A stretch of DNA of 64,000 nt, from the NCBI GenBank assembly GCA_963675665.1, contig OY776510.1:2976001-3040000 (forward strand), in the 5' to 3' direction. Source of the stretch: Spirochaetia bacterium (lineage in GTDB: Bacteria; Spirochaetota; Spirochaetia; UBA9216). Position numbers and translations under genes: made by a program. Positions 1-64,000 of this stretch are shown here, in pieces; the first letter of the stretch is position 1, and each line of letters opens with the position of its first letter. Below the pieces are notes generated by a model. That model was not told where the DNA came from and made no database searches. It saw only the letters and a list, made by a program, of their open reading frames with translations.

Positions 1-689
1 ACCCTTTTAAGTGATTCGGCCGAGTAGCGAAAAAAGCCTGTGGAGGTCGAGTCTTTTTCGGTTAAGGTGTCCGGTTCCTTCGTAAGTAAAAAAGCAAAAG
101 CCCCTGTAAAAAAGACTGATCCGCAGAAGATAAAAAGTTTTGAAGAGGTCAAAGCTGTAATCTCACGGTTTGTGAAATAACCTGCAATAAGAAAGCTGCT
201 TAAAAGTCTTCCTATCGACTGAAAAGTCATCATGACAGAGAACGCAGGAAAAACCTGTTTCAGATTGAACAGCTTTACCAGGAAATTTTGCCAGACAGGC
301 ATTGTAAGCCCGATTCCTGCATTAAACAGAATATAGGCAATAAAAAAAACAACTATTGTGGACGGCAGAAATGTTGCCGTAATTAAAAGATAAATTCCAA
401 AAAATAAAACGGTAACAGCCGGAAACAGGTGATACACAATGACCAAAGTCCGTTTTCTTGAAATATTGCGCGACTGATAGGCGGATACAATTCCGAGAAA
501 AGCCTGCCCGGCAAAAAGAAATGCCGGAATAAAGCCTATCAGAAAATTGGTGGCGCCGAGTTTTGCCAGAAAAAGCTGGAGAAATGTTGATTCAAAAACA
601 AGAGGAAGTCCCAGTCCCCACAAAAACTCAACCAGTGAAATCCCGGCTGTATTCAGAAAAAAACGGCTGTTATCTTTATACTCTTCCAT
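1..689 (-). CDS. MFS transporter (N-terminal part; runs off the left edge)
   Basis: Not in ORF track. Reverse strand from ATG at 689 reads MEEYKDNSRFFLNTAGISLVEFLWGLGLPLVFESTFLQLFLAKLGATNFLIGFIPA..., open to position 1, with multiple TM segments in an MFS-like pattern. Confidence 0.75.
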   Translation of the reverse strand, partial: MEEYKDNSRFFLNTAGISLVEFLWGLGLPLVFESTFLQLFLAKLGATNFLIGFIPAFLFAGQAFLGIVSAYQSRNISRKRTLVIVYHLFPAVTVLFFGIYLLITATFLPSTIVVFFIAYILFNAGIGLTMPVWQNFLVKLFNLKQVFPAFSVMMTFQSIGRLLSSFLIAGYFTNREITALTSSKLFIFCGSVFFTGAFAFLLTKEPDTLTEKDSTSTGFFRYSAESLKR

Positions 690-740
690 TAACCGCGATA
701 TTATACTAAAGTACTTATTATTTTCAATACAGGATATCTG

Positions 741-1433
741 ATGAAATACAGGCTGCTGATTTTTGATCTGGATAATACGATTTTCGATTATAACCGTGCA
801 GAAAACTTCGCGCTTGGAAAAACACTTTCGGCTTTCGGATGCAACCCGACCGAAGATTTGAAGGCTTCATACCGGGAAATAAACGAACAGACCTGGCAGC
901 GTCTTGAAAAAGGTGAAATTACATCAGAAGAACTGAGAACAATCAGGTTTGAGAAATTTGCAGAAGCTCATAACCTCGACTGGGATGCGCAGCAGATAAG
1001 CAGAATCTACCTGGAGAACCTGGGTCTGGGCGGTTTTCTGATAGAAGGGGCTGATACTCTGCTATTCGAAATCAGAAATGATTTTATCATTGCGTCGGTG
1101 ACGAACGGAATATCTGATGTTCAGCGTGCAAGGCTGTCGAATTCAACATTGAACGGTTTTTTTAACCCGCTGATTATTTCGGATGAAGTCGGAGTTGCCA
1201 AACCCGATCCCGGTATTTTTAATATTCTTCTTGAAAAAGCCGGGTTTGACGACAGACGGTCTGTTCTGATGATTGGCGACAGCCTGACCTCTGATATAGC
1301 CGGCGCGGCCGCTGCCGGTATAGACAGCTGCTGGTATAATCCCGATGGTATTTCACCGGATCCTGAAATAACACCTGAATACATGGTGTCGGAACTTAAC
1401 GATGTTAAGGAAATTATCTACAGGGAGGAATAA
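741..1433 (+). CDS. yjjG: HAD-family hydrolase, YjjG-like pyrimidine nucleotidase
   Basis: HAD motifs FDLDNT, VTNG, KPDPGIF, MIGDSLTSDI. Confidence 0.85.
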   Translation: MKYRLLIFDLDNTIFDYNRAENFALGKTLSAFGCNPTEDLKASYREINEQTWQRLEKGEITSEELRTIRFEKFAEAHNLDWDAQQISRIYLENLGLGGFLIEGADTLLFEIRNDFIIASVTNGISDVQRARLSNSTLNGFFNPLIISDEVGVAKPDPGIFNILLEKAGFDDRRSVLMIGDSLTSDIAGAAAAGIDSCWYNPDGISPDPEITPEYMVSELNDVKEIIYREE

Positions 1434-1801
1434 TGGCTTATTCTGATGATTTTATAAGGCAACTGAGAAAAAGATCGGAAAAGAGTACAATAAAGGCATC
1501 AACTCTGCGGAGTATGCTTTTTAATAATCTTGAAGGAGTTCCCGAAGATCTTGGATGGGATATTTTTAATCTCTTTTTCCCGGATACAGGTGATGATTCA
1601 ATGCTGAATTCAGAGACAGCGGAACGGCTTGCTCTTGTGATAGATCTTTTTGTGGGCGAGTATGATGAGAATAATATAGAGCTTACAGATGAAGAGCTTG
1701 AATATATCAGTGACGGAGTAAATGATTATGCTCTTGAACTTACGGATGATATTCTGATGAATGTAATGAAAGCGGCGGTAGCCAGGGGATTGATGGGATA
1801 A
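1433..1801 (+). CDS. Hypothetical acidic protein
   Basis: 122-aa ORF coupled by TAATG overlaps on both sides, with GGAGG RBS. Confidence 0.75.
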   Translation: MAYSDDFIRQLRKRSEKSTIKASTLRSMLFNNLEGVPEDLGWDIFNLFFPDTGDDSMLNSETAERLALVIDLFVGEYDENNIELTDEELEYISDGVNDYALELTDDILMNVMKAAVARGLMG

Positions 1802-2379
1802 TGTATTTTAACGAAGAATTAAAACCCGGGATGCGGGGGTATATAAAGAATACCGCATGGACAGGATTTGTATACGGACTTGCAGCGCTGGTTTTCGGTG
1901 TGTTTGCAGTAATTACGCCTTCAGGAACGCTCAGCGTATTTGTCGGCGCAATCGGTTTTCTGGTGCTTGTACACGGTGCGGTACTTGCAGCGGCTTCTCT
2001 GCTCGGAATAAAACGTGACCCCCAGTGGTATATCGGTCTGGTTTCAGGCCTGCTTCAGCTTCTGCTCGGACTCTTCATTATTACCAGATCTGAAAATATC
2101 TCCAATACCGCCCTCATGCTTTCCACCGTGGGAATAGGTCTTGTCGGCATATTTACCGGAACCTTCAGTCTTATAAGCGCAATACGGTACAGGGATATTG
2201 TCAGCAATGTTTGGCCGCAGATCCTTCGCGGAGGACTTCTTTTTATTGTCGGTGTTTCCATGCTTCTTGCCCCGTTCGGTTTCGGTACCGCAATGGTCAG
2301 AACCGTCGGCGTTATGGCAGCCTTATTCGGGATATTCCAGTTGTGGACTTCCTTCAAACTTGTAAAAGAGCTTAACTGA
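1801..2379 (+). CDS. HdeD/DUF308-family membrane protein
   Basis: About six TM helices in a duplicated Gly-rich pattern; TAATG coupling. Confidence 0.75.
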   Translation: MYFNEELKPGMRGYIKNTAWTGFVYGLAALVFGVFAVITPSGTLSVFVGAIGFLVLVHGAVLAAASLLGIKRDPQWYIGLVSGLLQLLLGLFIITRSENISNTALMLSTVGIGLVGIFTGTFSLISAIRYRDIVSNVWPQILRGGLLFIVGVSMLLAPFGFGTAMVRTVGVMAALFGIFQLWTSFKLVKELN

Positions 2380-3014
2380 TGACAAATATAAAGGTAAAAA
2401 CATATTGTCTCGGAATGTGGCAGACAAATTCTTACCTGCTGACCGCAGAGGGCAAAGAAAACTGCTGGATTATCGACGCCGGGTTTGAGCCCGAACCGAT
2501 GATTGATGATTTAAAGACCGAAAAGCTGAAGCCGGAAATGCTGATCTATACTCATGCGCATCTTGATCATATCGCCGGAACAGCAGCAATCAAATCGGCT
2601 TTTCCCGGGATAAGAACTGCAATTTCGGAAACTGAAGCAACTTTTCTCGGGGATGCGTCCAGAAATCTTTCATCGTCGGCAGGAATGAATATAACGGTCG
2701 ACAATGCTGATGTCCTGCTTGCAGACGGGCAGGAACTTGTTTTTGAAGAACTTGTTTTCAGGGTGATTACAACTCCCGGGCACAGCCCCGGCGGAATTTG
2801 TCTGTATCAGGATGAAACAAAACTGCTCTTTTCAGGCGATACGCTTTTCCAGGGCTCTGTGGGTCGCTATGATTTTCCGACTTCAAGCGGAGAAGACCTG
2901 TTTCGTTCCATAAAGGAAAAACTGCTGATTTTACCCGATGATACAAATGCTTTCCCCGGGCACGGGGGCCCCACAACCATCGGGGCAGAAAAACGCAATA
3001 ATCCCTTTCTGTAA
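2379..3014 (+). CDS. MBL-fold metallo-hydrolase (glyoxalase II/YcbL-like)
   Basis: THAHLDH, TPGHSPG, SGDTLF, PGHG and C-terminal NPFL. Confidence 0.9.
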   Translation: MTNIKVKTYCLGMWQTNSYLLTAEGKENCWIIDAGFEPEPMIDDLKTEKLKPEMLIYTHAHLDHIAGTAAIKSAFPGIRTAISETEATFLGDASRNLSSSAGMNITVDNADVLLADGQELVFEELVFRVITTPGHSPGGICLYQDETKLLFSGDTLFQGSVGRYDFPTSSGEDLFRSIKEKLLILPDDTNAFPGHGGPTTIGAEKRNNPFL

Positions 3015-3079
3015 AAAAAGCTGCACATGCATTAAAAATAAATGTTATATTTATACACATTAATAATTAACGGAGAATC

Positions 3080-4786
3080 GTGATGTCCAGAACCAAAGAT
3101 ATAAACAACCCCTGGATAAATCTTGAACCATGGAGAGGCAAAATTTTCAACGGTGAATTCCCGACTTTGCCCGAGCTTTTCGAGATTTCCAGAATCCGAT
3201 ACCCGGAACGAAGGTGTTTTACCTGCTATGATCCGGAACTGTTTTTTACCTACAGTGAAGCCTTTGAGAAAATTGAAAAAGTATCAAATTATCTGCTCGG
3301 CACATGTCTGAAAAAGGGCGATCGTGTAGGGCTTACAGGAAAAAACTCTCCTGAATGGGCCATCGCCTACCTGGCGATTTTAAGCGCAGGAGGAACAGTT
3401 GTTCCGGTAGATTATTCTCTTAAAAACGATGAAATTCTGAAACTGCTGGAATATGCTGAAATTAATATTTTATTCGTTGATGAAGAAAGGTTTGAAGATC
3501 TAAATCCCCCGTCATTCCGGGGAAAGCTCAGCAAATTCTCTTTATCGCCTGCAAAGCCGGGTTATATTCTTGATATTGATTTCAATGAAAAGATAGATCA
3601 TGAAAAACCTGCAGAAGACGATACCGCGGCAATTCTTTTTACTTCCGGCACCACCGGAGATCCGAAAGGCGCGATGCTGACCCATAAGAATTTCGTGTCC
3701 GATTGTTTTATGTTTCAGGGGAATATGAATATTTACGAGACCGATGTTTTTTATGCCCTGCTTCCGATACACCATTCTTATACAATGCTGGCCGTTTTCA
3801 TCGAAGCAATTTCTGTGGGCGCCGAACTGGTTTTTGCCAAGAAGGTTGTTGTCAAGCAGATTTTCAAGGACCTTAAAGAAGCGAAGGTTACGATGTTTCT
3901 CGGCATCCCGATGCTGTTCAACAAGATAATAAAAGGCCTGATGAACGGCATCAGGGAAAAGGGGATTGTTGTTTACGGACTAATCCGAGCAATGATGGGC
4001 TTCAGCGGGCTGGTTAAAAAAATCACCGGAGTAAACATCGGCAAGAAGCTTTTCAAGGGAATCCTTGCAAAGGTATCGCTTGATACCAACAGAATATGCA
4101 TATGCGGCGGAGGTCCGCTGCCGGCTGAAACATTCAAATATTTCAACCAGTTCGGCATAGATTTTGTGGTCGGTTACGGACTTACCGAGGCTGCTCCCGG
4201 TCTGACTCTTAATCCTATTTACGCCTATCGTGAAAATTCTATAGGAAAGATAATTCCGCTTGCTGAAATGAAGGTTCTTGACCCGGACGGAGACGGAACG
4301 GGCGAGCTTATCGCACGCGGACCTAACATCATGAAAGGTTATTACAAGAATGATGAAGCCACAAAAGCCGCGTTTACAGCTGACGGCTGGCTTCTGACCG
4401 GTGATTCGGGCTATATAGACGACGATAATTACGTTTATCTGACCGGCAGGAAAAAGAACATGATTGTGACCGAGGGCGGAAAGAATGTCTTTCCCGAGGA
4501 GATCGAAGATCATTTCCAGCTGTTTGATGAAATAGAGCAGATCCTTGTGCGGGGATATGTTCTTGATGAAAAAATGAAGACCGAAGGAATCGAGGCCGTT
4601 ATCTTTCCGTCTGATGATTTCTCAAAAAACAAATCTGAAGAAGAAGTAAAACAGCGGATGGATGAAATAATTTCACTCGTAAACAGAGAGCTTCTGCCTT
4701 ACAAGCGGATATCACGGATTTCCCTGAGATCAGATGAGATGGAAATGTCGTCGACAAAGAAGATAAAACGATTCAAGGTTGATTAA
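3080..4786 (+). CDS. fadD: Long-chain fatty acid--CoA ligase (AMP-binding enzyme)
   Basis: FTSGTTGDPKG, GYGLTE, TGDSG, GRKKNMIV..GGKNVFPEEIE. Confidence 0.85.
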   Translation: MMSRTKDINNPWINLEPWRGKIFNGEFPTLPELFEISRIRYPERRCFTCYDPELFFTYSEAFEKIEKVSNYLLGTCLKKGDRVGLTGKNSPEWAIAYLAILSAGGTVVPVDYSLKNDEILKLLEYAEINILFVDEERFEDLNPPSFRGKLSKFSLSPAKPGYILDIDFNEKIDHEKPAEDDTAAILFTSGTTGDPKGAMLTHKNFVSDCFMFQGNMNIYETDVFYALLPIHHSYTMLAVFIEAISVGAELVFAKKVVVKQIFKDLKEAKVTMFLGIPMLFNKIIKGLMNGIREKGIVVYGLIRAMMGFSGLVKKITGVNIGKKLFKGILAKVSLDTNRICICGGGPLPAETFKYFNQFGIDFVVGYGLTEAAPGLTLNPIYAYRENSIGKIIPLAEMKVLDPDGDGTGELIARGPNIMKGYYKNDEATKAAFTADGWLLTGDSGYIDDDNYVYLTGRKKNMIVTEGGKNVFPEEIEDHFQLFDEIEQILVRGYVLDEKMKTEGIEAVIFPSDDFSKNKSEEEVKQRMDEIISLVNRELLPYKRISRISLRSDEMEMSSTKKIKRFKVD

Positions 4787-5961
4787 TGATATTTTTAACC
4801 CGTCTTCCTGTTAAACTGATTACATTTCTTGCGATTGTTTTAATCTCTGTTTTTCAGGTAATCGGTGAAGCGGTCTATATAGACGATACGGGTTTTGTGC
4901 TCGAGCCTCCCGTAGGCTGGGAAGTGATGGACGTAACCGAATCACGCTGGACTTTCAACGACTTTACAGGCGACGCTTTTATGCAGATAAAGGTATATCC
5001 GGGCGGCGAATATTCTTCGGCGGAAGCGCTTTTTAACGGCGTAAGCGGCAGTATAAATGCGGAAGCCGAAGGCGATACATTTGACCTGTACGGCCGTGAG
5101 GCCGTATTTGCCGTAATTGAATTCAATTCAGCCGGTTTTGATTATTCCGGTTACGGACTCTTTACCGACGGGGAAGATTTCGATTTGACCATACTGTCTT
5201 TTGCTTCGGCTGAAAGCGCTTCCATGCTGAACGACTACATTCTGTCGGCCCTGGATTCTTTTGCGCTGTCGCCGGTGCTCATGAACAACCCCGGGCCTGT
5301 CAGCAGGTATTATCTTGAATCTTACGGCAGTCCTGAGCGGGTAGAGACGGCGACAGTATTTGAAAACGAGAAGATCAGCTGGAAGGTGAATGCGCATGAG
5401 ATAGAAGCATCACAGCTTCTGATTGAGAGGGAAGCGGCAATACTGGCCGACTTCAAGCCTGGAACAGCACCCGGCGACGAAGCTTGGGAACGTTACTACA
5501 GGATGATTTACCGCGACAGTTATTCCAGGCTTGATTATCCGGCGGAGCTTCTGAAAGAACGGCTTCTCCAAAATGACGACGGTTCAGGTAATTACTTTCC
5601 GCAGCGGCTTTTAAGCTGGGTGCAGGGTTTTGAATACCTCCGGACTGAAGGCTCTGATCTGATCAGCCCGCTTTCCGCCGCAGCTTTTGAAGAAGGCGAC
5701 TGCGACAGCCGGGCGCTTCTTTACATTATTCTTTTAAATCATTATGGTATTGATTCCGCGCTGATGGTGTCTTCTGTTTACAGCCACGCAATGGCGGCTG
5801 TAGATACTGACGGTCCCGGCGCAAGGATAAACGTAAACGGCAGCGGCTATCTTGTAGCGGAAACTACCGACGACGTTGACATCGGTATGATTGCCGCCGA
5901 CATGGCGGACCCGGCAAAATGGCTTGTAATACCGCTGATGGAGAAGGAACCATGGAATTAA
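4786..5961 (+). CDS. Exported protein with C-terminal transglutaminase-like Cys-protease domain
   Basis: N-terminal signal/TM segment; GDCDSRALL (Cys), SHAMAAV (His), VAETT (acidic residue). Confidence 0.65.
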   Translation: MIFLTRLPVKLITFLAIVLISVFQVIGEAVYIDDTGFVLEPPVGWEVMDVTESRWTFNDFTGDAFMQIKVYPGGEYSSAEALFNGVSGSINAEAEGDTFDLYGREAVFAVIEFNSAGFDYSGYGLFTDGEDFDLTILSFASAESASMLNDYILSALDSFALSPVLMNNPGPVSRYYLESYGSPERVETATVFENEKISWKVNAHEIEASQLLIEREAAILADFKPGTAPGDEAWERYYRMIYRDSYSRLDYPAELLKERLLQNDDGSGNYFPQRLLSWVQGFEYLRTEGSDLISPLSAAAFEEGDCDSRALLYIILLNHYGIDSALMVSSVYSHAMAAVDTDGPGARINVNGSGYLVAETTDDVDIGMIAADMADPAKWLVIPLMEKEPWN

Positions 5962-6257
5962 AGGGATTTCAGAGAAGTTATCTTGTAAAGCTTGCTCATA
6001 ATATAAAACCATCCGTAATGCTTGGATCGAAAGGTCTCACCGAACAGCTTTCAAAGCAGACTGAAGTGATGCTTGAACAGCATGAACTTGTAAAAGTGAA
6101 ATTTATCGACTATAAAAAAAGCCGGCAGGAGCTTTCAGAACAACTGTGCAGGACGGTTGATGCTGAACTTGTCAGAATAATAGGCAATGTGGCTATACTT
6201 TACAGACATGCCCGTGAGCCCGTGCACAGAAATATCAGTCTTCCCGAAAAAAAATAA
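5952..6257 (+). CDS. yhbY: YhbY/CRM-domain RNA-binding protein
   Basis: ATG at 5952 after AAGGA; LAHNIKP..LG..G, HELVKVK, IIGNVAILYR. Confidence 0.9.
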   Translation: MELKGFQRSYLVKLAHNIKPSVMLGSKGLTEQLSKQTEVMLEQHELVKVKFIDYKKSRQELSEQLCRTVDAELVRIIGNVAILYRHAREPVHRNISLPEKK

Positions 6258-6356
6258 ATTTTATATAAGAAAAAGAGCTAAAAACTTCACAAAAATAGTG
6301 AAAAAATATAAACTTATGGTATTCTTATAAGTACAATCATATAGAGGAGAAATCGT

Positions 6357-7274
6357 ATGAAAACAAAAAATTTGGTTTTAGTACTGATAATCGTATTGCT
6401 CAGTACGGCCTTTTTCGGATGTGACGCAATCAATGCGGCTTTGGACGGAGCATTTCTGAAGGCTACACAGGTAGATGTTGACACTCTGCCGACATTTTCC
6501 GGTGATACTCCGACAAGCGACGATGAGGTGATGATGGGATTCGGAGAAGGAATGTCTCTGATCATGAACGCCATGCCGATGTCACGCGTGCTGGGAGATG
6601 ATTACGAACCTGTAATGAAGGTTATGGATCTTATCGTTCCGGGCCTTGCCGAATCAAGAGCGGCCTCATCAAGGGCAGGCTCTGCTAATTACACAGTTTC
6701 GGTTACCGACGAGACCTTGGAAAGTGATTATGAAACAGGTGATTACCGTGATGACGGAGACCTGACAATCGTTAAAGCTGAAATATCAGCGCAGGCAGAT
6801 ACCGACAGCGTTCTTGATCCGACTGCAATTTCCGAAGTTTCAGCAAAGGTTGAAGGCGAGCTTGAATTGGTCATCGAGAACATTATTGATTATGATTATA
6901 ATGATGTGACTTATGCATATGACATTGTTTATTCAAAAATCAATGAATGTCAGCTGAATGCAAAAGGAAGCATCGAAGCAGATGCTACAATAGGTTCCGA
7001 CGGATATCCTGAAGAAGTCAATGCATATGTAGCAATAGATATTTCCCTTGGCTTTTCACTTTCATCAGATGACGCGCCCGCAGGAAAATACCTGTTCAAC
7101 TTCAACTATGTTGACAGCGCTACTGTAACCGAGTCTGATGTTACCGGTGGTGACGTAACAGGCGACGGCGAAGATTTTGTTATAACCATTGAAGTATACG
7201 GAAACAGCGGCTCTCTTGTCCGAAGTGTAACATACACTCAGGACGAACTGATGGACTTGGGAATGTCTATGTAA
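6357..7274 (+). CDS. Acidic lipoprotein, unknown function
   Basis: GAGGAG RBS; signal peptide ending in AFFGC lipobox; D/E/T-rich beta-type sequence. Confidence 0.8.
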   Translation: MKTKNLVLVLIIVLLSTAFFGCDAINAALDGAFLKATQVDVDTLPTFSGDTPTSDDEVMMGFGEGMSLIMNAMPMSRVLGDDYEPVMKVMDLIVPGLAESRAASSRAGSANYTVSVTDETLESDYETGDYRDDGDLTIVKAEISAQADTDSVLDPTAISEVSAKVEGELELVIENIIDYDYNDVTYAYDIVYSKINECQLNAKGSIEADATIGSDGYPEEVNAYVAIDISLGFSLSSDDAPAGKYLFNFNYVDSATVTESDVTGGDVTGDGEDFVITIEVYGNSGSLVRSVTYTQDELMDLGMSM

Positions 7275-7287
7275 TCCGTTTTGTTTT

Positions 7288-7322
7288 AAAAAAAAAGCGC
7301 CCGGCATTCCCGGGCGTTTTTT
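7288..7322. terminator. Rho-independent terminator (bidirectional type)
   Basis: A-run, GCGCCCGG / CCGGGCGT stem, T-run. Confidence 0.85.
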
Positions 7323-7484
7323 ATTCATAAACCTATTCTAAAAAGTATTACTGACCGTCGCATCTGACCGCCCTGTTTTTTTATTTTTGACTAAAATCAT
7401 TTGTTAAAATATTTTATTTGATTTTTTAATGATATGTGATAGATTTTATTTAAAGATAAAAAAATAATTATTAGGAGATAATTT

Positions 7485-8339
7485 ATGAAAAGAAAATCAA
7501 AATCGTTTTTACTTTTATCTGTCATTGCACTTTTAATTATCACGGCATTTTCCTGTAGTCTGTTCTCGGCTTTGCCCGATTACGCCGGCGAGGAAGTAAA
7601 AGTTGACAAGGACACCGGCTTTTTCAAGGAAGACATGACCTATAAAAGAGCATCACCACCATATACTTATGAGTATTCTTTCAAAGCAGACGGTACTTAT
7701 GAATATATCAGAATGTATTGGAACAGTACGGATGAGGAATGGGAACATAATTCCGGATTGAAAGGAACATATTCATGGGATCCGGATACATTGGTTCTGA
7801 ACAAGATATATACCAAGCTTTGGGACAATACTGCGCAAGAATATTTTGAACCTGCATCTTATCCTTATGAGGTTGAATATTTATCATATTTTACCACTAC
7901 AAATTACTACGGAGAATATGAGGTTTACAAGCAGGATGAAACCGATGAAACCGTTTGGACAGCGACTTATTCCTCTTCTTATGAAGACACAAGTAAGTAT
8001 TCGGAGACAGTGTCTTTTACGTATAATGAAGATGCAATGACCTTTTCATACACAGAATCGTCAACTGAAAGTTATGAAGGAGAATTTACCGACAAGGATG
8101 AATCTGAATCCAGCGGAACAATAATAAGCGTTTTCCCGGAAGATACAAAATTTAAAAGGGGCAACACTGTTACAGTAACGATGAGCGGAACATCAAAATC
8201 CAGGGATTGGGATCCGGTAGACGACTGGTACGATTGGTCGACCCCGTCGACGTATCAGGACTCCCAGACAATGCTTCACATGGGCGACTTTATAATTATG
8301 AATCCGACAACCGAATCAATGAGAACTCTTGAGTTTTAA
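7485..8339 (+). CDS. Acidic lipoprotein, unknown function
   Basis: AGGAG RBS; TAFSC lipobox; Tyr/Thr/Glu-rich beta strands. Confidence 0.8.
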   Translation: MKRKSKSFLLLSVIALLIITAFSCSLFSALPDYAGEEVKVDKDTGFFKEDMTYKRASPPYTYEYSFKADGTYEYIRMYWNSTDEEWEHNSGLKGTYSWDPDTLVLNKIYTKLWDNTAQEYFEPASYPYEVEYLSYFTTTNYYGEYEVYKQDETDETVWTATYSSSYEDTSKYSETVSFTYNEDAMTFSYTESSTESYEGEFTDKDESESSGTIISVFPEDTKFKRGNTVTVTMSGTSKSRDWDPVDDWYDWSTPSTYQDSQTMLHMGDFIIMNPTTESMRTLEF

Positions 8340-8364
8340 GAAGTACTATTGAATTACGGATGAC

Positions 8365-8403
8365 AACGGGCTGTCCTGTTTTAACGGACAGCCCGTTTTT
8401 TTT
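8365..8403. terminator. Terminator between convergent genes
   Basis: AACGGGCTGTCC / GGACAGCCCGTT 12-bp stem followed by T-run. Confidence 0.85.
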
Positions 8404-8893
8404 ACTGTTCTTCGTATTTAAGCACCTCTTCGTTTACATATTCAAGACTTATGCCGACCTGGGCGAACATGCGTTCGGATTCTTCCCCGGCATGATATTT
8501 TTTTTCACACACAACACGGGTTATTCCGCAGTTGATTATAAGCATGGCGCAAGTCCGGCAGGGCGTCATCCGGCAGTAAAGGGTTGCGCCGTCTATGCTT
8601 ATTCCGCGTCTTGCCGCCTGGCAGATTGCATTCTGTTCGGCGTGCACCGTGCGTACACAGTGCTGGGTTATGGAGCCGTCTTCATGGAGCATCTTTTTCA
8701 TCTGGTGCCCGACATCGTCGCAATGCGGCAGCCCACGCGGAGAACCGACATAACCGGTAACCAGTATCTGCCGGTCTTTTGCAATAACGCAGCCGCTGCG
8801 GCCCCTGTCGCAGGTAGCCCTTTTCGAGATTGAGTTGGCCACCTCCATGAAATATTCATCCCAGCTGGGTCTGTTGTATTTTTCTTTCGACAT
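8402..8893 (-). CDS. dCMP deaminase (ComEB family)
   Basis: RPSWDEYFM, HAEQNA, PCRTC zinc motifs. Confidence 0.92.
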   Translation of the reverse strand: MSKEKYNRPSWDEYFMEVANSISKRATCDRGRSGCVIAKDRQILVTGYVGSPRGLPHCDDVGHQMKKMLHEDGSITQHCVRTVHAEQNAICQAARRGISIDGATLYCRMTPCRTCAMLIINCGITRVVCEKKYHAGEESERMFAQVGISLEYVNEEVLKYEEQ

Positions 8894-9010
8894 AGCATGC
8901 TCCGGTAGTTTTTAATAAAAACAGTATAACATCGACCTAAAAAAAAAGTAATTGCCAAATAATGTGATAAGTTTAATATTAATGATACAAACAGAAAAAG
9001 AGGTGAAATA

Positions 9011-9481
9011 ATGAAAAAAGCCATAATCAGTCTGATAATAATTAGTCTTGCTGTATTCATTTTCGGATGCGACCTTCTGGGCGCCGGCTGGTTTCTGCCT
9101 GATTTTATGGGATCCTGGGCAATCGAAGAAGTAACTACGGATCCTCTCCCGATGACGTCAAGAATGCTCTGGAGTTTTGCAAGGGAAGAATGGGAACTGT
9201 GGTATCAATTCAAGTATGAAGATGAAGACTGGCAGAGTATGGGCGCAAACCGTGGAACGCTTACATCGGAAGGCGGTACAATAACGATGACGCTTACCCA
9301 TGAAAAAATTGTCGACCCGGAAACCTGGCTAATAGCCGACGATACTGAATGGACAGCCGTTGAGGATGCAGGTTCGGCAGCGGTTATAACCTGGTCAGTT
9401 GCCGGAGATGAATTAACAATTACGGATTCGGACGGAGAAAAAACCGTATTAACCCGGGTAACAGACACTGAGGCTGAGTAA
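9011..9481 (+). CDS. Lipoprotein, possibly small beta-barrel (lipocalin-like)
   Basis: GAGGTG RBS; FIFGC lipobox; GSW near N-terminus; WSVAGDELTITD. Confidence 0.75.
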   Translation: MKKAIISLIIISLAVFIFGCDLLGAGWFLPDFMGSWAIEEVTTDPLPMTSRMLWSFAREEWELWYQFKYEDEDWQSMGANRGTLTSEGGTITMTLTHEKIVDPETWLIADDTEWTAVEDAGSAAVITWSVAGDELTITDSDGEKTVLTRVTDTEAE

Positions 9482-9562
9482 TATAATAAGAAAAAATGTT
9501 GAATTTTACTCTTTAAAGTGTAATACTTTGTAACACAATAAACATACACTTAAGGAGTAAAC

Positions 9563-9985
9563 ATGAAAAAATTTATTGTTGCGCTTGTTGTTCTGATTGC
9601 CGTTTTTGGCATGACATCATGCAGTCTTGTAAACGGTCTTTTCTATCCGTATATCGGGACCTGGGAGAATGCAGACGACGGCGGAAAGATTACAATCATT
9701 CTTGAAAAAGACAGTTATGAAATGATTATGCAGTACGAAGATGCAGACGGCAGCTTCGTAAACTATTCAGCTGTAAGAGGCGAACTGGTTGTTGAGAGTG
9801 ATACAATGATTATGTACACGGACGAATACAGGGAAGCAGATGACGACGGAGTTTTTCCGGACGAATGGACTGAGGCAGAAGGCCTTATGGCTCTTCCCCA
9901 GACCGGAACATGGGTTGTTGAAGGAGATACTCTGACTTTTACCGACACAGACAGCGAAGATATAGTTTTTACGGAAGTAAAGTAA
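9563..9985 (+). CDS. Lipoprotein, paralogue of 9011-9481
   Basis: AAGGAG RBS; GMTSC lipobox; GTW, RG, WVVEGDTLTFTD match the upstream gene. Confidence 0.75.
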   Translation: MKKFIVALVVLIAVFGMTSCSLVNGLFYPYIGTWENADDGGKITIILEKDSYEMIMQYEDADGSFVNYSAVRGELVVESDTMIMYTDEYREADDDGVFPDEWTEAEGLMALPQTGTWVVEGDTLTFTDTDSEDIVFTEVK

Positions 9986-10000
9986 ATCAATTTCAGCTTA

Positions 10001-10043
10001 AAAAAAAGATGTCCGAACCGAAAGGCGGCGGACATCTTTTTTT
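10001..10043. terminator. Bidirectional terminator
   Basis: AAAAAAAGATGTCCG ... CGGACATCTTTTTTT between convergent genes. Confidence 0.88.
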
Positions 10044-10063
10044 ATTCAATCAGCTATAATGTT

Positions 10064-11719
10064 TTATTCATGTTCAAGTTTTAAAGTTAAAGTCGGAGCA
10101 TTGCAGACTTCGTCCGGACCGTAATACTGGATAGCTCCCGGAAACCTGAAGCTTGTCTTTATTGCCCATTCAGCCCTTTTGGCAGCGAAGGCCTTAAACG
10201 GGGCTCCGTCCAGTTCAACCAGCGCTTTCTTTATAACCGGTTTGTTCTTTCCATGCCTTACTTCAAGGTTCATCATCATGGTTACCGGGATTCCTCCGGC
10301 AATCCATTCGGAAGCCGGTTTAGAAAGATTTTTTACCGAAGACATATAACCTGTAAGGCCGTTGGCTATCAGCGTAAAAGCAGTATAACCGAGCACATAG
10401 CAGTAATCAGCGTCGAAGTTGGACGGGAAGGCGCAACGTCCCTCATATCCGAAGAAGTGGTGCTGATGGCTGAAACTGCCCTTGAATTTCCCTTCGCTTT
10501 TAAGCTCTTTCAGTTTATTCTCGACCATTTCAATAAGCAGTATTTCCGTTTCTATTCTGGATACCTGTACGTTTCCATGCGGGTCCCTGTCCATCAGAAG
10601 CTGACGCTGAATATTGTTGGGTAGAGATGAAAATACGTAGGATGAGTCTTTTGAAAGGTTCTTGTTTATCCACTCGGACTGTTCCTCGAAAGTATTGAGA
10701 GTATTATAGTATGCAGCTTTTTCAGCAAGCAGATCATTAAGTTCGCTGATGAGAGCGCCCATTTCAGGAATGAACTCGATCAGCCCTTCCGGAACAAGAA
10801 CTACGCCGAAGTTTTCGCCGTTCTCGGAACGTTTTACAACTACATCAGACAGGTCTTCAACAATTTCGTTGAGACTGGTTTTTTTGGTCTCGACTTCTTC
10901 CGAAATGATTGTATAGCTGGGCTGTGTCTGAAGGGCACATTCAAGTCCGATGTGAGATGCCGAACGTCCCATCAGCTTGATAAAGTGCCAGTATTTTTTG
11001 GCCGAGTTGGCATCGCGTTCTATATTTCCGATAAGTTCCGAATATGTTTTTGTTGCAGTATCGAAACCGAAAGAAGCTTCGATATGCTCGTTTTTAAGGT
11101 CCCCGTCGATTGTCTTTGGACATCCTATAACCTGAACCCCGGCGTCTTTGCCTGCAAAATATTCGGCAAGCATTGCAGCGTTTGTGTTTGAATCGTCTCC
11201 GCCGATAATTACTATCGCTGTAATATTATTCTTTTTGCATACTTCAAGGCTTGTATCAAACTGTTCACTGGTTTCAAGTTTGGTTCGGCCTGAGCCGATG
11301 ATATCGAAACCTCCGGTATTGCGGTAATCGTCAAGATAGCCGGCGGTGATTTCAATCTTTTTATCTTCAACAAGGCCGGACGGTCCGCCAAGAAAGCCGT
11401 AAAGTTTTGATTCGGGATTACCCGCCTTGATACCGTCAAAAAGTCCTGCAATAACATTATGTCCGCCGGGGGCCTGGCCGCCGGAAAGAACAACGCCGAC
11501 ATTAATTTTTTTGCCGGCACCGGCGTTTGCAGCTTCAACAAGTTTCGCAATCGGCATGCCGTAGGTTTTGGGGAAAATCTGTTTGAGTTCATTCCGGTCG
11601 GATACCGACTCAGTTGCTTTTCCTTTTTCAATACTGATACTTCCGACATCTTTTTTTAGAATTTCAGGAAGATGCGGTTTGTAGTTATAACGATCTTTTT
11701 GAAGAGGTGATAGATTCAT
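10064..11719 (-). CDS. pfp: Pyrophosphate-dependent phosphofructokinase
   Basis: [17 protein letters not shown] (GGDD indicates PPi type), [22 protein letters not shown]. Confidence 0.95.
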
Positions 11720-11890
11720 ATTACTTATTCTCCTTTGAATTGGCTTAGGGTAACTCTAATAACCCTAAATTAGTGTTATTCCTTTCTAAACTCAATATAT
11801 AAAAAAAACAGGAATAGCACAAGATTGCATTAATAAGATAATTTTGTAAAAAAGGTGGAAATATGTGCCGTTTTATTGTAGCCTGAAAAT

Positions 11891-13099
11891 ATGGCTGTAT
11901 TTAAAATGAAAAACCGGATACAAAATTATGCCTGGGGTTCGACAACTGCGATTCCGGAACTTCTGGGTTTTGAAAATGATGAAAAAAAACCGATGGCGGA
12001 ATTATGGATGGGCGCCCATCCCAAAGCTCCGTCGATAGCAGTAGGTTCCGACGGAGATGAAACCGCGCTTAACCGGCTAATATCAGAATCTCCGGTTGAT
12101 TTTCTCGGCCCTGAGGCAGAGGAACGTTTTGAAGGACGGCTGCCTTATTTGTTCAAGGTGCTTGCCGCCGGAACTCCGCTTTCAATTCAGGCCCACCCAA
12201 ATCGTAAGCAGGCAAGGGCGGGCTTTAACCGTGAAAATGATGCCGGAATTGCTTTGGATGCATTTGAACGCAATTACAAGGATGATAATCATAAACCTGA
12301 AATAATCTGTGCTCTGAGTGAATATCATGCAATGCGGGGATTCAGGCCGGTTGAAGAGATTGCGTCCAATTTCAGGAAAATTGCTATTCCGGATATTGAA
12401 GATGCGGTAGCATTACTTGAAGCTGCTTCGGATATTAAAAATGCTCTGCAGACATTTTTCACAATGATGATGAAGCTGTCCGACGCATCGCGTTTAAAAC
12501 TTATAAGCAACGCTCTCGCGCTATGTAACGACAATGATGAAAAGCTTCCGGGAAGCCGCTGGATCCGGAGGCTGTCGGAGCTATATCCGGGAGACATTGG
12601 AATAGTCAGTCCTCTGTACCTGAATGTTGTAACGCTTCAGCCCGGTGAGGCAATGTATCTGCCGGCCGGTGTTCTGCACGCATATCTCGAAGGGTTTGGA
12701 ATGGAGCTGATGGCAAACTCGGATAATGTGCTCCGGGGCGGACTGACGCCGAAGCATGTTGATGTGTCCGAGCTGCTTGCAACGCTTGATTTTCGCCCCG
12801 GGAAGCCTGAAATACTTCGGCCCGAAAAGATCTCCGAATATGAATCGGCATACAAAACTGAAGCGCGGGAGTTTTATCTTTCACGGATTGAACTCCATGG
12901 AAACAGTTACAGTATTCCGAAGCAGGTTTACGGCCCCGGGTTTCCGTCAATCTTTATCTGTCTTGAAGGCTGTATTGATATTACCGACGGAAACAGCATT
13001 GTTTCCATGAAGCGGGGCGAAACCGTATTCGTATCATTCGGCAGCCGTCCGACTCTGAACGGCACCGGGATACTGTTCAGGGCTTCAGTTCCGGAATAG
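11891..13099 (+). CDS. manA: Mannose-6-phosphate isomerase, class I
   Basis: YAWGS, AELWMGAHP, LSIQAHP, YKDDNHKPE, HAYLEG, ANSDNVLRGGLTPKH. Confidence 0.95.
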   Translation: MAVFKMKNRIQNYAWGSTTAIPELLGFENDEKKPMAELWMGAHPKAPSIAVGSDGDETALNRLISESPVDFLGPEAEERFEGRLPYLFKVLAAGTPLSIQAHPNRKQARAGFNRENDAGIALDAFERNYKDDNHKPEIICALSEYHAMRGFRPVEEIASNFRKIAIPDIEDAVALLEAASDIKNALQTFFTMMMKLSDASRLKLISNALALCNDNDEKLPGSRWIRRLSELYPGDIGIVSPLYLNVVTLQPGEAMYLPAGVLHAYLEGFGMELMANSDNVLRGGLTPKHVDVSELLATLDFRPGKPEILRPEKISEYESAYKTEAREFYLSRIELHGNSYSIPKQVYGPGFPSIFICLEGCIDITDGNSIVSMKRGETVFVSFGSRPTLNGTGILFRASVPE

Positions 13100-13102
13100 C
13101 AG

Positions 13103-13561
13103 ATGAAGATATATATTGATGCGGATTCCTGCCCCCAGTCAGTCAGGGAAATAATCGCCAGAGCGGCGGTCAGACGCGGAGTGAATGCTGTCTATGTTGC
13201 CAACCATAACATCCCGATTCCTGAAGACAGGTTGTTAAGTATGGTGATTGTTGAGAAGGGAGAGGGGGTTGCCGACCGGTATATCATTGACCAGTCCGAA
13301 GCCTGCGATCTGGCAGTAACCCGGGATATTCCGCTTGCGGCTGAACTGGTTGAAAAGGGTCTTACTGTTATCAATGACCGCGGCGACCACTTTACAACCG
13401 AAAATATTCGCGAAAGGCTGTCCATACGTGATCTGATGAAAGGTTTTCGGGAATCCGGTATAATGCCTGATGGAGAACGCAGTTTTGGTCCCAAAGAGGT
13501 TCAGAAGTTTGCAGCGGTCTTTGATCGGGAATTGACAAAAATATTAAAAAAACAACATTGA
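13103..13561 (+). CDS. YaiI/YqxD family protein
   Basis: IYIDADSCP, AD..I, VTRDIPLAA. Confidence 0.9.
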   Translation: MKIYIDADSCPQSVREIIARAAVRRGVNAVYVANHNIPIPEDRLLSMVIVEKGEGVADRYIIDQSEACDLAVTRDIPLAAELVEKGLTVINDRGDHFTTENIRERLSIRDLMKGFRESGIMPDGERSFGPKEVQKFAAVFDRELTKILKKQH

Positions 13562-13568
13562 AGTCCGT

Positions 13569-14954
13569 TTAAAAATCGGCGCTGTGAACAGTTCTCGGAA
13601 ACGGTATAACGTCGCGTATATTCTGCATTCCGGTCATATACTGAATAAGACGTTCAAACCCAAGGCCGAAGCCAGAATGCGGGACCGAGCCGTAGCGGCG
13701 CAGGTCGAGATACCACCAGTAGTCTTCCGCTGTAAGCCCCATGTCTTCAATCCGTTTCGTCAGTTTTTCGAGACTGTCTTCGCGCTGGCTGCCGCCTATG
13801 ATTTCACCGAGTCTGGGGACAAGCACGTCCATGGCCCGCACGGTTTTTTCATCGTCGTTCATTTTCATATAGAACGCTTTTATGTCCTTCGGGTAATCAG
13901 TGACGATTACCGGGCCCCTGAAAACTGTTTCTGTCAGATACTTCTCGTGTTCAGACTGAAGATCCACACCCCAGGACGGTTTGAATTCAAAACCGGAGGT
14001 GTTCTTTTCAAGTTCCTTCATTGCATCTGTATAGCTGACCCGATGAAATTCCGAATTAACGACGGAAACAAGAGAATCTATTATTCCTTTTTCGATAAAT
14101 TTATTAAAAAGTTCCATATCTTCGGTGCAATTATCAAGCACATAGCCTATTACGTATTTAATAAAGGATTCGGCTACATCCATGTTTCCGTCAAGAGCGC
14201 AAAAAGCCATTTCCGGTTCAATCATCCAGAATTCGGCAAGATGGCGCGCAGTGTTGGAATTCTCAGCCCTGAAAGTAGGACCGAAAGTATAAACGTTTGA
14301 ATGGGAAAGAGCGTATATTTCAGCTTCAAGCTGGCCGCTTACCGTCAGCGAAGCTCTTTTGCCGAAAAAATCCCTGCTGTAGTCAACTGCCCCGTTTTCT
14401 CTGGGAATTTCATTAAGGTCGAGAGTTGTTACCTGGAACATCTCGCCGGCGCCCTCGCAGTCGCTTGCGGATATTATAGGGGTATGGATATAGTAAAACC
14501 CGTTTTCCTGGAAAAACTTGTGAACAGCATAACTTGCCGTGCTTCTTACCCTTGTAACAGCGCCGAGAGCATTGGTTCTGGGTCGGAGATGTGCAATTTC
14601 ACGCAGAAACTCAAAGCTGTGCCGCTTTTTCTGAAGCGGGTAACTGTCGGCAGGAGCTTCACCAAGCAGTCGAATTTCGTTAGCCTGAAGCTCAACCGAC
14701 TGGTTTTGCCCCGGCGATTCGGCAAGAATCCCGTCGACTTCAATGCCCGCCCCGGTTGAAAGTTTCTGCAGAAGATCTTCCGGATTATATTTTTCCTTGT
14801 CGATGATTACCTGAAGGTTTTTCAGGCATGACCCGTCTGAAAGTTCGAAAAAACAGACGTTCTTTGAATCACGCTTTGTTCTTATCCATCCGCAAACTGT
14901 TTTTGATTTGTTGTCGGGATTCATTAGCAGTATTTCTTTTATTGACGGTCTCAT
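13569..14954 (-). CDS. asnS: Asparagine--tRNA ligase
   Basis: [42 protein letters not shown]; ATG at 14954 after GGAG. Confidence 0.96.
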
Positions 14955-15093
14955 GTTATACTCCAAAAAAATTACTGTCGTGGACGGCAGCCGCTGAATA
15001 AGAGAATAAGCACAAGGATGTATTTATTCTCTTATATGTAGTAACATAGTTAAGGCGCTAAGTCAAACTTAACATACTTGCGGGAGATTGATT

Positions 15094-15432
15094 TTGGGTA
15101 TACAGATAATCGGAACAAAAAAATGCAGAGAAACACAGAAAACCGAACGGTACTTCAGAGAAAGACAATACCAGTATCATTTTGTAGATCTCAGTCAAAG
15201 GGCGCTCAGCATCGGGGAGCTTAAATCAATAACAGCGGCAATAGGCGTTGATGAATTGATTGACACTGAATCAAAATTTTACAAAAAGAAGGGAATGGCT
15301 TATATGGAATTTGATCCTCTCGAAGAGCTTGAAGAGCACCCCGAGCTGATGAAAACTCCGGTTGTCAGAAACGGCAGCAAAGCCGTCCTTGGATTTCGCC
15401 CTGATCAATGGGAAGATCTGATGGGAGATTAA
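15094..15432 (+). CDS. ArsC/Spx-family protein
   Basis: GTKKCRETQK, LMKTPVVRNG; TTG start 7 nt after GGAG (ORF track start 15088). Confidence 0.8.
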   Translation: MGIQIIGTKKCRETQKTERYFRERQYQYHFVDLSQRALSIGELKSITAAIGVDELIDTESKFYKKKGMAYMEFDPLEELEEHPELMKTPVVRNGSKAVLGFRPDQWEDLMGD

Positions 15433-15436
15433 TGCA

Positions 15437-16702
15437 GTGATAGAAATTGAATCTGAAATCGGAAATCTGCAGAAGGTTATTATTCATTCTCCGGGCCGCG
15501 AAATTCAGGACATGACTCCTGAAATGGCCGAAAAGCTTCTGTACAATGATATTATTCCTCTGTCTGTTGTCAGCCGTGAACACGACAATTTTAAAAGAAT
15601 TCTTAAGCGCGTTTCCGAGGTTTATGAATATGTCGATCTTATGAATGAGGTTTTTTCGGATGATTCAACAAGAAATAATTTTATTGACAGACTTGTAAGA
15701 ATAGCAGATATTAAAGACCGGCAGAGCGAGCTTAAGGATATGACTCCTGCTGATTTAACCGGATGCCTGATTACCGGTTTGCCGCAGAAAAAGAACAGCC
15801 TTGAAAAATACCTTTCAAAAATTGTCTATGATATTAACCCGCTGCCGAATTTTTATTTTACGCGTGATGCCGCCATGGTTTTCGGCTCGAAGGTTACAAC
15901 CGGCTGTATGGCCAACTCCGTCAGACAGCCGGAAGCCGAGATAGCGGCGGCTGTTTTTTCTTCACACCCGGCTCTTGAAAACGACGGTTTTCTTCTGGCC
16001 GGTCATGAAGCTTCTGCCGAGAGAATCCCCGGTTTCCGTATAGAAGGCGGCGATTTTATAGTTTTATCCGGCAGCCATCTGGTTATTGGTTGTTCCGAGC
16101 GTACAAGCGCATCTGCAATTGATGCTGTAGCAAGACGCGCGGCAGCTTCGATGGGTGAGAATGTTTCATTTGACGGACGGATTGTAATCTTTGCGGTCAT
16201 TCTTCCGTACGAGAGGGCTACAATTCACCTGGATATGATCTTTACCCTGATCAACCGCGGAGAAGCTATGGTTTATGAACCGTATATCTGCGGCTGCAAC
16301 AGGCTGAAAGTTGTTAAATATGAGCTTATAGAAGGAAAAGAACCTGTTCTAACCGAAGTTCCGGATTTGCTGAAAGCATTAAGCAGCGAAGGGTTTGATC
16401 TCAGGCCGGTTTATTGCGGCAACGCTGATCCTGTTCAGCAACAGCGGGAACAATGGCTCAGCGGTAATAATTTTTTCGCTATTGCGCCCGGCAAGATCAT
16501 CGGTTATGCATGCAATAACTATACAATGGACGCTCTTTCCGGCGCCGGTTATGATATTAAAACGGATGCGGATTTTTTAACAGGCGGAGATTCAATTGAT
16601 CGGTATGAAAAACTTGTGATCGGAATAAGCGGGGTTGAACTTGCCCGGGGCGGCGGCGGTGCAAGGTGTATGACATTGCCTGTAAAGCGGATGAAGATAT
16701 AA
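15437..16702 (+). CDS. arcA: Arginine deiminase
   Basis: SEIG.L..V..H.PG, PLPNFYFTRD, IEGGD, HLD, ELARGGGGARCM. Confidence 0.85.
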   Translation: MIEIESEIGNLQKVIIHSPGREIQDMTPEMAEKLLYNDIIPLSVVSREHDNFKRILKRVSEVYEYVDLMNEVFSDDSTRNNFIDRLVRIADIKDRQSELKDMTPADLTGCLITGLPQKKNSLEKYLSKIVYDINPLPNFYFTRDAAMVFGSKVTTGCMANSVRQPEAEIAAAVFSSHPALENDGFLLAGHEASAERIPGFRIEGGDFIVLSGSHLVIGCSERTSASAIDAVARRAAASMGENVSFDGRIVIFAVILPYERATIHLDMIFTLINRGEAMVYEPYICGCNRLKVVKYELIEGKEPVLTEVPDLLKALSSEGFDLRPVYCGNADPVQQQREQWLSGNNFFAIAPGKIIGYACNNYTMDALSGAGYDIKTDADFLTGGDSIDRYEKLVIGISGVELARGGGGARCMTLPVKRMKI

Positions 16703-16717
16703 GGACATCAGGATTAC

Positions 16718-17494
16718 ATGAAAACAGAAGGGTTAAGATACGCCGTCCTTGGAAGCGGGTCATCGGCTAATTCATATATATTCGATTACAACGGGTTTGC
16801 AATAATTATAGATAACGGATTTTCCTGCAAGCAGGCTGTTGAAAGGGCTTCAGCGCTTGGATTCGATACCGGAAATGTTAAGTATATTTTTTTGACGCAC
16901 TCGCATGACGATCATTTCAGGGGAATTGAAGTCCTTTCAAGAAAGCTTCAGGCGCCGGTTGTCATTCATGAGGAGCTTAATGTAAACCGCAAGCTCAGAA
17001 CTCATTTTTACAAGAGAAAAAATATTAAACCCGGTCCTTTTTACAATGAGGGTGATTTGAGGTTCAAAGCATTCCGGACATCGCATGATTCCGATTTTTC
17101 AATATCGTATCATTTTGAACTGGGGCAGGTTGTTTTTACAATAATTTCAGATACCGGAACCGTAAGCCGCGAGATGGTAGAACTTGCCGCCAAATCCGAT
17201 GTGCTTTTTCTTGAAGCAAACTATAACGAGAAAATGCTGCTTGAGGGCCCGTATCCGTTTTACCTGAAGCAGAGGATTGCTTCAGCCAGGGGGCATTTGT
17301 CGAATGCTGATGCAATGAAGTTTCTGAACGAAGCAGGGCTGAGGGAGGATTCACGGCTCAAGGAAGTTTATTTCTGCCATCTCTCATCAACCAATAATAC
17401 TCCGGATGTTCTTGCCGAAGATGCGGCTTCAATGCTTGAATGGAAAGGGAGCTGGGTAATCTGTCCCAAGGGAGAACCTGTTGCTTGCAATTAA
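16718..17494 (+). CDS. MBL-fold hydrolase, YycJ/WalJ-like
   Basis: LGSGSSAN, THSHDDH, SHD, DTG, LEANY, GHLSN, HLS. Confidence 0.85.
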   Translation: MKTEGLRYAVLGSGSSANSYIFDYNGFAIIIDNGFSCKQAVERASALGFDTGNVKYIFLTHSHDDHFRGIEVLSRKLQAPVVIHEELNVNRKLRTHFYKRKNIKPGPFYNEGDLRFKAFRTSHDSDFSISYHFELGQVVFTIISDTGTVSREMVELAAKSDVLFLEANYNEKMLLEGPYPFYLKQRIASARGHLSNADAMKFLNEAGLREDSRLKEVYFCHLSSTNNTPDVLAEDAASMLEWKGSWVICPKGEPVACN

Positions 17495-17522
17495 GCGATA
17501 TAAAAGTTAATCTTTAATCAAT

Positions 17523-18563
17523 ATGAAGAATACAAACAACCTTAGAATCCTGACTGTGGAAAGAGCAATAACTCCACAGGAACTCAGAAACGAATTCCCG
17601 ATTTCAGACAACAGCAGTGAAACTGTTTACAACAGCAGAAGGATTATTAAAGATATAGTCGAAGGGCGTGATAAACGTTTTCTTGCTATAACCGGACCAT
17701 GCTCTATTCATGATGAAGTTGCAGCCCTGGAATATGCCGAGAGGCTTAATAAACTCAGAATAAAATATGAAGACCGCCTGTATATTGTAATGCGGGTATA
17801 TTTTGAGAAACCGCGAACAACTATCGGATGGCGGGGAATGATTATAGATCCCGATCTCGACGGCTCCTATAATATTAACAAGGGGCTGAAAAGAGCGAGG
17901 AGTCTTATGTCGAAAATAACCGAAATAGGAATGCCTACAGCAACCGAGGTGCTTGATCCTATTATTCCGCAATATATAGCTGATTTACTGAGCTGGGCAG
18001 CCGTAGGCGCCCGTACAACAGAGAGCCAGACCCATCGCAATATGGTCAGCGGATTGTCCATGCCGGTAGGATTCAAGAACGGAACCGACGGAAATGTTGA
18101 AAAGGCGATAAACGCCATTGAATCGGCAAGAAGTTCTCACAGTTTTCTTGGAATTGATGACGACGGCCGGACATGTATTTTAAGCACAGCCGGAAACGAA
18201 GCAACAAACCTTATCCTGCGCGGCGGTGATATCGGCCCCAATTACTATGAAGAAACAGTAGAAAATGCCGAAGAACTTTTTGAACGACAGGGAATGACAG
18301 CATCGATTGTAGTGGACTGCAGCCATGCAAATTCCGGTAAAAAACATCAGCGGCAATTCCGTGTGCTGCGTTCGGTTCTTGAACAGCGCCGGCGTCATCC
18401 TTCATTGATGGGCGTTATGATTGAAAGTAATCTGCTTTCGGGAAACCAGAAGATTCCGGCCGATATCAAAAACCTGGCATACGGTGTTTCTGTCACGGAT
18501 GAATGTGTAGGCTGGGATATTACCGAGCAGATGATGGATTATGCCTGGACTGAGTTGGGCTGA
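17523..18563 (+). CDS. 3-deoxy-7-phosphoheptulonate (DAHP) synthase, class I-alpha
   Basis: GPCSIHD, MRVYFEKPRTT, GARTTESQ.HR, DCSHANS, SVTDEC. Confidence 0.95.
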   Translation: MKNTNNLRILTVERAITPQELRNEFPISDNSSETVYNSRRIIKDIVEGRDKRFLAITGPCSIHDEVAALEYAERLNKLRIKYEDRLYIVMRVYFEKPRTTIGWRGMIIDPDLDGSYNINKGLKRARSLMSKITEIGMPTATEVLDPIIPQYIADLLSWAAVGARTTESQTHRNMVSGLSMPVGFKNGTDGNVEKAINAIESARSSHSFLGIDDDGRTCILSTAGNEATNLILRGGDIGPNYYEETVENAEELFERQGMTASIVVDCSHANSGKKHQRQFRVLRSVLEQRRRHPSLMGVMIESNLLSGNQKIPADIKNLAYGVSVTDECVGWDITEQMMDYAWTELG

Positions 18564-18594
18564 AGATTTATAAATATTTAGGGAGATCTAAAAA

Positions 18595-19164
18595 ATGAAA
18601 AAGCTTTTACTGTTTCTTGCCGAAGGATTTGAAGAAGTTGAAGCTGTAACCCCGATTGATTTTATGAGAAGAGCAGGAATCGGGGTTGTAACCGTTGGAA
18701 TCGGGGTAAATCCGGTTTCAGGGGCACACGGTATTAAAATTGAAGCGGATATCGGGTTGTCGGATATTACTGATGCCGCGGCGGCCGCTGAAACATACGA
18801 CGGTCTTGTCTTTCCGGGAGGAATGCCCGGTGCTGAAAATATAGCCGCAGAAAAAATTGTTTCAGAGATGATCGAAGCTTTCAATGAGCAGAGTAAAATT
18901 ATTGCCGCAATCTGTGCCTCTCCCGGGGTAATCCTTGCCGGAACAAGCGTACTTGACGGCAGAAAAGCTACATGTTATCCGGGCTTTGAATCAAGATTTT
19001 CCAATTCAACACAGCCCTCTGATGAAAGAGTAGTTATTGACGGCAATATCATTACAAGCCGGGGGCCCGGCACGGCCGCGGAGTTTTCAATCGAGCTGAT
19101 AAGGCAGTTCGCCGGTGACAAAACTGCTAATCAAATCAGAACAGGCACTTTACAGAATGTATAA
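18595..19164 (+). CDS. DJ-1/PfpI family (YajL/ThiJ-like)
   Basis: GFEEVE, PGGMPGA, AICASP, TSRGPGTA. Confidence 0.92.
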   Translation: MKKLLLFLAEGFEEVEAVTPIDFMRRAGIGVVTVGIGVNPVSGAHGIKIEADIGLSDITDAAAAAETYDGLVFPGGMPGAENIAAEKIVSEMIEAFNEQSKIIAAICASPGVILAGTSVLDGRKATCYPGFESRFSNSTQPSDERVVIDGNIITSRGPGTAAEFSIELIRQFAGDKTANQIRTGTLQNV

Positions 19165-19291
19165 AAGATTTCTTGCCGCAATTGCATTTATTATTTTTGC
19201 ATCAGCACTTGTCTTCTTTTCAGCACGTGAACTGCCGCAGCAGGAAGTAACTGAAAAACCGGTAAAGACTGTAATAAGGCTTGCCAGGTAA
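19157..19291 (+). CDS. Small 44-aa single-TM or secreted peptide (not in ORF track)
   Basis: MYKRFLAAIAFIIFASALVFFSARELPQQEVTEKPVKTVIRLAR*; start overlaps the DJ-1 stop; lies before the terminator. Confidence 0.5.
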   Translation: MYKRFLAAIAFIIFASALVFFSARELPQQEVTEKPVKTVIRLAR

Positions 19292-19330
19292 CCCGGAAAA
19301 TAATTTGCGGGTCATATACCGCCTGGAAAT

Positions 19331-19370
19331 AAAAAAAGCCCGGAAGAATCATGATTCATCCGGGCTTTTT
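19331..19370. terminator. Bidirectional terminator
   Basis: AAAAAAAGCCCGGA ... TCCGGGCTTTTT. Confidence 0.85.
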
Positions 19371-19395
19371 CAGGTAAACTCAAAGCTGAGATTTA

Positions 19396-20772
19396 TCAGC
19401 AACTGCAATTTCCGCAGCAGCAACCGCCTTTTTTTTGTCCGGGTTTACAAATTATTTTATCAAGGCCGTTCCATTTCTTCAAATCTTTCGGAAGGCCGGC
19501 TTCACGTTCCTTGTTTATATAATCAGTCTCTTCAAAATGATATTTGTATTTTGTATGAACGTTATAAGTCCCTTCAAGCAGAGCATATGTATCTTCAGTC
19601 ATAACAAGCTCTTCGTTTGTTGGAATAACATATATTTTGACTTTGGAATCATCAGCGCTGATGCATGTTTCAGCATTTCTGGTCATGGAAGCTATATTCT
19701 TTTCATCGTCAAGCTTTACGCCCATATACTCAAGACCTTCGCAAGCCAGTTTTCTTGTAATAGGGCCCCTTTCGCCGACTCCTGCTGTAAAAACAATTGC
19801 ATCGGCCCCCCCGATTGCTGCGGAGTACGCTCCGATATATTTTTTAATTCGGTAAGATTCAATTGCCTGGCAGAGTATTGCACGCTCATCTCCGCCTTCT
19901 GCGGCTATCTCTATATCGCGTCTGTCTACCCATTTCTCGGTAATGCCGAGTACACCGCTTTCCTTGTTTAGAGCTTTTTCAACTTCGGCGGCGCTCATGC
20001 CTGTTTTGTCCATTATAAAGAACGCTATTGCAGGATCAACATCGCCCGACCTGGTTCCCATAACAAGACCTTCAAGCGGGGTGAGCCCCATTGATGTATC
20101 GAAAGAACATCCGTTTTTTACTGCATTTATGCTTGCCCCGTTTCCGATGTGCGCTATAACAAGATTGGTTTCAAACGGATCTTTTCCGAGAAGCACAGCT
20201 GCACGCTTGGCTGTATATAAAAATGAAGTACCGTGAAAACCGTATCGTCTTACGCCGTAATCTTTGTACCAGCTGTAAGGCAGGGCGTAAATGTATGAAG
20301 ATTCGGGCATTGTCTGATGCCATGCCGTATCCATGATGGCGCAATGTTTAACGTCCGGCAGGATAGCCTCTGCCGCTTCAATTCCTATCAGGTTTGCAGG
20401 AATATGAAGCGGAGCAAGCTGTTCGAGTTCACGGAATGTTCTCATTGCCTCATCGTTGATGATGCATGATTTTGCAAACTTTTCCGCTCCGTGCACAACC
20501 CGGTGCCCGACAGCCTTGATTTCGTTGATATTGCTGATAGCGCCGTATTCGGGGCTGAGAATTGAGTCTATCAGAAGCTTCATTGCTTCTTTGTGAGTTG
20601 GGCAGGGGCTTTCAATTTTTACTTCATCATGGCCCTTTGCCTCATGTTTTATAAAGCTTCCTTCAATACCGATTCGTTCAACTATTCCGGTGGCAAGTGT
20701 TTCCATATTGTCCCAGTCGTAAAGCTGATATTTAAGGGACGAACTCCCGCAGTTAAGGGTTAGTATTACCAA
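19396..20772 (-). CDS. ackA: Acetate kinase with extended Cys-rich C-terminus
   Basis: NCGSSSLK, GHRVVHG, RRYGFHGTS, SMGLTPLEG..MGTRSGD, TNEE; AGGAGG RBS with TTG start. Confidence 0.93.
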   Translation of the reverse strand: MVILTLNCGSSSLKYQLYDWDNMETLATGIVERIGIEGSFIKHEAKGHDEVKIESPCPTHKEAMKLLIDSILSPEYGAISNINEIKAVGHRVVHGAEKFAKSCIINDEAMRTFRELEQLAPLHIPANLIGIEAAEAILPDVKHCAIMDTAWHQTMPESSYIYALPYSWYKDYGVRRYGFHGTSFLYTAKRAAVLLGKDPFETNLVIAHIGNGASINAVKNGCSFDTSMGLTPLEGLVMGTRSGDVDPAIAFFIMDKTGMSAAEVEKALNKESGVLGITEKWVDRRDIEIAAEGGDERAILCQAIESYRIKKYIGAYSAAIGGADAIVFTAGVGERGPITRKLACEGLEYMGVKLDDEKNIASMTRNAETCISADDSKVKIYVIPTNEELVMTEDTYALLEGTYNVHTKYKYHFEETDYINKEREAGLPKDLKKWNGLDKIICKPGQKKGGCCCGNCSC

Positions 20773-20874
20773 TTATTTCCTCCTGATTATTATGCAATGA
20801 CTAGTGTTTATTTTAATCATACATAAATATTCACAATTTTCAAGCAGGAGAAAAATATTGAATTAAATAAAAGT

Positions 20875-22215
20875 ATGAGGATTCAGATTCTTGTTATTCT
20901 CTCTTCAGTGATTTTTATTTTTTCAGCAAACAGCAATCCTTCATTGAAAACAGAGCTTTCCGATGAGAATTTTATGAACCGCCTGAGATTTACAGGCGAA
21001 TATACCAGGCTCAGTCTGGCATTTTCCATTAATGATAAGGGATTCGATTGGGCTGAGCCTTCTTTTGTATCACCGGTTATTTCAGCGGGGCGGATGGAGC
21101 TGAAAGGTCTGCCGAGAGAGCTGTTCAATCCCGACGGAACTGCTCCTGGTTCGTCCGTGTTTAGTGAAAACAGCCGGTTGAGGATAACAGATTCGTTCGA
21201 CAGAAGTTCAAGATTCGGCATTACTTCAGAAACAGGAGTTACTTCCTGGATCTTTCGGACAAACAGCGGATTGATTTCGGCCGGAATTGTTTCAACAATC
21301 TGCAATTATAAATATTTTGAAGCGGACACCTGTATTTCAGCCGGGACCTGCCCCGATACTGCTGCTGATTCATGGTTTGCCGATCATTCGGTATTGCCCG
21401 GGCAGATTAGCCTGAATGCAGCGGCGGAACTGCGGTTTGGAACTGAATTTCCTGTTTCTGAAACAGCTGAAAATACCGGACGCAGAATAATGAGAAATGA
21501 TTCGGCGGGCAAAATGGCAGCGGCGTCGTTTCTGGCAGGTTTAAGCATGCCGGAATATACAATGCCCGGGTTTTTTGTCCGTTCAGTTTTTTCAGCGGGA
21601 AGCAGAGCAGCCGGCATCAGGGGGCTTTTCCAATGGGTTGACGATGCATATATTCCGCCTTCAGGCAGATCTGCCTCATACAGAAATTCAGCAGGTTTAA
21701 ATGTCCATGCGGGCATTTATTCAGAAATTCTTGAAGCAGTATTCAGCTGCGGATATTTTTACAGACAGGCTGCTCCCGAAGTTCTTCCGGGAAAAATAAT
21801 CGGTCAGGTACAGGAGGTCGAAGCCGGTATAAAACTGGATACAGGTGTTCTTTGTTTTAATATTGATTCCGCCGGAAGTCTTGAACATGATATAAACGGC
21901 CGACAGCAGGCCGGAGCGGATTTTGATGTCGATGTAAAAATTTATCTGGGCCCGGTGATATCAAATGTGAGCGGCGGAATGGATTTTGATAATATATGGA
22001 ACTGCACCTCAACAGACAGGAATTGGTATGGAGGAGCAGGCCTCCGGATTAAAGCACAAATACTTGATTGCAGCTTTAACTATGTTTACAGGGACGGTGA
22101 GCATTGTTTTAACCCGGGAATGAAAATAGCAACTTCAAAAGGTAAAATCAACGCTTCGGTTGAAATAATAAACGGCGGAATAGTCGATTTTTCTGCGGGA
22201 TTTCAATCCGAATAA
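20875..22215 (+). CDS. Exported hypothetical protein, possible outer-membrane beta-barrel
   Basis: N-terminal signal peptide; alternating hydrophobic strands in the C-terminal half. Confidence 0.55.
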   Translation: MRIQILVILSSVIFIFSANSNPSLKTELSDENFMNRLRFTGEYTRLSLAFSINDKGFDWAEPSFVSPVISAGRMELKGLPRELFNPDGTAPGSSVFSENSRLRITDSFDRSSRFGITSETGVTSWIFRTNSGLISAGIVSTICNYKYFEADTCISAGTCPDTAADSWFADHSVLPGQISLNAAAELRFGTEFPVSETAENTGRRIMRNDSAGKMAAASFLAGLSMPEYTMPGFFVRSVFSAGSRAAGIRGLFQWVDDAYIPPSGRSASYRNSAGLNVHAGIYSEILEAVFSCGYFYRQAAPEVLPGKIIGQVQEVEAGIKLDTGVLCFNIDSAGSLEHDINGRQQAGADFDVDVKIYLGPVISNVSGGMDFDNIWNCTSTDRNWYGGAGLRIKAQILDCSFNYVYRDGEHCFNPGMKIATSKGKINASVEIINGGIVDFSAGFQSE

Positions 22216-22259
22216 GAATGAACATTATTTCGGGACGTGAGAAAAAGTGATGTTATTCG

Positions 22260-22288
22260 TTGCATTTTTATCCTTTTACGGTTAAAAT
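22260..22288 (+). promoter_or_regulatory. Sigma70-type promoter of the second ackA
   Basis: TTGCAT-N17-TAAAAT. Confidence 0.55.
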
Positions 22289-22326
22289 CTTTTTATAAAA
22301 AATATCAATAATTCAGGAGCGAAGAA

Positions 22327-23553
22327 ATGGAAAAACTGCTAGTAATAAATTGCGGCAGCTCATCGCTGAAATATGAAGTATATACTATGCCGAACCGTCA
22401 GAGTCTCGGGAAGGGACTTGTTGAGCGCATCGGTGAACCTATGGGCAATATTTCACAGAAATCAGATCGCGGAGTCTTTGAGGAAAATGCACCGCTGTCT
22501 GATCATGAAGCTGCAATGGCGCTTGTAAAAAAGGCGTTAACTGATTCCGAAAAAGGCCTTATCGAATCAATAGAGGAGATAACCGGGGTAGGACACAGAA
22601 CAGTACACGGAGGTGAGGATTACTCATCATCGGTAATAATTGACGATGATGTAATTTCGGCCATAAGGCGCAATGCCGATTTGGCGCCGCTTCATAATCC
22701 GGCAAATCTGATGGGAATAAATGCCGCCATGGAAATGCTTCCCGGCGTTCCGCAGGTGGCCGTATTCGACACGGCGTTCCACCAAACCCTTGCCCCGTCT
22801 TCATATCTGTACGGCTTGCCGCGCGAGCTTTATACAAAATATAAAATCCGGCGATATGGTTTTCACGGAACAAGTCACCGCTATGTTTCAACCGAAGCGC
22901 TGAAGCTGATGAAACGATCTGTAGAGAATACAAATGTAATTTCGTGCCACCTGGGAAATGGAGCATCGATAACGGCAATCAGGCAGGGAAAATCGGTAGA
23001 AACTTCAATGGGATTCACCCCGCTCGAAGGTCTTGTGATGGGTACCCGCAGCGGAGACCTGGATCCTGCAATAATTCTTTTTTTGCTGGAAAAGGGTTTT
23101 ACCAAAGAAGAAATAAATAAAATGATTAATAAAGAGGGCGGGCTGCTTGGGCTTTCCGGCATCTCCAACGATATGAGAGATATCCACATCGAAGCTGACA
23201 AAGGAAATGCATATGCAATCGAAGCCCTTGAAGTATTTGCACACAAGATTCGTCAGTATATTGGAGCATACGCTGCAAACATGGTTAAAGTGGATGTGCT
23301 TGTATTCACCGGAGGAATAGGTGAAAACGATATCCGGATGCGAGAAATGATCTGTCACAGGCTGGAAAATATCGGTATAGTTATGGACTATGAATTAAAC
23401 AAGGTGAACGGTTCAAAACCGGGAATAGTTTCCAAGGACTATTCACCAGTTACTATTGTAATAATGCCGACAAATGAAGAGCTTCAGATTGCTATTGATA
23501 CTTACGATCTTATAAACGAGAAATTTAAAAGCTGGATGCTTATTAAAGAGTAA
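22327..23553 (+). CDS. ackA: Acetate/propionate kinase (second paralogue)
   Basis: NCGSSSLK, GHRTVHGG, LAPLHNPAN, FDTAFH, RRYGFHGTSH, TNEE. Confidence 0.93.
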   Translation: MEKLLVINCGSSSLKYEVYTMPNRQSLGKGLVERIGEPMGNISQKSDRGVFEENAPLSDHEAAMALVKKALTDSEKGLIESIEEITGVGHRTVHGGEDYSSSVIIDDDVISAIRRNADLAPLHNPANLMGINAAMEMLPGVPQVAVFDTAFHQTLAPSSYLYGLPRELYTKYKIRRYGFHGTSHRYVSTEALKLMKRSVENTNVISCHLGNGASITAIRQGKSVETSMGFTPLEGLVMGTRSGDLDPAIILFLLEKGFTKEEINKMINKEGGLLGLSGISNDMRDIHIEADKGNAYAIEALEVFAHKIRQYIGAYAANMVKVDVLVFTGGIGENDIRMREMICHRLENIGIVMDYELNKVNGSKPGIVSKDYSPVTIVIMPTNEELQIAIDTYDLINEKFKSWMLIKE

Positions 23554-23611
23554 TATTAACAGGGAGGTTTCCCTTAATATAGGTGTTTGGAATTGCTGAA
23601 AGGAATTCCCG

Positions 23612-23649
23612 GGAGCGGAGATCAGTTTGATTTCCGCTCCTGTTTTTTT
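23612..23649 (+). terminator. Rho-independent terminator
   Basis: GGAGCGGAGATCA / TGATTTCCGCTCC stem followed by TGTTTTTTT. Confidence 0.8.
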
Positions 23650-23653
23650 GCGT

Positions 23654-24991
23654 TTAGATGCCCTGAAGAATTTTAGCTATTTCAAAATAGATTGTAAGAC
23701 CGGCAACATCGATAACTGTTGCCATCAATGGTGCAGACATAACCGTAGGGTCAAATCCGAGGCGGTTAATAAGAAGCGGAGCAAGAGTTCCTACAAGTGT
23801 TGAGAATAGAACCACGAATGCAAGAGCTGCTCCTATAGTAATTGATTGTGAAAGGTTAACGCCGGGAGGAAGAAAAAAGCTTCTTGCAATAATTACACTG
23901 CCTGTTATCAGGCCCATCAGTATGCCCACCGCTATTTCTTTTAATAAGATTTTTGCGGCATCACGGGAATGAATCTCTCCGGTTGCAAGTCCTCTTATCA
24001 TTAATGTTGAGGCCTGGCTTCCGGAATTACCCCCTGTCTGGGTTATTACCGGCATAAATATGAAAAGGAATGCTGCTGTTGTTATAAGCTCCGAATAATG
24101 GTCTACCACATTTGTTGAAAATGTTCCCAGCAACAGAAGGACAATCAGCCACGGAACTCTTTTTTTTACAAGACCCCAGATTGAACTGTCGAGATACCGG
24201 TCTACATTACCGGTCATGGCCCCCATCTTATAGGTGTCCTCGGTATGCTCCTCCCTGATAACATCGATGATATCATCAAAAGTGACTATACCGAGCATCT
24301 GGTTGCGGCTGTCTACAACCGGCAGAGCGATGAGGTCATAGGTTTCAAGGGTTTTTGCAACTTCTTCCTGGTCAGTTTCTTCGTGAACCGAGATATAACT
24401 CGTCTGCATTATATCGTTAATTTTGGCGCTGTCTTCAGACTTCAGAAGTTCCCGGAGCGAAACAACGCCCAGAAGCCTCTGGAATTCATCAAGAATATAG
24501 AGATAATACACTGTTTCAACTTCATGCGCGCCTTTTCGGACAAAGTTTAATGCCTGGCCCACTGTAATCCCGGCGCGAAGCGCAAGGTATCGGGGCGTCA
24601 TCAGGCCTGCAGCATCGTCTTCATCAAAACGGAGAAGGAAAAGCGTTTCACGTTTAGCTTCTTCCGACAGGCTGTTCCATGCCTCTTTTCTTACCTCGGG
24701 TGAAACCGATTGTATAAAGTCGGCAAGGTCGTCAGGATCCATTTCAGAGAGTATCTGGTGGATGCTCTGGGTGGAAAGCGATTCGACGAGTTTTTCCTGC
24801 TCGGTATTCGACAGCGAATTGAGCAGATCTACTTTGTATTCCAGGCGAAGATTGATCATTATTTTTAAAGCTTCATCGTTGTTGAAAGAGTCCCATTCCT
24901 CGAGAATCTCTGCCAGCGGAAGATCTGCAAGAAGTGCTTTGAGTTCTTCAGGAGGCATTCCGTCAATTTTCAGTTTATCTTTCAATTCCAT
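23654..24991 (-). CDS. mgtE: Magnesium transporter MgtE
   Basis: AAGLMTP, CBS pair, GGNSGSQ, DPTVMSAPL..TVID. The gene is on the minus strand (CAT at 24989-24991, TTA at 23654-23656); the ORF track strand label is wrong. Confidence 0.95.
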   Translation of the reverse strand: MELKDKLKIDGMPPEELKALLADLPLAEILEEWDSFNNDEALKIMINLRLEYKVDLLNSLSNTEQEKLVESLSTQSIHQILSEMDPDDLADFIQSVSPEVRKEAWNSLSEEAKRETLFLLRFDEDDAAGLMTPRYLALRAGITVGQALNFVRKGAHEVETVYYLYILDEFQRLLGVVSLRELLKSEDSAKINDIMQTSYISVHEETDQEEVAKTLETYDLIALPVVDSRNQMLGIVTFDDIIDVIREEHTEDTYKMGAMTGNVDRYLDSSIWGLVKKRVPWLIVLLLLGTFSTNVVDHYSELITTAAFLFIFMPVITQTGGNSGSQASTLMIRGLATGEIHSRDAAKILLKEIAVGILMGLITGSVIIARSFFLPPGVNLSQSITIGAALAFVVLFSTLVGTLAPLLINRLGFDPTVMSAPLMATVIDVAGLTIYFEIAKILQGI

Positions 24992-25089
24992 CGATCTGTA
25001 CCTCCTTGAATATGTCTAATACAGGATAACCTAATTGAGATTTTATGAAAAGCATAAAATTGTCAATACGTATTAACTAATTGATTCCG

Positions 25090-26007
25090 TTATTGAAAAT
25101 TACCGATGAACTGAATCTCCGGTTCAAGGTCAAAGCCGTAGGCATCCTTTACCTTTGCTGTGCAGAGTTTAATCAGTTTATGGATATCGGCGGAGGTTGC
25201 ATTGCCTCTGTTGATAAAAATATTTGCGTGTTCGGCTGATATTTCCGCATCGCCGATCCTGGTGCCGCGGAGGCCCAGCGAATCAATTATGGCGCCCGAC
25301 GGTTTGCCGAAGGCCCGGTTGTTTTTAAAAACGGACCCGGCGCTGGGGCCGCTGTAATGGCCTTTGCGTTCCCGATCAGTCCGGTTTTCAAGCATGGTTG
25401 CCGATATGATTTTTTTATCCTTTCGGCTCAGAAGGAATTCCGCTTCAAGGATTACATAATCCCTGTTTTGAAATGGGGACTTTTTATATCCGAAACTTTC
25501 CGGAGCAGCATTAAGGATTCGTGTTTTCCGGGTCTCGTCAAGATATTTTACAGACAGCAGGATGTCTGAGACGGACAACCCGTAACAGCGGGCATTCATC
25601 CAGACCGCCCCGCCTATTGTCCCGGGCATGCCGTAGAAAGCATCAAAGCCGGAAAGGCCTTCTTTAAGCGCCGCTTCTGCAGCGTCGTCAATCAATACTC
25701 CGCAGCCGCAGGCAACCTGCAGCCCTTCTTTGAATTCAATGCGGTTCAGGCCGGCAGTTTCAATTACTATTCCGTTGAATCCTGCGTCGGACACAAGAAT
25801 GTTCGCGCCACCGCCCAGAATAAAGTGTGGGGTCTCGCAGGATTCTGCAGCTTTTAATATCTGTACAAGCTCATTCGTATCAGCAGGCGAACAGAAAACA
25901 TCAGCAGGGCCGCCGGTTTTAAAAGTTGTATGAAGAGACATCGGTTCATTGAATACTATTTTGCCCTTCGTGTTGATTTTTTTAAGTATATTCCGTAAAT
26001 TATCCAC
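25090..26007 (-). CDS. murB: UDP-N-acetylenolpyruvoylglucosamine reductase
   Basis: HTTFKTGGPAD, LGGGANILV.D, PGTIGGAV.MNA, SAGSVFKN, HANIFIN, LEPEI. Confidence 0.95.
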   Translation of the reverse strand: MDNLRNILKKINTKGKIVFNEPMSLHTTFKTGGPADVFCSPADTNELVQILKAAESCETPHFILGGGANILVSDAGFNGIVIETAGLNRIEFKEGLQVACGCGVLIDDAAEAALKEGLSGFDAFYGMPGTIGGAVWMNARCYGLSVSDILLSVKYLDETRKTRILNAAPESFGYKKSPFQNRDYVILEAEFLLSRKDKKIISATMLENRTDRERKGHYSGPSAGSVFKNNRAFGKPSGAIIDSLGLRGTRIGDAEISAEHANIFINRGNATSADIHKLIKLCTAKVKDAYGFDLEPEIQFIGNFQ

Positions 26008-26074
26008 AGACAGATTTTACTTTAAAACAGACTGATGATCCATAGATGCTATTTATATCAAGCGGGAGGTTCGG

Positions 26075-27490
26075 GTGAACATAAACTTATATAACACTCT
26101 TGGCAGAGAGCTGCAGGAATTCAAGCCGATTAATGAAAAAGAGGTCGGCCTGTACTGTTGCGGGCCTACCGTTTATAACTATGCGCATATCGGAAATCTG
26201 AGAACATACGTATTTGAAGACTTGCTTAGAAGGGTATTGGAATACGCCGGTTACAATGTAAACCATGTAATGAATGTGACGGACGTCGGCCATCTGACCG
26301 GCGATCAGGACGACGGAGAAGACAAACTTGAAAAGAGCGCCCGTGAAACAGGCAAATCTCCGACGGAGATAGCAGAATTTTATACCGATGCTTTTTTCAG
26401 GGATATCGACAGGCTTAATATCATCAGACCGAAAACAGCCTGTGTTGCTACAAAACACATCGGCAATATGATAGGACTTATAAAAAGGCTTGAAGCCGGC
26501 GGATTTACATATATTGAAGGCGGAAACGTATATTTCGACACTGAAAAATTTGCCGGATACGGTGAGCTTGCGCTTCTTGATCGGCAGAAGCTTAAAGCCG
26601 GGGCCAGAATTGCCGTTGACGGAAATAAAAAGAACCCTGCCGATTTTGTTCTCTGGTTTACCAAATCAAAGTTTGAAAATCATATAATGCAGTGGGATTC
26701 TCCCTGGGGTACGGGCTATCCGGGGTGGCATATAGAATGCTCGGCTATGAGCATGAAGTATCTCGGCGAGCAATTCGACATTCACTGCGGCGGAATTGAT
26801 CATATACCAATTCATCATACAAACGAGATAGCACAGTCTGAGGCCGCTACCGGCAGGAAATGGGTTAACTACTGGATTCATGGTGAATTTCTTCTGATGG
26901 ACAAGCAGAAAATGGCAAAATCCGCCGGTAATTTTCTTACGCTCCAGACCCTGGTAGACAAGGGATATGATCCTCTCGATTACAGGTATTTCTGCCTGGG
27001 AGGTCATTACCGATCACAGCTTGTTTTTAATTTTGAATCGCTTGATGCCGCCCGGAATGCGCGAAGAAATCTGGTTGAAAGAATTGAAGAGCTGAAATCA
27101 TTCGCTGAGCCTGCTCATGCAGATAGTCTTGGCGAAAGGGCCGGGGGTATAATCAACCGTTTCAATGAAAGCCTTATAAACGATCTTAATGCGCCCAGGG
27201 CCCTTGCCGAATTATGGCAATTGCTCAAGGACAACGATATATCGCCCGAAGATAAACTTGGCGCTGCAATTGAGATGGATCGGGTATTCGGCCTGCAGCT
27301 GTCTGAAATAGAAGCTCCGGCAGCCGAATTGTCGGATGCGGAAATATCAATAATTCGGGATCGTGAACAGGCAAGGGCCGATAAAAACTGGGGAAAAGCC
27401 GACGAACTGAGGGATAAACTGCTGTCTTTGGGTATTGAAATAAAGGATACTTCAGACGGAACACAATGGAAAAAGAGAGGTAACCGTTAA
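26075..27490 (+). CDS. cysS: Cysteine--tRNA ligase
   Basis: [31 protein letters not shown]. Confidence 0.97.
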
Positions 27491-27543
27491 AATGAAAGTT
27501 TTTAACGGTCGTCTGTAACTAACTGTAAGGTTCGTTGTTTGTT

Positions 27544-28071
27544 ATGATAGATGAAGAGAGGGTTGTTGAGTCCTTCGAGCAGGTTTATGAAGAAACATTT
27601 ACAATCCTCATAAGAATTGCATACCATATAACCGGTAATGCAGATGTTAGCGAAGAATTATGTCAGGAGGCTTTCTTAAAATATATCAGCCGTCCCGTCA
27701 GGATACCTACTGTTGAACAATCAAAATACTGGCTGATAAGAGTTGTTAAGAACCTCTGCTACAATTATGTCAAAAGAAAAGGGCGTGAGAGCCGTGCTTT
27801 TGATAAAGTCAAGGAGTTGCCGCTTCCCGAAACTGTAAACGGTGAGCAGGAACTTATCAAGAAGGAGCAGATTGAAACTGTTCAGGCCGCATTAATGATG
27901 CTGCCGTTTAATCTGCGAACGGTTTTAATTCTGAAAGAATACGGGCAGCTCAGCTATAAAGAGATCGCCTCTATTCTGAGAATAACAGAAGGTAACGTGA
28001 AAGTAAGAGTATTCAGAGCAAGAGTGAGTCTGGAGGAAATTCTTTCCAAGGAGGGATTTAATGTGTCCTGA
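27544..28071 (+). CDS. ECF RNA polymerase sigma-70 factor
   Basis: Region 2 (EELCQEAFLK, WLIRVVKNLC) and region 4 (LSYKEIA..L....GNVKVRVFRAR); ATG at 27544 (track start 27535). Confidence 0.92.
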   Translation: MIDEERVVESFEQVYEETFTILIRIAYHITGNADVSEELCQEAFLKYISRPVRIPTVEQSKYWLIRVVKNLCYNYVKRKGRESRAFDKVKELPLPETVNGEQELIKKEQIETVQAALMMLPFNLRTVLILKEYGQLSYKEIASILRITEGNVKVRVFRARVSLEEILSKEGFNVS

Positions 28072-28606
28072 CCGGGAGTTGATTTCAGCCTTTTTTGATG
28101 ATGAGACGAATGAACGATGGTCATCCGAACTTAAAGAGCATATCGAAAATTGTACAGAATGTTCGGTGAATTATAAAAAAGTAAAAGAACTCAGTATTTC
28201 TCTAAGAAGTATTAACGTGCCCGGCGAAAACGAGATTAGATCCAGGGTCTATTCCGCGGTGGAACGGCGGCGTGCTGTATTTAATACCGAACCGTTCTGG
28301 AAAAGGCATGTCGAGATTTCATATCCTGCCCTTATGGGCGCTGCCGCCGTAGTAGCAGTTCTTTGCGCCGCGATGCTGATAGGATTAACCCGGTTTTCCG
28401 GACAGCAGCAATATATTGTTGAAGAGATAAAGGAAGAGCCGTTGCCGATAAATGTACAGCTGATCAGTATAGAGGATGCAGCTGCATATCTGCTTTCGGA
28501 TGATTCGGGCTTTGACGTTCTGATAACGATACCGTCTGCAAAAGGGCTTTCGGTTTCAGGAGAACCGCAGCTTATCAGGGAAGCTGATTATAAACGAAGC
28601 CAATAG
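28061..28606 (+). CDS. Zinc-finger (ZAS) membrane anti-sigma factor
   Basis: MC...ISAFFD.E, HIENCTEC (HxxxCxxC), one TM helix; overlaps the sigma stop. Confidence 0.85.
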   Translation: MCPDRELISAFFDDETNERWSSELKEHIENCTECSVNYKKVKELSISLRSINVPGENEIRSRVYSAVERRRAVFNTEPFWKRHVEISYPALMGAAAVVAVLCAAMLIGLTRFSGQQQYIVEEIKEEPLPINVQLISIEDAAAYLLSDDSGFDVLITIPSAKGLSVSGEPQLIREADYKRSQ

Positions 28607-28616
28607 GATAGCAATT

Positions 28617-29105
28617 GTGAAGCAGATAGTATTTGGAATTTCTCTTCTCATTTTATTTTTATTTCCTTTTACTGCCCGGGCTGATGATCTTGGTTATGAA
28701 TTTATCGAAGGGAAGCAGATTTCAGTAAATATCACAACAAGAATTCTGGGTGAAGAAAACGATACTATCTGGCATATGGACAGCTCGAAAGTAACAGTTT
28801 CGGGCGAAACGATTAAGCTGAAACTGTCAGGCGACAATCTCGTTGTAATAGCTGATATAACTCCATACCTGAATCAGGACAATACCATATTTCTGGTTGC
28901 AAAAGGTGAAATATTTCTTTCGGACAATACTGACAGTGAAGATGTAAAGTACTATACTACCCTTAAGAGTCTGCCGGTTGATGTCGGTGAAAAGGTTATA
29001 TTTTTCCCGCTGGGCATGGCATATGACTCCAACAGCAATTTTTACAGTATGGAAATGGAGATTCAGGTGCTTTCTGTTGAAGACGCCGGCAGTTCAGCTG
29101 ATTAG
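28617..29105 (+). CDS. Exported hypothetical protein
   Basis: Signal peptide ending ARA; beta-rich acidic domain. Confidence 0.7.
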   Translation: MKQIVFGISLLILFLFPFTARADDLGYEFIEGKQISVNITTRILGEENDTIWHMDSSKVTVSGETIKLKLSGDNLVVIADITPYLNQDNTIFLVAKGEIFLSDNTDSEDVKYYTTLKSLPVDVGEKVIFFPLGMAYDSNSNFYSMEMEIQVLSVEDAGSSAD

Positions 29106-29107
29106 GA

Positions 29108-30763
29108 ATGATAAAAAATATTATAAAAGGCAGAATCATAATACCGTTACTGATTCTGGCAGCAGTATGCACTTTCTTTGTATTAAATGCTGTCGGATAC
29201 TACAGATTTCCCGTTATAAACGATATCCAGCCAGCAGTAGCATATCCCGGTGAATTTATAACCATAAACGGTTCTTTTTTCGGTGATACCCGCAAAGGCG
29301 CGGAAGTGAGAATAGCCGGAGAACGCCCCCTTTCGGATTCATATCAACAATGGAGCGATACCCGGATAGTTGTTAAAGTCCCCCCCGAGGTAAGCTCCGG
29401 TATGGTTACTGTAAAAACGAGACGCGGTAAAAGCAACGGCATTCTTTTTACAAACCGCGAGCATATACCGATTATCCTTACCGGGCCGCAAAAGCCGGGA
29501 TATCCGTACATGGAAACTGTAGAACCGAACAGCGGAGCAGTAGGGTCTTTTATTATAATAAGCGGATTGAATTTCGGACATGAACGAAGCAACGCAGAAA
29601 TCTATTTTACCGCTGCCGCTGCCAATGAAGAAGTTTCGGACAGCGAAGATTCTCTGTCCGGATCAATTAAATGTTCAGAGATTGATTATGATTATGAAAG
29701 CTGGGATGAGCAGCAGATAAAAGTTTATGTCCCGGACGGCGCCGCTTCAGGAAATATCCGTATAAAAACTGATCGCGGCCTCAGCAACGCATTGTATTTC
29801 GAGGTTACCGGAACTGCCGGCACAAAAAGCTTCGGTGATAAAATGGGTTTTCAGGTCGAATACGGCATTGATATATCTTCAGCAGACGGCGCCGGCGGAA
29901 ACGGGCTGGATTTATGGGTTCCTGCCGTACGTGCGGGGTTGTATCAGCGTAAGGTTGAGACGGTGACGGAACCTCTTCCGTTGTGGGAAGATTATTACGG
30001 TTTAATGCGGTATCATTTCGATAATCTGGGTAACAGTGAAAATTACGGAGTATCAATTAATTCGTGGCTGGAACGCTATGAGATTGAAACCCGTTTGACA
30101 GCCTCCAGGGTAAAACCCGTTTATAATGAGGAACGAAGACTTTATACAGTTTATACAAGCGATGAAAACCTGATTCCTTCGGATTCCCAATCTGTTGTCG
30201 ACGCCGTTGCCTCGGCAGTTAAACGGGAACGCAACCCTTATCTTAAAGCTAATGCAATATACCTGTATTTGCTGAAAAATCTGGAATACATATCCAAGCC
30301 CTCAAGCTCATCGATACTGAGAAATCTTGAGGACGGTCAGGGAGATTCATATACATACAGTATATTATTTACGGCCATGTGCAGGGCATCGGGGATTCCT
30401 GCAAGACCGGCTGCCGGAGTGCTCGTTTATAATAACAAGCAGTCTACCAACCATTATTGGGCCGAATTTTATATTGAGGGTTTCGGCTGGATTCCTGTTG
30501 ATGCATCTTTGGGTGATGGTGCAAGATTCGGTAATTTTCCGATTGACGAGGAAATAGATCCTGTGGAATACTATTTCGGTAGCCTTGATAATCATCATAT
30601 TTGCCTGACCAGAGGCGTCGTTCCCGTCAGACAGATTTACCCCGAAGGAAGTATTTCCGGACGGAAAGGGCTATACTCTCTTCAGACAATATATGAAGAA
30701 TCTTTTGGTTTATCTTCATATTCTTCGTACTGGAGGGCTGTCAGAATCATTGACTGGTGGTAA
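29108..30763 (+). CDS. IPT/TIG-domain protein with C-terminal transglutaminase-like domain
   Basis: Two PxI..I.P....G..I.I.G..FG...W.D..I.V.VP repeats; HYWAEFYIEGFGWIPVD; GDSYTYSILFTAMCRASGIPAR. Confidence 0.8.
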   Translation: MIKNIIKGRIIIPLLILAAVCTFFVLNAVGYYRFPVINDIQPAVAYPGEFITINGSFFGDTRKGAEVRIAGERPLSDSYQQWSDTRIVVKVPPEVSSGMVTVKTRRGKSNGILFTNREHIPIILTGPQKPGYPYMETVEPNSGAVGSFIIISGLNFGHERSNAEIYFTAAAANEEVSDSEDSLSGSIKCSEIDYDYESWDEQQIKVYVPDGAASGNIRIKTDRGLSNALYFEVTGTAGTKSFGDKMGFQVEYGIDISSADGAGGNGLDLWVPAVRAGLYQRKVETVTEPLPLWEDYYGLMRYHFDNLGNSENYGVSINSWLERYEIETRLTASRVKPVYNEERRLYTVYTSDENLIPSDSQSVVDAVASAVKRERNPYLKANAIYLYLLKNLEYISKPSSSSILRNLEDGQGDSYTYSILFTAMCRASGIPARPAAGVLVYNNKQSTNHYWAEFYIEGFGWIPVDASLGDGARFGNFPIDEEIDPVEYYFGSLDNHHICLTRGVVPVRQIYPEGSISGRKGLYSLQTIYEESFGLSSYSSYWRAVRIIDWW

Positions 30764-30836
30764 AATAGGGTTATGATTAAGCGTTGTGACGCCGATATTA
30801 TATTAGACGAAAAATACTATTCTGGTTAGGTGGTGT

Positions 30837-32069
30837 ATGGATAATCCTTTACAACTCTCTCTGCAGACATTCCGAAAGGGCTCTTATATCATTGTCGAGG
30901 GCAAACAGAAGGCTGATTATTTCTACATCATAAGAAACGGTAAAGTCCGAATCAGCAAGGAAGTTGAGATTGTTGAAGAAGTAGGCGGTAATGTCCTCTC
31001 GCCGGGAGATTTTTTCGGCGTTGTTTCTACAATGTCTTCGCACAGTCACATTGAAACTGCACAGGCGTTAACCGACTGCGCGCTTATCACTGTTCATCGT
31101 GAACAGTACGGCCTGCTTATCGAAAGAAATGCTCCTGTAGCAATGAAAATAATACAGCAGTTTTCCCAGAAGATGAGATTTCTTGATGAAGCGTTAACAC
31201 GCATCACTTTTAAAACAATTGCTGAAGACGATATATCGCACCTTTTCAAGGTCGCAGAGTACTACGCAAGGCAGAGTCAGTATAATCAGGCCTATTATGC
31301 ATACCATCAGTATATCAAATACAGTCCGGGCGGTGATAATATAAATACCGCAAAGGAGCGGATGGCCAAGATTAAACCCTACGCAAAAGTTGTATATCTG
31401 GACGGAGACGAGCAGAACTTCACCAGGACCTACCCGAAAGACACAATGATTTTCAGCGAAAGTCAGCCCGGGCAGGAATTGTATATTATACAGAAAGGCA
31501 GCGTGAAAATTACCAAGATAGTAAATGACAATGAACAGTTGCTTGCCCTGCTGAAACCGGGCGATATATTCGGTGAAATGTCGCTGCTTGAAAACAAACC
31601 GAGATCAGCCTCTGCTATTGCGCATGATGAAACAGTGCTTATGGCTGTAAATAATGCAAACTTTAACAGGATGGTAGCTTCACAGCCGCAGATTATTTCA
31701 AAACTTACCCAGCTTCTGTCGGAAAGGATATGGTTTATCTACAAACAGCTTGCAAATACGCAGTTGAGTGATTCTCTCGGCCGTATGTACGACGCTTTAC
31801 TGATTCAGCTTGAAAAGCTCCGGGTACCGATGGGCAGCCAGCCTTATACATTTGATTTCGGTCCGCAGGAACTGATCAACCTTGTCGGGCTTCCCAAAGA
31901 TGAGGGCAACGTCCTGATAAGAAAAATGTTTGAAAACAGCAAGGTTAAAGTTCTGAATAATAAAATACACCTGACCAATACTGAAGAGGTTGAAAAACAG
32001 GCCAAATATTACAGAAAGATGGAAAGAATAGATAAATCGAGAAAAAAAGGTTCAATATCCAATTTTTAA
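30837..32069 (+). CDS. Crp/Fnr-like protein with two cNMP-binding domains and a central TPR
   Basis: PGDFFG and PGDIFGEMSLLENKPRSASA; TPR-like AEYYARQSQYNQAYYAY..YIKYSP. Confidence 0.85.
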   Translation: MDNPLQLSLQTFRKGSYIIVEGKQKADYFYIIRNGKVRISKEVEIVEEVGGNVLSPGDFFGVVSTMSSHSHIETAQALTDCALITVHREQYGLLIERNAPVAMKIIQQFSQKMRFLDEALTRITFKTIAEDDISHLFKVAEYYARQSQYNQAYYAYHQYIKYSPGGDNINTAKERMAKIKPYAKVVYLDGDEQNFTRTYPKDTMIFSESQPGQELYIIQKGSVKITKIVNDNEQLLALLKPGDIFGEMSLLENKPRSASAIAHDETVLMAVNNANFNRMVASQPQIISKLTQLLSERIWFIYKQLANTQLSDSLGRMYDALLIQLEKLRVPMGSQPYTFDFGPQELINLVGLPKDEGNVLIRKMFENSKVKVLNNKIHLTNTEEVEKQAKYYRKMERIDKSRKKGSISNF

Positions 32070-32821
32070 TTCGAAATCTTGAGTTTTAATATATCCGGAA
32101 AAAAACAGCTGCCTCCACATGAAATACTGTCGCCGAGAAGAGATCTTCGTATTGTTACGATCTGCTGAAAACTCCCGGTTTTCGCCAGAATGAAAGTTAT
32201 GCTGCCTTTAATGGAAAGACGTTCCGTTACACGCTCTGAAATTTCAGATACGGCTCCGTGAATAAATATCCGGTCAAAGCCGAAAATTTCTTCGAAAGAA
32301 TTGATATCCCGGGTATCGGATATCGTAATATTATTAAAACCGTATTCAGCGAAAATACCCCTGTATTTATCCGCTGCAGCAGTTTCTTCTATCAGGTAAA
32401 CTTTGGCTGTCAGTCTTGAAAGAACTGCGGCCGCATAGCCGGCATTATTACCGGCTACAAGAACGGTATCTGTAGATGTCGGTGAAATGTATTCAACAGA
32501 CGTAAGGATGTCAGACGGCGAGGGGATACTTCCGCCGTCAAATCCGGGAAGAGAAATGTTTTCATAGGCTATTCCGCCATATGATGAGTCCAGAAAAACA
32601 TGGCGGGGAACCTTTTTCAGTGAATCTATTATCGAAGAACTTATTCCCCTGTGTGAATCGGAAAGTTCGGCCGCAAGTATAGAGTTTTTCTCTTTCCAGT
32701 CCGGTACTGTATTGGCGGCGTTCTGGGCTGAAAGATAATTACAAATCAAAGAGAAGAAAAATAAAGAAAAAATGAAAAAGCGCGAAATTCCGGATCTGAA
32801 AATCATAAAAAATTTTATCAT
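32066..32821 (-). CDS. Protein-L-isoaspartate O-methyltransferase-like protein with signal peptide
   Basis: KVPRHVFL...AYEN, GYAAAVLS.L..KVY.IE, FDRIFIHGA; SAM motif I altered. Confidence 0.7.
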   Translation of the reverse strand: MIKFFMIFRSGISRFFIFSLFFFSLICNYLSAQNAANTVPDWKEKNSILAAELSDSHRGISSSIIDSLKKVPRHVFLDSSYGGIAYENISLPGFDGGSIPSPSDILTSVEYISPTSTDTVLVAGNNAGYAAAVLSRLTAKVYLIEETAAADKYRGIFAEYGFNNITISDTRDINSFEEIFGFDRIFIHGAVSEISERVTERLSIKGSITFILAKTGSFQQIVTIRRSLLGDSISCGGSCFFPDILKLKISN

Positions 32822-32882
32822 ATAAAAACGATATTGGCTACATCATTGATGCAATGAATCTAATCTGTTAATATCCAGAGGT

Positions 32883-33029
32883 AATTTCAAAAGTCAGTGA
32901 CTTTTGAAATTCCGACTTTGGATGTAAATGGAGTATTTTTACAATTTGTTATATTGTATATATTTAGAGAATTAATAATAAAAATACTCCAAAGCCTCTT
33001 TCGAAACTAACCGAGTTTTGAAAGAGGCT
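32883..33029. repeat. Three tandem inverted repeats upstream of valS
   Basis: 14-bp perfect IR (32883-32911), 13-bp IR (32929-32941 / 32979-32991), 16-bp IR with one G-T pair (32993-33029). Confidence 0.8.
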
Positions 33030-33062
33030 CTCCAAGTCTGAAATAATTTGCGGAGAGAATAG

Positions 33063-35705
33063 ATGAGTTCCAGCGACATGCCCAAGGCGTACAACCCGAA
33101 AGATTTTGAAGACAGAATATACAAGTACTGGATGGATAACGGATGTTTTAAACCGAAAGAAGAAGGTAAGGATCCGTTTGTTATAGTCATACCTCCGCCG
33201 AATGTTACCGGAGTTCTGCATATGGGTCACGGTTTGAATAATATCCTTCAGGATGTTCTTATCCGTTACCATAGAATGAACGGTCGGCCTGCTTTATGGG
33301 TTCCGGGTACCGATCACGCAGGAATAGCAACCCAGAACATCGTTGAAAAGAAACTGCGTGCAAAGGGTATTGAACGTCATGAGCTGGGCCGTGAGAAATT
33401 TGTTGAAGAAACATGGAAGGTAAAAGAAGAACATCATGCAATTATAAAGAAACAGCTTCAGAAAATAGGATCTTCATGCGACTGGAGCAGGGAACGTTTT
33501 ACCCTTGATGAAGGCTGTTCAAAGGCTGTACGTGAGGTTTTTGTAGGTTTGTATGAGAGAGGACTCGTTTATAAGGGTAATTACCTCGTTAACTGGTGTC
33601 CGTCCTGCGGAACAGCGCTGGCAGACGACGAAGTTGAACACCAGGAAATAGATGGTAAAATGTATCATTACTATTATCCTTTTGAAGACGGCAGCGGTAA
33701 AATCGAAATTGCTACAACCAGGCCCGAAACAATGCTGGGCGATACGGCCGTTGCCGTTAACCCGGAAGACGAACGCTACAGCGGGTTAATAGGAAGAAAG
33801 GTCAGGCTGCCTCTGACCGACAGAATAATTCCAATAATCGGCGATTCATATGTCTCGATGGAATTCGGTACCGGGGCTGTAAAAATTACTCCGGCACACG
33901 ATCCCAATGACTGGGACATCGGAAACAGGCATAACCTGGAGAAAATAAACATTCTGAATGATAATGCTACACTTAACGATAATGTTCCGGAAAAATACCG
34001 AGGGCTCAGGGTTAAGGACGCACGGAAAGCGGTAATAGAGGACCTCAAGGCTGAAGGTTTATATATAAAGGATGTTGAGCATTCTCACCAGGTTGGACAT
34101 TGCTACAGGTGTAATACTGTTGTTGAACCTTACCTTTCAAAACAGTGGTTTGTATCCATGAAGGGAATGGCTGAAAAAGCCTTAAATGCATGGGAAAAGG
34201 AAGAACTGATTTTCTATCCGCGAAAATGGGAAAATACTTATAAACACTGGATGAATACAATACGGGACTGGTGTATATCGCGTCAGCTGTGGTGGGGGCA
34301 TCGAATTCCTGTATGGTACTGCGACGACTGCGGCGAGATGATTGTTGCAAGAGAAGCGCCGGAAGTATGCACCAAATGCGGAAGCAGTTCGTTAACACAG
34401 GACAACGATGTTCTGGATACCTGGTTTTCATCCTGGCTGTGGCCGTTCTCGACGCTTGGCTGGCCCGGAAAAACAGATGATCTGAAGCGGTTTTTCCCGA
34501 CATCTACCCTCGTTACAGGTTATGATATTATTTTCTTCTGGGTATCAAGAATGATTATGGCTTCGCTTGAGTTTATGGAAGAGGTACCGTTCAAGGATAT
34601 TTATATCACAGGTCTTGTCCGCGACAAGCAGGGCAGAAAGATGTCAAAGTCTTTGGGGAACGGTCTTGACCCTCTTGAAATAGTTGATGAATACGGCGCC
34701 GACGCATTAAAGTTTACAATGACCTTTTTGTCTGCCCAGGGTCAGGATATTTTGATAGATACCGAATCTTTCAAGCTGGGTTCGAAATTCGCCAACAAGG
34801 TCTGGAATGCTTCACGCTATATAATGATGAATGTTGAAGGCCGCAACATAATTCCTTTCGAAAAAATTGAACTTAAGGAAATTGATAAGTGGATTCTGCA
34901 CAGGCTTAATGAAAGTATAAAATCTGCGGAGAGTGCAATTGAGGTTTACAGGTTCAACGACTTTGCACAGGCCGGGTATGAGTTTTTCTGGAATGATTTC
35001 TGCGACTGGTATATAGAAGCGTCGAAGATTTCACTCTACAGCAGCGATGAAAAGGAAAAGGATCGTGCCATATCGATGCTTGTATATGTGCTTGAACAGG
35101 CTTTGAAGTTTCTTCATCCGTATCTTTCATTTATTACCGAAGAAATATACCAGAAACTGCCGCAAACCGAAGGCTCGCTTATTACGGCGGAATATCCGAA
35201 AAGTTGCGGGCAGAATAATTACCCGGAAACTGACGAGAGTTTCACTTTACTGCAGGATTTAATCAGGGGAATACGAACGCTCAGATCGGAGTTTACAATA
35301 CCCCCCGAGAAAAAAATACCTGTAACCGTATTTATGGAAAGTAGTTTCAAGGCTGAAAAATTCTTCATTTCTCATAAATCCCTGATAGCTCAGCTTGTAA
35401 ATACTGATAACCTGGTCCTGACGACCGAAAAACCGTCTATTGACGGAAGCGTTGCATCGGCAGGCACCGGTTTTGAGGCTTACGTCTTTATCCGTGATGT
35501 AATTGATATTGAAAAAGAGGTTGCAAAACTGAGGAAAGAGCAGCAGAAGATGGCTCAAATGATAAAGCAAACCGAAGGGAAACTTAAAAACGGGAAATTT
35601 CTCTCAAATGCTCCTGATGACGTGATAGAAAAGGAAAAGAGCAAGCTTGCTGAATTTACGGAAAGGGCGGAGAAGGTCAGTTTCTATATAAACGAACTAG
35701 GTTAA
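33063..35705 (+). CDS. valS: Valine--tRNA ligase
   Basis: PPPNVTGVLHMGH, DWCISRQLWWGH, KMSKS, C-terminal coiled coil. Confidence 0.97.
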   Translation: MSSSDMPKAYNPKDFEDRIYKYWMDNGCFKPKEEGKDPFVIVIPPPNVTGVLHMGHGLNNILQDVLIRYHRMNGRPALWVPGTDHAGIATQNIVEKKLRAKGIERHELGREKFVEETWKVKEEHHAIIKKQLQKIGSSCDWSRERFTLDEGCSKAVREVFVGLYERGLVYKGNYLVNWCPSCGTALADDEVEHQEIDGKMYHYYYPFEDGSGKIEIATTRPETMLGDTAVAVNPEDERYSGLIGRKVRLPLTDRIIPIIGDSYVSMEFGTGAVKITPAHDPNDWDIGNRHNLEKINILNDNATLNDNVPEKYRGLRVKDARKAVIEDLKAEGLYIKDVEHSHQVGHCYRCNTVVEPYLSKQWFVSMKGMAEKALNAWEKEELIFYPRKWENTYKHWMNTIRDWCISRQLWWGHRIPVWYCDDCGEMIVAREAPEVCTKCGSSSLTQDNDVLDTWFSSWLWPFSTLGWPGKTDDLKRFFPTSTLVTGYDIIFFWVSRMIMASLEFMEEVPFKDIYITGLVRDKQGRKMSKSLGNGLDPLEIVDEYGADALKFTMTFLSAQGQDILIDTESFKLGSKFANKVWNASRYIMMNVEGRNIIPFEKIELKEIDKWILHRLNESIKSAESAIEVYRFNDFAQAGYEFFWNDFCDWYIEASKISLYSSDEKEKDRAISMLVYVLEQALKFLHPYLSFITEEIYQKLPQTEGSLITAEYPKSCGQNNYPETDESFTLLQDLIRGIRTLRSEFTIPPEKKIPVTVFMESSFKAEKFFISHKSLIAQLVNTDNLVLTTEKPSIDGSVASAGTGFEAYVFIRDVIDIEKEVAKLRKEQQKMAQMIKQTEGKLKNGKFLSNAPDDVIEKEKSKLAEFTERAEKVSFYINELG

Positions 35706-36211
35706 TCCTGAACCTCGGTAACAAGCGCATCGAAGAGGGTCATCATATCTGCATTGGTTTTACGCAGGCGGCCGGCAATAATCTTGGCAATTGCCCTTGT
35801 AACAGGCAACCCTATATGCGGATCTGAATCTCCAAGATTTAAAAAGTCCGCTTTGCCTATAACAAGCGCTATTGAATCTTCTGTAGCCATGACGGTAGCG
35901 GAACGTTTGTCGTTATCTATCAGAGCCATTTCACCTATGAAGATATTGTATTCGGCCTTGAGGCTTGTCACAACGTAGTCGTCCCCGGCCATTGTTTTTT
36001 TCAGAATATCTACAGCGCCCTCCATAAGAATGAAAAGCTCGTCGCCCATTTCCCCTTCGGTGATAATGTTCTCTCCCTGGTGAAATTTACGTAAGGAACA
36101 AATATCGAGAACTCTTCTCATGGCGTCTTCATTGTCCTTGATAGTTTCAAAAAGAGCTATTTGTTTCAGTTTTTCAGCATGTTCGGCAATGACTTTGTTA
36201 AAGAGTCCCAT
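35702..36211 (-). CDS. Stand-alone cyclic-nucleotide-binding domain protein
   Basis: EGEMGDELFIL.EG.V, IGEMALIDNDKRSATV; no HTH. Confidence 0.88.
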   Translation of the reverse strand: MGLFNKVIAEHAEKLKQIALFETIKDNEDAMRRVLDICSLRKFHQGENIITEGEMGDELFILMEGAVDILKKTMAGDDYVVTSLKAEYNIFIGEMALIDNDKRSATVMATEDSIALVIGKADFLNLGDSDPHIGLPVTRAIAKIIAGRLRKTNADMMTLFDALVTEVQD

Positions 36212-36220
36212 TTCTTCCTC

Positions 36221-37435
36221 CTACACCGCTTCTTCTTCAGTTTCTTTTTGTAAGCTGATAAAGCGTTCAATTACAATAGCTCTGGAGTGTTTCTGAATTA
36301 TATAATCGTCCGAAGGGATGAAAACAGGTTTATTTATCGAAAGCTCCTTAACAAGCTGCAGATTTGTAACAAGTTTTGAGATGTCCGGTGTTTTTTGGGC
36401 TTCGCGGACGGCTTCCATTTTTACCTTGTTCGGAGAACCCGTATTCTCCAGTATCCCGATAAGGATTCTTGAATTATCAGCCGTCATGCTTATTTTCAGG
36501 CTTCCGAAATCGGTTCCGATATATTGGTCCGGTATTGCGATTGTATTAATATGGGTATCCGACTCAAGATTGGAAACAAGGTCGTTAAGAATATTCGCCA
36601 GACCGTTGGTTATAGTGGTTCCGGCCAGCATCTGACGGTTAAGATCACGAGGGAAAAGGATTTCATCGCACATCGCGTTTCTGAGATATGATTCATATTT
36701 CTTGTCTATCAGTTCGGCACAAACATAAAGATCTCTTGCCATTGCTTTTATTGTAATGACTGTCATAACAGTTTTGGAGTCGGCTTCAGATGAGCCTGAG
36801 CTTTCAAAAGTGTCGGCAAGAACAATGGCCTTGACTGCATCACGGATATTCGCCCTGTTCAGGGTATCTTCGGAAAAATAATCACCCCTTATATACTTGA
36901 CCTTTTTCAGTTCCGGCAGCTCTTTTAATGCTTCAATTTTTTCAGAGTCAATATTGGAAACTATTACAATTTTGTCGGCAGTTATTTTTTCGGACAGCTG
37001 GAGAATATCTCTGACGATATCGCTCATATTGTTTTTCCAGCCGCATATTACAATATGTTCACTTAATTTTGGAAAATCCATTAAACCTCTCCTTGCACGG
37101 GTATTGCTCTCTACAAAGACGGATGCAAAAGTACCTGACAGTAAACTGACAAGCGCCATACTGCCGAAAATGGCGACTATCGTGATAGTCTGACCCGGCA
37201 CTGTGACGGGCGATTTGTCGCCGTACCCTACGGTGCTGAAAGTAATAACCGCCCACCATATTCCGTCAAAATATGACTGGAACTGATCGTTCTTTCCCAA
37301 TTCAAGCAGAGTAATGACACCGCCGGTACCTCCGAACAGAAGAACGCCGAAAATGGCAAGCCGGTAAAACGGCGATTCTGTAAAGATGTCTATAACCTGT
37401 TTTATCTTCTTTTTGAAGTTTTTATGTCTTTTCAT
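36221..37435 (-). CDS. 2-TM potassium channel with RCK (TrkA_N) domain
   Basis: WWAVITFSTVGYGD selectivity filter; HIVICGW Rossmann start; RANIRDA; ATG at 37435 (track start 37450). Confidence 0.9.
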   Translation of the reverse strand: MKRHKNFKKKIKQVIDIFTESPFYRLAIFGVLLFGGTGGVITLLELGKNDQFQSYFDGIWWAVITFSTVGYGDKSPVTVPGQTITIVAIFGSMALVSLLSGTFASVFVESNTRARRGLMDFPKLSEHIVICGWKNNMSDIVRDILQLSEKITADKIVIVSNIDSEKIEALKELPELKKVKYIRGDYFSEDTLNRANIRDAVKAIVLADTFESSGSSEADSKTVMTVITIKAMARDLYVCAELIDKKYESYLRNAMCDEILFPRDLNRQMLAGTTITNGLANILNDLVSNLESDTHINTIAIPDQYIGTDFGSLKISMTADNSRILIGILENTGSPNKVKMEAVREAQKTPDISKLVTNLQLVKELSINKPVFIPSDDYIIQKHSRAIVIERFISLQKETEEEAV

Positions 37436-37559
37436 CCCTATATATAACATCGATCTTTATGGTCATATTCTTGACAGAAGAGTATTTATAAACAAAACAA
37501 TTAATAAAAATTTAAAATATGGATTGGCTAAAATAATGAGTATGGTTATAATCCTTTCC

Positions 37560-38834
37560 ATGACAAAAGCGAATATAAAATCTTTTTTAATAATAATTTT
37601 GATAAATATTCTTATCATGGTATCGTGTGTTCTCCCGAAAGATGGCGATGATGATGGTAAAGAAAATCCTTCCGGAAATACACACAGTTTAACTGTTACG
37701 CTGAACCAGGCTGACCAGATTATAGATGTGGGAGAAAGCTGTATGATTACAGCTGCGGCTGAAGATTCTGAAAATCATGATGTTACGTTTACATGGTCGG
37801 TAAACGGAGAAGTAACAGGCGCGAAAACCTCATCTGTTGAATTCTCTTCGGAAGAAGAAGGATCCTACAATATAAGTGTTACGGTAGAATGTGAAAAAGC
37901 CTCTGCTTCTGCCGATGTAACTATTACAGTAGAGCAGATTCTTGAATTCAGCAAAACCGCCGCCTGGATAGCCGGCACGGATATTGAAAACGCGACATAT
38001 GAGGCTGTATCAGTCAGCGGGTCAACCATTCTGCTGGGAACACAGTTTAAAGGGGTTGTTTACAGTACCGACGGCGGCAGCAGCTGGAACGTGTTAAACA
38101 ATGCAACCGACGGTCTGAGCAATGATCAGGTTAACTGTACAGCTGTTAATCCTGCTGCAACAGATACATGGTATTTCGGTACTTTTAACGGACTTTCAAT
38201 TTATGATAGTACAACGCCTGTTATGAGCTTATATGAAGCAGGCGTAAAAATATACGATATAAGGATTAGCGGCGGGAAAATATACCTGGCAACCGACAGC
38301 GGTATTGCCGTATCGGATACAGCTTCTATAAGCTTCACATACTATAACAGCTCAAACGGCCTGCCTGCAGACAGCATCAATAAAATACATCTCGACGGTT
38401 CAGCGATATACGCCGCGACCGACTCGGGTTTCGCGTATGCGGATGTCGGCAATTTAACAAACTGGACAACAAAGAATGATACAGATTATTCAGGGAATGT
38501 TGCAGTTCAGGCGGTTTATGCCGACGGCTCAAATATTACGGCGTGGCATGACCCTGATATATCCGTGAGCAGCGATTCGGGCGCGAACTGGAGTACTTTT
38601 CTTTCCGGCGTCGGAGGAGCGCTGACCGGGTATGTGATCCATGACGGAAGACTTTATTCGGTAAGGTACGGGGCGCATCTGTTTGTATCGGACGACAACG
38701 GGTTAAATTGGAATGAACTAACGCTCCCGGACGCTCCGTACTGGTTCGGCTACAACAGTAACGGAGTTTTTTCCGACGGGAGTGAGCTTTATATTGTTCA
38801 TAACGGCGGTCTGTTGACAGGCACTGTAGACTGA
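37560..38834 (+). CDS. Lipoprotein with Ig/PKD-like domain and Asp-box beta-propeller
   Basis: ATG at 37560, IMVSC lipobox; FTWSVNG; Asp-boxes STDGGSSW, SSDSGANW, SDDNGLNW. Confidence 0.75.
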   Translation: MTKANIKSFLIIILINILIMVSCVLPKDGDDDGKENPSGNTHSLTVTLNQADQIIDVGESCMITAAAEDSENHDVTFTWSVNGEVTGAKTSSVEFSSEEEGSYNISVTVECEKASASADVTITVEQILEFSKTAAWIAGTDIENATYEAVSVSGSTILLGTQFKGVVYSTDGGSSWNVLNNATDGLSNDQVNCTAVNPAATDTWYFGTFNGLSIYDSTTPVMSLYEAGVKIYDIRISGGKIYLATDSGIAVSDTASISFTYYNSSNGLPADSINKIHLDGSAIYAATDSGFAYADVGNLTNWTTKNDTDYSGNVAVQAVYADGSNITAWHDPDISVSSDSGANWSTFLSGVGGALTGYVIHDGRLYSVRYGAHLFVSDDNGLNWNELTLPDAPYWFGYNSNGVFSDGSELYIVHNGGLLTGTVD

Positions 38835-38853
38835 AACCGGTAAAACGCCATAC

Positions 38854-38882
38854 TTGACCACAGGTTTAAATTTCCCTAGAAT
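38854..38882 (+). promoter_or_regulatory. Sigma70-type promoter of ileS
   Basis: TTGACC-N17-TAGAAT. Confidence 0.6.
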
Positions 38883-38979
38883 ATCAGGTCTGAAATCCTT
38901 TATTATAAAGATAAATTCAGGAAAAAGATAAAATATTTCACCCGGAAAAATGGCGGGATTATGAATAGTGGAGGAAATT

Positions 38980-41900
38980 TTGTATAAGTCTGTTGACCCG
39001 AAAGTCAGCTTCCCGAAGATGGAGGAGCGTATACTTGAATACTGGAAGAAAAACAGGATCTTCGAGCGATCAATAGAGCAGAGAGAAGGAAGCAGGGAAT
39101 TTATTTTCTATGACGGACCTCCGTTTGCTACCGGTCTGCCTCATTTCGGTCATTTTGTTCCGGGTACAATCAAGGATATTATTCCCAGGTATCAGACCAT
39201 GAAAGGGCATAAAGTCAGCAGGCGTTTCGGTTGGGACTGTCACGGTCTTCCCGTTGAATACGAAATGGAAAAGGAACTCGGCATTTCAGGAAAGAAAGAA
39301 ATCGAAGATTTCGGTATAGCTGAATTCAATGAGTCATGTCGTTCAATAGTTCTGCGCTATACAAAGGAATGGGAATCGATTATCACAAGGCTCGGCCGCT
39401 GGGTTGATTTTGAAAACGATTATAAAACCATGGAACCGGATTACATGGAATCAATCTGGTGGGTTGTAAAATCGCTCTGGGAAAAAGGGCTGATGTATGA
39501 AGGACACTATATTCTTCCGTACTGTCCAAGGTGTTCGACTGTTCTTTCAAATCATGAGCTGAATCTTGGAGGTTATCAGGATGTTCATGACCCTGCAATT
39601 ACCGTCAAGTTTAAACAGAAAGATACAGAGAATACTTATTTTCTGGCCTGGACGACAACTCCGTGGACGCTGCCTTCAAACCTTGCTCTTGCGGTAGGCG
39701 CAGATGTGGATTATGTGAAAGTCAGGGATGGAGAGGAAAATTATATACTTGCCGAGGCCCGGCTGGAATCATATTACCGGAATGAGGATGAATACGAAAT
39801 TACAGACAGAATGAAAGGCAGCGAGCTTGTCGGTCAGCAGTATGAACCTCTTTTTAACTATTTTGCCGATGCGGTAGAGAGTAATGCGTTTCAGGTACTT
39901 GCTGCTGATTATGTAACAACAGAAGACGGTACAGGTATTGTTCATACCGCACCGGGTTTCGGTGAAGACGACTATAACACCTGCAAAGGCACCGGTATTC
40001 CTACAGTCTGTCCTATTGATGATGAATGTAAATTCACGTCGGAGGTAGCAGACTACCAGAACCGCTTTGTCAAGGATTGCGACAAGGATATAATCAAGAG
40101 GCTGAAAGAAGAAGGAAAGCTGATTAAACGCGACAATTATCTTCACGCCTATCCGCACTGCTGGAGATGCGACAGCCCGCTTATCTACAGGGCCGTTTCC
40201 TCCTGGTTTGTTGATATCGGCAAAATCAAGGACAAAATGCTTGCAGCCAATGATCAGATACTCTGGGTGCCTTCGCATCTGCAGAAGGGCCGTTTCGGGA
40301 AATGGCTTGAAGGCGCGCGTGACTGGGCAATTTCGCGTAACCGGTTCTGGGGAAATCCTATACCGGTATGGAAATGTCCGGACTGTAACGAAATGATCTG
40401 TATCGGTTCGCGCGCTGAACTTGAAGAAAAGTCCGGTCACAAGGTTACCGATCTGCACAAACACTTTGTCGATCATATAGAGATTGACTGTAAATGCGGT
40501 GGTAAGATGAAACGGATACCCGAGGTCCTGGACTGCTGGTTTGAATCGGGCTCAATGCCGTATGCCCAGAATCATTACCCGTTTGAAAACAAGGAACATT
40601 TTGAGCAGAACTTCCCTGCGAACTTCATCTCCGAAGGTCTTGATCAGACACGCGGATGGTTTTATACGCTTACGATTCTTGCAGCGGCCCTGTTCGACAA
40701 ACCGGCCTTTGAAAAGGTTATTGTAAACGGCCTTGTGCTTGCCGAAGACGGCAAGAAGATGTCAAAGTCTGCACGGAACTACTCTGATCCTGTTGATGTA
40801 ATTAATCAGTTCGGAGCCGATGCTCTTCGCCTGTTTCTGATGAACTCTTCAGTTGTAAGGGCTGAAGACCTGAAGTACAGCGACGACGGTGTTCTTGAAA
40901 TCCTTAAAAGCATTATTATTCCGTTGTGGAACGCTTACAGCTTTTATGTGACATATGCCAATCTTGATAAAGCTTCGCCGACCGGGGCTCCCGACGAGCC
41001 GGACAACCCTCTGGACAAGTGGATTCTGTCCGAGTCCGAGAAGCTTGTTTTTGAAGTAACGGAACAGCTTGAATTATACGAACTGCACAGGGCTATTGCC
41101 CCTATATTGAATTTTATTGATCTGCTGAACAACTGGTATATCAGGCGTTCAAGAAGACGCTTCTGGCGTTCGGAAAACGATTCCGACAAAGAGCAGGCAT
41201 ACCAGACGCTGTACACGGTTCTGATGAAGCTTGTGACGGTTGCTTCGCCTTTTATTCCTTTTGTTACTGATGAAATATACATGAACCTCAAACCTGAGGC
41301 TTCCTGTGATTCTGTTCATCTGTGCAACTGGCCGGAATACGATGAAAGCAAGCGCGACCCCGAACTTGAGCACAAGATGGCGGTTACTCGCCAGGCTGTT
41401 TCGATGGGAAGGGCACTGCGATCAATGCATTCGCTGAAAACAAGACAGCCGCTGAAGGCTCTTAACCTGGTAACCCGTGATGAGAGTGAAAAGACAGTGC
41501 TTCGTGAAATGGTTGATATTATTTCTGAAGAACTCAATGTCAAGGAAGTGATCTTCAGGGATAACGAAGAAGAGCTGGTCGAATACAGCGCCAAGGCCAA
41601 TTTCAAGGTCCTCGGGAAAAAACTTGGACCTGACATGAAAACGGCGGCGGCGGCTATTGCGGCTTTAAAACCGGTTGAAATACAGTCTCTGCTTGAAGGC
41701 GCAACCCTGTCGCTGGATCTGAGCTTCGGTACGCTGGAACTCACAGAAGAGTCGGTTGTTATTCAGCGAAGTGAAAAGGACAACATGAAGGTGTTGAATG
41801 ACGGTTCGCTTACAATTGCTCTTGATTCAGAAATGACTGAAGAGCTGCTGTATGAAGGAATGGTACGTGATATAGTCCGATCTGTACAGAATCTGCGAAA

Positions 41901-42099
41901 AGACAGGGACCTTGATGTAACCGACCGTATTATACTTTCAATAAGCGGAAGCGACAGGGTAAAGATCGCTGTCGAAGCTTTTCAGGATTATCTCTCAGCA
42001 GAAACCCTGACTGAAAAATGGAAATGGGAAGAAAAAGCGGACGCTCTGAAGGTGGAGTGCGGAGATGAGGAATGTATTATTGCGCTTAAAAAAGCATAA
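38980..42099 (+). CDS. ileS: Isoleucine--tRNA ligase, type 2
   Basis: DGPPFATGLPHFGH, GWDCHGLP, KMSKS, long type-2 C-terminus; TTG start after GGAGG (track start 38968). Confidence 0.96.
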   Translation: MYKSVDPKVSFPKMEERILEYWKKNRIFERSIEQREGSREFIFYDGPPFATGLPHFGHFVPGTIKDIIPRYQTMKGHKVSRRFGWDCHGLPVEYEMEKELGISGKKEIEDFGIAEFNESCRSIVLRYTKEWESIITRLGRWVDFENDYKTMEPDYMESIWWVVKSLWEKGLMYEGHYILPYCPRCSTVLSNHELNLGGYQDVHDPAITVKFKQKDTENTYFLAWTTTPWTLPSNLALAVGADVDYVKVRDGEENYILAEARLESYYRNEDEYEITDRMKGSELVGQQYEPLFNYFADAVESNAFQVLAADYVTTEDGTGIVHTAPGFGEDDYNTCKGTGIPTVCPIDDECKFTSEVADYQNRFVKDCDKDIIKRLKEEGKLIKRDNYLHAYPHCWRCDSPLIYRAVSSWFVDIGKIKDKMLAANDQILWVPSHLQKGRFGKWLEGARDWAISRNRFWGNPIPVWKCPDCNEMICIGSRAELEEKSGHKVTDLHKHFVDHIEIDCKCGGKMKRIPEVLDCWFESGSMPYAQNHYPFENKEHFEQNFPANFISEGLDQTRGWFYTLTILAAALFDKPAFEKVIVNGLVLAEDGKKMSKSARNYSDPVDVINQFGADALRLFLMNSSVVRAEDLKYSDDGVLEILKSIIIPLWNAYSFYVTYANLDKASPTGAPDEPDNPLDKWILSESEKLVFEVTEQLELYELHRAIAPILNFIDLLNNWYIRRSRRRFWRSENDSDKEQAYQTLYTVLMKLVTVASPFIPFVTDEIYMNLKPEASCDSVHLCNWPEYDESKRDPELEHKMAVTRQAVSMGRALRSMHSLKTRQPLKALNLVTRDESEKTVLREMVDIISEELNVKEVIFRDNEEELVEYSAKANFKVLGKKLGPDMKTAAAAIAALKPVEIQSLLEGATLSLDLSFGTLELTEESVVIQRSEKDNMKVLNDGSLTIALDSEMTEELLYEGMVRDIVRSVQNLRKDRDLDVTDRIILSISGSDRVKIAVEAFQDYLSAETLTEKWKWEEKADALKVECGDEECIIALKKA

Positions 42100-43024
42100 A
42101 ATGCTTAAATGGGCTGCGGTGATTGCCGCAGCTTCGTTTTTTATATTGTCATGTCAGTCGGTGCCTGAAAAAGCCGGGATGGAAAGCAGCGTTCAGCTTC
42201 TTCCTTCAGGTTCGGATGTGATAATCAGGGCTGATATCAGTAAAAGCCGTGATCTTGTCGAACCGGTGATAAGCATGCTCGGCGGCAGTATTCCGGAAAA
42301 AATTGCACAGGATTTTATTGAAAGAACTGAAACTGTCTGGGCAGGGCTTGATTTTGATGCTGAACAGTCAACAGGAAGCATTGTTGCCGAGGGCGATTAT
42401 CCGGGAGGTCTGATTAATTGGGGGCTTTGCCGGGATTCGGACTGGAAAAAGCACAAGTACAGCACCGAGCCTGAGCTCGATATGAAACTTCCGTACTGGG
42501 AGCAAAAATCGGGCCGCAGTCAACTTTCGATCCCGGTTAATGAATACCTGCTGGCCTCAGGCGGCCAAATTGAAGAAATGCTCAGGCTGTGGGCAATTAA
42601 GAATAACAAACCGGCTGATCCCGAATGGATGGAAGCGGAAAGAAACTCCGACGTAACCATAATGACCAGGAACCTGACGCCTGAGGATTACGGCAGGTTT
42701 ATTCCGGAACTTACCAGGGTGCCGCTGAAATCGCTGATATTGACGCTGAACAGAATTGATAGCGACTACCTGTTTTCGGGAAGGTTTCATATGGACAGCG
42801 AGTTGAGCGCGTTTCTGTTTTCCACAATCTTCAGGGCGCTGGTAATAGCCGCCAAAGACGCGAACGGAGAGCGTATGTTTCCGGATCTTAAACAGGTAAA
42901 GATTATAATGGACGGATCGGATGTTGTGCTGAACGGGATGAAACTGCCCGCAGAGACTGTTGCGGCAACCGTGCAGAAATGGTTTGCCGCCGCCGGCATG
43001 AGCGGGATGAACGGAACAAATTAA
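42065..43024 (+). CDS. Spirochaete lipoprotein, possibly TP0453-like
   Basis: FILSC lipobox; ERT..V.AG and G.YP motifs; its position after ileS matches the arrangement I recall from Treponema (unverified). Confidence 0.55.
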   Translation: MRNVLLRLKKHKMLKWAAVIAAASFFILSCQSVPEKAGMESSVQLLPSGSDVIIRADISKSRDLVEPVISMLGGSIPEKIAQDFIERTETVWAGLDFDAEQSTGSIVAEGDYPGGLINWGLCRDSDWKKHKYSTEPELDMKLPYWEQKSGRSQLSIPVNEYLLASGGQIEEMLRLWAIKNNKPADPEWMEAERNSDVTIMTRNLTPEDYGRFIPELTRVPLKSLILTLNRIDSDYLFSGRFHMDSELSAFLFSTIFRALVIAAKDANGERMFPDLKQVKIIMDGSDVVLNGMKLPAETVAATVQKWFAAAGMSGMNGTN

Positions 43025-43034
43025 GGATAGAACT

Positions 43035-43649
43035 GTGATTGGTATAGTAGATTACGAAGCCGGAAACCTCAGAAGCGTTGAAACCGCAATGAGATACCTT
43101 GGAGCTGATTTTTTCATCAGTAATGATCCGGATAAACTGTTGAAAGCAGACAGGATGATTTTTCCCGGGGTAGGCGAAGCAAGAGCCTCGATGGATGTGC
43201 TTGTTAAAACGGGTCTTGACGACACGGTAAGAACATTTGCAGAATCGGGCAGGCCCCTTCTGGGAATATGCCTCGGCTGCCAGATTTTCTTTGATTTCTC
43301 GGAAGAACGCAATACCGAATGTCTGGGCATCATCCCCGGAAAGAATGCTGAATTCTCCAAGGATATGGGGTTGAAAATCCCTCATATGGGCTGGAACCAG
43401 GTAAGGCATGATAACCGGCACGCTGTTTTTTCAGGGATACCCGAAAACTCCTCTTTTTACTTTGTTCATTCATACTACCCGGCGCCTGCCGATAAGAGCT
43501 ATGAAATCGGAGCTACGGAATACGGAATTGAGTTTACATCGGCTGCCGCCGTGAAAAATGTTGTAGCAACCCAGTTTCACCCGGAAAAATCCGGAGAGGC
43601 CGGGCTAAAACTGCTGAAGAATTTTATCGACTGGAATATTAAGGAATAG
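43035..43649 (+). CDS. hisH: Imidazole glycerol phosphate synthase, glutaminase subunit
   Basis: [37 protein letters not shown]. Confidence 0.95.
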
Positions 43650-43660
43650 CGGGTACTGTT

Positions 43661-44428
43661 ATGCTGCAGAAACGAATAATAATATGTCTCGATGTAAGAG
43701 ACGGAAAAACCACAAAGGGTATCAAGTTCAAGGGAAACATAGATATTGGCGATCCTGTTGAAATGGCGGCGGAATACTACCGGCAGGGAGTGGACGAGCT
43801 TGTTTTTTATGACATAACAGCTTCCGCCGAGAAACGGGGAATTATGATTGATGTTGTAGAAAGGGTAGCCGAGCAGATCTTTATCCCGTTTTGTGTAGGC
43901 GGAGGCATAGCGACTGTTGCCGATATGAGAGCAGTTCTTCTTGCCGGCGCCGAGAAAATCAGTGTGAACTCACAGGCTGTGAAAAATCCCGATATTATCT
44001 CCGAAGGAGCGTCCCTCTTCGGCCGTCAGTGTATAGTTCTCGGAATGGACGCTGCAGCCGACAGCGAAATGCCGTCAGGCTACAGGGTAGTAATTAACGG
44101 CGGGCGGACCCCTACCGAACTCGACGCGCTGGAATGGGCCCTCAGGGCGGAAAAACTGGGGGCCGGCGAAATCGTTCTCAATTCGATTGATGCCGACGGC
44201 ACACAGGACGGTTACGAGCTTAACGCCACACGGATGATTTCCGGGGCTGTAGGCATTCCTGTAGTGGCTTCAGGCGGCGCAGGGACGTCGGAGCACCTGA
44301 AAGACGTTCTTACCGCCGGAAAGGCCGATGCGGCCCTTATAGCGTCTATGGTGCATTTCGGCGGATACACGGTCGGCGGAATAAAAGAATACCTCAACAG
44401 GGAAGGAGTTCCCGTCAGGATAGTCTGA
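43661..44428 (+). CDS. hisF: Imidazole glycerol phosphate synthase, cyclase subunit
   Basis: [43 protein letters not shown]. Confidence 0.95.
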
Positions 44429-44523
44429 AGCCGGCTTTTTACGATAATAAACTCCAAAACCGTACGTCATTTGTAAAAATGTGATATATTATAAGTGGAA
44501 ATACAGAACCGTTTCCCTGAAAA

Positions 44524-47235
44524 ATGAATTTTAAAAATATTGTTACACTGATTATAATATCGCTTATACTCGCTTTAACCGGGTGTCCGAAGCCGCTTGA
44601 TCCGGTCATGCTCGAGCTTCTTAAGGATCTTGACGCCCCCGAAATTGTTATTATCTCGCCTGCTGATTACAGCGAATATTCTACCGTTCTGGAACTGAAA
44701 GGGACTATTAATGATCTGTCGCTGGAGAACGCTCCAGAAGGGACTTTGTTTCAGGTAGCATACCGGATTATCGGCACAACGATAAGCGGCACCATAGATG
44801 CCGATACGGCAGACGGTAGTTTTTCAACCTTGATTGACGTATCGGAACTGAACGGGGACCAGGTAATTGAAATATCGGCAGAGGACCTGAACGGGAATAC
44901 AGTTATTGTAAATGTAAATATCAGAAAACCCGCGGACGGGGGCGATATTTCAGGTTTCAGCGTGACTGCGGGAAACAAACAGGCGGTTATAAGCTGGGAC
45001 CCGGTGCCGGGGGCTGTCTCATATGATCTGAACGAGATGGCATACGGCAAGAGCACAGCGGGCGTTACAAGTCCATACATATGGAGTAATCTGGAAAACG
45101 GTGAAATATATACATTTGAATTAAAAGCAAATCTTCCTGAAGATAACGGAACCGATGCGTTCTCAAGCCAGGTATCAGTAATGCCGCTGAGCATCAGAAG
45201 TCTGTGCCCTGCGCTGTCGCCGGACGCCGACCGGAATACGATTAAACTTGAGTGGCCGAATATTCCGAATATTTCAACGTTCACAGTGGAAAGGCGCACG
45301 GCGCCGGACGGAACATGGGCGACCAGGAGGCTTTTGCCCAAAGACGCGTATGACGAAACCGGCGGGTTTATAGACGACGAAGTTGAATACGGAGAGTCTT
45401 ATTTTTACCGGGTAAAGCCCAGGGAATATCCCGACATTGTAAGCGAGGCGTGTTTCGCGGCTACCCAGAGATTCGGCGATTACAACGTTGAAGGTATGCT
45501 TGACTTCAACGATGCTGCCAATGATGTACTAATCTCAGGCGATTATGCCTATGTCGGCGTTAATAATGTGGGATTGGTTGTTATAAATATTTCCAGACCG
45601 GAAGCGCCCGAGATTGTAGGCGGCGTTGATGTATCAGGCCCTGTAATGGATTTGGCGATCATGGGAAACAACCTTTTTGCGGCCTGTTTTACAAGCGGTC
45701 TGGCCATTATCGATATTACCAGTCCCGAAGACCCGGGAGAACCGGTATATGTTGCAACGGAGGGCCTTGCAAGCGGGGTAGCAGCTTACAGCAACAGGGT
45801 ATACGTGGCCAACGGCAACAGCGGTCTTGCAGTAGTATATCTCAACAGTCTGCCGCCGCAGGGGGTTTTCCCATATCCAATCAATACCGGCGGATCTGCA
45901 GGGGGGGTAGCGATTAAGGACAGTTATGCTTATGTAGCGTGCGGCAGCGGAGGCCTTGCAGTAATCAATCTGAACACTAATTCCAAAATAACGGCGGCGA
46001 CAACTACCGACGACGCGCAGAATGTTTCGGTTTCGGGCAATTACGCCTATGTTGCATTGGGCGACAGCGGCGTTGATATTATTAATATTGAAACTCCGGC
46101 AAGCCCGGGCTCGGCCGTAAATGTAGTAACATCGGATTATGTTCCGGACGCTGCAGCCGACGGAAAATATCTTTATGCTGCTTCATATGAAAGCGGGCTG
46201 GCGGTAATTGACATATCTGATCCTGAAACGCCGGGGACCCCGGTTTATGTTGATACAATGGGGACCGCGAACGGAGTGGCTGTCGACGGCGGCTATGCAT
46301 ATGTAACCGACGGCTATGAAGGGTTCCGGATAATCGATGTTGCTTACCCCTTTGATACAGGCTCCAATGCTTCCGTAAGTACGGGCGGCGAAATAACTTA
46401 TGTTGAAATTGTTTCCGATGAATACCTTTATGCGGCGGATTACAATAACGGCCTGGCCATTATTGATATATCAGTTCCGCTGGAGCCTGATTTCGTAAAG
46501 TTTTTCGACATTTCCGCTACGCCGTTTTCAATCGCAGCTGCCGGAGAGCATGCGTATATTGCCCATGCCGACGGTATCGACATTCTTGATATAACGGAGC
46601 CTGCATCCCCGAACCTGGTGTCGACTGTCAGCGTCGGCGAAACAGTTTACGATACGGCCGTCTCCGGGTGTTATGCCTATGCCGCGGCAGGCTCCAAAGG
46701 ACTTGCCATTATCGATATTTCTAATCCTTCAGCTCCGGGAAGTCCTGAATATGTCGACACTGAATTTTTTGCAAACGGCGTATGCGTCTCGGACGGTTAC
46801 GCCTATGTATCGGACTGGACAAAAGGCCTGGCGGTCATAGATGTATCCGACCCGGAAAATCCGTGTAGTCCCGTATACGAATATACTACCCAATACGTCA
46901 ATGATGTAGAAATTTTGGATAACTGGGCCATTCTGTCATCGGAATACAAATATATTATATGTATTGATATATCCACCCCCGAGAATCCCGGAAGCGAAGC
47001 GCTATACCCTTTAAACGGTGAAGCGGAAAATATTTTTATTTCAGGTAATTATCATTATATAGCGGACGGAAACGCCGGGACAGCAATCATTAATACAAAG
47101 GACGCATCACCAATAGATAATGCGGTATATATTGCAACCCTGGATTATGTGCACTGTGTCAAGGTTTCAGGCCGGTACGCATATATTGCCGAAGGTTCTT
47201 CAGGACTTAAAGTTGTTGATCTGCTTGGGGAATAA
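44524..47235 (+). CDS. Lipoprotein with Ig/Fn3 domains and 14 LVIVD repeats
   Basis: LALTGC lipobox; Fn3-like SWDPV.GA.SY and EYGESYFYRV; repeats of G.YAYVA....GL.IIDIS.P..P. Confidence 0.85.
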   Translation: MNFKNIVTLIIISLILALTGCPKPLDPVMLELLKDLDAPEIVIISPADYSEYSTVLELKGTINDLSLENAPEGTLFQVAYRIIGTTISGTIDADTADGSFSTLIDVSELNGDQVIEISAEDLNGNTVIVNVNIRKPADGGDISGFSVTAGNKQAVISWDPVPGAVSYDLNEMAYGKSTAGVTSPYIWSNLENGEIYTFELKANLPEDNGTDAFSSQVSVMPLSIRSLCPALSPDADRNTIKLEWPNIPNISTFTVERRTAPDGTWATRRLLPKDAYDETGGFIDDEVEYGESYFYRVKPREYPDIVSEACFAATQRFGDYNVEGMLDFNDAANDVLISGDYAYVGVNNVGLVVINISRPEAPEIVGGVDVSGPVMDLAIMGNNLFAACFTSGLAIIDITSPEDPGEPVYVATEGLASGVAAYSNRVYVANGNSGLAVVYLNSLPPQGVFPYPINTGGSAGGVAIKDSYAYVACGSGGLAVINLNTNSKITAATTTDDAQNVSVSGNYAYVALGDSGVDIINIETPASPGSAVNVVTSDYVPDAAADGKYLYAASYESGLAVIDISDPETPGTPVYVDTMGTANGVAVDGGYAYVTDGYEGFRIIDVAYPFDTGSNASVSTGGEITYVEIVSDEYLYAADYNNGLAIIDISVPLEPDFVKFFDISATPFSIAAAGEHAYIAHADGIDILDITEPASPNLVSTVSVGETVYDTAVSGCYAYAAAGSKGLAIIDISNPSAPGSPEYVDTEFFANGVCVSDGYAYVSDWTKGLAVIDVSDPENPCSPVYEYTTQYVNDVEILDNWAILSSEYKYIICIDISTPENPGSEALYPLNGEAENIFISGNYHYIADGNAGTAIINTKDASPIDNAVYIATLDYVHCVKVSGRYAYIAEGSSGLKVVDLLGE

Positions 47236-47253
47236 AGATAAAAAGCCTGACGC

Positions 47254-47282
47254 TTGACGATTAATACGCATATCATTATATT
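47254..47282 (+). promoter_or_regulatory. Sigma70-type promoter
   Basis: TTGACG-N17-TATATT upstream of the FmdB-family gene. Confidence 0.55.
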
Positions 47283-47325
47283 AACCTCATAGAATTTACC
47301 ATAATTCCAGCTGGAGAAACGATAT

Positions 47326-47661
47326 ATGCCTACTTATGAATACGAATGCGTTGAATGCGGACACCGGTTTGAGGCCTTTCAGAGCATGTCAGACGATCCT
47401 TTAACCGAATGCGAACACTGCAAGGGCCCGGTTAAACGGCTGATTTTCGGCGGTACCGGGGTCATTTTCAAAGGCAGCGGCTTTTATGTAACCGACAGCA
47501 GCAAGGCAGGAAAGCAGAGCACCCAGGCATCAAAAGCCGATTCCGGAGACTCCGGGAAAGATTCGAAGCCGGAAAAGGCGTCAGCTGAATCTTCGACTTC
47601 GGAAAAATCAACGTCTGAAAAGAAAACGGACGCAAAAAAAGAACCGGCGGCAACAAAATAG
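47326..47661 (+). CDS. FmdB-family zinc-ribbon protein
   Basis: MPTYEYEC..CG..FE..QSM.D.PL..C..C, FKGSGFY.TD, low-complexity tail. Confidence 0.92.
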   Translation: MPTYEYECVECGHRFEAFQSMSDDPLTECEHCKGPVKRLIFGGTGVIFKGSGFYVTDSSKAGKQSTQASKADSGDSGKDSKPEKASAESSTSEKSTSEKKTDAKKEPAATK

Positions 47662-47683
47662 AAGGCTGAATAAAGAACATCAA

Positions 47684-50587
47684 TCAGGAAAACCCCGTAT
47701 CTGAATAATAATGCTGTTTCAGTATTGTTTTCCGGGAAATAAATACGGGAAACAGAAAAATACTCACAAAAAAAGATGCCGAAAGTCCCGATATAAGAAT
47801 TATTGCCAGATTTCTGAAAAAGGGATCTGCGGTAAAAAGCATGGGCACAAGGCCCCCGATGCTTGTAATTGTCGTCAGAAAAAGGCCGTTAAAACGCTGT
47901 TTCACAGCCTGAAAACTGCCGTTCCCAAGATTGTCCATGATCAGGATGCCGTTATTGATCCCCATGCCGGAAACCAGAATAAGCCCCAGAATTGTCTCTG
48001 TTCCGAGTTCAAGGCCCGCCATCCTGATGATGACAAGCGGAATTGAAAGGATGAACGGAAGCTGAAGAAGTATCACCCCGGCCTGTTTAAGCGATTCGCG
48101 TTCTATGCTGAGCATAAAAAAGATAAGAATAATTGCCAGGATAAATCTCAGCCACATCCTTCGAAATAACTCCTGTCTTTCGATAAGTTTTGACGATGGA
48201 ATAAAACTGTAGCCGGAGGGAAGTTCAATCCTGTCAAGTTCTTCCCATATCATGGCGTTTAGTTTTACGGGATCCATTTTACGGCACGTCACAGTAAAAC
48301 TTTCAGAATGCTGACGGTTCAGCCTGTTGATACGGGAGGTGTCGGTTGTCTCTGTAAATGTACCCAGTTGATCAAGCCTTGAGAATGAGTCCGGATCTGC
48401 CCCGGATATCTTGAGTGAACCGAGCTGAGAGGCGGTCAGTTTTTCATAGTCGGCAGCCATCACTCTCAGGTCTCTTTCCTTCCCCGAAAAATACCATTTG
48501 TCCGCGACCGGGCCCTGAAGGTTCCACCGCAGAAAAGATGCCGCGGTTGAAGCGGATAATCCGGCTGCCGCAAGGGTTTCGCTGTTCGGGATGAAATGAA
48601 AGGCCGGGGGAGCATCCTTGAAATGAAGCACGCCTTCAAGGACCCAGTTGTTTGCGAGTAAACCCTTAAGCGCTTTCCGCGAGATCTCTTTCAGTTTGTC
48701 CGTCCCGGCCCCCGTTACCGATATCGTAAGTTTCAGCCTGTCGCTCCGATCGCCGTCAGGTATATAGATAAATCCGCCGGGGATGGTATTCCCGAGAGCT
48801 TTAAGACGGGTGAGCATTGCGTTTCTGTCCGTTTTTTTTTCATTGAAGCGGACCGTGAGGTTACCGCCGCCCCGGCGCGAGGTTGACTGGACCGATATAA
48901 CCGGCTCTTCCGACTCTATATCACCGCACAAACTTCTTATTTTTGAATCGGAAGATTGCATACTCTCTCCCTCTTCAAGCTCTACCCCGGCGAAGATAAC
49001 AGGCGAATCGGCGGGAGTGTCGAGCTGTATCGGAAGGGCTGCAAGACATATAATCCCTGCAAGCGGAAGGATTGTGGACGCAGAAATGAATATCCTGCGT
49101 TTATAAATGCTGCCGGATACGGAAGCAATTCGTTCGGAAAAAGAAAGAAGCCTGCGGCGGAGCTTCGCAAGAAAGAAAATAAAGCGTCCGGAAGGCCGGG
49201 CCGTCGTTATTCTGTAAAACGGGGGGATAAAGATAAGCGAAACAACAAGCGAAACGGAAAGCATTACAGCAAGGGCTGCAAGCAGCTGCCTGAGTCCGGG
49301 AATCTCGCTGGTAAGAGAAATGACCGGCAGCATGGCCGCAAGCGTACTCATAGTCGACGAAACAAGGGGTTTTATTATCTCCCTTATAGTTCCCTCTGTC
49401 CGCTCAAGGGCATCGGTTGTAAGCAAAGCTGAATCGAGAATCATCCCGATTCCTACCGTAAGCCCCGCAAGAAGCCAGCGATCGGGCGAGAGACCGGCAA
49501 CTGCGAGCAGTCCCAGCGAAAGAAGAAGTATAACCGGCTGGGTGAAAAACAGCGTTATTACCCTGTAGTTACGCACCCTGAACAACAGCAGCATTGCGCT
49601 TGAAACAAGCATGCCGATAGCCAGGGCCGCGGCAATTTTTTTAAAGGAGTTCTCAAGCTCGGCGCCCCTGTCGTATACTATTTTAGCTTCATATCCCCTA
49701 TTTTCCCATCCGGCAGTTTCGTTTCTGAGGTGTCTTGAAATGCTGATAAGGTTGTTTGACGAGCTTTTGATATGAAGACTTACCCGTTCCCTGCTGTTAA
49801 GTCTGCTGATGTTTTCGGGCTCGCGGAAAGAAAATCCGACTTTGGCGATATCGTTGAGTTTTACCGCCTGACCGACAGGCAGCGCGCGCAGTTCGTTAAG
49901 CGATTTAATCCTCGCTTCAACCGACAGGGGGAAACGGTTTTTGCCGTTATCTATTTCTCCGGCGGTGCGGTATATATTTGAATTGCGAACAAGCGAAGCA
50001 ATGGAATCCGGGCTGTACCCGAAAGCTGCAGCCCTGTCTGTGTCGACGTTAACGTGTATCTCCGGCAGGGCCCCTCCCGAGATTTCTATCTCTCCCAGGC
50101 CCTCAATTCTTGAATATGAGGGTTTGATTTCGTTTTCAACAAGGGGCCTCAGTTCCTCAGTACTCAGGCTGTTGGAAAATGCAACAATGAAGATTGCCTG
50201 CTGATCGCTGCCCGAGTTGAATACCTGGGGTTTCTGGACAGCCGGATTATGCTGCGATATCCAGGCATAGCTTCGATCTATTCTCTCACGGGCCTCGATT
50301 AGAAACTGATCAATATCGGTTGATGAAGCCAGACGCAGATCAAGCCTTGAAAGCGAGAACTCGCTGCCTGATTTTAATTCCTCAATGCCGGCAAGTCCGG
50401 ATACTGCTTCTTCCATGGGAATGGTGATGCTTTTTTCAATCTCCTCTGCAGTTACGCCGTAAAATCTGGTGATTATTGAAAGACGTGCTGAATCGATATT
50501 CATTCCGCCCGGATCGGTATCGGAGAGAAACCATGCGGCGGCAAGGAGCAGGGCCGCCAGCAGCATTGAAGCGGCGGTTTTTGTCAT
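47684..50587 (-). CDS. RND (AcrB-family) permease, divergent copy 2
   Basis: EEIEKSITIPMEEAV, GIGMILDSALL, GINNGILI; 12-TM RND layout. Confidence 0.85.
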   Translation of the reverse strand: MTKTAASMLLAALLLAAAWFLSDTDPGGMNIDSARLSIITRFYGVTAEEIEKSITIPMEEAVSGLAGIEELKSGSEFSLSRLDLRLASSTDIDQFLIEARERIDRSYAWISQHNPAVQKPQVFNSGSDQQAIFIVAFSNSLSTEELRPLVENEIKPSYSRIEGLGEIEISGGALPEIHVNVDTDRAAAFGYSPDSIASLVRNSNIYRTAGEIDNGKNRFPLSVEARIKSLNELRALPVGQAVKLNDIAKVGFSFREPENISRLNSRERVSLHIKSSSNNLISISRHLRNETAGWENRGYEAKIVYDRGAELENSFKKIAAALAIGMLVSSAMLLLFRVRNYRVITLFFTQPVILLLSLGLLAVAGLSPDRWLLAGLTVGIGMILDSALLTTDALERTEGTIREIIKPLVSSTMSTLAAMLPVISLTSEIPGLRQLLAALAVMLSVSLVVSLIFIPPFYRITTARPSGRFIFFLAKLRRRLLSFSERIASVSGSIYKRRIFISASTILPLAGIICLAALPIQLDTPADSPVIFAGVELEEGESMQSSDSKIRSLCGDIESEEPVISVQSTSRRGGGNLTVRFNEKKTDRNAMLTRLKALGNTIPGGFIYIPDGDRSDRLKLTISVTGAGTDKLKEISRKALKGLLANNWVLEGVLHFKDAPPAFHFIPNSETLAAAGLSASTAASFLRWNLQGPVADKWYFSGKERDLRVMAADYEKLTASQLGSLKISGADPDSFSRLDQLGTFTETTDTSRINRLNRQHSESFTVTCRKMDPVKLNAMIWEELDRIELPSGYSFIPSSKLIERQELFRRMWLRFILAIILIFFMLSIERESLKQAGVILLQLPFILSIPLVIIRMAGLELGTETILGLILVSGMGINNGILIMDNLGNGSFQAVKQRFNGLFLTTITSIGGLVPMLFTADPFFRNLAIILISGLSASFFVSIFLFPVFISRKTILKQHYYSDTGFS

Positions 50588-53500
50588 CCGGGACGGCCCT
50601 TAAGCCTTGTTTTTATTATATTTGGCAGAACAAGAAGAGACATCAGCGTTGATACAACGAGCCCGCCTATTATTGAGACCGCAAGAGAAGCCTGGCTTGA
50701 CGTTCCGAAAGGATCGATTGCCAAAGGGATCAGGGCCGTTATTGTGGTCAGGCTTGTCATCAGGATGGGCCTGAGCCGCGAGATTGTTCCGCGGTAGATG
50801 GCCCCGAGCGGCAGGGCCCCGCTTTGTTTCATCAAGCGGGATGCTTCCTCAAAAAGAAGAATCCCGTTGTTGACCGAAATGCCCATTACAACAAGGATTC
50901 CGAGGCTTGAATTGAGGTTGAGCGAATGTCCGGTCAGAAACAGTATTGCAATGATCCCTGAAGCGCCGGCCGGAATGCTGAGCATAAGAAGAAGCGGCAG
51001 GAAGAAAGATTCAAACTGGATTCCGAGACACAGGTAGAGCAGTATTACAGCCAGAATAAGCGTGCGGATTATCTGTGGAAGCTGGGACATCAAAACCGGG
51101 ACGTCCCGGGGTTCCGCTCCGCGGCTTTTAAGCAGACTGGTTATGTTCCTGCCTGTGTCGGAAGGGGTCCTTATTACAGCGAGATCCTTTCTCCCTTCCC
51201 GCAGCAGGTATGGAAGGGCCTGTTCATCCTGAATCCTGACAATCGAACTCAGGCGGACCGGAGCAGAACCCTGTCCGGGCATGTTCAACTGAAGAATGTC
51301 TCCGCGTTCGGAACGTTCGGATTCCATGATACGGAGTCGTACATCCGTCTCCTCTCCGTTTATCAGAATATTTGTCGGTATCTCTCCGTAGACGGCCTGC
51401 CCGATATGCTCGCTGAGATCGGAAAGACCTATGCCGTATGATGAAAGGGCCTTCCGGTCAGGGTAGACGAGTATCCGGGTCTTTCTATCCTCAGGCACCA
51501 GACGGACATCGGCAAGACCCCGGACTGCTTCCTCGGCGCTGCGCCTGACAATCCCGGGTTTGTCGCCGCTGATTACCCAGTCGGAATTCACGTTGATTCC
51601 TAAAAGATTTGCAAGGATATTTTCGGGGGGGCCTGTATTAAGAGTCCCGGTTTCCGGTGCTGTCAAGGAAGAAAGGCGCTTCTTTATAAAGGCTGTATCC
51701 GCATTTTTCCGGTGATTGATTTCAAGCTGGATTATCCCGGATGATTCATCGGTTGAGGCAAGATAGTATGGGTCGGAGCTTTCTCCTCCGGCCCAGGCAT
51801 TTACATGTTCTACTCCCGAAATTGTTGATATTTCGCCTGCAAGCTCTTCGGCAGTAAGCCTGACTGATTTAATGCTTGTTCCAGGCGGAAGCTTCAGACT
51901 GCCGCGGATTATCCCCTCGTTTATCGGGGTAATCACCTCGAGCGGAAGCTCCGGAAAGGGAATGACGGCCGCTGCACAGCAGAGCAGCGCAATAAGGCCG
52001 GCTATTGCCGGATGTTTCATCCCAGTTTTTACCAGCCTGATTATCGGTCTTGGGTTCCCCCGGTTTTTTATATCATTGATATCTTTGGGATTCAGGACAA
52101 GATAAAGAACGGGAATAAATGAAAGCGCCAGAAGAAGCGAGGATATCAGCGCGAAAATGACGCTCAGCCCCAGATCGGCGAATAACGAACCGGTTAATCC
52201 CCTGATAAACAAAAGGGGTAAAAACACTATAACGGTCGTAAGGGTAGAGCCTGCAAGCGAAGGGGCAAGTTCCCTCAGCGCCTGTGAAACAAGCGCTATC
52301 CGGGCTTCGGGCTCCTGAGAAGAAAGCCCGAGTCTGCTCATACGCTCGGTTACCACTATTGAATTGTCAACTACCATTCCGACTCCGAGGGCAAGACCTC
52401 CCAGACTCATCAGGTTAAGGCTTTTTCCGGTAAGAAAAAGCATGAGAACCGACAACAGCAGCGAGGAGGGCAGTGAAATCAGAAGAAGCAGGGCCCTCGG
52501 AAGATTGCGCATAAACAGCAGTATGATGACAAAGGCAAAGACTGCCCCCGATAACAGCGAAAAAGCGAGATCGTGCATTGACTGTTTAAGAGAAAGCGAA
52601 CGATCGGAGATAATATAAATATCAAGATCGCGTCCGAAGCTGCGGCTGATCTCCTCCAGTTCTCTGCGTATGTTTTCTGCCATTGCAGCGGGCGAGAATC
52701 CGGCAGTCCGTCTAATTTGCAGTCTCACGCCTTCTCTTATACCTGATCCGGAAGCCGAGAAAAAGACGGACGATTGTTCTTTTTGCCCCATTTCTATAGA
52801 CGCAACGTCTCTCAGCCGGATTGTCGCGGATGAAGAATCTCCATTCTGTTTCGGCAGAAAGATCCCGCCGAGTTCCATCAGACTTTGGGCCCTTGAACGG
52901 GTCTTGACCAGGTATTCGGTATTTCCTTCGGTTATTGTTCCGGCGGGATAGTCTATGTTTGCGCCTTCGAGTGCAGAGGCAAGCGCCGGAAGTGTATAGC
53001 CGAGGCCTGCAAGGCGCTTCGGATCAACCTCAACTTTAACCTCGTCTGTAAGGCCGCCGGAAAGCTGAATGGAACCGACCCCTTCAATCCTCTGAAGGCG
53101 CGAGCGAAGCTCCCGATCGGCAATTCTGCGGGCAAGCGAGAGCGAGCCGTTTTTCGGAAAGATTCCGAGGGTTATAATGGGCTGGTCTCCGGGATCAACA
53201 GCAAGGACGCGGGGCTTTGATGCGTCCGAGGGAAGATTGTGCCATGCCAGATCGATTACGCCCCGGGTTTCCAGCCCGGCTTCAGTACGATCGGTTCCCC
53301 ACGGAAATTCAAGTTCTATGAGCGATAGCCCGTCGCGCGAGATGCTTTTTATTCTTCTTAGTCCTCCGAGAGAGGACAGGGAATCTTCAAGAGGAATCGT
53401 AATAAGCCTGCGAATTTCATCGGCAGGAAGCCCCTGATAAGTTGAGATGACCGTCAGCCTGGGGACGGAAAAGTCCGGAAGAAAATCGGTGCGTATATTG

Positions 53501-53589
53501 AATAATGTCCAGATGCCTCCTGTGATTAAACCCGTCCAGAGCATGATTGTGCCGACGGGGCGTCTTAAAAAGAGCTCAGGAATCTTCAT
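50584..53589 (-). CDS. RND (AcrB-family) permease, copy 1
   Basis: LRRPV, ITIPLED, LNLMSLGGLALGVGMVVDNSIVV, QFESF..PL, RLRPILMT. Confidence 0.92.
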   Translation of the reverse strand: MKIPELFLRRPVGTIMLWTGLITGGIWTLFNIRTDFLPDFSVPRLTVISTYQGLPADEIRRLITIPLEDSLSSLGGLRRIKSISRDGLSLIELEFPWGTDRTEAGLETRGVIDLAWHNLPSDASKPRVLAVDPGDQPIITLGIFPKNGSLSLARRIADRELRSRLQRIEGVGSIQLSGGLTDEVKVEVDPKRLAGLGYTLPALASALEGANIDYPAGTITEGNTEYLVKTRSRAQSLMELGGIFLPKQNGDSSSATIRLRDVASIEMGQKEQSSVFFSASGSGIREGVRLQIRRTAGFSPAAMAENIRRELEEISRSFGRDLDIYIISDRSLSLKQSMHDLAFSLLSGAVFAFVIILLFMRNLPRALLLLISLPSSLLLSVLMLFLTGKSLNLMSLGGLALGVGMVVDNSIVVTERMSRLGLSSQEPEARIALVSQALRELAPSLAGSTLTTVIVFLPLLFIRGLTGSLFADLGLSVIFALISSLLLALSFIPVLYLVLNPKDINDIKNRGNPRPIIRLVKTGMKHPAIAGLIALLCCAAAVIPFPELPLEVITPINEGIIRGSLKLPPGTSIKSVRLTAEELAGEISTISGVEHVNAWAGGESSDPYYLASTDESSGIIQLEINHRKNADTAFIKKRLSSLTAPETGTLNTGPPENILANLLGINVNSDWVISGDKPGIVRRSAEEAVRGLADVRLVPEDRKTRILVYPDRKALSSYGIGLSDLSEHIGQAVYGEIPTNILINGEETDVRLRIMESERSERGDILQLNMPGQGSAPVRLSSIVRIQDEQALPYLLREGRKDLAVIRTPSDTGRNITSLLKSRGAEPRDVPVLMSQLPQIIRTLILAVILLYLCLGIQFESFFLPLLLMLSIPAGASGIIAILFLTGHSLNLNSSLGILVVMGISVNNGILLFEEASRLMKQSGALPLGAIYRGTISRLRPILMTSLTTITALIPLAIDPFGTSSQASLAVSIIGGLVVSTLMSLLVLPNIIKTRLKGRPG

Positions 53590-55132
53590 CAAAAAGCTCC
53601 GCTGTCCAGTCTTTCGTCATCGAGTTTCCAAGACTGTCGGTAAGATCCGAATAAACCTGAAACAGGATAAGCCCGCTCTGCTCGGCATCATCGGTAAGCG
53701 ACGAGATCAGTCGAACTAAACCTTGATCAGCTTCGGGCGTCGGAACCGGGGACGAAGCTGCTGCAAGCGAATCGCCGGGATTGAATATTTGAAAATCAAG
53801 ATAACCGACTGATATGCAGGAATCGGCGGGGCTTATCAGAAAGTTTTCAACAAGGCTGAAGAAGGGAAGTTCCGCCCCGTCCGCAAGGCCGAAATAGTAA
53901 TCGATGTAGTAGGGATATTCGGTTGCGTCGCCGCCTGATGTATCGAGAATTTCATGACTTGATACAGCCGCTGAGGGAGTTTCAGCATCGTATATGCAGA
54001 ATCCTGTTCCGCCGTCGGGGGCCATGTTTACGCGCTCAAGCAGGGGGGGCGAAGATCCCCGACCGTCCACAAAAATGTAGTATATGTATTCTTCCTCTAT
54101 ACAGTTGTCCTGAAGATCGCTTAAGCCGGTTGATACGGCTATCCGGTATAGTTCATGCCAGAGAAGAGCGTCGTCAAAACTGATTATCATCTCTGCGGGG
54201 CTCGCTCCGTCATCGAAGCTGATATCAAAGTCAATGTCCGGTTCGACTGTAATTGCCGCCTCTGCGCTATCCCGGTTAACCTCTTCGGAAAAACCGAGTC
54301 GTATATCCCAGTCTTTCTCCCACCCGGTATTCACATTGATTTCCTGACCGTCCGGGGCCGAGGCAATAAGGTTCAGAGACCCTTCATCAGATGCCGCCGA
54401 AGTTATAAAAGGAGGCTCTTCGTCGCTGCCGACTCTGAAACTTGAGCTGTACTCTTCTGATAGAGCATAACCGTTTGTGCTTTTCAGATCGGTTGAGATA
54501 ACTATCGTGTATTCCTGTTGCCATTCAAGTTTTTCGGCAGGAGTAAATGTAAATATCGTCAGGTTTGCATCGAGCTTCGAGACGCCGGTAACGGACGGGC
54601 TTATTGAAAAAGCTGAGAGGACCGAATCAGGAGAAACCGGCGTGTTGAAGACAACAGCAACAGTTTTTTGCTGATCATCTACAGTTTCATCATCTGCGGG
54701 CGACACGGAAACGATAAGGGGCCTTTGCCCTCGCGCACCGATTCTGAACCTTGCCTGGAAGTCCTCGAACAGCGAGTTTCCTTGTGAATCTTCGGCGGAA
54801 GTAGTAAGTTTTATCTCGTAATCAGTATTGTCTTCCATCCGGGAATAGGGAACAAAGGTAAGTGCTGTTCCTTCGATTGATACCCTTCCGGGCACTTCCG
54901 TGCCCTCTGTGGTTATGCTGAAAGCGCCCTCCGTGCAGACCGGCTCGGGCTCCCTGTTGAATATCAGTTTCACATCCGAAATCTCCGATGGAGAACCCAA
55001 ATCTCCGCCGGGACTCCACGATACTATTTCGAGCGGCGAGCTGAGCATAGCGCTGCATGAAAAAAGAAGCGGAAAGACAACGAAGGTTGACAGAAATGTT
55101 TTTTGAAGGCTAAAAAAAGTTTTCATAATCAT
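53576..55132 (-). CDS. Lipoprotein with tandem Big_5-like Ig domains (B)
   Basis: LLFSC lipobox; three P.I.S..P...V...F..... / L....Y.I.I...L.D..GN repeats plus a C-terminal domain. Confidence 0.8.
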   Translation of the reverse strand: MIMKTFFSLQKTFLSTFVVFPLLFSCSAMLSSPLEIVSWSPGGDLGSPSEISDVKLIFNREPEPVCTEGAFSITTEGTEVPGRVSIEGTALTFVPYSRMEDNTDYEIKLTTSAEDSQGNSLFEDFQARFRIGARGQRPLIVSVSPADDETVDDQQKTVAVVFNTPVSPDSVLSAFSISPSVTGVSKLDANLTIFTFTPAEKLEWQQEYTIVISTDLKSTNGYALSEEYSSSFRVGSDEEPPFITSAASDEGSLNLIASAPDGQEINVNTGWEKDWDIRLGFSEEVNRDSAEAAITVEPDIDFDISFDDGASPAEMIISFDDALLWHELYRIAVSTGLSDLQDNCIEEEYIYYIFVDGRGSSPPLLERVNMAPDGGTGFCIYDAETPSAAVSSHEILDTSGGDATEYPYYIDYYFGLADGAELPFFSLVENFLISPADSCISVGYLDFQIFNPGDSLAAASSPVPTPEADQGLVRLISSLTDDAEQSGLILFQVYSDLTDSLGNSMTKDWTAELFDEDS

Positions 55133-56598
55133 TCTTCCTCCGCAAGGAATATGAATGATATTGCGTCAAGAAGGTACGAACCGCCGGGGGGTGCCGAATC
55201 GGATGAGCCGGCAGTAATTCTGAAGCGGTAGTAAACCGGCTCTCCCACAGAACAGCTTGCGAGATCTTCGTAAATTAATCGTATCCGTGTTTCACTTTCC
55301 CAGGCGGACGAATAGAGAGACGGGGCTGCAGTTCCGGGAGGGAAGACCGGAGACAGGCTTATGCACGAAACGAATTCCCGGCGTTCGTTTATTGATTCGG
55401 AGGGGAAGCCTTCGGCAAGGTTGACATAGAAATAAAGGGTGTCCGTGCCGTAGTAATCAAGATTCGGAATCGTAATATAACCGTCGTTGTTGAAGTCTCC
55501 TGCATACAGGACCATATTGGGCGGGATATTGTCTTCGATTTCCACACTCACTATTTCCTGGGCCGGTATTGACGGTGTGAAATACAGGCTCCAGTTGCTG
55601 GTAGTGGAATTCCCCCTTGTGTCCATCAATCCTTCTTCAATAATCAGTTCATATTCCTGATCAGGAGGAAGTTCTTCGTCGATGTAATACAATGCTGTCT
55701 GGGGATCTATGGCCACGATATATCCGTCTATAGAGGGGGTGAGCGACAGCTGACGTCTCAGGCTTGAGAAATCAATGCTTTCCGAAAAGGTTAGCGCAAG
55801 ATGCTGCCCGAGCAGCAGATCATCAGCGGAAAGGGCTGTCAATACCGAATAACTGCCGTCGGCGTTGTCGCCGGCAGGATAGATCCCGGTCACCGATGGA
55901 GCATCGGTATCTGCCTGGACAAGAAAGCTTCCGCTGCTTTTCCGGGGAAGGGGGATTCCCGCCTCGTCCGTTACCTCCGGAGATATACTCCAGTTGTAGC
56001 AGCACAGATTAATCCAGGCGTTGTCGGGAGTGATTGTTACAACAGTAGAATTTTCGTTCCAGCTGCAGTCGAATTCTGCAGACGGCCTGAGGGTGAACCC
56101 GTCGTCAAACGAATTCCTGTCTATCGGTTTGCTGAATGAGAACACAATGGTGTTGTCGACATCGACAATCGCCGTATTATCCGGAACTGTCGAAACGAGA
56201 ACCGGCGGAAGCTCGTCGGTTTGATAGTAAAATGGAATATCTATATATTTGGTAAAGCTTCTGCCGTCTGCTGTTTTCAAATCGCCGAAGATCTGCATCC
56301 GATACCTGTGCCCCGGCTGCATCTCTTTATGCGGAGCAAATACAACCGAATCGGTTTCCCAAAGAAAGTCTCCGTCCGCATCGCCGTCCGGGCCTGCAAG
56401 ACTGAATATCGATTCAAACGAGAAGCGGTCAGGCTCTTCGGAGAACCGGACAGTTATATATTCCTCCGGGCCGAAAATTTGTTCGGGTTCCGACGGATCC
56501 GGTTCAAGCTCCAGATCCCCGAGCCATATAAGTGCGCAGGAAAAAAACAGCAAAGGCAGGGCGCTGATGAATAGAACCGAAAGGGATTTATTGTACAT
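55129..56598 (-). CDS. Lipoprotein with tandem Big_5-like Ig domains (A)
   Basis: LFFSC lipobox; FSEEPD, FSKPID, FSESID repeats; D..G closing strands. Confidence 0.8.
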   Translation of the reverse strand: MYNKSLSVLFISALPLLFFSCALIWLGDLELEPDPSEPEQIFGPEEYITVRFSEEPDRFSFESIFSLAGPDGDADGDFLWETDSVVFAPHKEMQPGHRYRMQIFGDLKTADGRSFTKYIDIPFYYQTDELPPVLVSTVPDNTAIVDVDNTIVFSFSKPIDRNSFDDGFTLRPSAEFDCSWNENSTVVTITPDNAWINLCCYNWSISPEVTDEAGIPLPRKSSGSFLVQADTDAPSVTGIYPAGDNADGSYSVLTALSADDLLLGQHLALTFSESIDFSSLRRQLSLTPSIDGYIVAIDPQTALYYIDEELPPDQEYELIIEEGLMDTRGNSTTSNWSLYFTPSIPAQEIVSVEIEDNIPPNMVLYAGDFNNDGYITIPNLDYYGTDTLYFYVNLAEGFPSESINERREFVSCISLSPVFPPGTAAPSLYSSAWESETRIRLIYEDLASCSVGEPVYYRFRITAGSSDSAPPGGSYLLDAISFIFLAEEE

Positions 56599-57955
56599 CT
56601 ACCGGGTCTCCTTCTTTAAGAAGGGGCGACGGATCTATGACTATAACATCGCCTTCTTCAAGCCCCTCGATAAGTTCATGCATTCCTCCCGATTCAGCCT
56701 CGACAACCACGCTCCTGGGATAAACCCTTCCGCCCTGTACAAGAAGCACCAGCCCGCGGCTGCCGTCGAGCCGGACGAACGAATTCGCCGGCAGCCGGAC
56801 AAGCTGCCGCGGGGGTCCGTATGTCAGCGAGAACCTGGAAAACATTCCGGGACGAAAGAGTCCTTCATTATTATCCAGTCCGGCTTTGATTGTAATATTA
56901 CCGCTGCCTGTATCTATGGTGGGGCTTATCCGGCGGATTGTCGCAGAAAATACCCGGTCTTTTACCGCGTCGAGACTCAACTCTACGGGCTGTCCGGGAG
57001 TCAGAAGGACGCCGATTTCTTCAGGCACTCCGAAAACGAGGTCCACCTCGGAAGAATCAAAGATGGTGAAAAGCTTGTCGTCCGCCTGAATTCTCTCTCC
57101 GGTTTCCATATATCTTGCCCCGATTATTCCGTCCATAGGCGAGAAGAGTTTTGTTTCCTCAATCAGGGCTTCAGCTGACTGCAGTTCCGTTTCGGCGGAT
57201 TTTACCTTCGCTTCAGCCGCTTTCAGCTCGGATTTCAACGTAAGCGAATTAAGGTTAAGAAGCAGTTTAAGTTTCCCGGCTTCATCGGAAGGAATATCGT
57301 AACCGTATTCGATAATATCCTTGTCCCTGAATCCGATTTTTTTAATCATTATGTCCTTTTCAAGGATCTTTATTTCCGTTTCAAGAGCTGAAAAAGAGAG
57401 TTCCATTGACGACAGATCTTCTTCGGCGGCTCCGCCTATGCTGAACAATTCCCTCTCGTTTTCGAGAAGCCCACGCTGATGTTCCAGTTCCAGAAGTTTC
57501 TGCTTCAGATTGAGTTCGGACTTCTCGATAGAAATCAGGTTGCCTTCTATTCGGAGTCTGCCCTCCCTGTATTGCGTTTCGGACAGTTCGTATGCAGCTT
57601 CAGCCGAGAAGAGAGAAGCCCGGGCCTGCTCCCTGCGTATCTCAAGCTGGATGTTGTAAAGGATTGCAACAGGCTGCCCGTTCCTTGCCTTGTCGCCTTC
57701 TTCAACCAGGAGATCCCTTATAGTTCCGTCGACCGCCGAGGTAATATCGGCCTTGCTGCGAAACGAAAGGTTTCCAAAACCGTCTATAACCTGCCTGATC
57801 TCTTCCCGTTTCAGGCGGCACACGCTTACACTGCGGGCTTCTCCGGCATCGGATATGTCACGGATCTCTTTCTTGCCGGTGCAGCAGGAAAAAAGCTGTA
57901 AAATTGTAAGCGTTATAATTACTGTTATGATCGTTCCGGTTTTTAATCGCATCAT
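56588..57955 (-). CDS. RND periplasmic adaptor (MFP) with long helical hairpin
   Basis: ITSAVDGTI..LLVEEGD, SPMDGII, GERI, ISPTID..SG, FRPGMF, GLEEGD; ATG at 57955 via TAATG overlap. Confidence 0.92.
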   Translation of the reverse strand: MMRLKTGTIITVIITLTILQLFSCCTGKKEIRDISDAGEARSVSVCRLKREEIRQVIDGFGNLSFRSKADITSAVDGTIRDLLVEEGDKARNGQPVAILYNIQLEIRREQARASLFSAEAAYELSETQYREGRLRIEGNLISIEKSELNLKQKLLELEHQRGLLENERELFSIGGAAEEDLSSMELSFSALETEIKILEKDIMIKKIGFRDKDIIEYGYDIPSDEAGKLKLLLNLNSLTLKSELKAAEAKVKSAETELQSAEALIEETKLFSPMDGIIGARYMETGERIQADDKLFTIFDSSEVDLVFGVPEEIGVLLTPGQPVELSLDAVKDRVFSATIRRISPTIDTGSGNITIKAGLDNNEGLFRPGMFSRFSLTYGPPRQLVRLPANSFVRLDGSRGLVLLVQGGRVYPRSVVVEAESGGMHELIEGLEEGDVIVIDPSPLLKEGDPVDVQ

Positions 57956-59379
57956 TATTCGCAGTCCTTTATCAGGGAATTTGCTCCGTAATGGATGCTT
58001 GAACACAGGTGTTCAAGCTTGCCGAAGCCGGTCCCCGTAAGCTTTTCAAAAGCCCTTTCGGTTTGCATCAGTTCCATTACCTCTTCAAGAATGCCTATTT
58101 CTCCGCTGTAGAATTCGATTCTCGCTTCAAGCAGATCGGCTTCGGTGACCTCTCCCATTGTATTTCTTGTTTCAAGAATCTTCAGACGTTTATTCTGAAG
58201 CTCCTGGGTGCTGCGCCTTACCGTCAGTCTCAGTCTCATGTGTTCAAGTTCTTTCAGGGCGGTACGGACTGAGCGGTTGAGGGAGGTGACGGCGCTTTCA
58301 AGTTCTTCGGCCGCCTGCCGGAGTTGAAGCTTTGCTGATTTGCCGTCTGCAATAAAACCCGGGTCCGGCAATAACGAGACGTCGGCGCTGCCGGAACGTG
58401 AAATCTGATCATTGCCCTGGAATCCGCCGCCCATGCCGATTTCGGAGGGAGCCGGACTAAACGGAAATCCGAAGTTGAGACTCACGGAGCCTCCGGGCTG
58501 TTGAAGCGGAAAATCCGTTCCGCTTATAACCAGATTCACTTCAAGCGATATTGACGGAATATACGCCCTTTTTGAGAGTTCGTATTCCGTTCTTATCTGT
58601 TCTAGTTCGATGCGCTTTCCCCTGAGTTTCAGATTCGCCGTAGCTGCAGTCTGTAACCAGATACTGTGGTCATTTTCCCAAAGCTGAAGGCCCTGATATT
58701 CACGATCAAGAGAGCCTTTGAGTTCAAGAGGATTTTTTTCGAAAAAGAGGTGATCGAATCCGAGTAATACGGCGAAGTCCTGCATCAGTCCTTCGGTTTC
58801 GGTTTCGGTGTCCATAATGTCGAGTTCCATTTCCCTTACTTCAATAGCCGCTTCAAGGTAATCAAGCTCGGTCAGAGTTCCCATTTCGTATTTTTTGGCT
58901 GTAACCGAAAGCTGCTTGACCGAAATATCAAGCAATTCCTTCTGAAGATCCATTTTCTGTTCATTTAAAAGCAGGCCGTAGAAAAAACCCCACACGCTGT
59001 CGCGCAGTTCTTCCATACTGTTTTCAAGCGACGCGGCCTGCATTCGTAACCGGACATCTGCAAGCCTGAGGCCCTCAAGGCCCCGGCCTCCGTTGAAAAG
59101 CGGCTGTGTAATACTGAGTCCGAGTTGGATCGACTCTGAATCGCCTGAATGAAGGTTTGCCTGCCGGCCTGAACTATAGCTAAGATCAAAGCTGGGCAGG
59201 AAACTTCGAATATCAAGTTTGTTCTGAAGCGCTGCAAGTTCAATCTGTTCCCTTGCGTGGATAAGCTCTTTTGAGGATTCAAGAGCAAGCCTTTCAGCTG
59301 TATCAAGATCTATTCCCGTCGAATAAACAGCGACAGCTGATGTGAAAAAAAGGATTACAAACAGCCTATTTTTCATCAT
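57955..59379 (-). CDS. TolC-family outer membrane channel
   Basis: LPSFDLS, ITQPLFNGG, YEMGTLTELDYLEA, MGEVTEADLLEA duplicated halves. Confidence 0.88.
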   Translation of the reverse strand: MMKNRLFVILFFTSAVAVYSTGIDLDTAERLALESSKELIHAREQIELAALQNKLDIRSFLPSFDLSYSSGRQANLHSGDSESIQLGLSITQPLFNGGRGLEGLRLADVRLRMQAASLENSMEELRDSVWGFFYGLLLNEQKMDLQKELLDISVKQLSVTAKKYEMGTLTELDYLEAAIEVREMELDIMDTETETEGLMQDFAVLLGFDHLFFEKNPLELKGSLDREYQGLQLWENDHSIWLQTAATANLKLRGKRIELEQIRTEYELSKRAYIPSISLEVNLVISGTDFPLQQPGGSVSLNFGFPFSPAPSEIGMGGGFQGNDQISRSGSADVSLLPDPGFIADGKSAKLQLRQAAEELESAVTSLNRSVRTALKELEHMRLRLTVRRSTQELQNKRLKILETRNTMGEVTEADLLEARIEFYSGEIGILEEVMELMQTERAFEKLTGTGFGKLEHLCSSIHYGANSLIKDCE

Positions 59380-59833
59380 AAATTGCCGAAGCAAGTTCAG
59401 CGATATTACTGTCGATCAGTTCAAAAGTCCACGAAAAGGAATCAATGCTTTTTTCGGTATCTTCGGTATAGAGCCTGTATGCCGCCGCTTCACCGTTCAG
59501 GGAAAGCTCGAGTCTCAGTGTCACTGATTCGCGGCTGCTGTAATCATACTGCCATTTTTTCATATGGAGAAAGATCTCCAGCTCGTAGATATCCTCGTCA
59601 GATTGTTCAAAGACTGTAAAGCCTGCGCCGGCAAGACAGCTTTTTACAAGGTCGGGCAACTCTTCCGAGATACCGTCAAGAATATAAGAAGGTTTGAGAG
59701 TGATTTTATTCAGATGGACCCCGGCAGATACAGGTATCTCCGTATATATTCTGGTTGAGCTGCTTCCGGGCAGAGTTGAGCAGGAACACAGAAAAACTGT
59801 GATTATAATGCCAGCGGCAATGATTTTTTTCAT
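59366..59833 (-). CDS. Lipoprotein, unknown function
   Basis: FLCSC lipobox; ATGA overlap with the TPR gene. Confidence 0.75.
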   Translation of the reverse strand: MKKIIAAGIIITVFLCSCSTLPGSSSTRIYTEIPVSAGVHLNKITLKPSYILDGISEELPDLVKSCLAGAGFTVFEQSDEDIYELEIFLHMKKWQYDYSSRESVTLRLELSLNGEAAAYRLYTEDTEKSIDSFSWTFELIDSNIAELASAIYDEK

Positions 59834-60495
59834 TTATATTTCTCCGTTTTTTCAAGTAGATCCGTTACGGCCTGTCTTAACGGACTTTCGGAAGAAAGAA
59901 GTTCAAGTGCCCTTTCAAGCTGTTGCGAGGCGATCTGCGGATTCAAAAGCCCGCTGTAAATTTTCGCAAGCTCAATTCTGTTCAGCGCAAGTTCTTCCTC
60001 GAACAGGATTGAACGGCTTCGGTATTCTATTGCTTTCTGGTAATCATTTTTAACCGCGGCAATTGACGCAAGTATTCCGAGAACGCGGGGGTCTTCGGGC
60101 GCACGCGACAGGATATCCTCGCCCAGAGCGGCTGCCGCGTCTATATTATCAAGTTGAACAAGACAGCGAAGAAGCCAAATCTCCGCTTCATAGTAGTTTT
60201 CTGTTCTTTTAAGAAGCTTTTTCAGGGTATTTTCGGCCTCTTCATACCGCTCTGAAAAGAATTCCGCCTTGCCCTTCAATAGCCCGGCCTGATGAAAAGA
60301 ACTGTTTCCTTTTACAAGCGCGCTTGTCAATTTAAGGCAAAGCCCGAAGTCGGCGCGTTCATAGGCGTTTACAGCCCGGAAGTATAGATCAAGTTCCGTA
60401 CGGTCCGGCTCTGCCGGGCGGTTCAGAAAGAAGAATATTGTGACCGATAAGGCTGATGCGGCCAGAAATATAAGAAATGTTTTCTTAACTGTCAT
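59830..60495 (-). CDS. Membrane-anchored TPR protein
   Basis: N-terminal TM helix; repeated TPR-like helices (G.A.F....YEEA...L, YQKAIEY). Confidence 0.8.
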   Translation of the reverse strand: MTVKKTFLIFLAASALSVTIFFFLNRPAEPDRTELDLYFRAVNAYERADFGLCLKLTSALVKGNSSFHQAGLLKGKAEFFSERYEEAENTLKKLLKRTENYYEAEIWLLRCLVQLDNIDAAAALGEDILSRAPEDPRVLGILASIAAVKNDYQKAIEYRSRSILFEEELALNRIELAKIYSGLLNPQIASQQLERALELLSSESPLRQAVTDLLEKTEKYK

Positions 60496-60744
60496 TCACT
60501 GATGTATAATCGCTTTTTTATCTGCTGCTTCTGAAAATAAAACAATGATTGTAAAAAAATCAGATTTCAGATTACAATTGGGAAATACGGCTGATATTTT
60601 TATATATCCTTTACAAGGAATACAAAAGAAATGAACTATAATGAATTCAACGGTTTTTCCGGGTCTCAAATCGAGACGCAAAATGAATATGCGGGTGCGG
60701 AGAATACGTGTTTCCGGATCGTGATTACGGTTGTTTGCTACCTG

Positions 60745-60799
60745 TTGACAATAATAGCGAGGAAGTGTATAAAAATAATACATACCGGTAAGTCGGTAT
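60745..60799 (+). promoter_or_regulatory. tetR promoter with downstream palindromic operator
   Basis: TTGACA-N17-TATAAA followed by ATACCG-N6-CGGTAT at 60782-60799. Confidence 0.7.
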
Positions 60800-60835
60800 T
60801 TAGAATGAATGCCTTGTAATCGGAGAGGGTCGGAT

Positions 60836-61450
60836 TTGGCTGAAAACAAACCAAAAGACATCAGAAAACAGGAGATTCTGGACGCCGCTGAGAAATGTTT
60901 CGCGGAAAAGGGATTACAGGATACCAGGATTGATGATATCGCCCTGAAGGCCGGTTTGACAAAAGGCGGTATCTATTGGCATTTCAGGGACAAACGGGAA
61001 ATATATCTGGCCATGATTGACCGGCACCTGACTGCTGATCTGGAATTCTGGGAGAAGATTGTCAGTGTTGAACCTGTAACCCTGAAGTCTCTTGAAGCCG
61101 CCGGAATTCTGTATATCAGATATGCCGCGGAGAGCAGCAGTCATTTTTATCTTCATACGGAAATGCTCGCCCAGTCATTCCGGGATAATATCGTGAAAAA
61201 CAAACTGGAAAAGCTGCATTCGGACTGGAAAGTGAAAATCCGTGATTTTATTGTTTCTGTCCATGGGAGTCAGAATCGGGATCCCAAAGATTTTAATGCG
61301 GAAGGGACGGCATGTCTGCTCCTTTCCTGTCTGGAGGGATTCATTCATCAATTTTGGCTGGACCAGGCGGAGAAGAGCCTCGGTCGATATGAAAAATCAT
61401 GGATATATCTTGTCCGGAGTTTGCTTGGAGATCGGAGAAAAGAGAGATAA
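60836..61450 (+). CDS. TetR/AcrR-family regulator
   Basis: ILDAAEKCFAEKG...T.IDDIA..AGLTKGGIYWHF..K; TTG at 60836 after GGAGAGG (track start 60809). Confidence 0.92.
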   Translation: MAENKPKDIRKQEILDAAEKCFAEKGLQDTRIDDIALKAGLTKGGIYWHFRDKREIYLAMIDRHLTADLEFWEKIVSVEPVTLKSLEAAGILYIRYAAESSSHFYLHTEMLAQSFRDNIVKNKLEKLHSDWKVKIRDFIVSVHGSQNRDPKDFNAEGTACLLLSCLEGFIHQFWLDQAEKSLGRYEKSWIYLVRSLLGDRRKER

Positions 61451-61476
61451 TTCCGGTTTTTTTTGAATAGAAACAC

Positions 61477-61494
61477 ATACCAACTGGTCGGTAT
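61477..61494. promoter_or_regulatory. Second TetR operator
   Basis: ATACCAACTGGTCGGTAT, similar to the site at 60782-60799. Confidence 0.65.
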
Positions 61495-61545
61495 TACATT
61501 AGAAAAATTGAGAAATCCCTTCCGGGGATTTATAAGGAGCTGCTG

Positions 61546-62682
61546 ATGAAAAGAAGGGAAATGGGGATTATTATTACTGTGCTGAAAAAAGAAACGGGAT
61601 CGATGTGGTTTTTTCTTCTGCTGGGAAGTCTCGTCAAAAAGAGAAGGATTTTTTCCCGGACGTCATGGGCCGGGAAGGAAACAAAGGAGTCCCGCTATGT
61701 TCAGCGCCTGGCTCCCGTTGCCGCGCTGTATGGAATTCTGCTGAAGAAAATGGAGAGAGGACAGGCTTTCCGGATCATGTCGGAAATCATCGTTGCCATG
61801 GGGACATGTGAACAGTGGGAGAACCTCCGATCTCTCGGTGTCGGCGACAAAACGGGAATAGCACGGCTGAAGGCTTTTTATCATTTTATGGGAGAGGGAG
61901 GATCGGGACAGTTTGTCACAAGAAATCTGGATACGGATTCGGAGAAGTGTTTGCTTTATATTGTCCGGGACTGTCCGTTCGCGCGATTTTTCACCGAGGT
62001 CGGCTGTCCGGAACTGGCATCGTGCTTCTGCAAAATTGACAAAGCCTTCTTCCCCGCGGCCATTCCCGACTATGAATTTTCAAGAGAGAACTCCTGGAAA
62101 AATACATCAGCCTACGGACGGGATCACTGTATCTTTAAATTCACCTGGAAAGATTCTCCCGATGACTGCTATTACCGGGAGACGCCGCTGCTGGATTATA
62201 CGCATCCCTCAATCCAGATGCTCTTTGAACGGCTTGATATGCCCTATCGTTCCGATGATGAAAAAATCAGCCATTTTTATGAATTTGTCCGAAGGGAGCT
62301 GCGTCCGGTCCGCGGAAGTCAACGAAACAGGAAATCTGCATCCGAAATTTTGAAAAAGCGGAAGGGCGATGACCCGGCGAGGACAATCCTTTTCATGGCA
62401 TTGCTTCGTGCGGGGGGGATTGCCTGCCGTGTCCGTTTCTTTGCAAAGGATCGAAAATTAATGTCAAATACAGTGATATATCACCGGAATGAATGGATTT
62501 GTGCTTCCGCATGGACTGATTCTTCCGAGGGATCATCCCCGGATCCGGTCGGCTGGAAAGGAAAAGAGTGTTCCGTCGGCAGGAATGGCATTCAGGAAGA
62601 ATTCGGGGTCTTTCAGTCCCCCGACGCCTTTTTTGCGGAATATCGCGCGCAGGCATGGGGAAACGGGGCAGGGAATCATTGA
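61546..62682 (+). CDS. ATC-hydrolase-like domain fused to a degenerate transglutaminase-like domain
   Basis: CPFARFF...G.PELA..FC.ID...F, C.F.F; then ETPLLDY.HP.IQ, ASEILK...G, LFMALLRA.GI.CR. Confidence 0.7.
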   Translation: MKRREMGIIITVLKKETGSMWFFLLLGSLVKKRRIFSRTSWAGKETKESRYVQRLAPVAALYGILLKKMERGQAFRIMSEIIVAMGTCEQWENLRSLGVGDKTGIARLKAFYHFMGEGGSGQFVTRNLDTDSEKCLLYIVRDCPFARFFTEVGCPELASCFCKIDKAFFPAAIPDYEFSRENSWKNTSAYGRDHCIFKFTWKDSPDDCYYRETPLLDYTHPSIQMLFERLDMPYRSDDEKISHFYEFVRRELRPVRGSQRNRKSASEILKKRKGDDPARTILFMALLRAGGIACRVRFFAKDRKLMSNTVIYHRNEWICASAWTDSSEGSSPDPVGWKGKECSVGRNGIQEEFGVFQSPDAFFAEYRAQAWGNGAGNH

Positions 62683-62824
62683 TATTTCACAGGATTAACG
62701 GTAACACTCTTCATAACAGGAGCATAACATTGTGAGAAAGTCCGGCGAACGAAAAAACAATTGTAATTAATTCGGATAACAATATTTAAAGAATTACTAT
62801 ATAATATGAATCAAGGAGCATGGT

Positions 62825-63178
62825 ATGTTAGTTGAATTTAATAATGTTCGACAAATTCCGGATGAAGGTTTAAGGAGATGGTTTAAAGACGAGGAATTTG
62901 ACTTAATAGTCTGGTATGAGAATGATGAAATAACAGGTTTTCAGCTTTGCTATAATAAACTGAAAGAAGAAAAAGCATTAACCTGGTTTAAAAGCGGGAG
63001 CTATATTCATAATAAAATTGATGACGGAGAAGAGCCTTACTGTAATAAAATGACCCCGGTTCTGGTTCAGGACGGAGTTTTTGACAAGACGAAAATAGCT
63101 GAAAAATTCAAGCGGCATGCCGGGAATATTGAACCGGGCTTGGGTGATTTTGTGTATAATAAACTATTGGATTATTAA
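62825..63178 (+). CDS. Hypothetical protein
   Basis: AAGGAG RBS; 117 aa with RRWF.D..FDLIVW, GFQLCY, ALTW, DDGE. Confidence 0.75.
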   Translation: MLVEFNNVRQIPDEGLRRWFKDEEFDLIVWYENDEITGFQLCYNKLKEEKALTWFKSGSYIHNKIDDGEEPYCNKMTPVLVQDGVFDKTKIAEKFKRHAGNIEPGLGDFVYNKLLDY

Positions 63179-63509
63179 TACTGTTCTATTGAAACGGATC
63201 TGATAGAGATATTCCGAGCTCCATTACTGATCCGTAACAAGCCTCGAAGACCCGGCCGTTTTTGATACTTATAACGTTGCTATATGGAATTTAGGGATAT
63301 ATATGTAAATGGGCATGTAGTTGTGTTTAAAAGTAAAAAATACTGACAATTGTTTAGTATAAGTAAATATTTGTATATATTTCAGGAAGTGTAATGCAGT
63401 AATTGTTTATATAGTAAGAAAATATGTATATGTTAGATGTTTAAGATAATAAATAATAAAAGTTGATGATAATTGTAAATGATGTTATTTTATTATCGAG
63501 GAGTTTTTA

Positions 63510-64000
63510 ATGAATTTAAAGAATGGTATACCCAAGAAAATTACTCCAGATCCTATAATCGATGCAAATTTTGAAATAAGATTTCAGTCTGATTACCCTG
63601 AAAATGCAGTATTTGGGGTTATATATGGTAAAATAAGTGAAGGATATCCTGAATTTAAAAGTACTGGCATCCCTAATGAATTACGTCAAAAGGACCCAAA
63701 CTTGAGATATATGGCAGAAGCTCATATTAGTAATGAGAAATTTATTATTGGAATATCTAGCCGTACATTTTTCATAGGATGTAAAGGTGACTACAAGGGG
63801 TGGAACGATTATAAAATTGAAATTGATAGGGTTCTGAGTAATGTGTTAGATGATCCTAGAATATTTAAAAAAATTGATAGAATAGGTATGCGATATATAA
63901 ATTTCTTTCCAAATGAAAAAAGTATGAATCATACTACTGAAATGAAAATTGATTTTACAAATTCTGATGAATTTGAATTTATTAATACACAAACTCGTGT
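63510..64000 (+). CDS. TIGR04255-family protein (partial; runs off the right edge)
   Basis: Not in ORF track. GAGGAG RBS; MNLKNGIPKKITPDPIIDANFEIRF...Y.GW..Y...I.RIGMRYINF. Confidence 0.75.
   Translation, partial: MNLKNGIPKKITPDPIIDANFEIRFQSDYPENAVFGVIYGKISEGYPEFKSTGIPNELRQKDPNLRYMAEAHISNEKFIIGISSRTFFIGCKGDYKGWNDYKIEIDRVLSNVLDDPRIFKKIDRIGMRYINFFPNEKSMNHTTEMKIDFTNSDEFEFINTQTR

Follow-up and report, generated by a model that had tools for sequence, protein, structure and literature searches.

A conserved eight-gene spirochaete operon encoding a putative tripartite RND exporter with four candidate accessory envelope proteins

A tripartite RND pump is commonly regarded as a machine of three components. 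Some of these pumps have further accessory partners, such as CusF, AcrZ and MexG. CusF, a small soluble metal chaperone, serves CusCBA in substrate hand-over, and the lipoprotein LprG serves the pump P55 in the same way. That parts of such pumps had been overlooked was shown by YbjP on TolC of Escherichia coli, which is described as binding the periplasmic face of TolC and supplying a lipid anchor (PMC13082787; PMC13095208). In the E. coli system MdtABC-TolC, the permeases MdtB and MdtC are reported to have arisen by gene duplication (PMC7015380). A lipoprotein partner of a different conduit is PelC, described as assembling on PelB into a twelve-membered ring in the periplasm (PMC12141448). 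The original prediction for the locus presented here took ordinary HAE1 efflux loci to encode only the channel, the adaptor and the permease(s); it is the "only" that needs softening, since accessory partners such as the reported YbjP exist (PMC13082787).

We analyzed a 64,000-nucleotide stretch of DNA from a Spirochaetia bacterium (the window) and read the ORFs from its sequence, which confirmed an eight-gene unit extending from 60495 to 47684 in the order TPR protein, small lipoprotein, OEP/TolC-family channel, MFP adaptor, Ig-lipoproteins A and B (IgA, IgB), RND1, and RND2. All eight ORFs were present in the order originally predicted, and the overlap expected at each junction was recovered at all seven (1–14 nt). 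The unit lies on the minus strand, which corrects the original prediction, and the positions of its genes given below refer to this strand. The TPR and lipoprotein genes overlap by the 4 nt of an ATGA, and ATGA overlaps are also present at the IgA/IgB and RND1/RND2 junctions. MFP and IgA overlap by 11 nt and IgB and RND1 by 14 nt. The lipoprotein/OEP overlap is 11 or 14 nt, depending on the choice of ATG, and OEP and MFP share 1 nt (TAATG) or, if the second ATG is used, are separated by a 2-nt gap. The starts of the longest ORFs of OEP (TTG), MFP (GTG), and RND1 (TTG) are probably not real, the ATGs just inside being likelier.

Four related loci (L001 to L004) were compared with the window; their range is narrow, the locus being known only from a few free-living Spirochaetales genomes. 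The full eight-gene order is kept in two of the four (L003 and L004). L002 contains the first seven genes in order up to the contig end, and the 3.7-kb contig of L001 shows IgB-RND1; none of the four contradicts the gene order. The four extra genes keep their order and overlaps in L002, L003, and L004 and partly in L001, with 39–67% protein identity. In L002, L003, and L004, the overlaps have the same lengths as in the window (TPR/lipoprotein 4 nt, MFP/IgA 11 nt, IgA/IgB 4 nt, IgB/RND1 14 nt) at a protein identity of 39–56%, and the TPR/lipoprotein ATGA, the 11-nt MFP/IgA overlap, and the 14-nt IgB/RND1 overlap were each found in four of four loci. If an ATG rather than a GTG start is used in L003, its IgA/IgB overlap is 1 nt. 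The flanking genes vary between the related loci. Since the same order and overlap lengths recur in independent genomes, the arrangement is not a product of chance.

The families themselves show a related pattern, as IgA, IgB, and RND2 are rare and sharply bounded and their match lists share contigs. IgA has eight orthologues with at least 49% identity, followed by a drop to 24%, and RND2 has seven relatives with at least 46% identity, followed by a drop to 22–26%; the search with IgB gave 20 matches, 11 of them with at least 45% identity. Six of the eight IgA orthologues and two RND2 matches lie on contigs equal in length to that of an IgB match, and are on this basis apparently located on the same contigs. 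Genomic context was compared in the four related loci, not for the more distant IgB-like proteins (P0146–P0162). Judged by these sequence comparisons, the eight genes are one conserved and probably co-translated unit. The proposal that the four extra envelope proteins are dedicated to the RND locus was thereby strengthened: order and overlaps are kept in every locus long enough, the flanks differ, and no related locus of sufficient length lacks the Ig-lipoprotein genes.

A sigma-70-like candidate promoter precedes the TPR gene at 60577–60548 on the minus strand (TTGTAA-18-TACAAT, 9/12). An imperfect inverted repeat (60505–60521/60537–60553, 76% complementary) is a candidate operator. Both are no more than consensus matches. 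On this weak evidence, 60505..60577 might possibly contain the promoter and operator of the operon. A TetR-family regulator gene (60809..61450, plus strand; TetR_N 1.7e-16) is divergent to the operon and its product shows weak likeness to MtrR and AcrR in NCBIfam. No such regulator was found beside the operon in L002 or L003, and L004 carries a TetR-family gene 1.2 kb upstream that gave no tblastn match above the display threshold of 60 bits. The regulator adjoins the operon in the window genome only and is not conserved with the unit.

According to the profile scores, the operon encodes the complete OEP-MFP-RND set of a tripartite efflux system. The channel (57955..59379; about 474 aa from ATG 59379) matches PF02321 in two stretches (2.6e-37; 128.9 bits, cut-off 22), which identifies it as an outer-membrane channel of the OEP/TolC family. 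It remained below the cut-off of TIGR01844 (74.5 against 225 bits) and likewise below that of TIGR01845. It has a signal peptide and no clear lipobox. The N-termini of three of the four orthologues lack a cysteine, and in L004 a cysteine lies inside the hydrophobic core and is ambiguous. The adaptor (56588..57955; 455 aa from ATG 57955) is a lipoprotein with the lipobox LFSCC and is assigned to the RND adaptors by TIGR01730 (RND_mfp, 187.2 bits against a cut-off of 94.9) and HlyD_D23 (1.3e-23). It contains a long coiled-coil region. In a profile search against the PDB, residue 240 of the adaptor aligned to residue 147 of AcrA, and residues 71–345 aligned in one stretch to residues 24–298 of EmrA. 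The coiled-coil region exceeds its AcrA counterpart by about 100 residues and equals that of EmrA in length.

RND1 (50584..53589; 1001 aa from ATG 53589) and RND2 (47684..50587; 967 aa) both matched ACR_tran over nearly the full profile length and far above its cut-off of 28 (RND1: 7.7e-166, 554 bits; RND2: 3.9e-94, 316.6 bits), which identifies both as RND permeases. They are 25% identical over their full length, and RND2 is a divergent, clade-specific paralogue. The closest solved relative of RND1 is MdtB (9lyq_B, 5.5e-81), and the best PDB match of RND2 reached only 4e-23. All curated NCBIfam subfamily cut-offs were missed by both proteins, and because none was reached they cannot be called ordinary HAE1 permeases. 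Against the HAE1 profiles TIGR00915, NF000282, and NF033617, RND1 scored 268.5 (cut-off 940), 328.5 (1250), and 439.6 (1250), and RND2 scored 122.6, 157.6, and 226.7, all below the cut-offs. Membership in the HME group (CusA/CzcA) was rejected with scores of 313.3 for RND1 and 97.6 for RND2 against the TIGR00914 cut-off of 701.45, as was orthology of RND1 to MdtB or MdtC (NF007798, 274.4 against 1584; NF007905, 254.7 against 1774). RND2 likewise falls far short of the MdtB and MdtC equivalog cut-offs.

The proton-relay residues of HAE1 permeases are an Asp-Asp pair in TM4 and a Lys in TM10, and neither RND1 nor RND2 has this combination. RND1 reads V-D-N in TM4 and V-N-N in TM10, and both motifs are kept in its orthologues. 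RND2 reads L-D-S in TM4 (L-D-C in L003, L-D-A in P0025) and I-N-N in TM10, conserved across the family. Both proteins retain the Asp of TM4 and, in the TM11 motif, the first Arg. Many distant RND proteins also have the D-N/N-N pattern, which therefore resembles a functional variant more than a sign of decay. The MdtBC-type arrangement of a tandem pair of paralogous RND genes after one adaptor gene is kept in L003 and L004. RND1 and RND2 probably assemble into a mixed trimer like that of MdtB and MdtC, but they could equally form separate homotrimers.

The first two genes of the operon encode envelope proteins. The TPR protein (59830..60495; 221 aa; TPR_19 3.1e-10, TPR_16 3.3e-10) starts with a hydrophobic segment, either a signal anchor or a signal peptide. 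Orthologues with 47–55% identity occupy the same position in L002, L003, and L004, and in all four TPR proteins the hydrophobic N-terminus is followed by a conserved N-x-P-x-E-P motif. The small lipoprotein (59366..59833; 155 aa) has a lipobox cysteine that is invariant in four of four orthologues. It belongs to no sequence family: Pfam and NCBIfam gave no match even at E ≤ 10, and the best hit of a PDB profile search had an E-value of only 0.3. Its AF2 model (pLDDT 86, pTM 0.78) matched PelC best in a Foldseek search against the PDB (2.6e-7, TM 0.52–0.60), followed by LptE, PqiC, and TraT with E-values of 1e-4 to 1e-5. The model thus confidently predicts a PelC/LptE/PqiC-like alpha/beta fold, a likeness in fold only (TM 0.5–0.6), as Pfam, NCBIfam, and PDB profile searches revealed no sequence relation to PelC or LptE. 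PelC, LptE, PqiC, and TraT are outer-membrane lipoproteins partnering envelope conduits.

Both IgA (55129..56598; 489 aa; lipobox FFSC; pI 4.05) and IgB (53576..55132; 516–518 aa; pI 4.05) exceeded the gathering score of Big_5 (PF13205, 23.6), IgA with 75.8 bits (5e-21) and IgB with 109.7 bits in three stretches (1.4e-31). They are paralogues with 23% identity (E 1e-13). IgA consists of tandem Big_5 Ig-like domains and a conserved C-terminal region. In the AF2 model of IgB, residues 30–355 form three confidently predicted Ig-like beta-sandwiches similar to the Ig stalks of proteins such as LdtMt2 and SbsC, and residues 356–516 have a pLDDT below 50. Neither a confident model nor a demonstrable family was obtained for the C-terminal domains of IgA and IgB. 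That of IgB, with about 160 aa, is family-specific, giving only 24 matches at E ≤ 1e-3 among 1.84 billion representatives. It is also the most conserved part of the protein, with 47 of 161 columns invariant compared to 17–20 of about 100–120 in each Ig domain. The conserved C-terminal end FDED(N/S) of IgB sits inside the 14-nt overlap with the start of RND1, so the overlap may constrain it.

Taking together which genes and protein families are present, how the genes overlap, how well the unit is conserved, how rare the IgA, IgB, and RND2 families are and how they co-occur, and which folds are predicted, we propose with moderate confidence that the operon encodes a tripartite RND exporter with an MdtBC-like permease pair and four dedicated accessory envelope proteins, produced from one co-translated transcript. 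Its core would be formed by the TolC-family channel, the lipoprotein adaptor with its long coiled coil, and the two paralogous permeases, and would carry out proton-driven export. The small PelC/LptE/PqiC-fold lipoprotein would most likely line the outer membrane on its inner side, where its lipid anchor would serve a channel that has no clear lipobox, much as YbjP does for TolC in E. coli. The TPR protein, whose gene directly precedes and overlaps that of the small lipoprotein, would most likely serve as a scaffold. IgA and IgB, both very acidic and each predicted to be a stalk of about three Ig-like domains with a conserved C-terminal domain, are most likely accessory subunits in the periplasm, where they would brace the unusually long assembly of adaptor and permeases or hold it in position. 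The mixed trimer, the site and contacts of each accessory protein, and the bracing role are what we infer beyond the comparisons themselves. Small hydrophobic compounds may be the substrate, as the neighboring TetR gene in the window hints.

The evidence on IgA and IgB might also be read in another way, which we consider unlikely but worth weighing: periplasmic IgA and IgB would not be structural parts but would pass on to the permeases a bulky or poorly soluble substrate that they have bound, for example a lipid, glycolipid, metal, or polymer fragment, with CusF-CusCBA and LprG-P55 as precedents. Both proteins share the conservation of the permeases and are coupled to them in translation, as in the 14-nt IgB/RND1 overlap in four of four loci; a conserved head sits on an Ig stalk; and, as Ig-lipoproteins and permeases both come as paralogous pairs, each permease could have an Ig partner of its own. 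IgB also has a weak match to a CopC domain (E 5e-4, below the cut-off), but this covers about 30 residues and is a match to be expected between related Ig-like folds. Searches for a binding pocket, a metal-ligand motif, or a ligand-binding family gave nothing, His and Met are scarce (2 and 7 residues, respectively, in IgB), and the head domain lacks a confident model.

A wider version of the preferred reading, which we regard as doubtful, would be a novel RND-powered envelope-spanning machine of all eight proteins, in which a PelC-fold ring and a TPR scaffold capping the TolC duct, a mixed RND trimer, and an extra-long adaptor sheath connecting duct and trimer and kept in place by two four-domain Ig struts are fitted to the wide, flagellum-containing periplasm of spirochaetes, perhaps moving a bulky envelope component (a glycolipid, lipid, or polymer) instead of drugs. 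The earlier suggestion of an envelope machine rather than a drug pump found no support here, as a TetR regulator lies divergent beside the operon and nothing about the OEP-MFP-RND core is out of the ordinary. These same two features would suit an ordinary TetR-controlled multidrug pump whose core is complete without the extra proteins, the TPR protein and the three lipoproteins having unrelated envelope roles and merely sharing the transcript; Big_5 lipoproteins are indeed common envelope proteins in many contexts, as our homologue searches showed. We consider this still more doubtful, since order and exact overlap lengths are kept down to 39–56% identity while the flanks change, the Ig genes are located between adaptor and permeases and not at the operon end, and the rare families IgA, IgB, and RND2 co-occur. 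It is highly improbable that the Ig-lipoproteins are cargo, as had been suggested, with the pump pulling them out of the inner membrane for delivery to the cell surface or the outer membrane: the position of their genes in a transporter operon is circumstantial and lipoprotein transport to the spirochaete surface is not fully understood, but the prediction for their Ig domains is a stably folded beta-sandwich, their sequences contain nothing like an export signal, an RND/TolC system is unlikely to accept a lipoprotein of 50 kDa in folded form, and we know of no RND system that moves folded proteins.

The preferred reading, a tripartite exporter with dedicated accessory proteins, suggests that the operon represents a pump with fixed accessory parts of a kind not described before. 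Newly defined here, without earlier description, are the two rare families of the Ig-lipoproteins, the divergent family of RND2, and, in a TolC setting, a lipoprotein with the PelC fold. As the four accessory genes overlap pump genes and are conserved down to about 40% identity, the operon offers a natural system for asking whether accessory lipoproteins anchor the channel, set the length of the assembly, or deliver substrate.

Among the known systems, CusCFBA likewise encodes an extra periplasmic protein within an OEP-MFP-RND operon, but unlike CusF, IgA and IgB are multi-Ig lipoproteins of about 500 aa without a metal-site motif. With PelB-PelC, the operon shares the fold of the small lipoprotein, whose best structural matches are PelC dodecamers, and a TPR gene, located immediately upstream with an ATGA overlap. 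In contrast to PelB-PelC, a TolC-type channel takes the place of the PelB porin as conduit, the TPR part is a separate protein of 221 aa, and the ORF list and Pfam searches revealed no polysaccharide synthase genes near the operon in the window. As in TolC-YbjP, a small lipoprotein stands beside a TolC-family product without a clear lipobox; here the two genes overlap, whereas ybjP is presumably not in an operon with tolC. The small lipoprotein gave no family match to YbjP in Pfam or NCBIfam, as it matches no sequence family at all and hence not that of YbjP, and YbjP was absent among the structural matches listed. These results make it less likely that the protein is a YbjP, not that it works like YbjP. 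In E. coli MdtABC-TolC, two adjacent RND genes likewise follow one adaptor gene. The spirochaete operon differs from it in that the channel gene lies inside the operon, RND1 and RND2 are only 25% identical, their TM4/TM10 motifs are D-N/N-N and D-S/N-N instead of D-D/K, and it has four additional genes, of which two separate the adaptor gene from those of the permeases.

The window contains eight consecutive open reading frames on the minus strand (47684-60495, reading downwards from 60495), and six of the eight products could be clearly named by profile searches. In reading order, the genes encode a TPR protein (59830-60495; TPR_19, 3.1e-10), a small lipoprotein of 155 amino acids with a lipobox and no family (59366-59833), a TolC-family channel (57955-59379; PF02321, 2.6e-37, two repeats), an adaptor (56588-57955; TIGR01730, 187 bits at a cut-off of 94.9), the Ig-like lipoproteins IgA (55129-56598; Big_5, 5e-21) and IgB (53576-55132; Big_5, 1.4e-31, three stretches), and the permeases RND1 (50584-53589; ACR_tran, 554 bits) and RND2 (47684-50587; ACR_tran, 317 bits). 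Four of the products (small lipoprotein, adaptor, IgA and IgB) have a Cys-containing lipobox; the signal peptide of the channel is a plain one, and the TPR protein starts with a hydrophobic segment. As read from the window sequence, the TPR/lipoprotein, IgA/IgB and RND1/RND2 junctions are ATGA overlaps, the lipoprotein and channel genes overlap by 11-14 nt, the adaptor and IgA genes by 11 nt and the IgB and RND1 genes by 14 nt. The channel/adaptor junction is TAATG with a 1-nt overlap, or a 2-nt gap if the next ATG is used. For the channel, the adaptor and RND1, translation probably does not begin at the TTG or GTG codon of the longest ORF. ORFs, profile matches and junction sequences together confirmed the eight-gene order and overlapping junctions of the original prediction, with the operon on the minus strand. 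On balance, we lean towards reading these products as a tripartite, proton-driven RND exporter with four dedicated accessory proteins. In its core, the permeases would probably form a mixed trimer, with a long sheath made by the adaptor; the TPR protein and the small lipoprotein of predicted PelC fold would be located at the channel and outer-membrane end, and the two Ig-stalk lipoproteins beside the adaptor and the permeases.

To analyze the conservation of this unit, 185,579 species-representative genomes were scanned with two peptide patterns derived from a 10-sequence IgB alignment. Of the 83 stretches that matched a pattern, four were confirmed as relatives; since the scan rests on these two patterns, and the FDED tail is one of the two, more distant IgB-like genes were beyond its reach. 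All four confirmed loci belong to Spirochaetales metagenome-assembled genomes, including Candidatus Thalassospirochaeta sargassi, and the range of the operon is narrow, comprising free-living Spirochaetales mostly known from metagenomes. The four related loci (L001-L004) were compared with the window by tblastn with the window proteins and by ORF lists. In L003 and L004, the set of eight genes is complete and ordered as in the window. L002 contains the first seven of the eight, its contig stopping within RND1, and its small lipoprotein was seen only via alignment (27% identity, lipobox conserved); L001, a 3.7-kb contig, shows IgB followed by RND1. None of these loci contradicts the order of the window operon. 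Identity to the window proteins is 39-67%, and 28-43% for the small lipoprotein. Overlap lengths are constant in four of four loci (the window, L002, L003 and L004) at the TPR/lipoprotein (4 nt), adaptor/IgA (11 nt), IgA/IgB (4 nt) and IgB/RND1 (14 nt) junctions; in L003, the 4-nt start of IgB is a GTG, and an ATG would give 1 nt. The flanking genes are not conserved between the window and the related loci, so that the conserved unit consists of exactly eight genes.

Upstream of the operon and divergent to it lies a TetR-family gene (60809-61450, plus strand). It was rejected as a member of the unit and is regarded as a local neighbour only, since the related loci do not conserve it next to the operon. 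At its position, L003 (1-4358, minus strand) and L002 (1-3752, minus strand) carry a divergent ORF of more than 1250 amino acids that runs off the locus; the flank of L004 contains RadC, DUF1801 and a TetR-family gene, the latter without a tblastn match above 60 bits. In the window, an imperfect 17-nt inverted repeat (60505-60553, 76% complementary) is located between a sigma-70-like match (60577-60548) and the TPR start and could, on this weak evidence, be a candidate TetR operator. Two further ORFs without support, one of 121 amino acids upstream of the TPR gene that runs into the TetR start (60496-60861, minus strand) and one of 309 amino acids antisense to the adaptor and IgA genes (56249-57178, plus strand), are probably not genes. 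Downstream of the TetR gene, 61546-62682 (plus strand) encodes a 378-amino-acid protein with ATC_hydrolase (1.7e-15) and transglutaminase-like core (3.8e-6) matches. At the other end, an FmdB-family zinc-ribbon protein of 111 amino acids (47326-47661, plus strand; TIGR02605, 2.5e-19) converges on the RND2 end at a distance of 22 nt. Shortly past the downstream end of the operon, the opposite strand carries the gene for a 903-amino-acid protein of beta-propeller type with 12 LVIVD repeats (44524-47235, plus strand; 1.7e-78), which the related loci lack.

Searches of 5.8 billion clusters, which depend on shared words and are thus limited in reach, gave 20 matches for IgB at E<=1e-3 (11 at >=45% identity, including the window's own), 12 for IgA (nine at >=49% identity, including its own, the next at 24%) and 279 for RND2, of which only seven had >=46% identity, followed by matches at 22-26%. 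Six of the eight non-self IgA orthologues lie on a contig of the same size as that of an IgB match, as do two RND2 matches. One relative, on a 5.38-Mb contig, is 90% identical. An exhaustive HMMER search of 1.84 billion representatives, for which the C-terminal 161 residues of IgB served as query, yielded 24 proteins at E<=1e-3, eight of them at E<=1e-10 or better. Most of the 24 have 470-540 amino acids and a C-terminal match, which is the architecture of IgB, and all score higher to IgB than to IgA in BLASTP.

IgA and IgB are paralogues (23% identity, E 1e-13), and both are very acidic (pI 4.05). Directly after the lipid-carrying Cys of IgA, the hydrophobic motif C-x-L/I-I-x-L-G-D-L (residues 21-30, window ~56509-56538) is kept in the aligned orthologues, which is unusual for a lipoprotein tether. 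An AF2 model of IgB built from a 10-sequence alignment (mean pLDDT 68) shows three confident Ig-like domains in residues 30-355, in blocks mostly of pLDDT 85-95, and a pLDDT below 50 for residues 356-516. No part of the protein is better conserved than this C-terminal domain, in which 47 of 161 columns are invariant versus 17-20 per Ig domain. The C-terminal domain has no Pfam match at E<=10, a weak pointer (0.90) to Big_5 clusters from Atlas features and an hhalign probability of only 12%, over a 28-column piece, to IgB's own Ig domains; given these values and the low pLDDT, its reading as a degenerate fourth Ig (Big_5) domain remains a guess. The codons for the conserved end FDED(N/S) fall inside the 14 nt that IgB shares with the start of RND1 (M-K-I/T...; window 53576-53592 and the junctions of L002, L003 and L004), where two frames constrain each other, and part of the conservation of this end may therefore stem from RND1. 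Distant IgB-like proteins lack this ending. The structural neighbours of IgB are generic tandem-Ig proteins, i.e., the LdtMt2 stalk, the SbsC S-layer protein, cadherins and titin, and the structure search gave no functional lead. That the Ig-lipoproteins capture substrate is a reading we consider rather unlikely; we prefer to see them as stalks dedicated to the exporter.

A profile search against the PDB paired adaptor residue 240 with residue 147 of AcrA and matched adaptor residues 71-345, without interruption, to residues 24-298 of EmrA. Compared with AcrA, the adaptor therefore has about 100 additional residues in the helical region that separates its two lipoyl half-domains; in length, this region corresponds to that of EmrA, whose hairpin is very long. 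RND1 and RND2 share 25% identity over their full length. Among solved structures, MdtB comes closest to RND1 (9lyq_B, 5.5e-81), and RND2 is far more remote from all of them (best E-value 4e-23). For the TM4, TM10 and TM11 sites we assume the roles and numbering from AcrB work. At TM4, the typical D-D is D-N in RND1 and D-S in RND2 (D-C in L003, D-A in the RND2 relative P0025), and the typical K of TM10 is N in both. Of the TM11 motif, where both Arg residues are typically kept, the first is kept in both permeases; the second is kept in RND1 (P in L003) and mostly N in RND2 (Q in L004, K in the relative P0026). Every orthologue that covers the sites conserves these patterns. A motif scan of 25 sequences showed that in distant RND permeases from the RND2 search (P0028-P0045) a TM4 D-N pairs with a TM10 N-N and a TM4 D-D with a TM10 K-N, which looks like a co-varying alternative charge network. 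Since the D-N/N-N pairing recurs in many distant RND proteins, it looks like a working variant rather than decay. MdtABC likewise has two tandem paralogous permease genes behind one adaptor, and by this analogy it is a natural inference that RND1 and RND2 may form a mixed trimer.

Both permeases remained below every curated NCBIfam subfamily cut-off (HAE1, RND_permease_1, RND_permease_2, CusA/CzcA, MdtB, MdtC), so that an ordinary HAE1 pump is not established. That the extra proteins are unrelated passengers on the transcript of an ordinary drug pump appears quite improbable to us, and we give hardly any credence to the Ig-lipoproteins being cargo. The small lipoprotein had no family match even at E<=10, and an Atlas search gave only weak leads (0.91; Lipoprotein_16, DUF4410, MapA, DUF4823). 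A confident model from four sequences (pLDDT 86, pTM 0.78) had PelC dodecamers as best structural matches (E 2.6e-7, TM 0.52-0.60), followed by LptE, PqiC and TraT. These four are outer-membrane lipoproteins forming rings or plugs on envelope conduits; the predicted likeness is one of fold only.

A literature search covering RND systems with Ig-like or Big_5 lipoproteins, accessory periplasmic lipoproteins and spirochaetes found no description of such an operon among the titles listed. Two known systems offer parallels for the small lipoprotein. PelC works with PelB, a TPR-bearing protein, and in the window operon the TPR gene overlaps the small-lipoprotein gene. Twelve PelC lipoproteins form a periplasmic ring in the PelBC export complex (PMC12141448). 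The TolC protein of E. coli is itself free of lipid and has a lipoprotein partner, YbjP, which binds to it and has its lipid in the outer membrane (PMC13082787). Similarly, the channel of the operon is without a clear lipobox in three of four orthologues, the fourth being ambiguous, and its gene overlaps that of the small lipoprotein. Because of these two parallels, we infer that the small lipoprotein may partner the channel. Each part of the operon falls into a known superfamily or fold, and its core mechanism is also a known one; the novelty lies in a fixed set of eight genes, two rare families of lipoproteins, a second permease that is divergent, and the occurrence of a predicted PelC-fold lipoprotein in a TolC setting.
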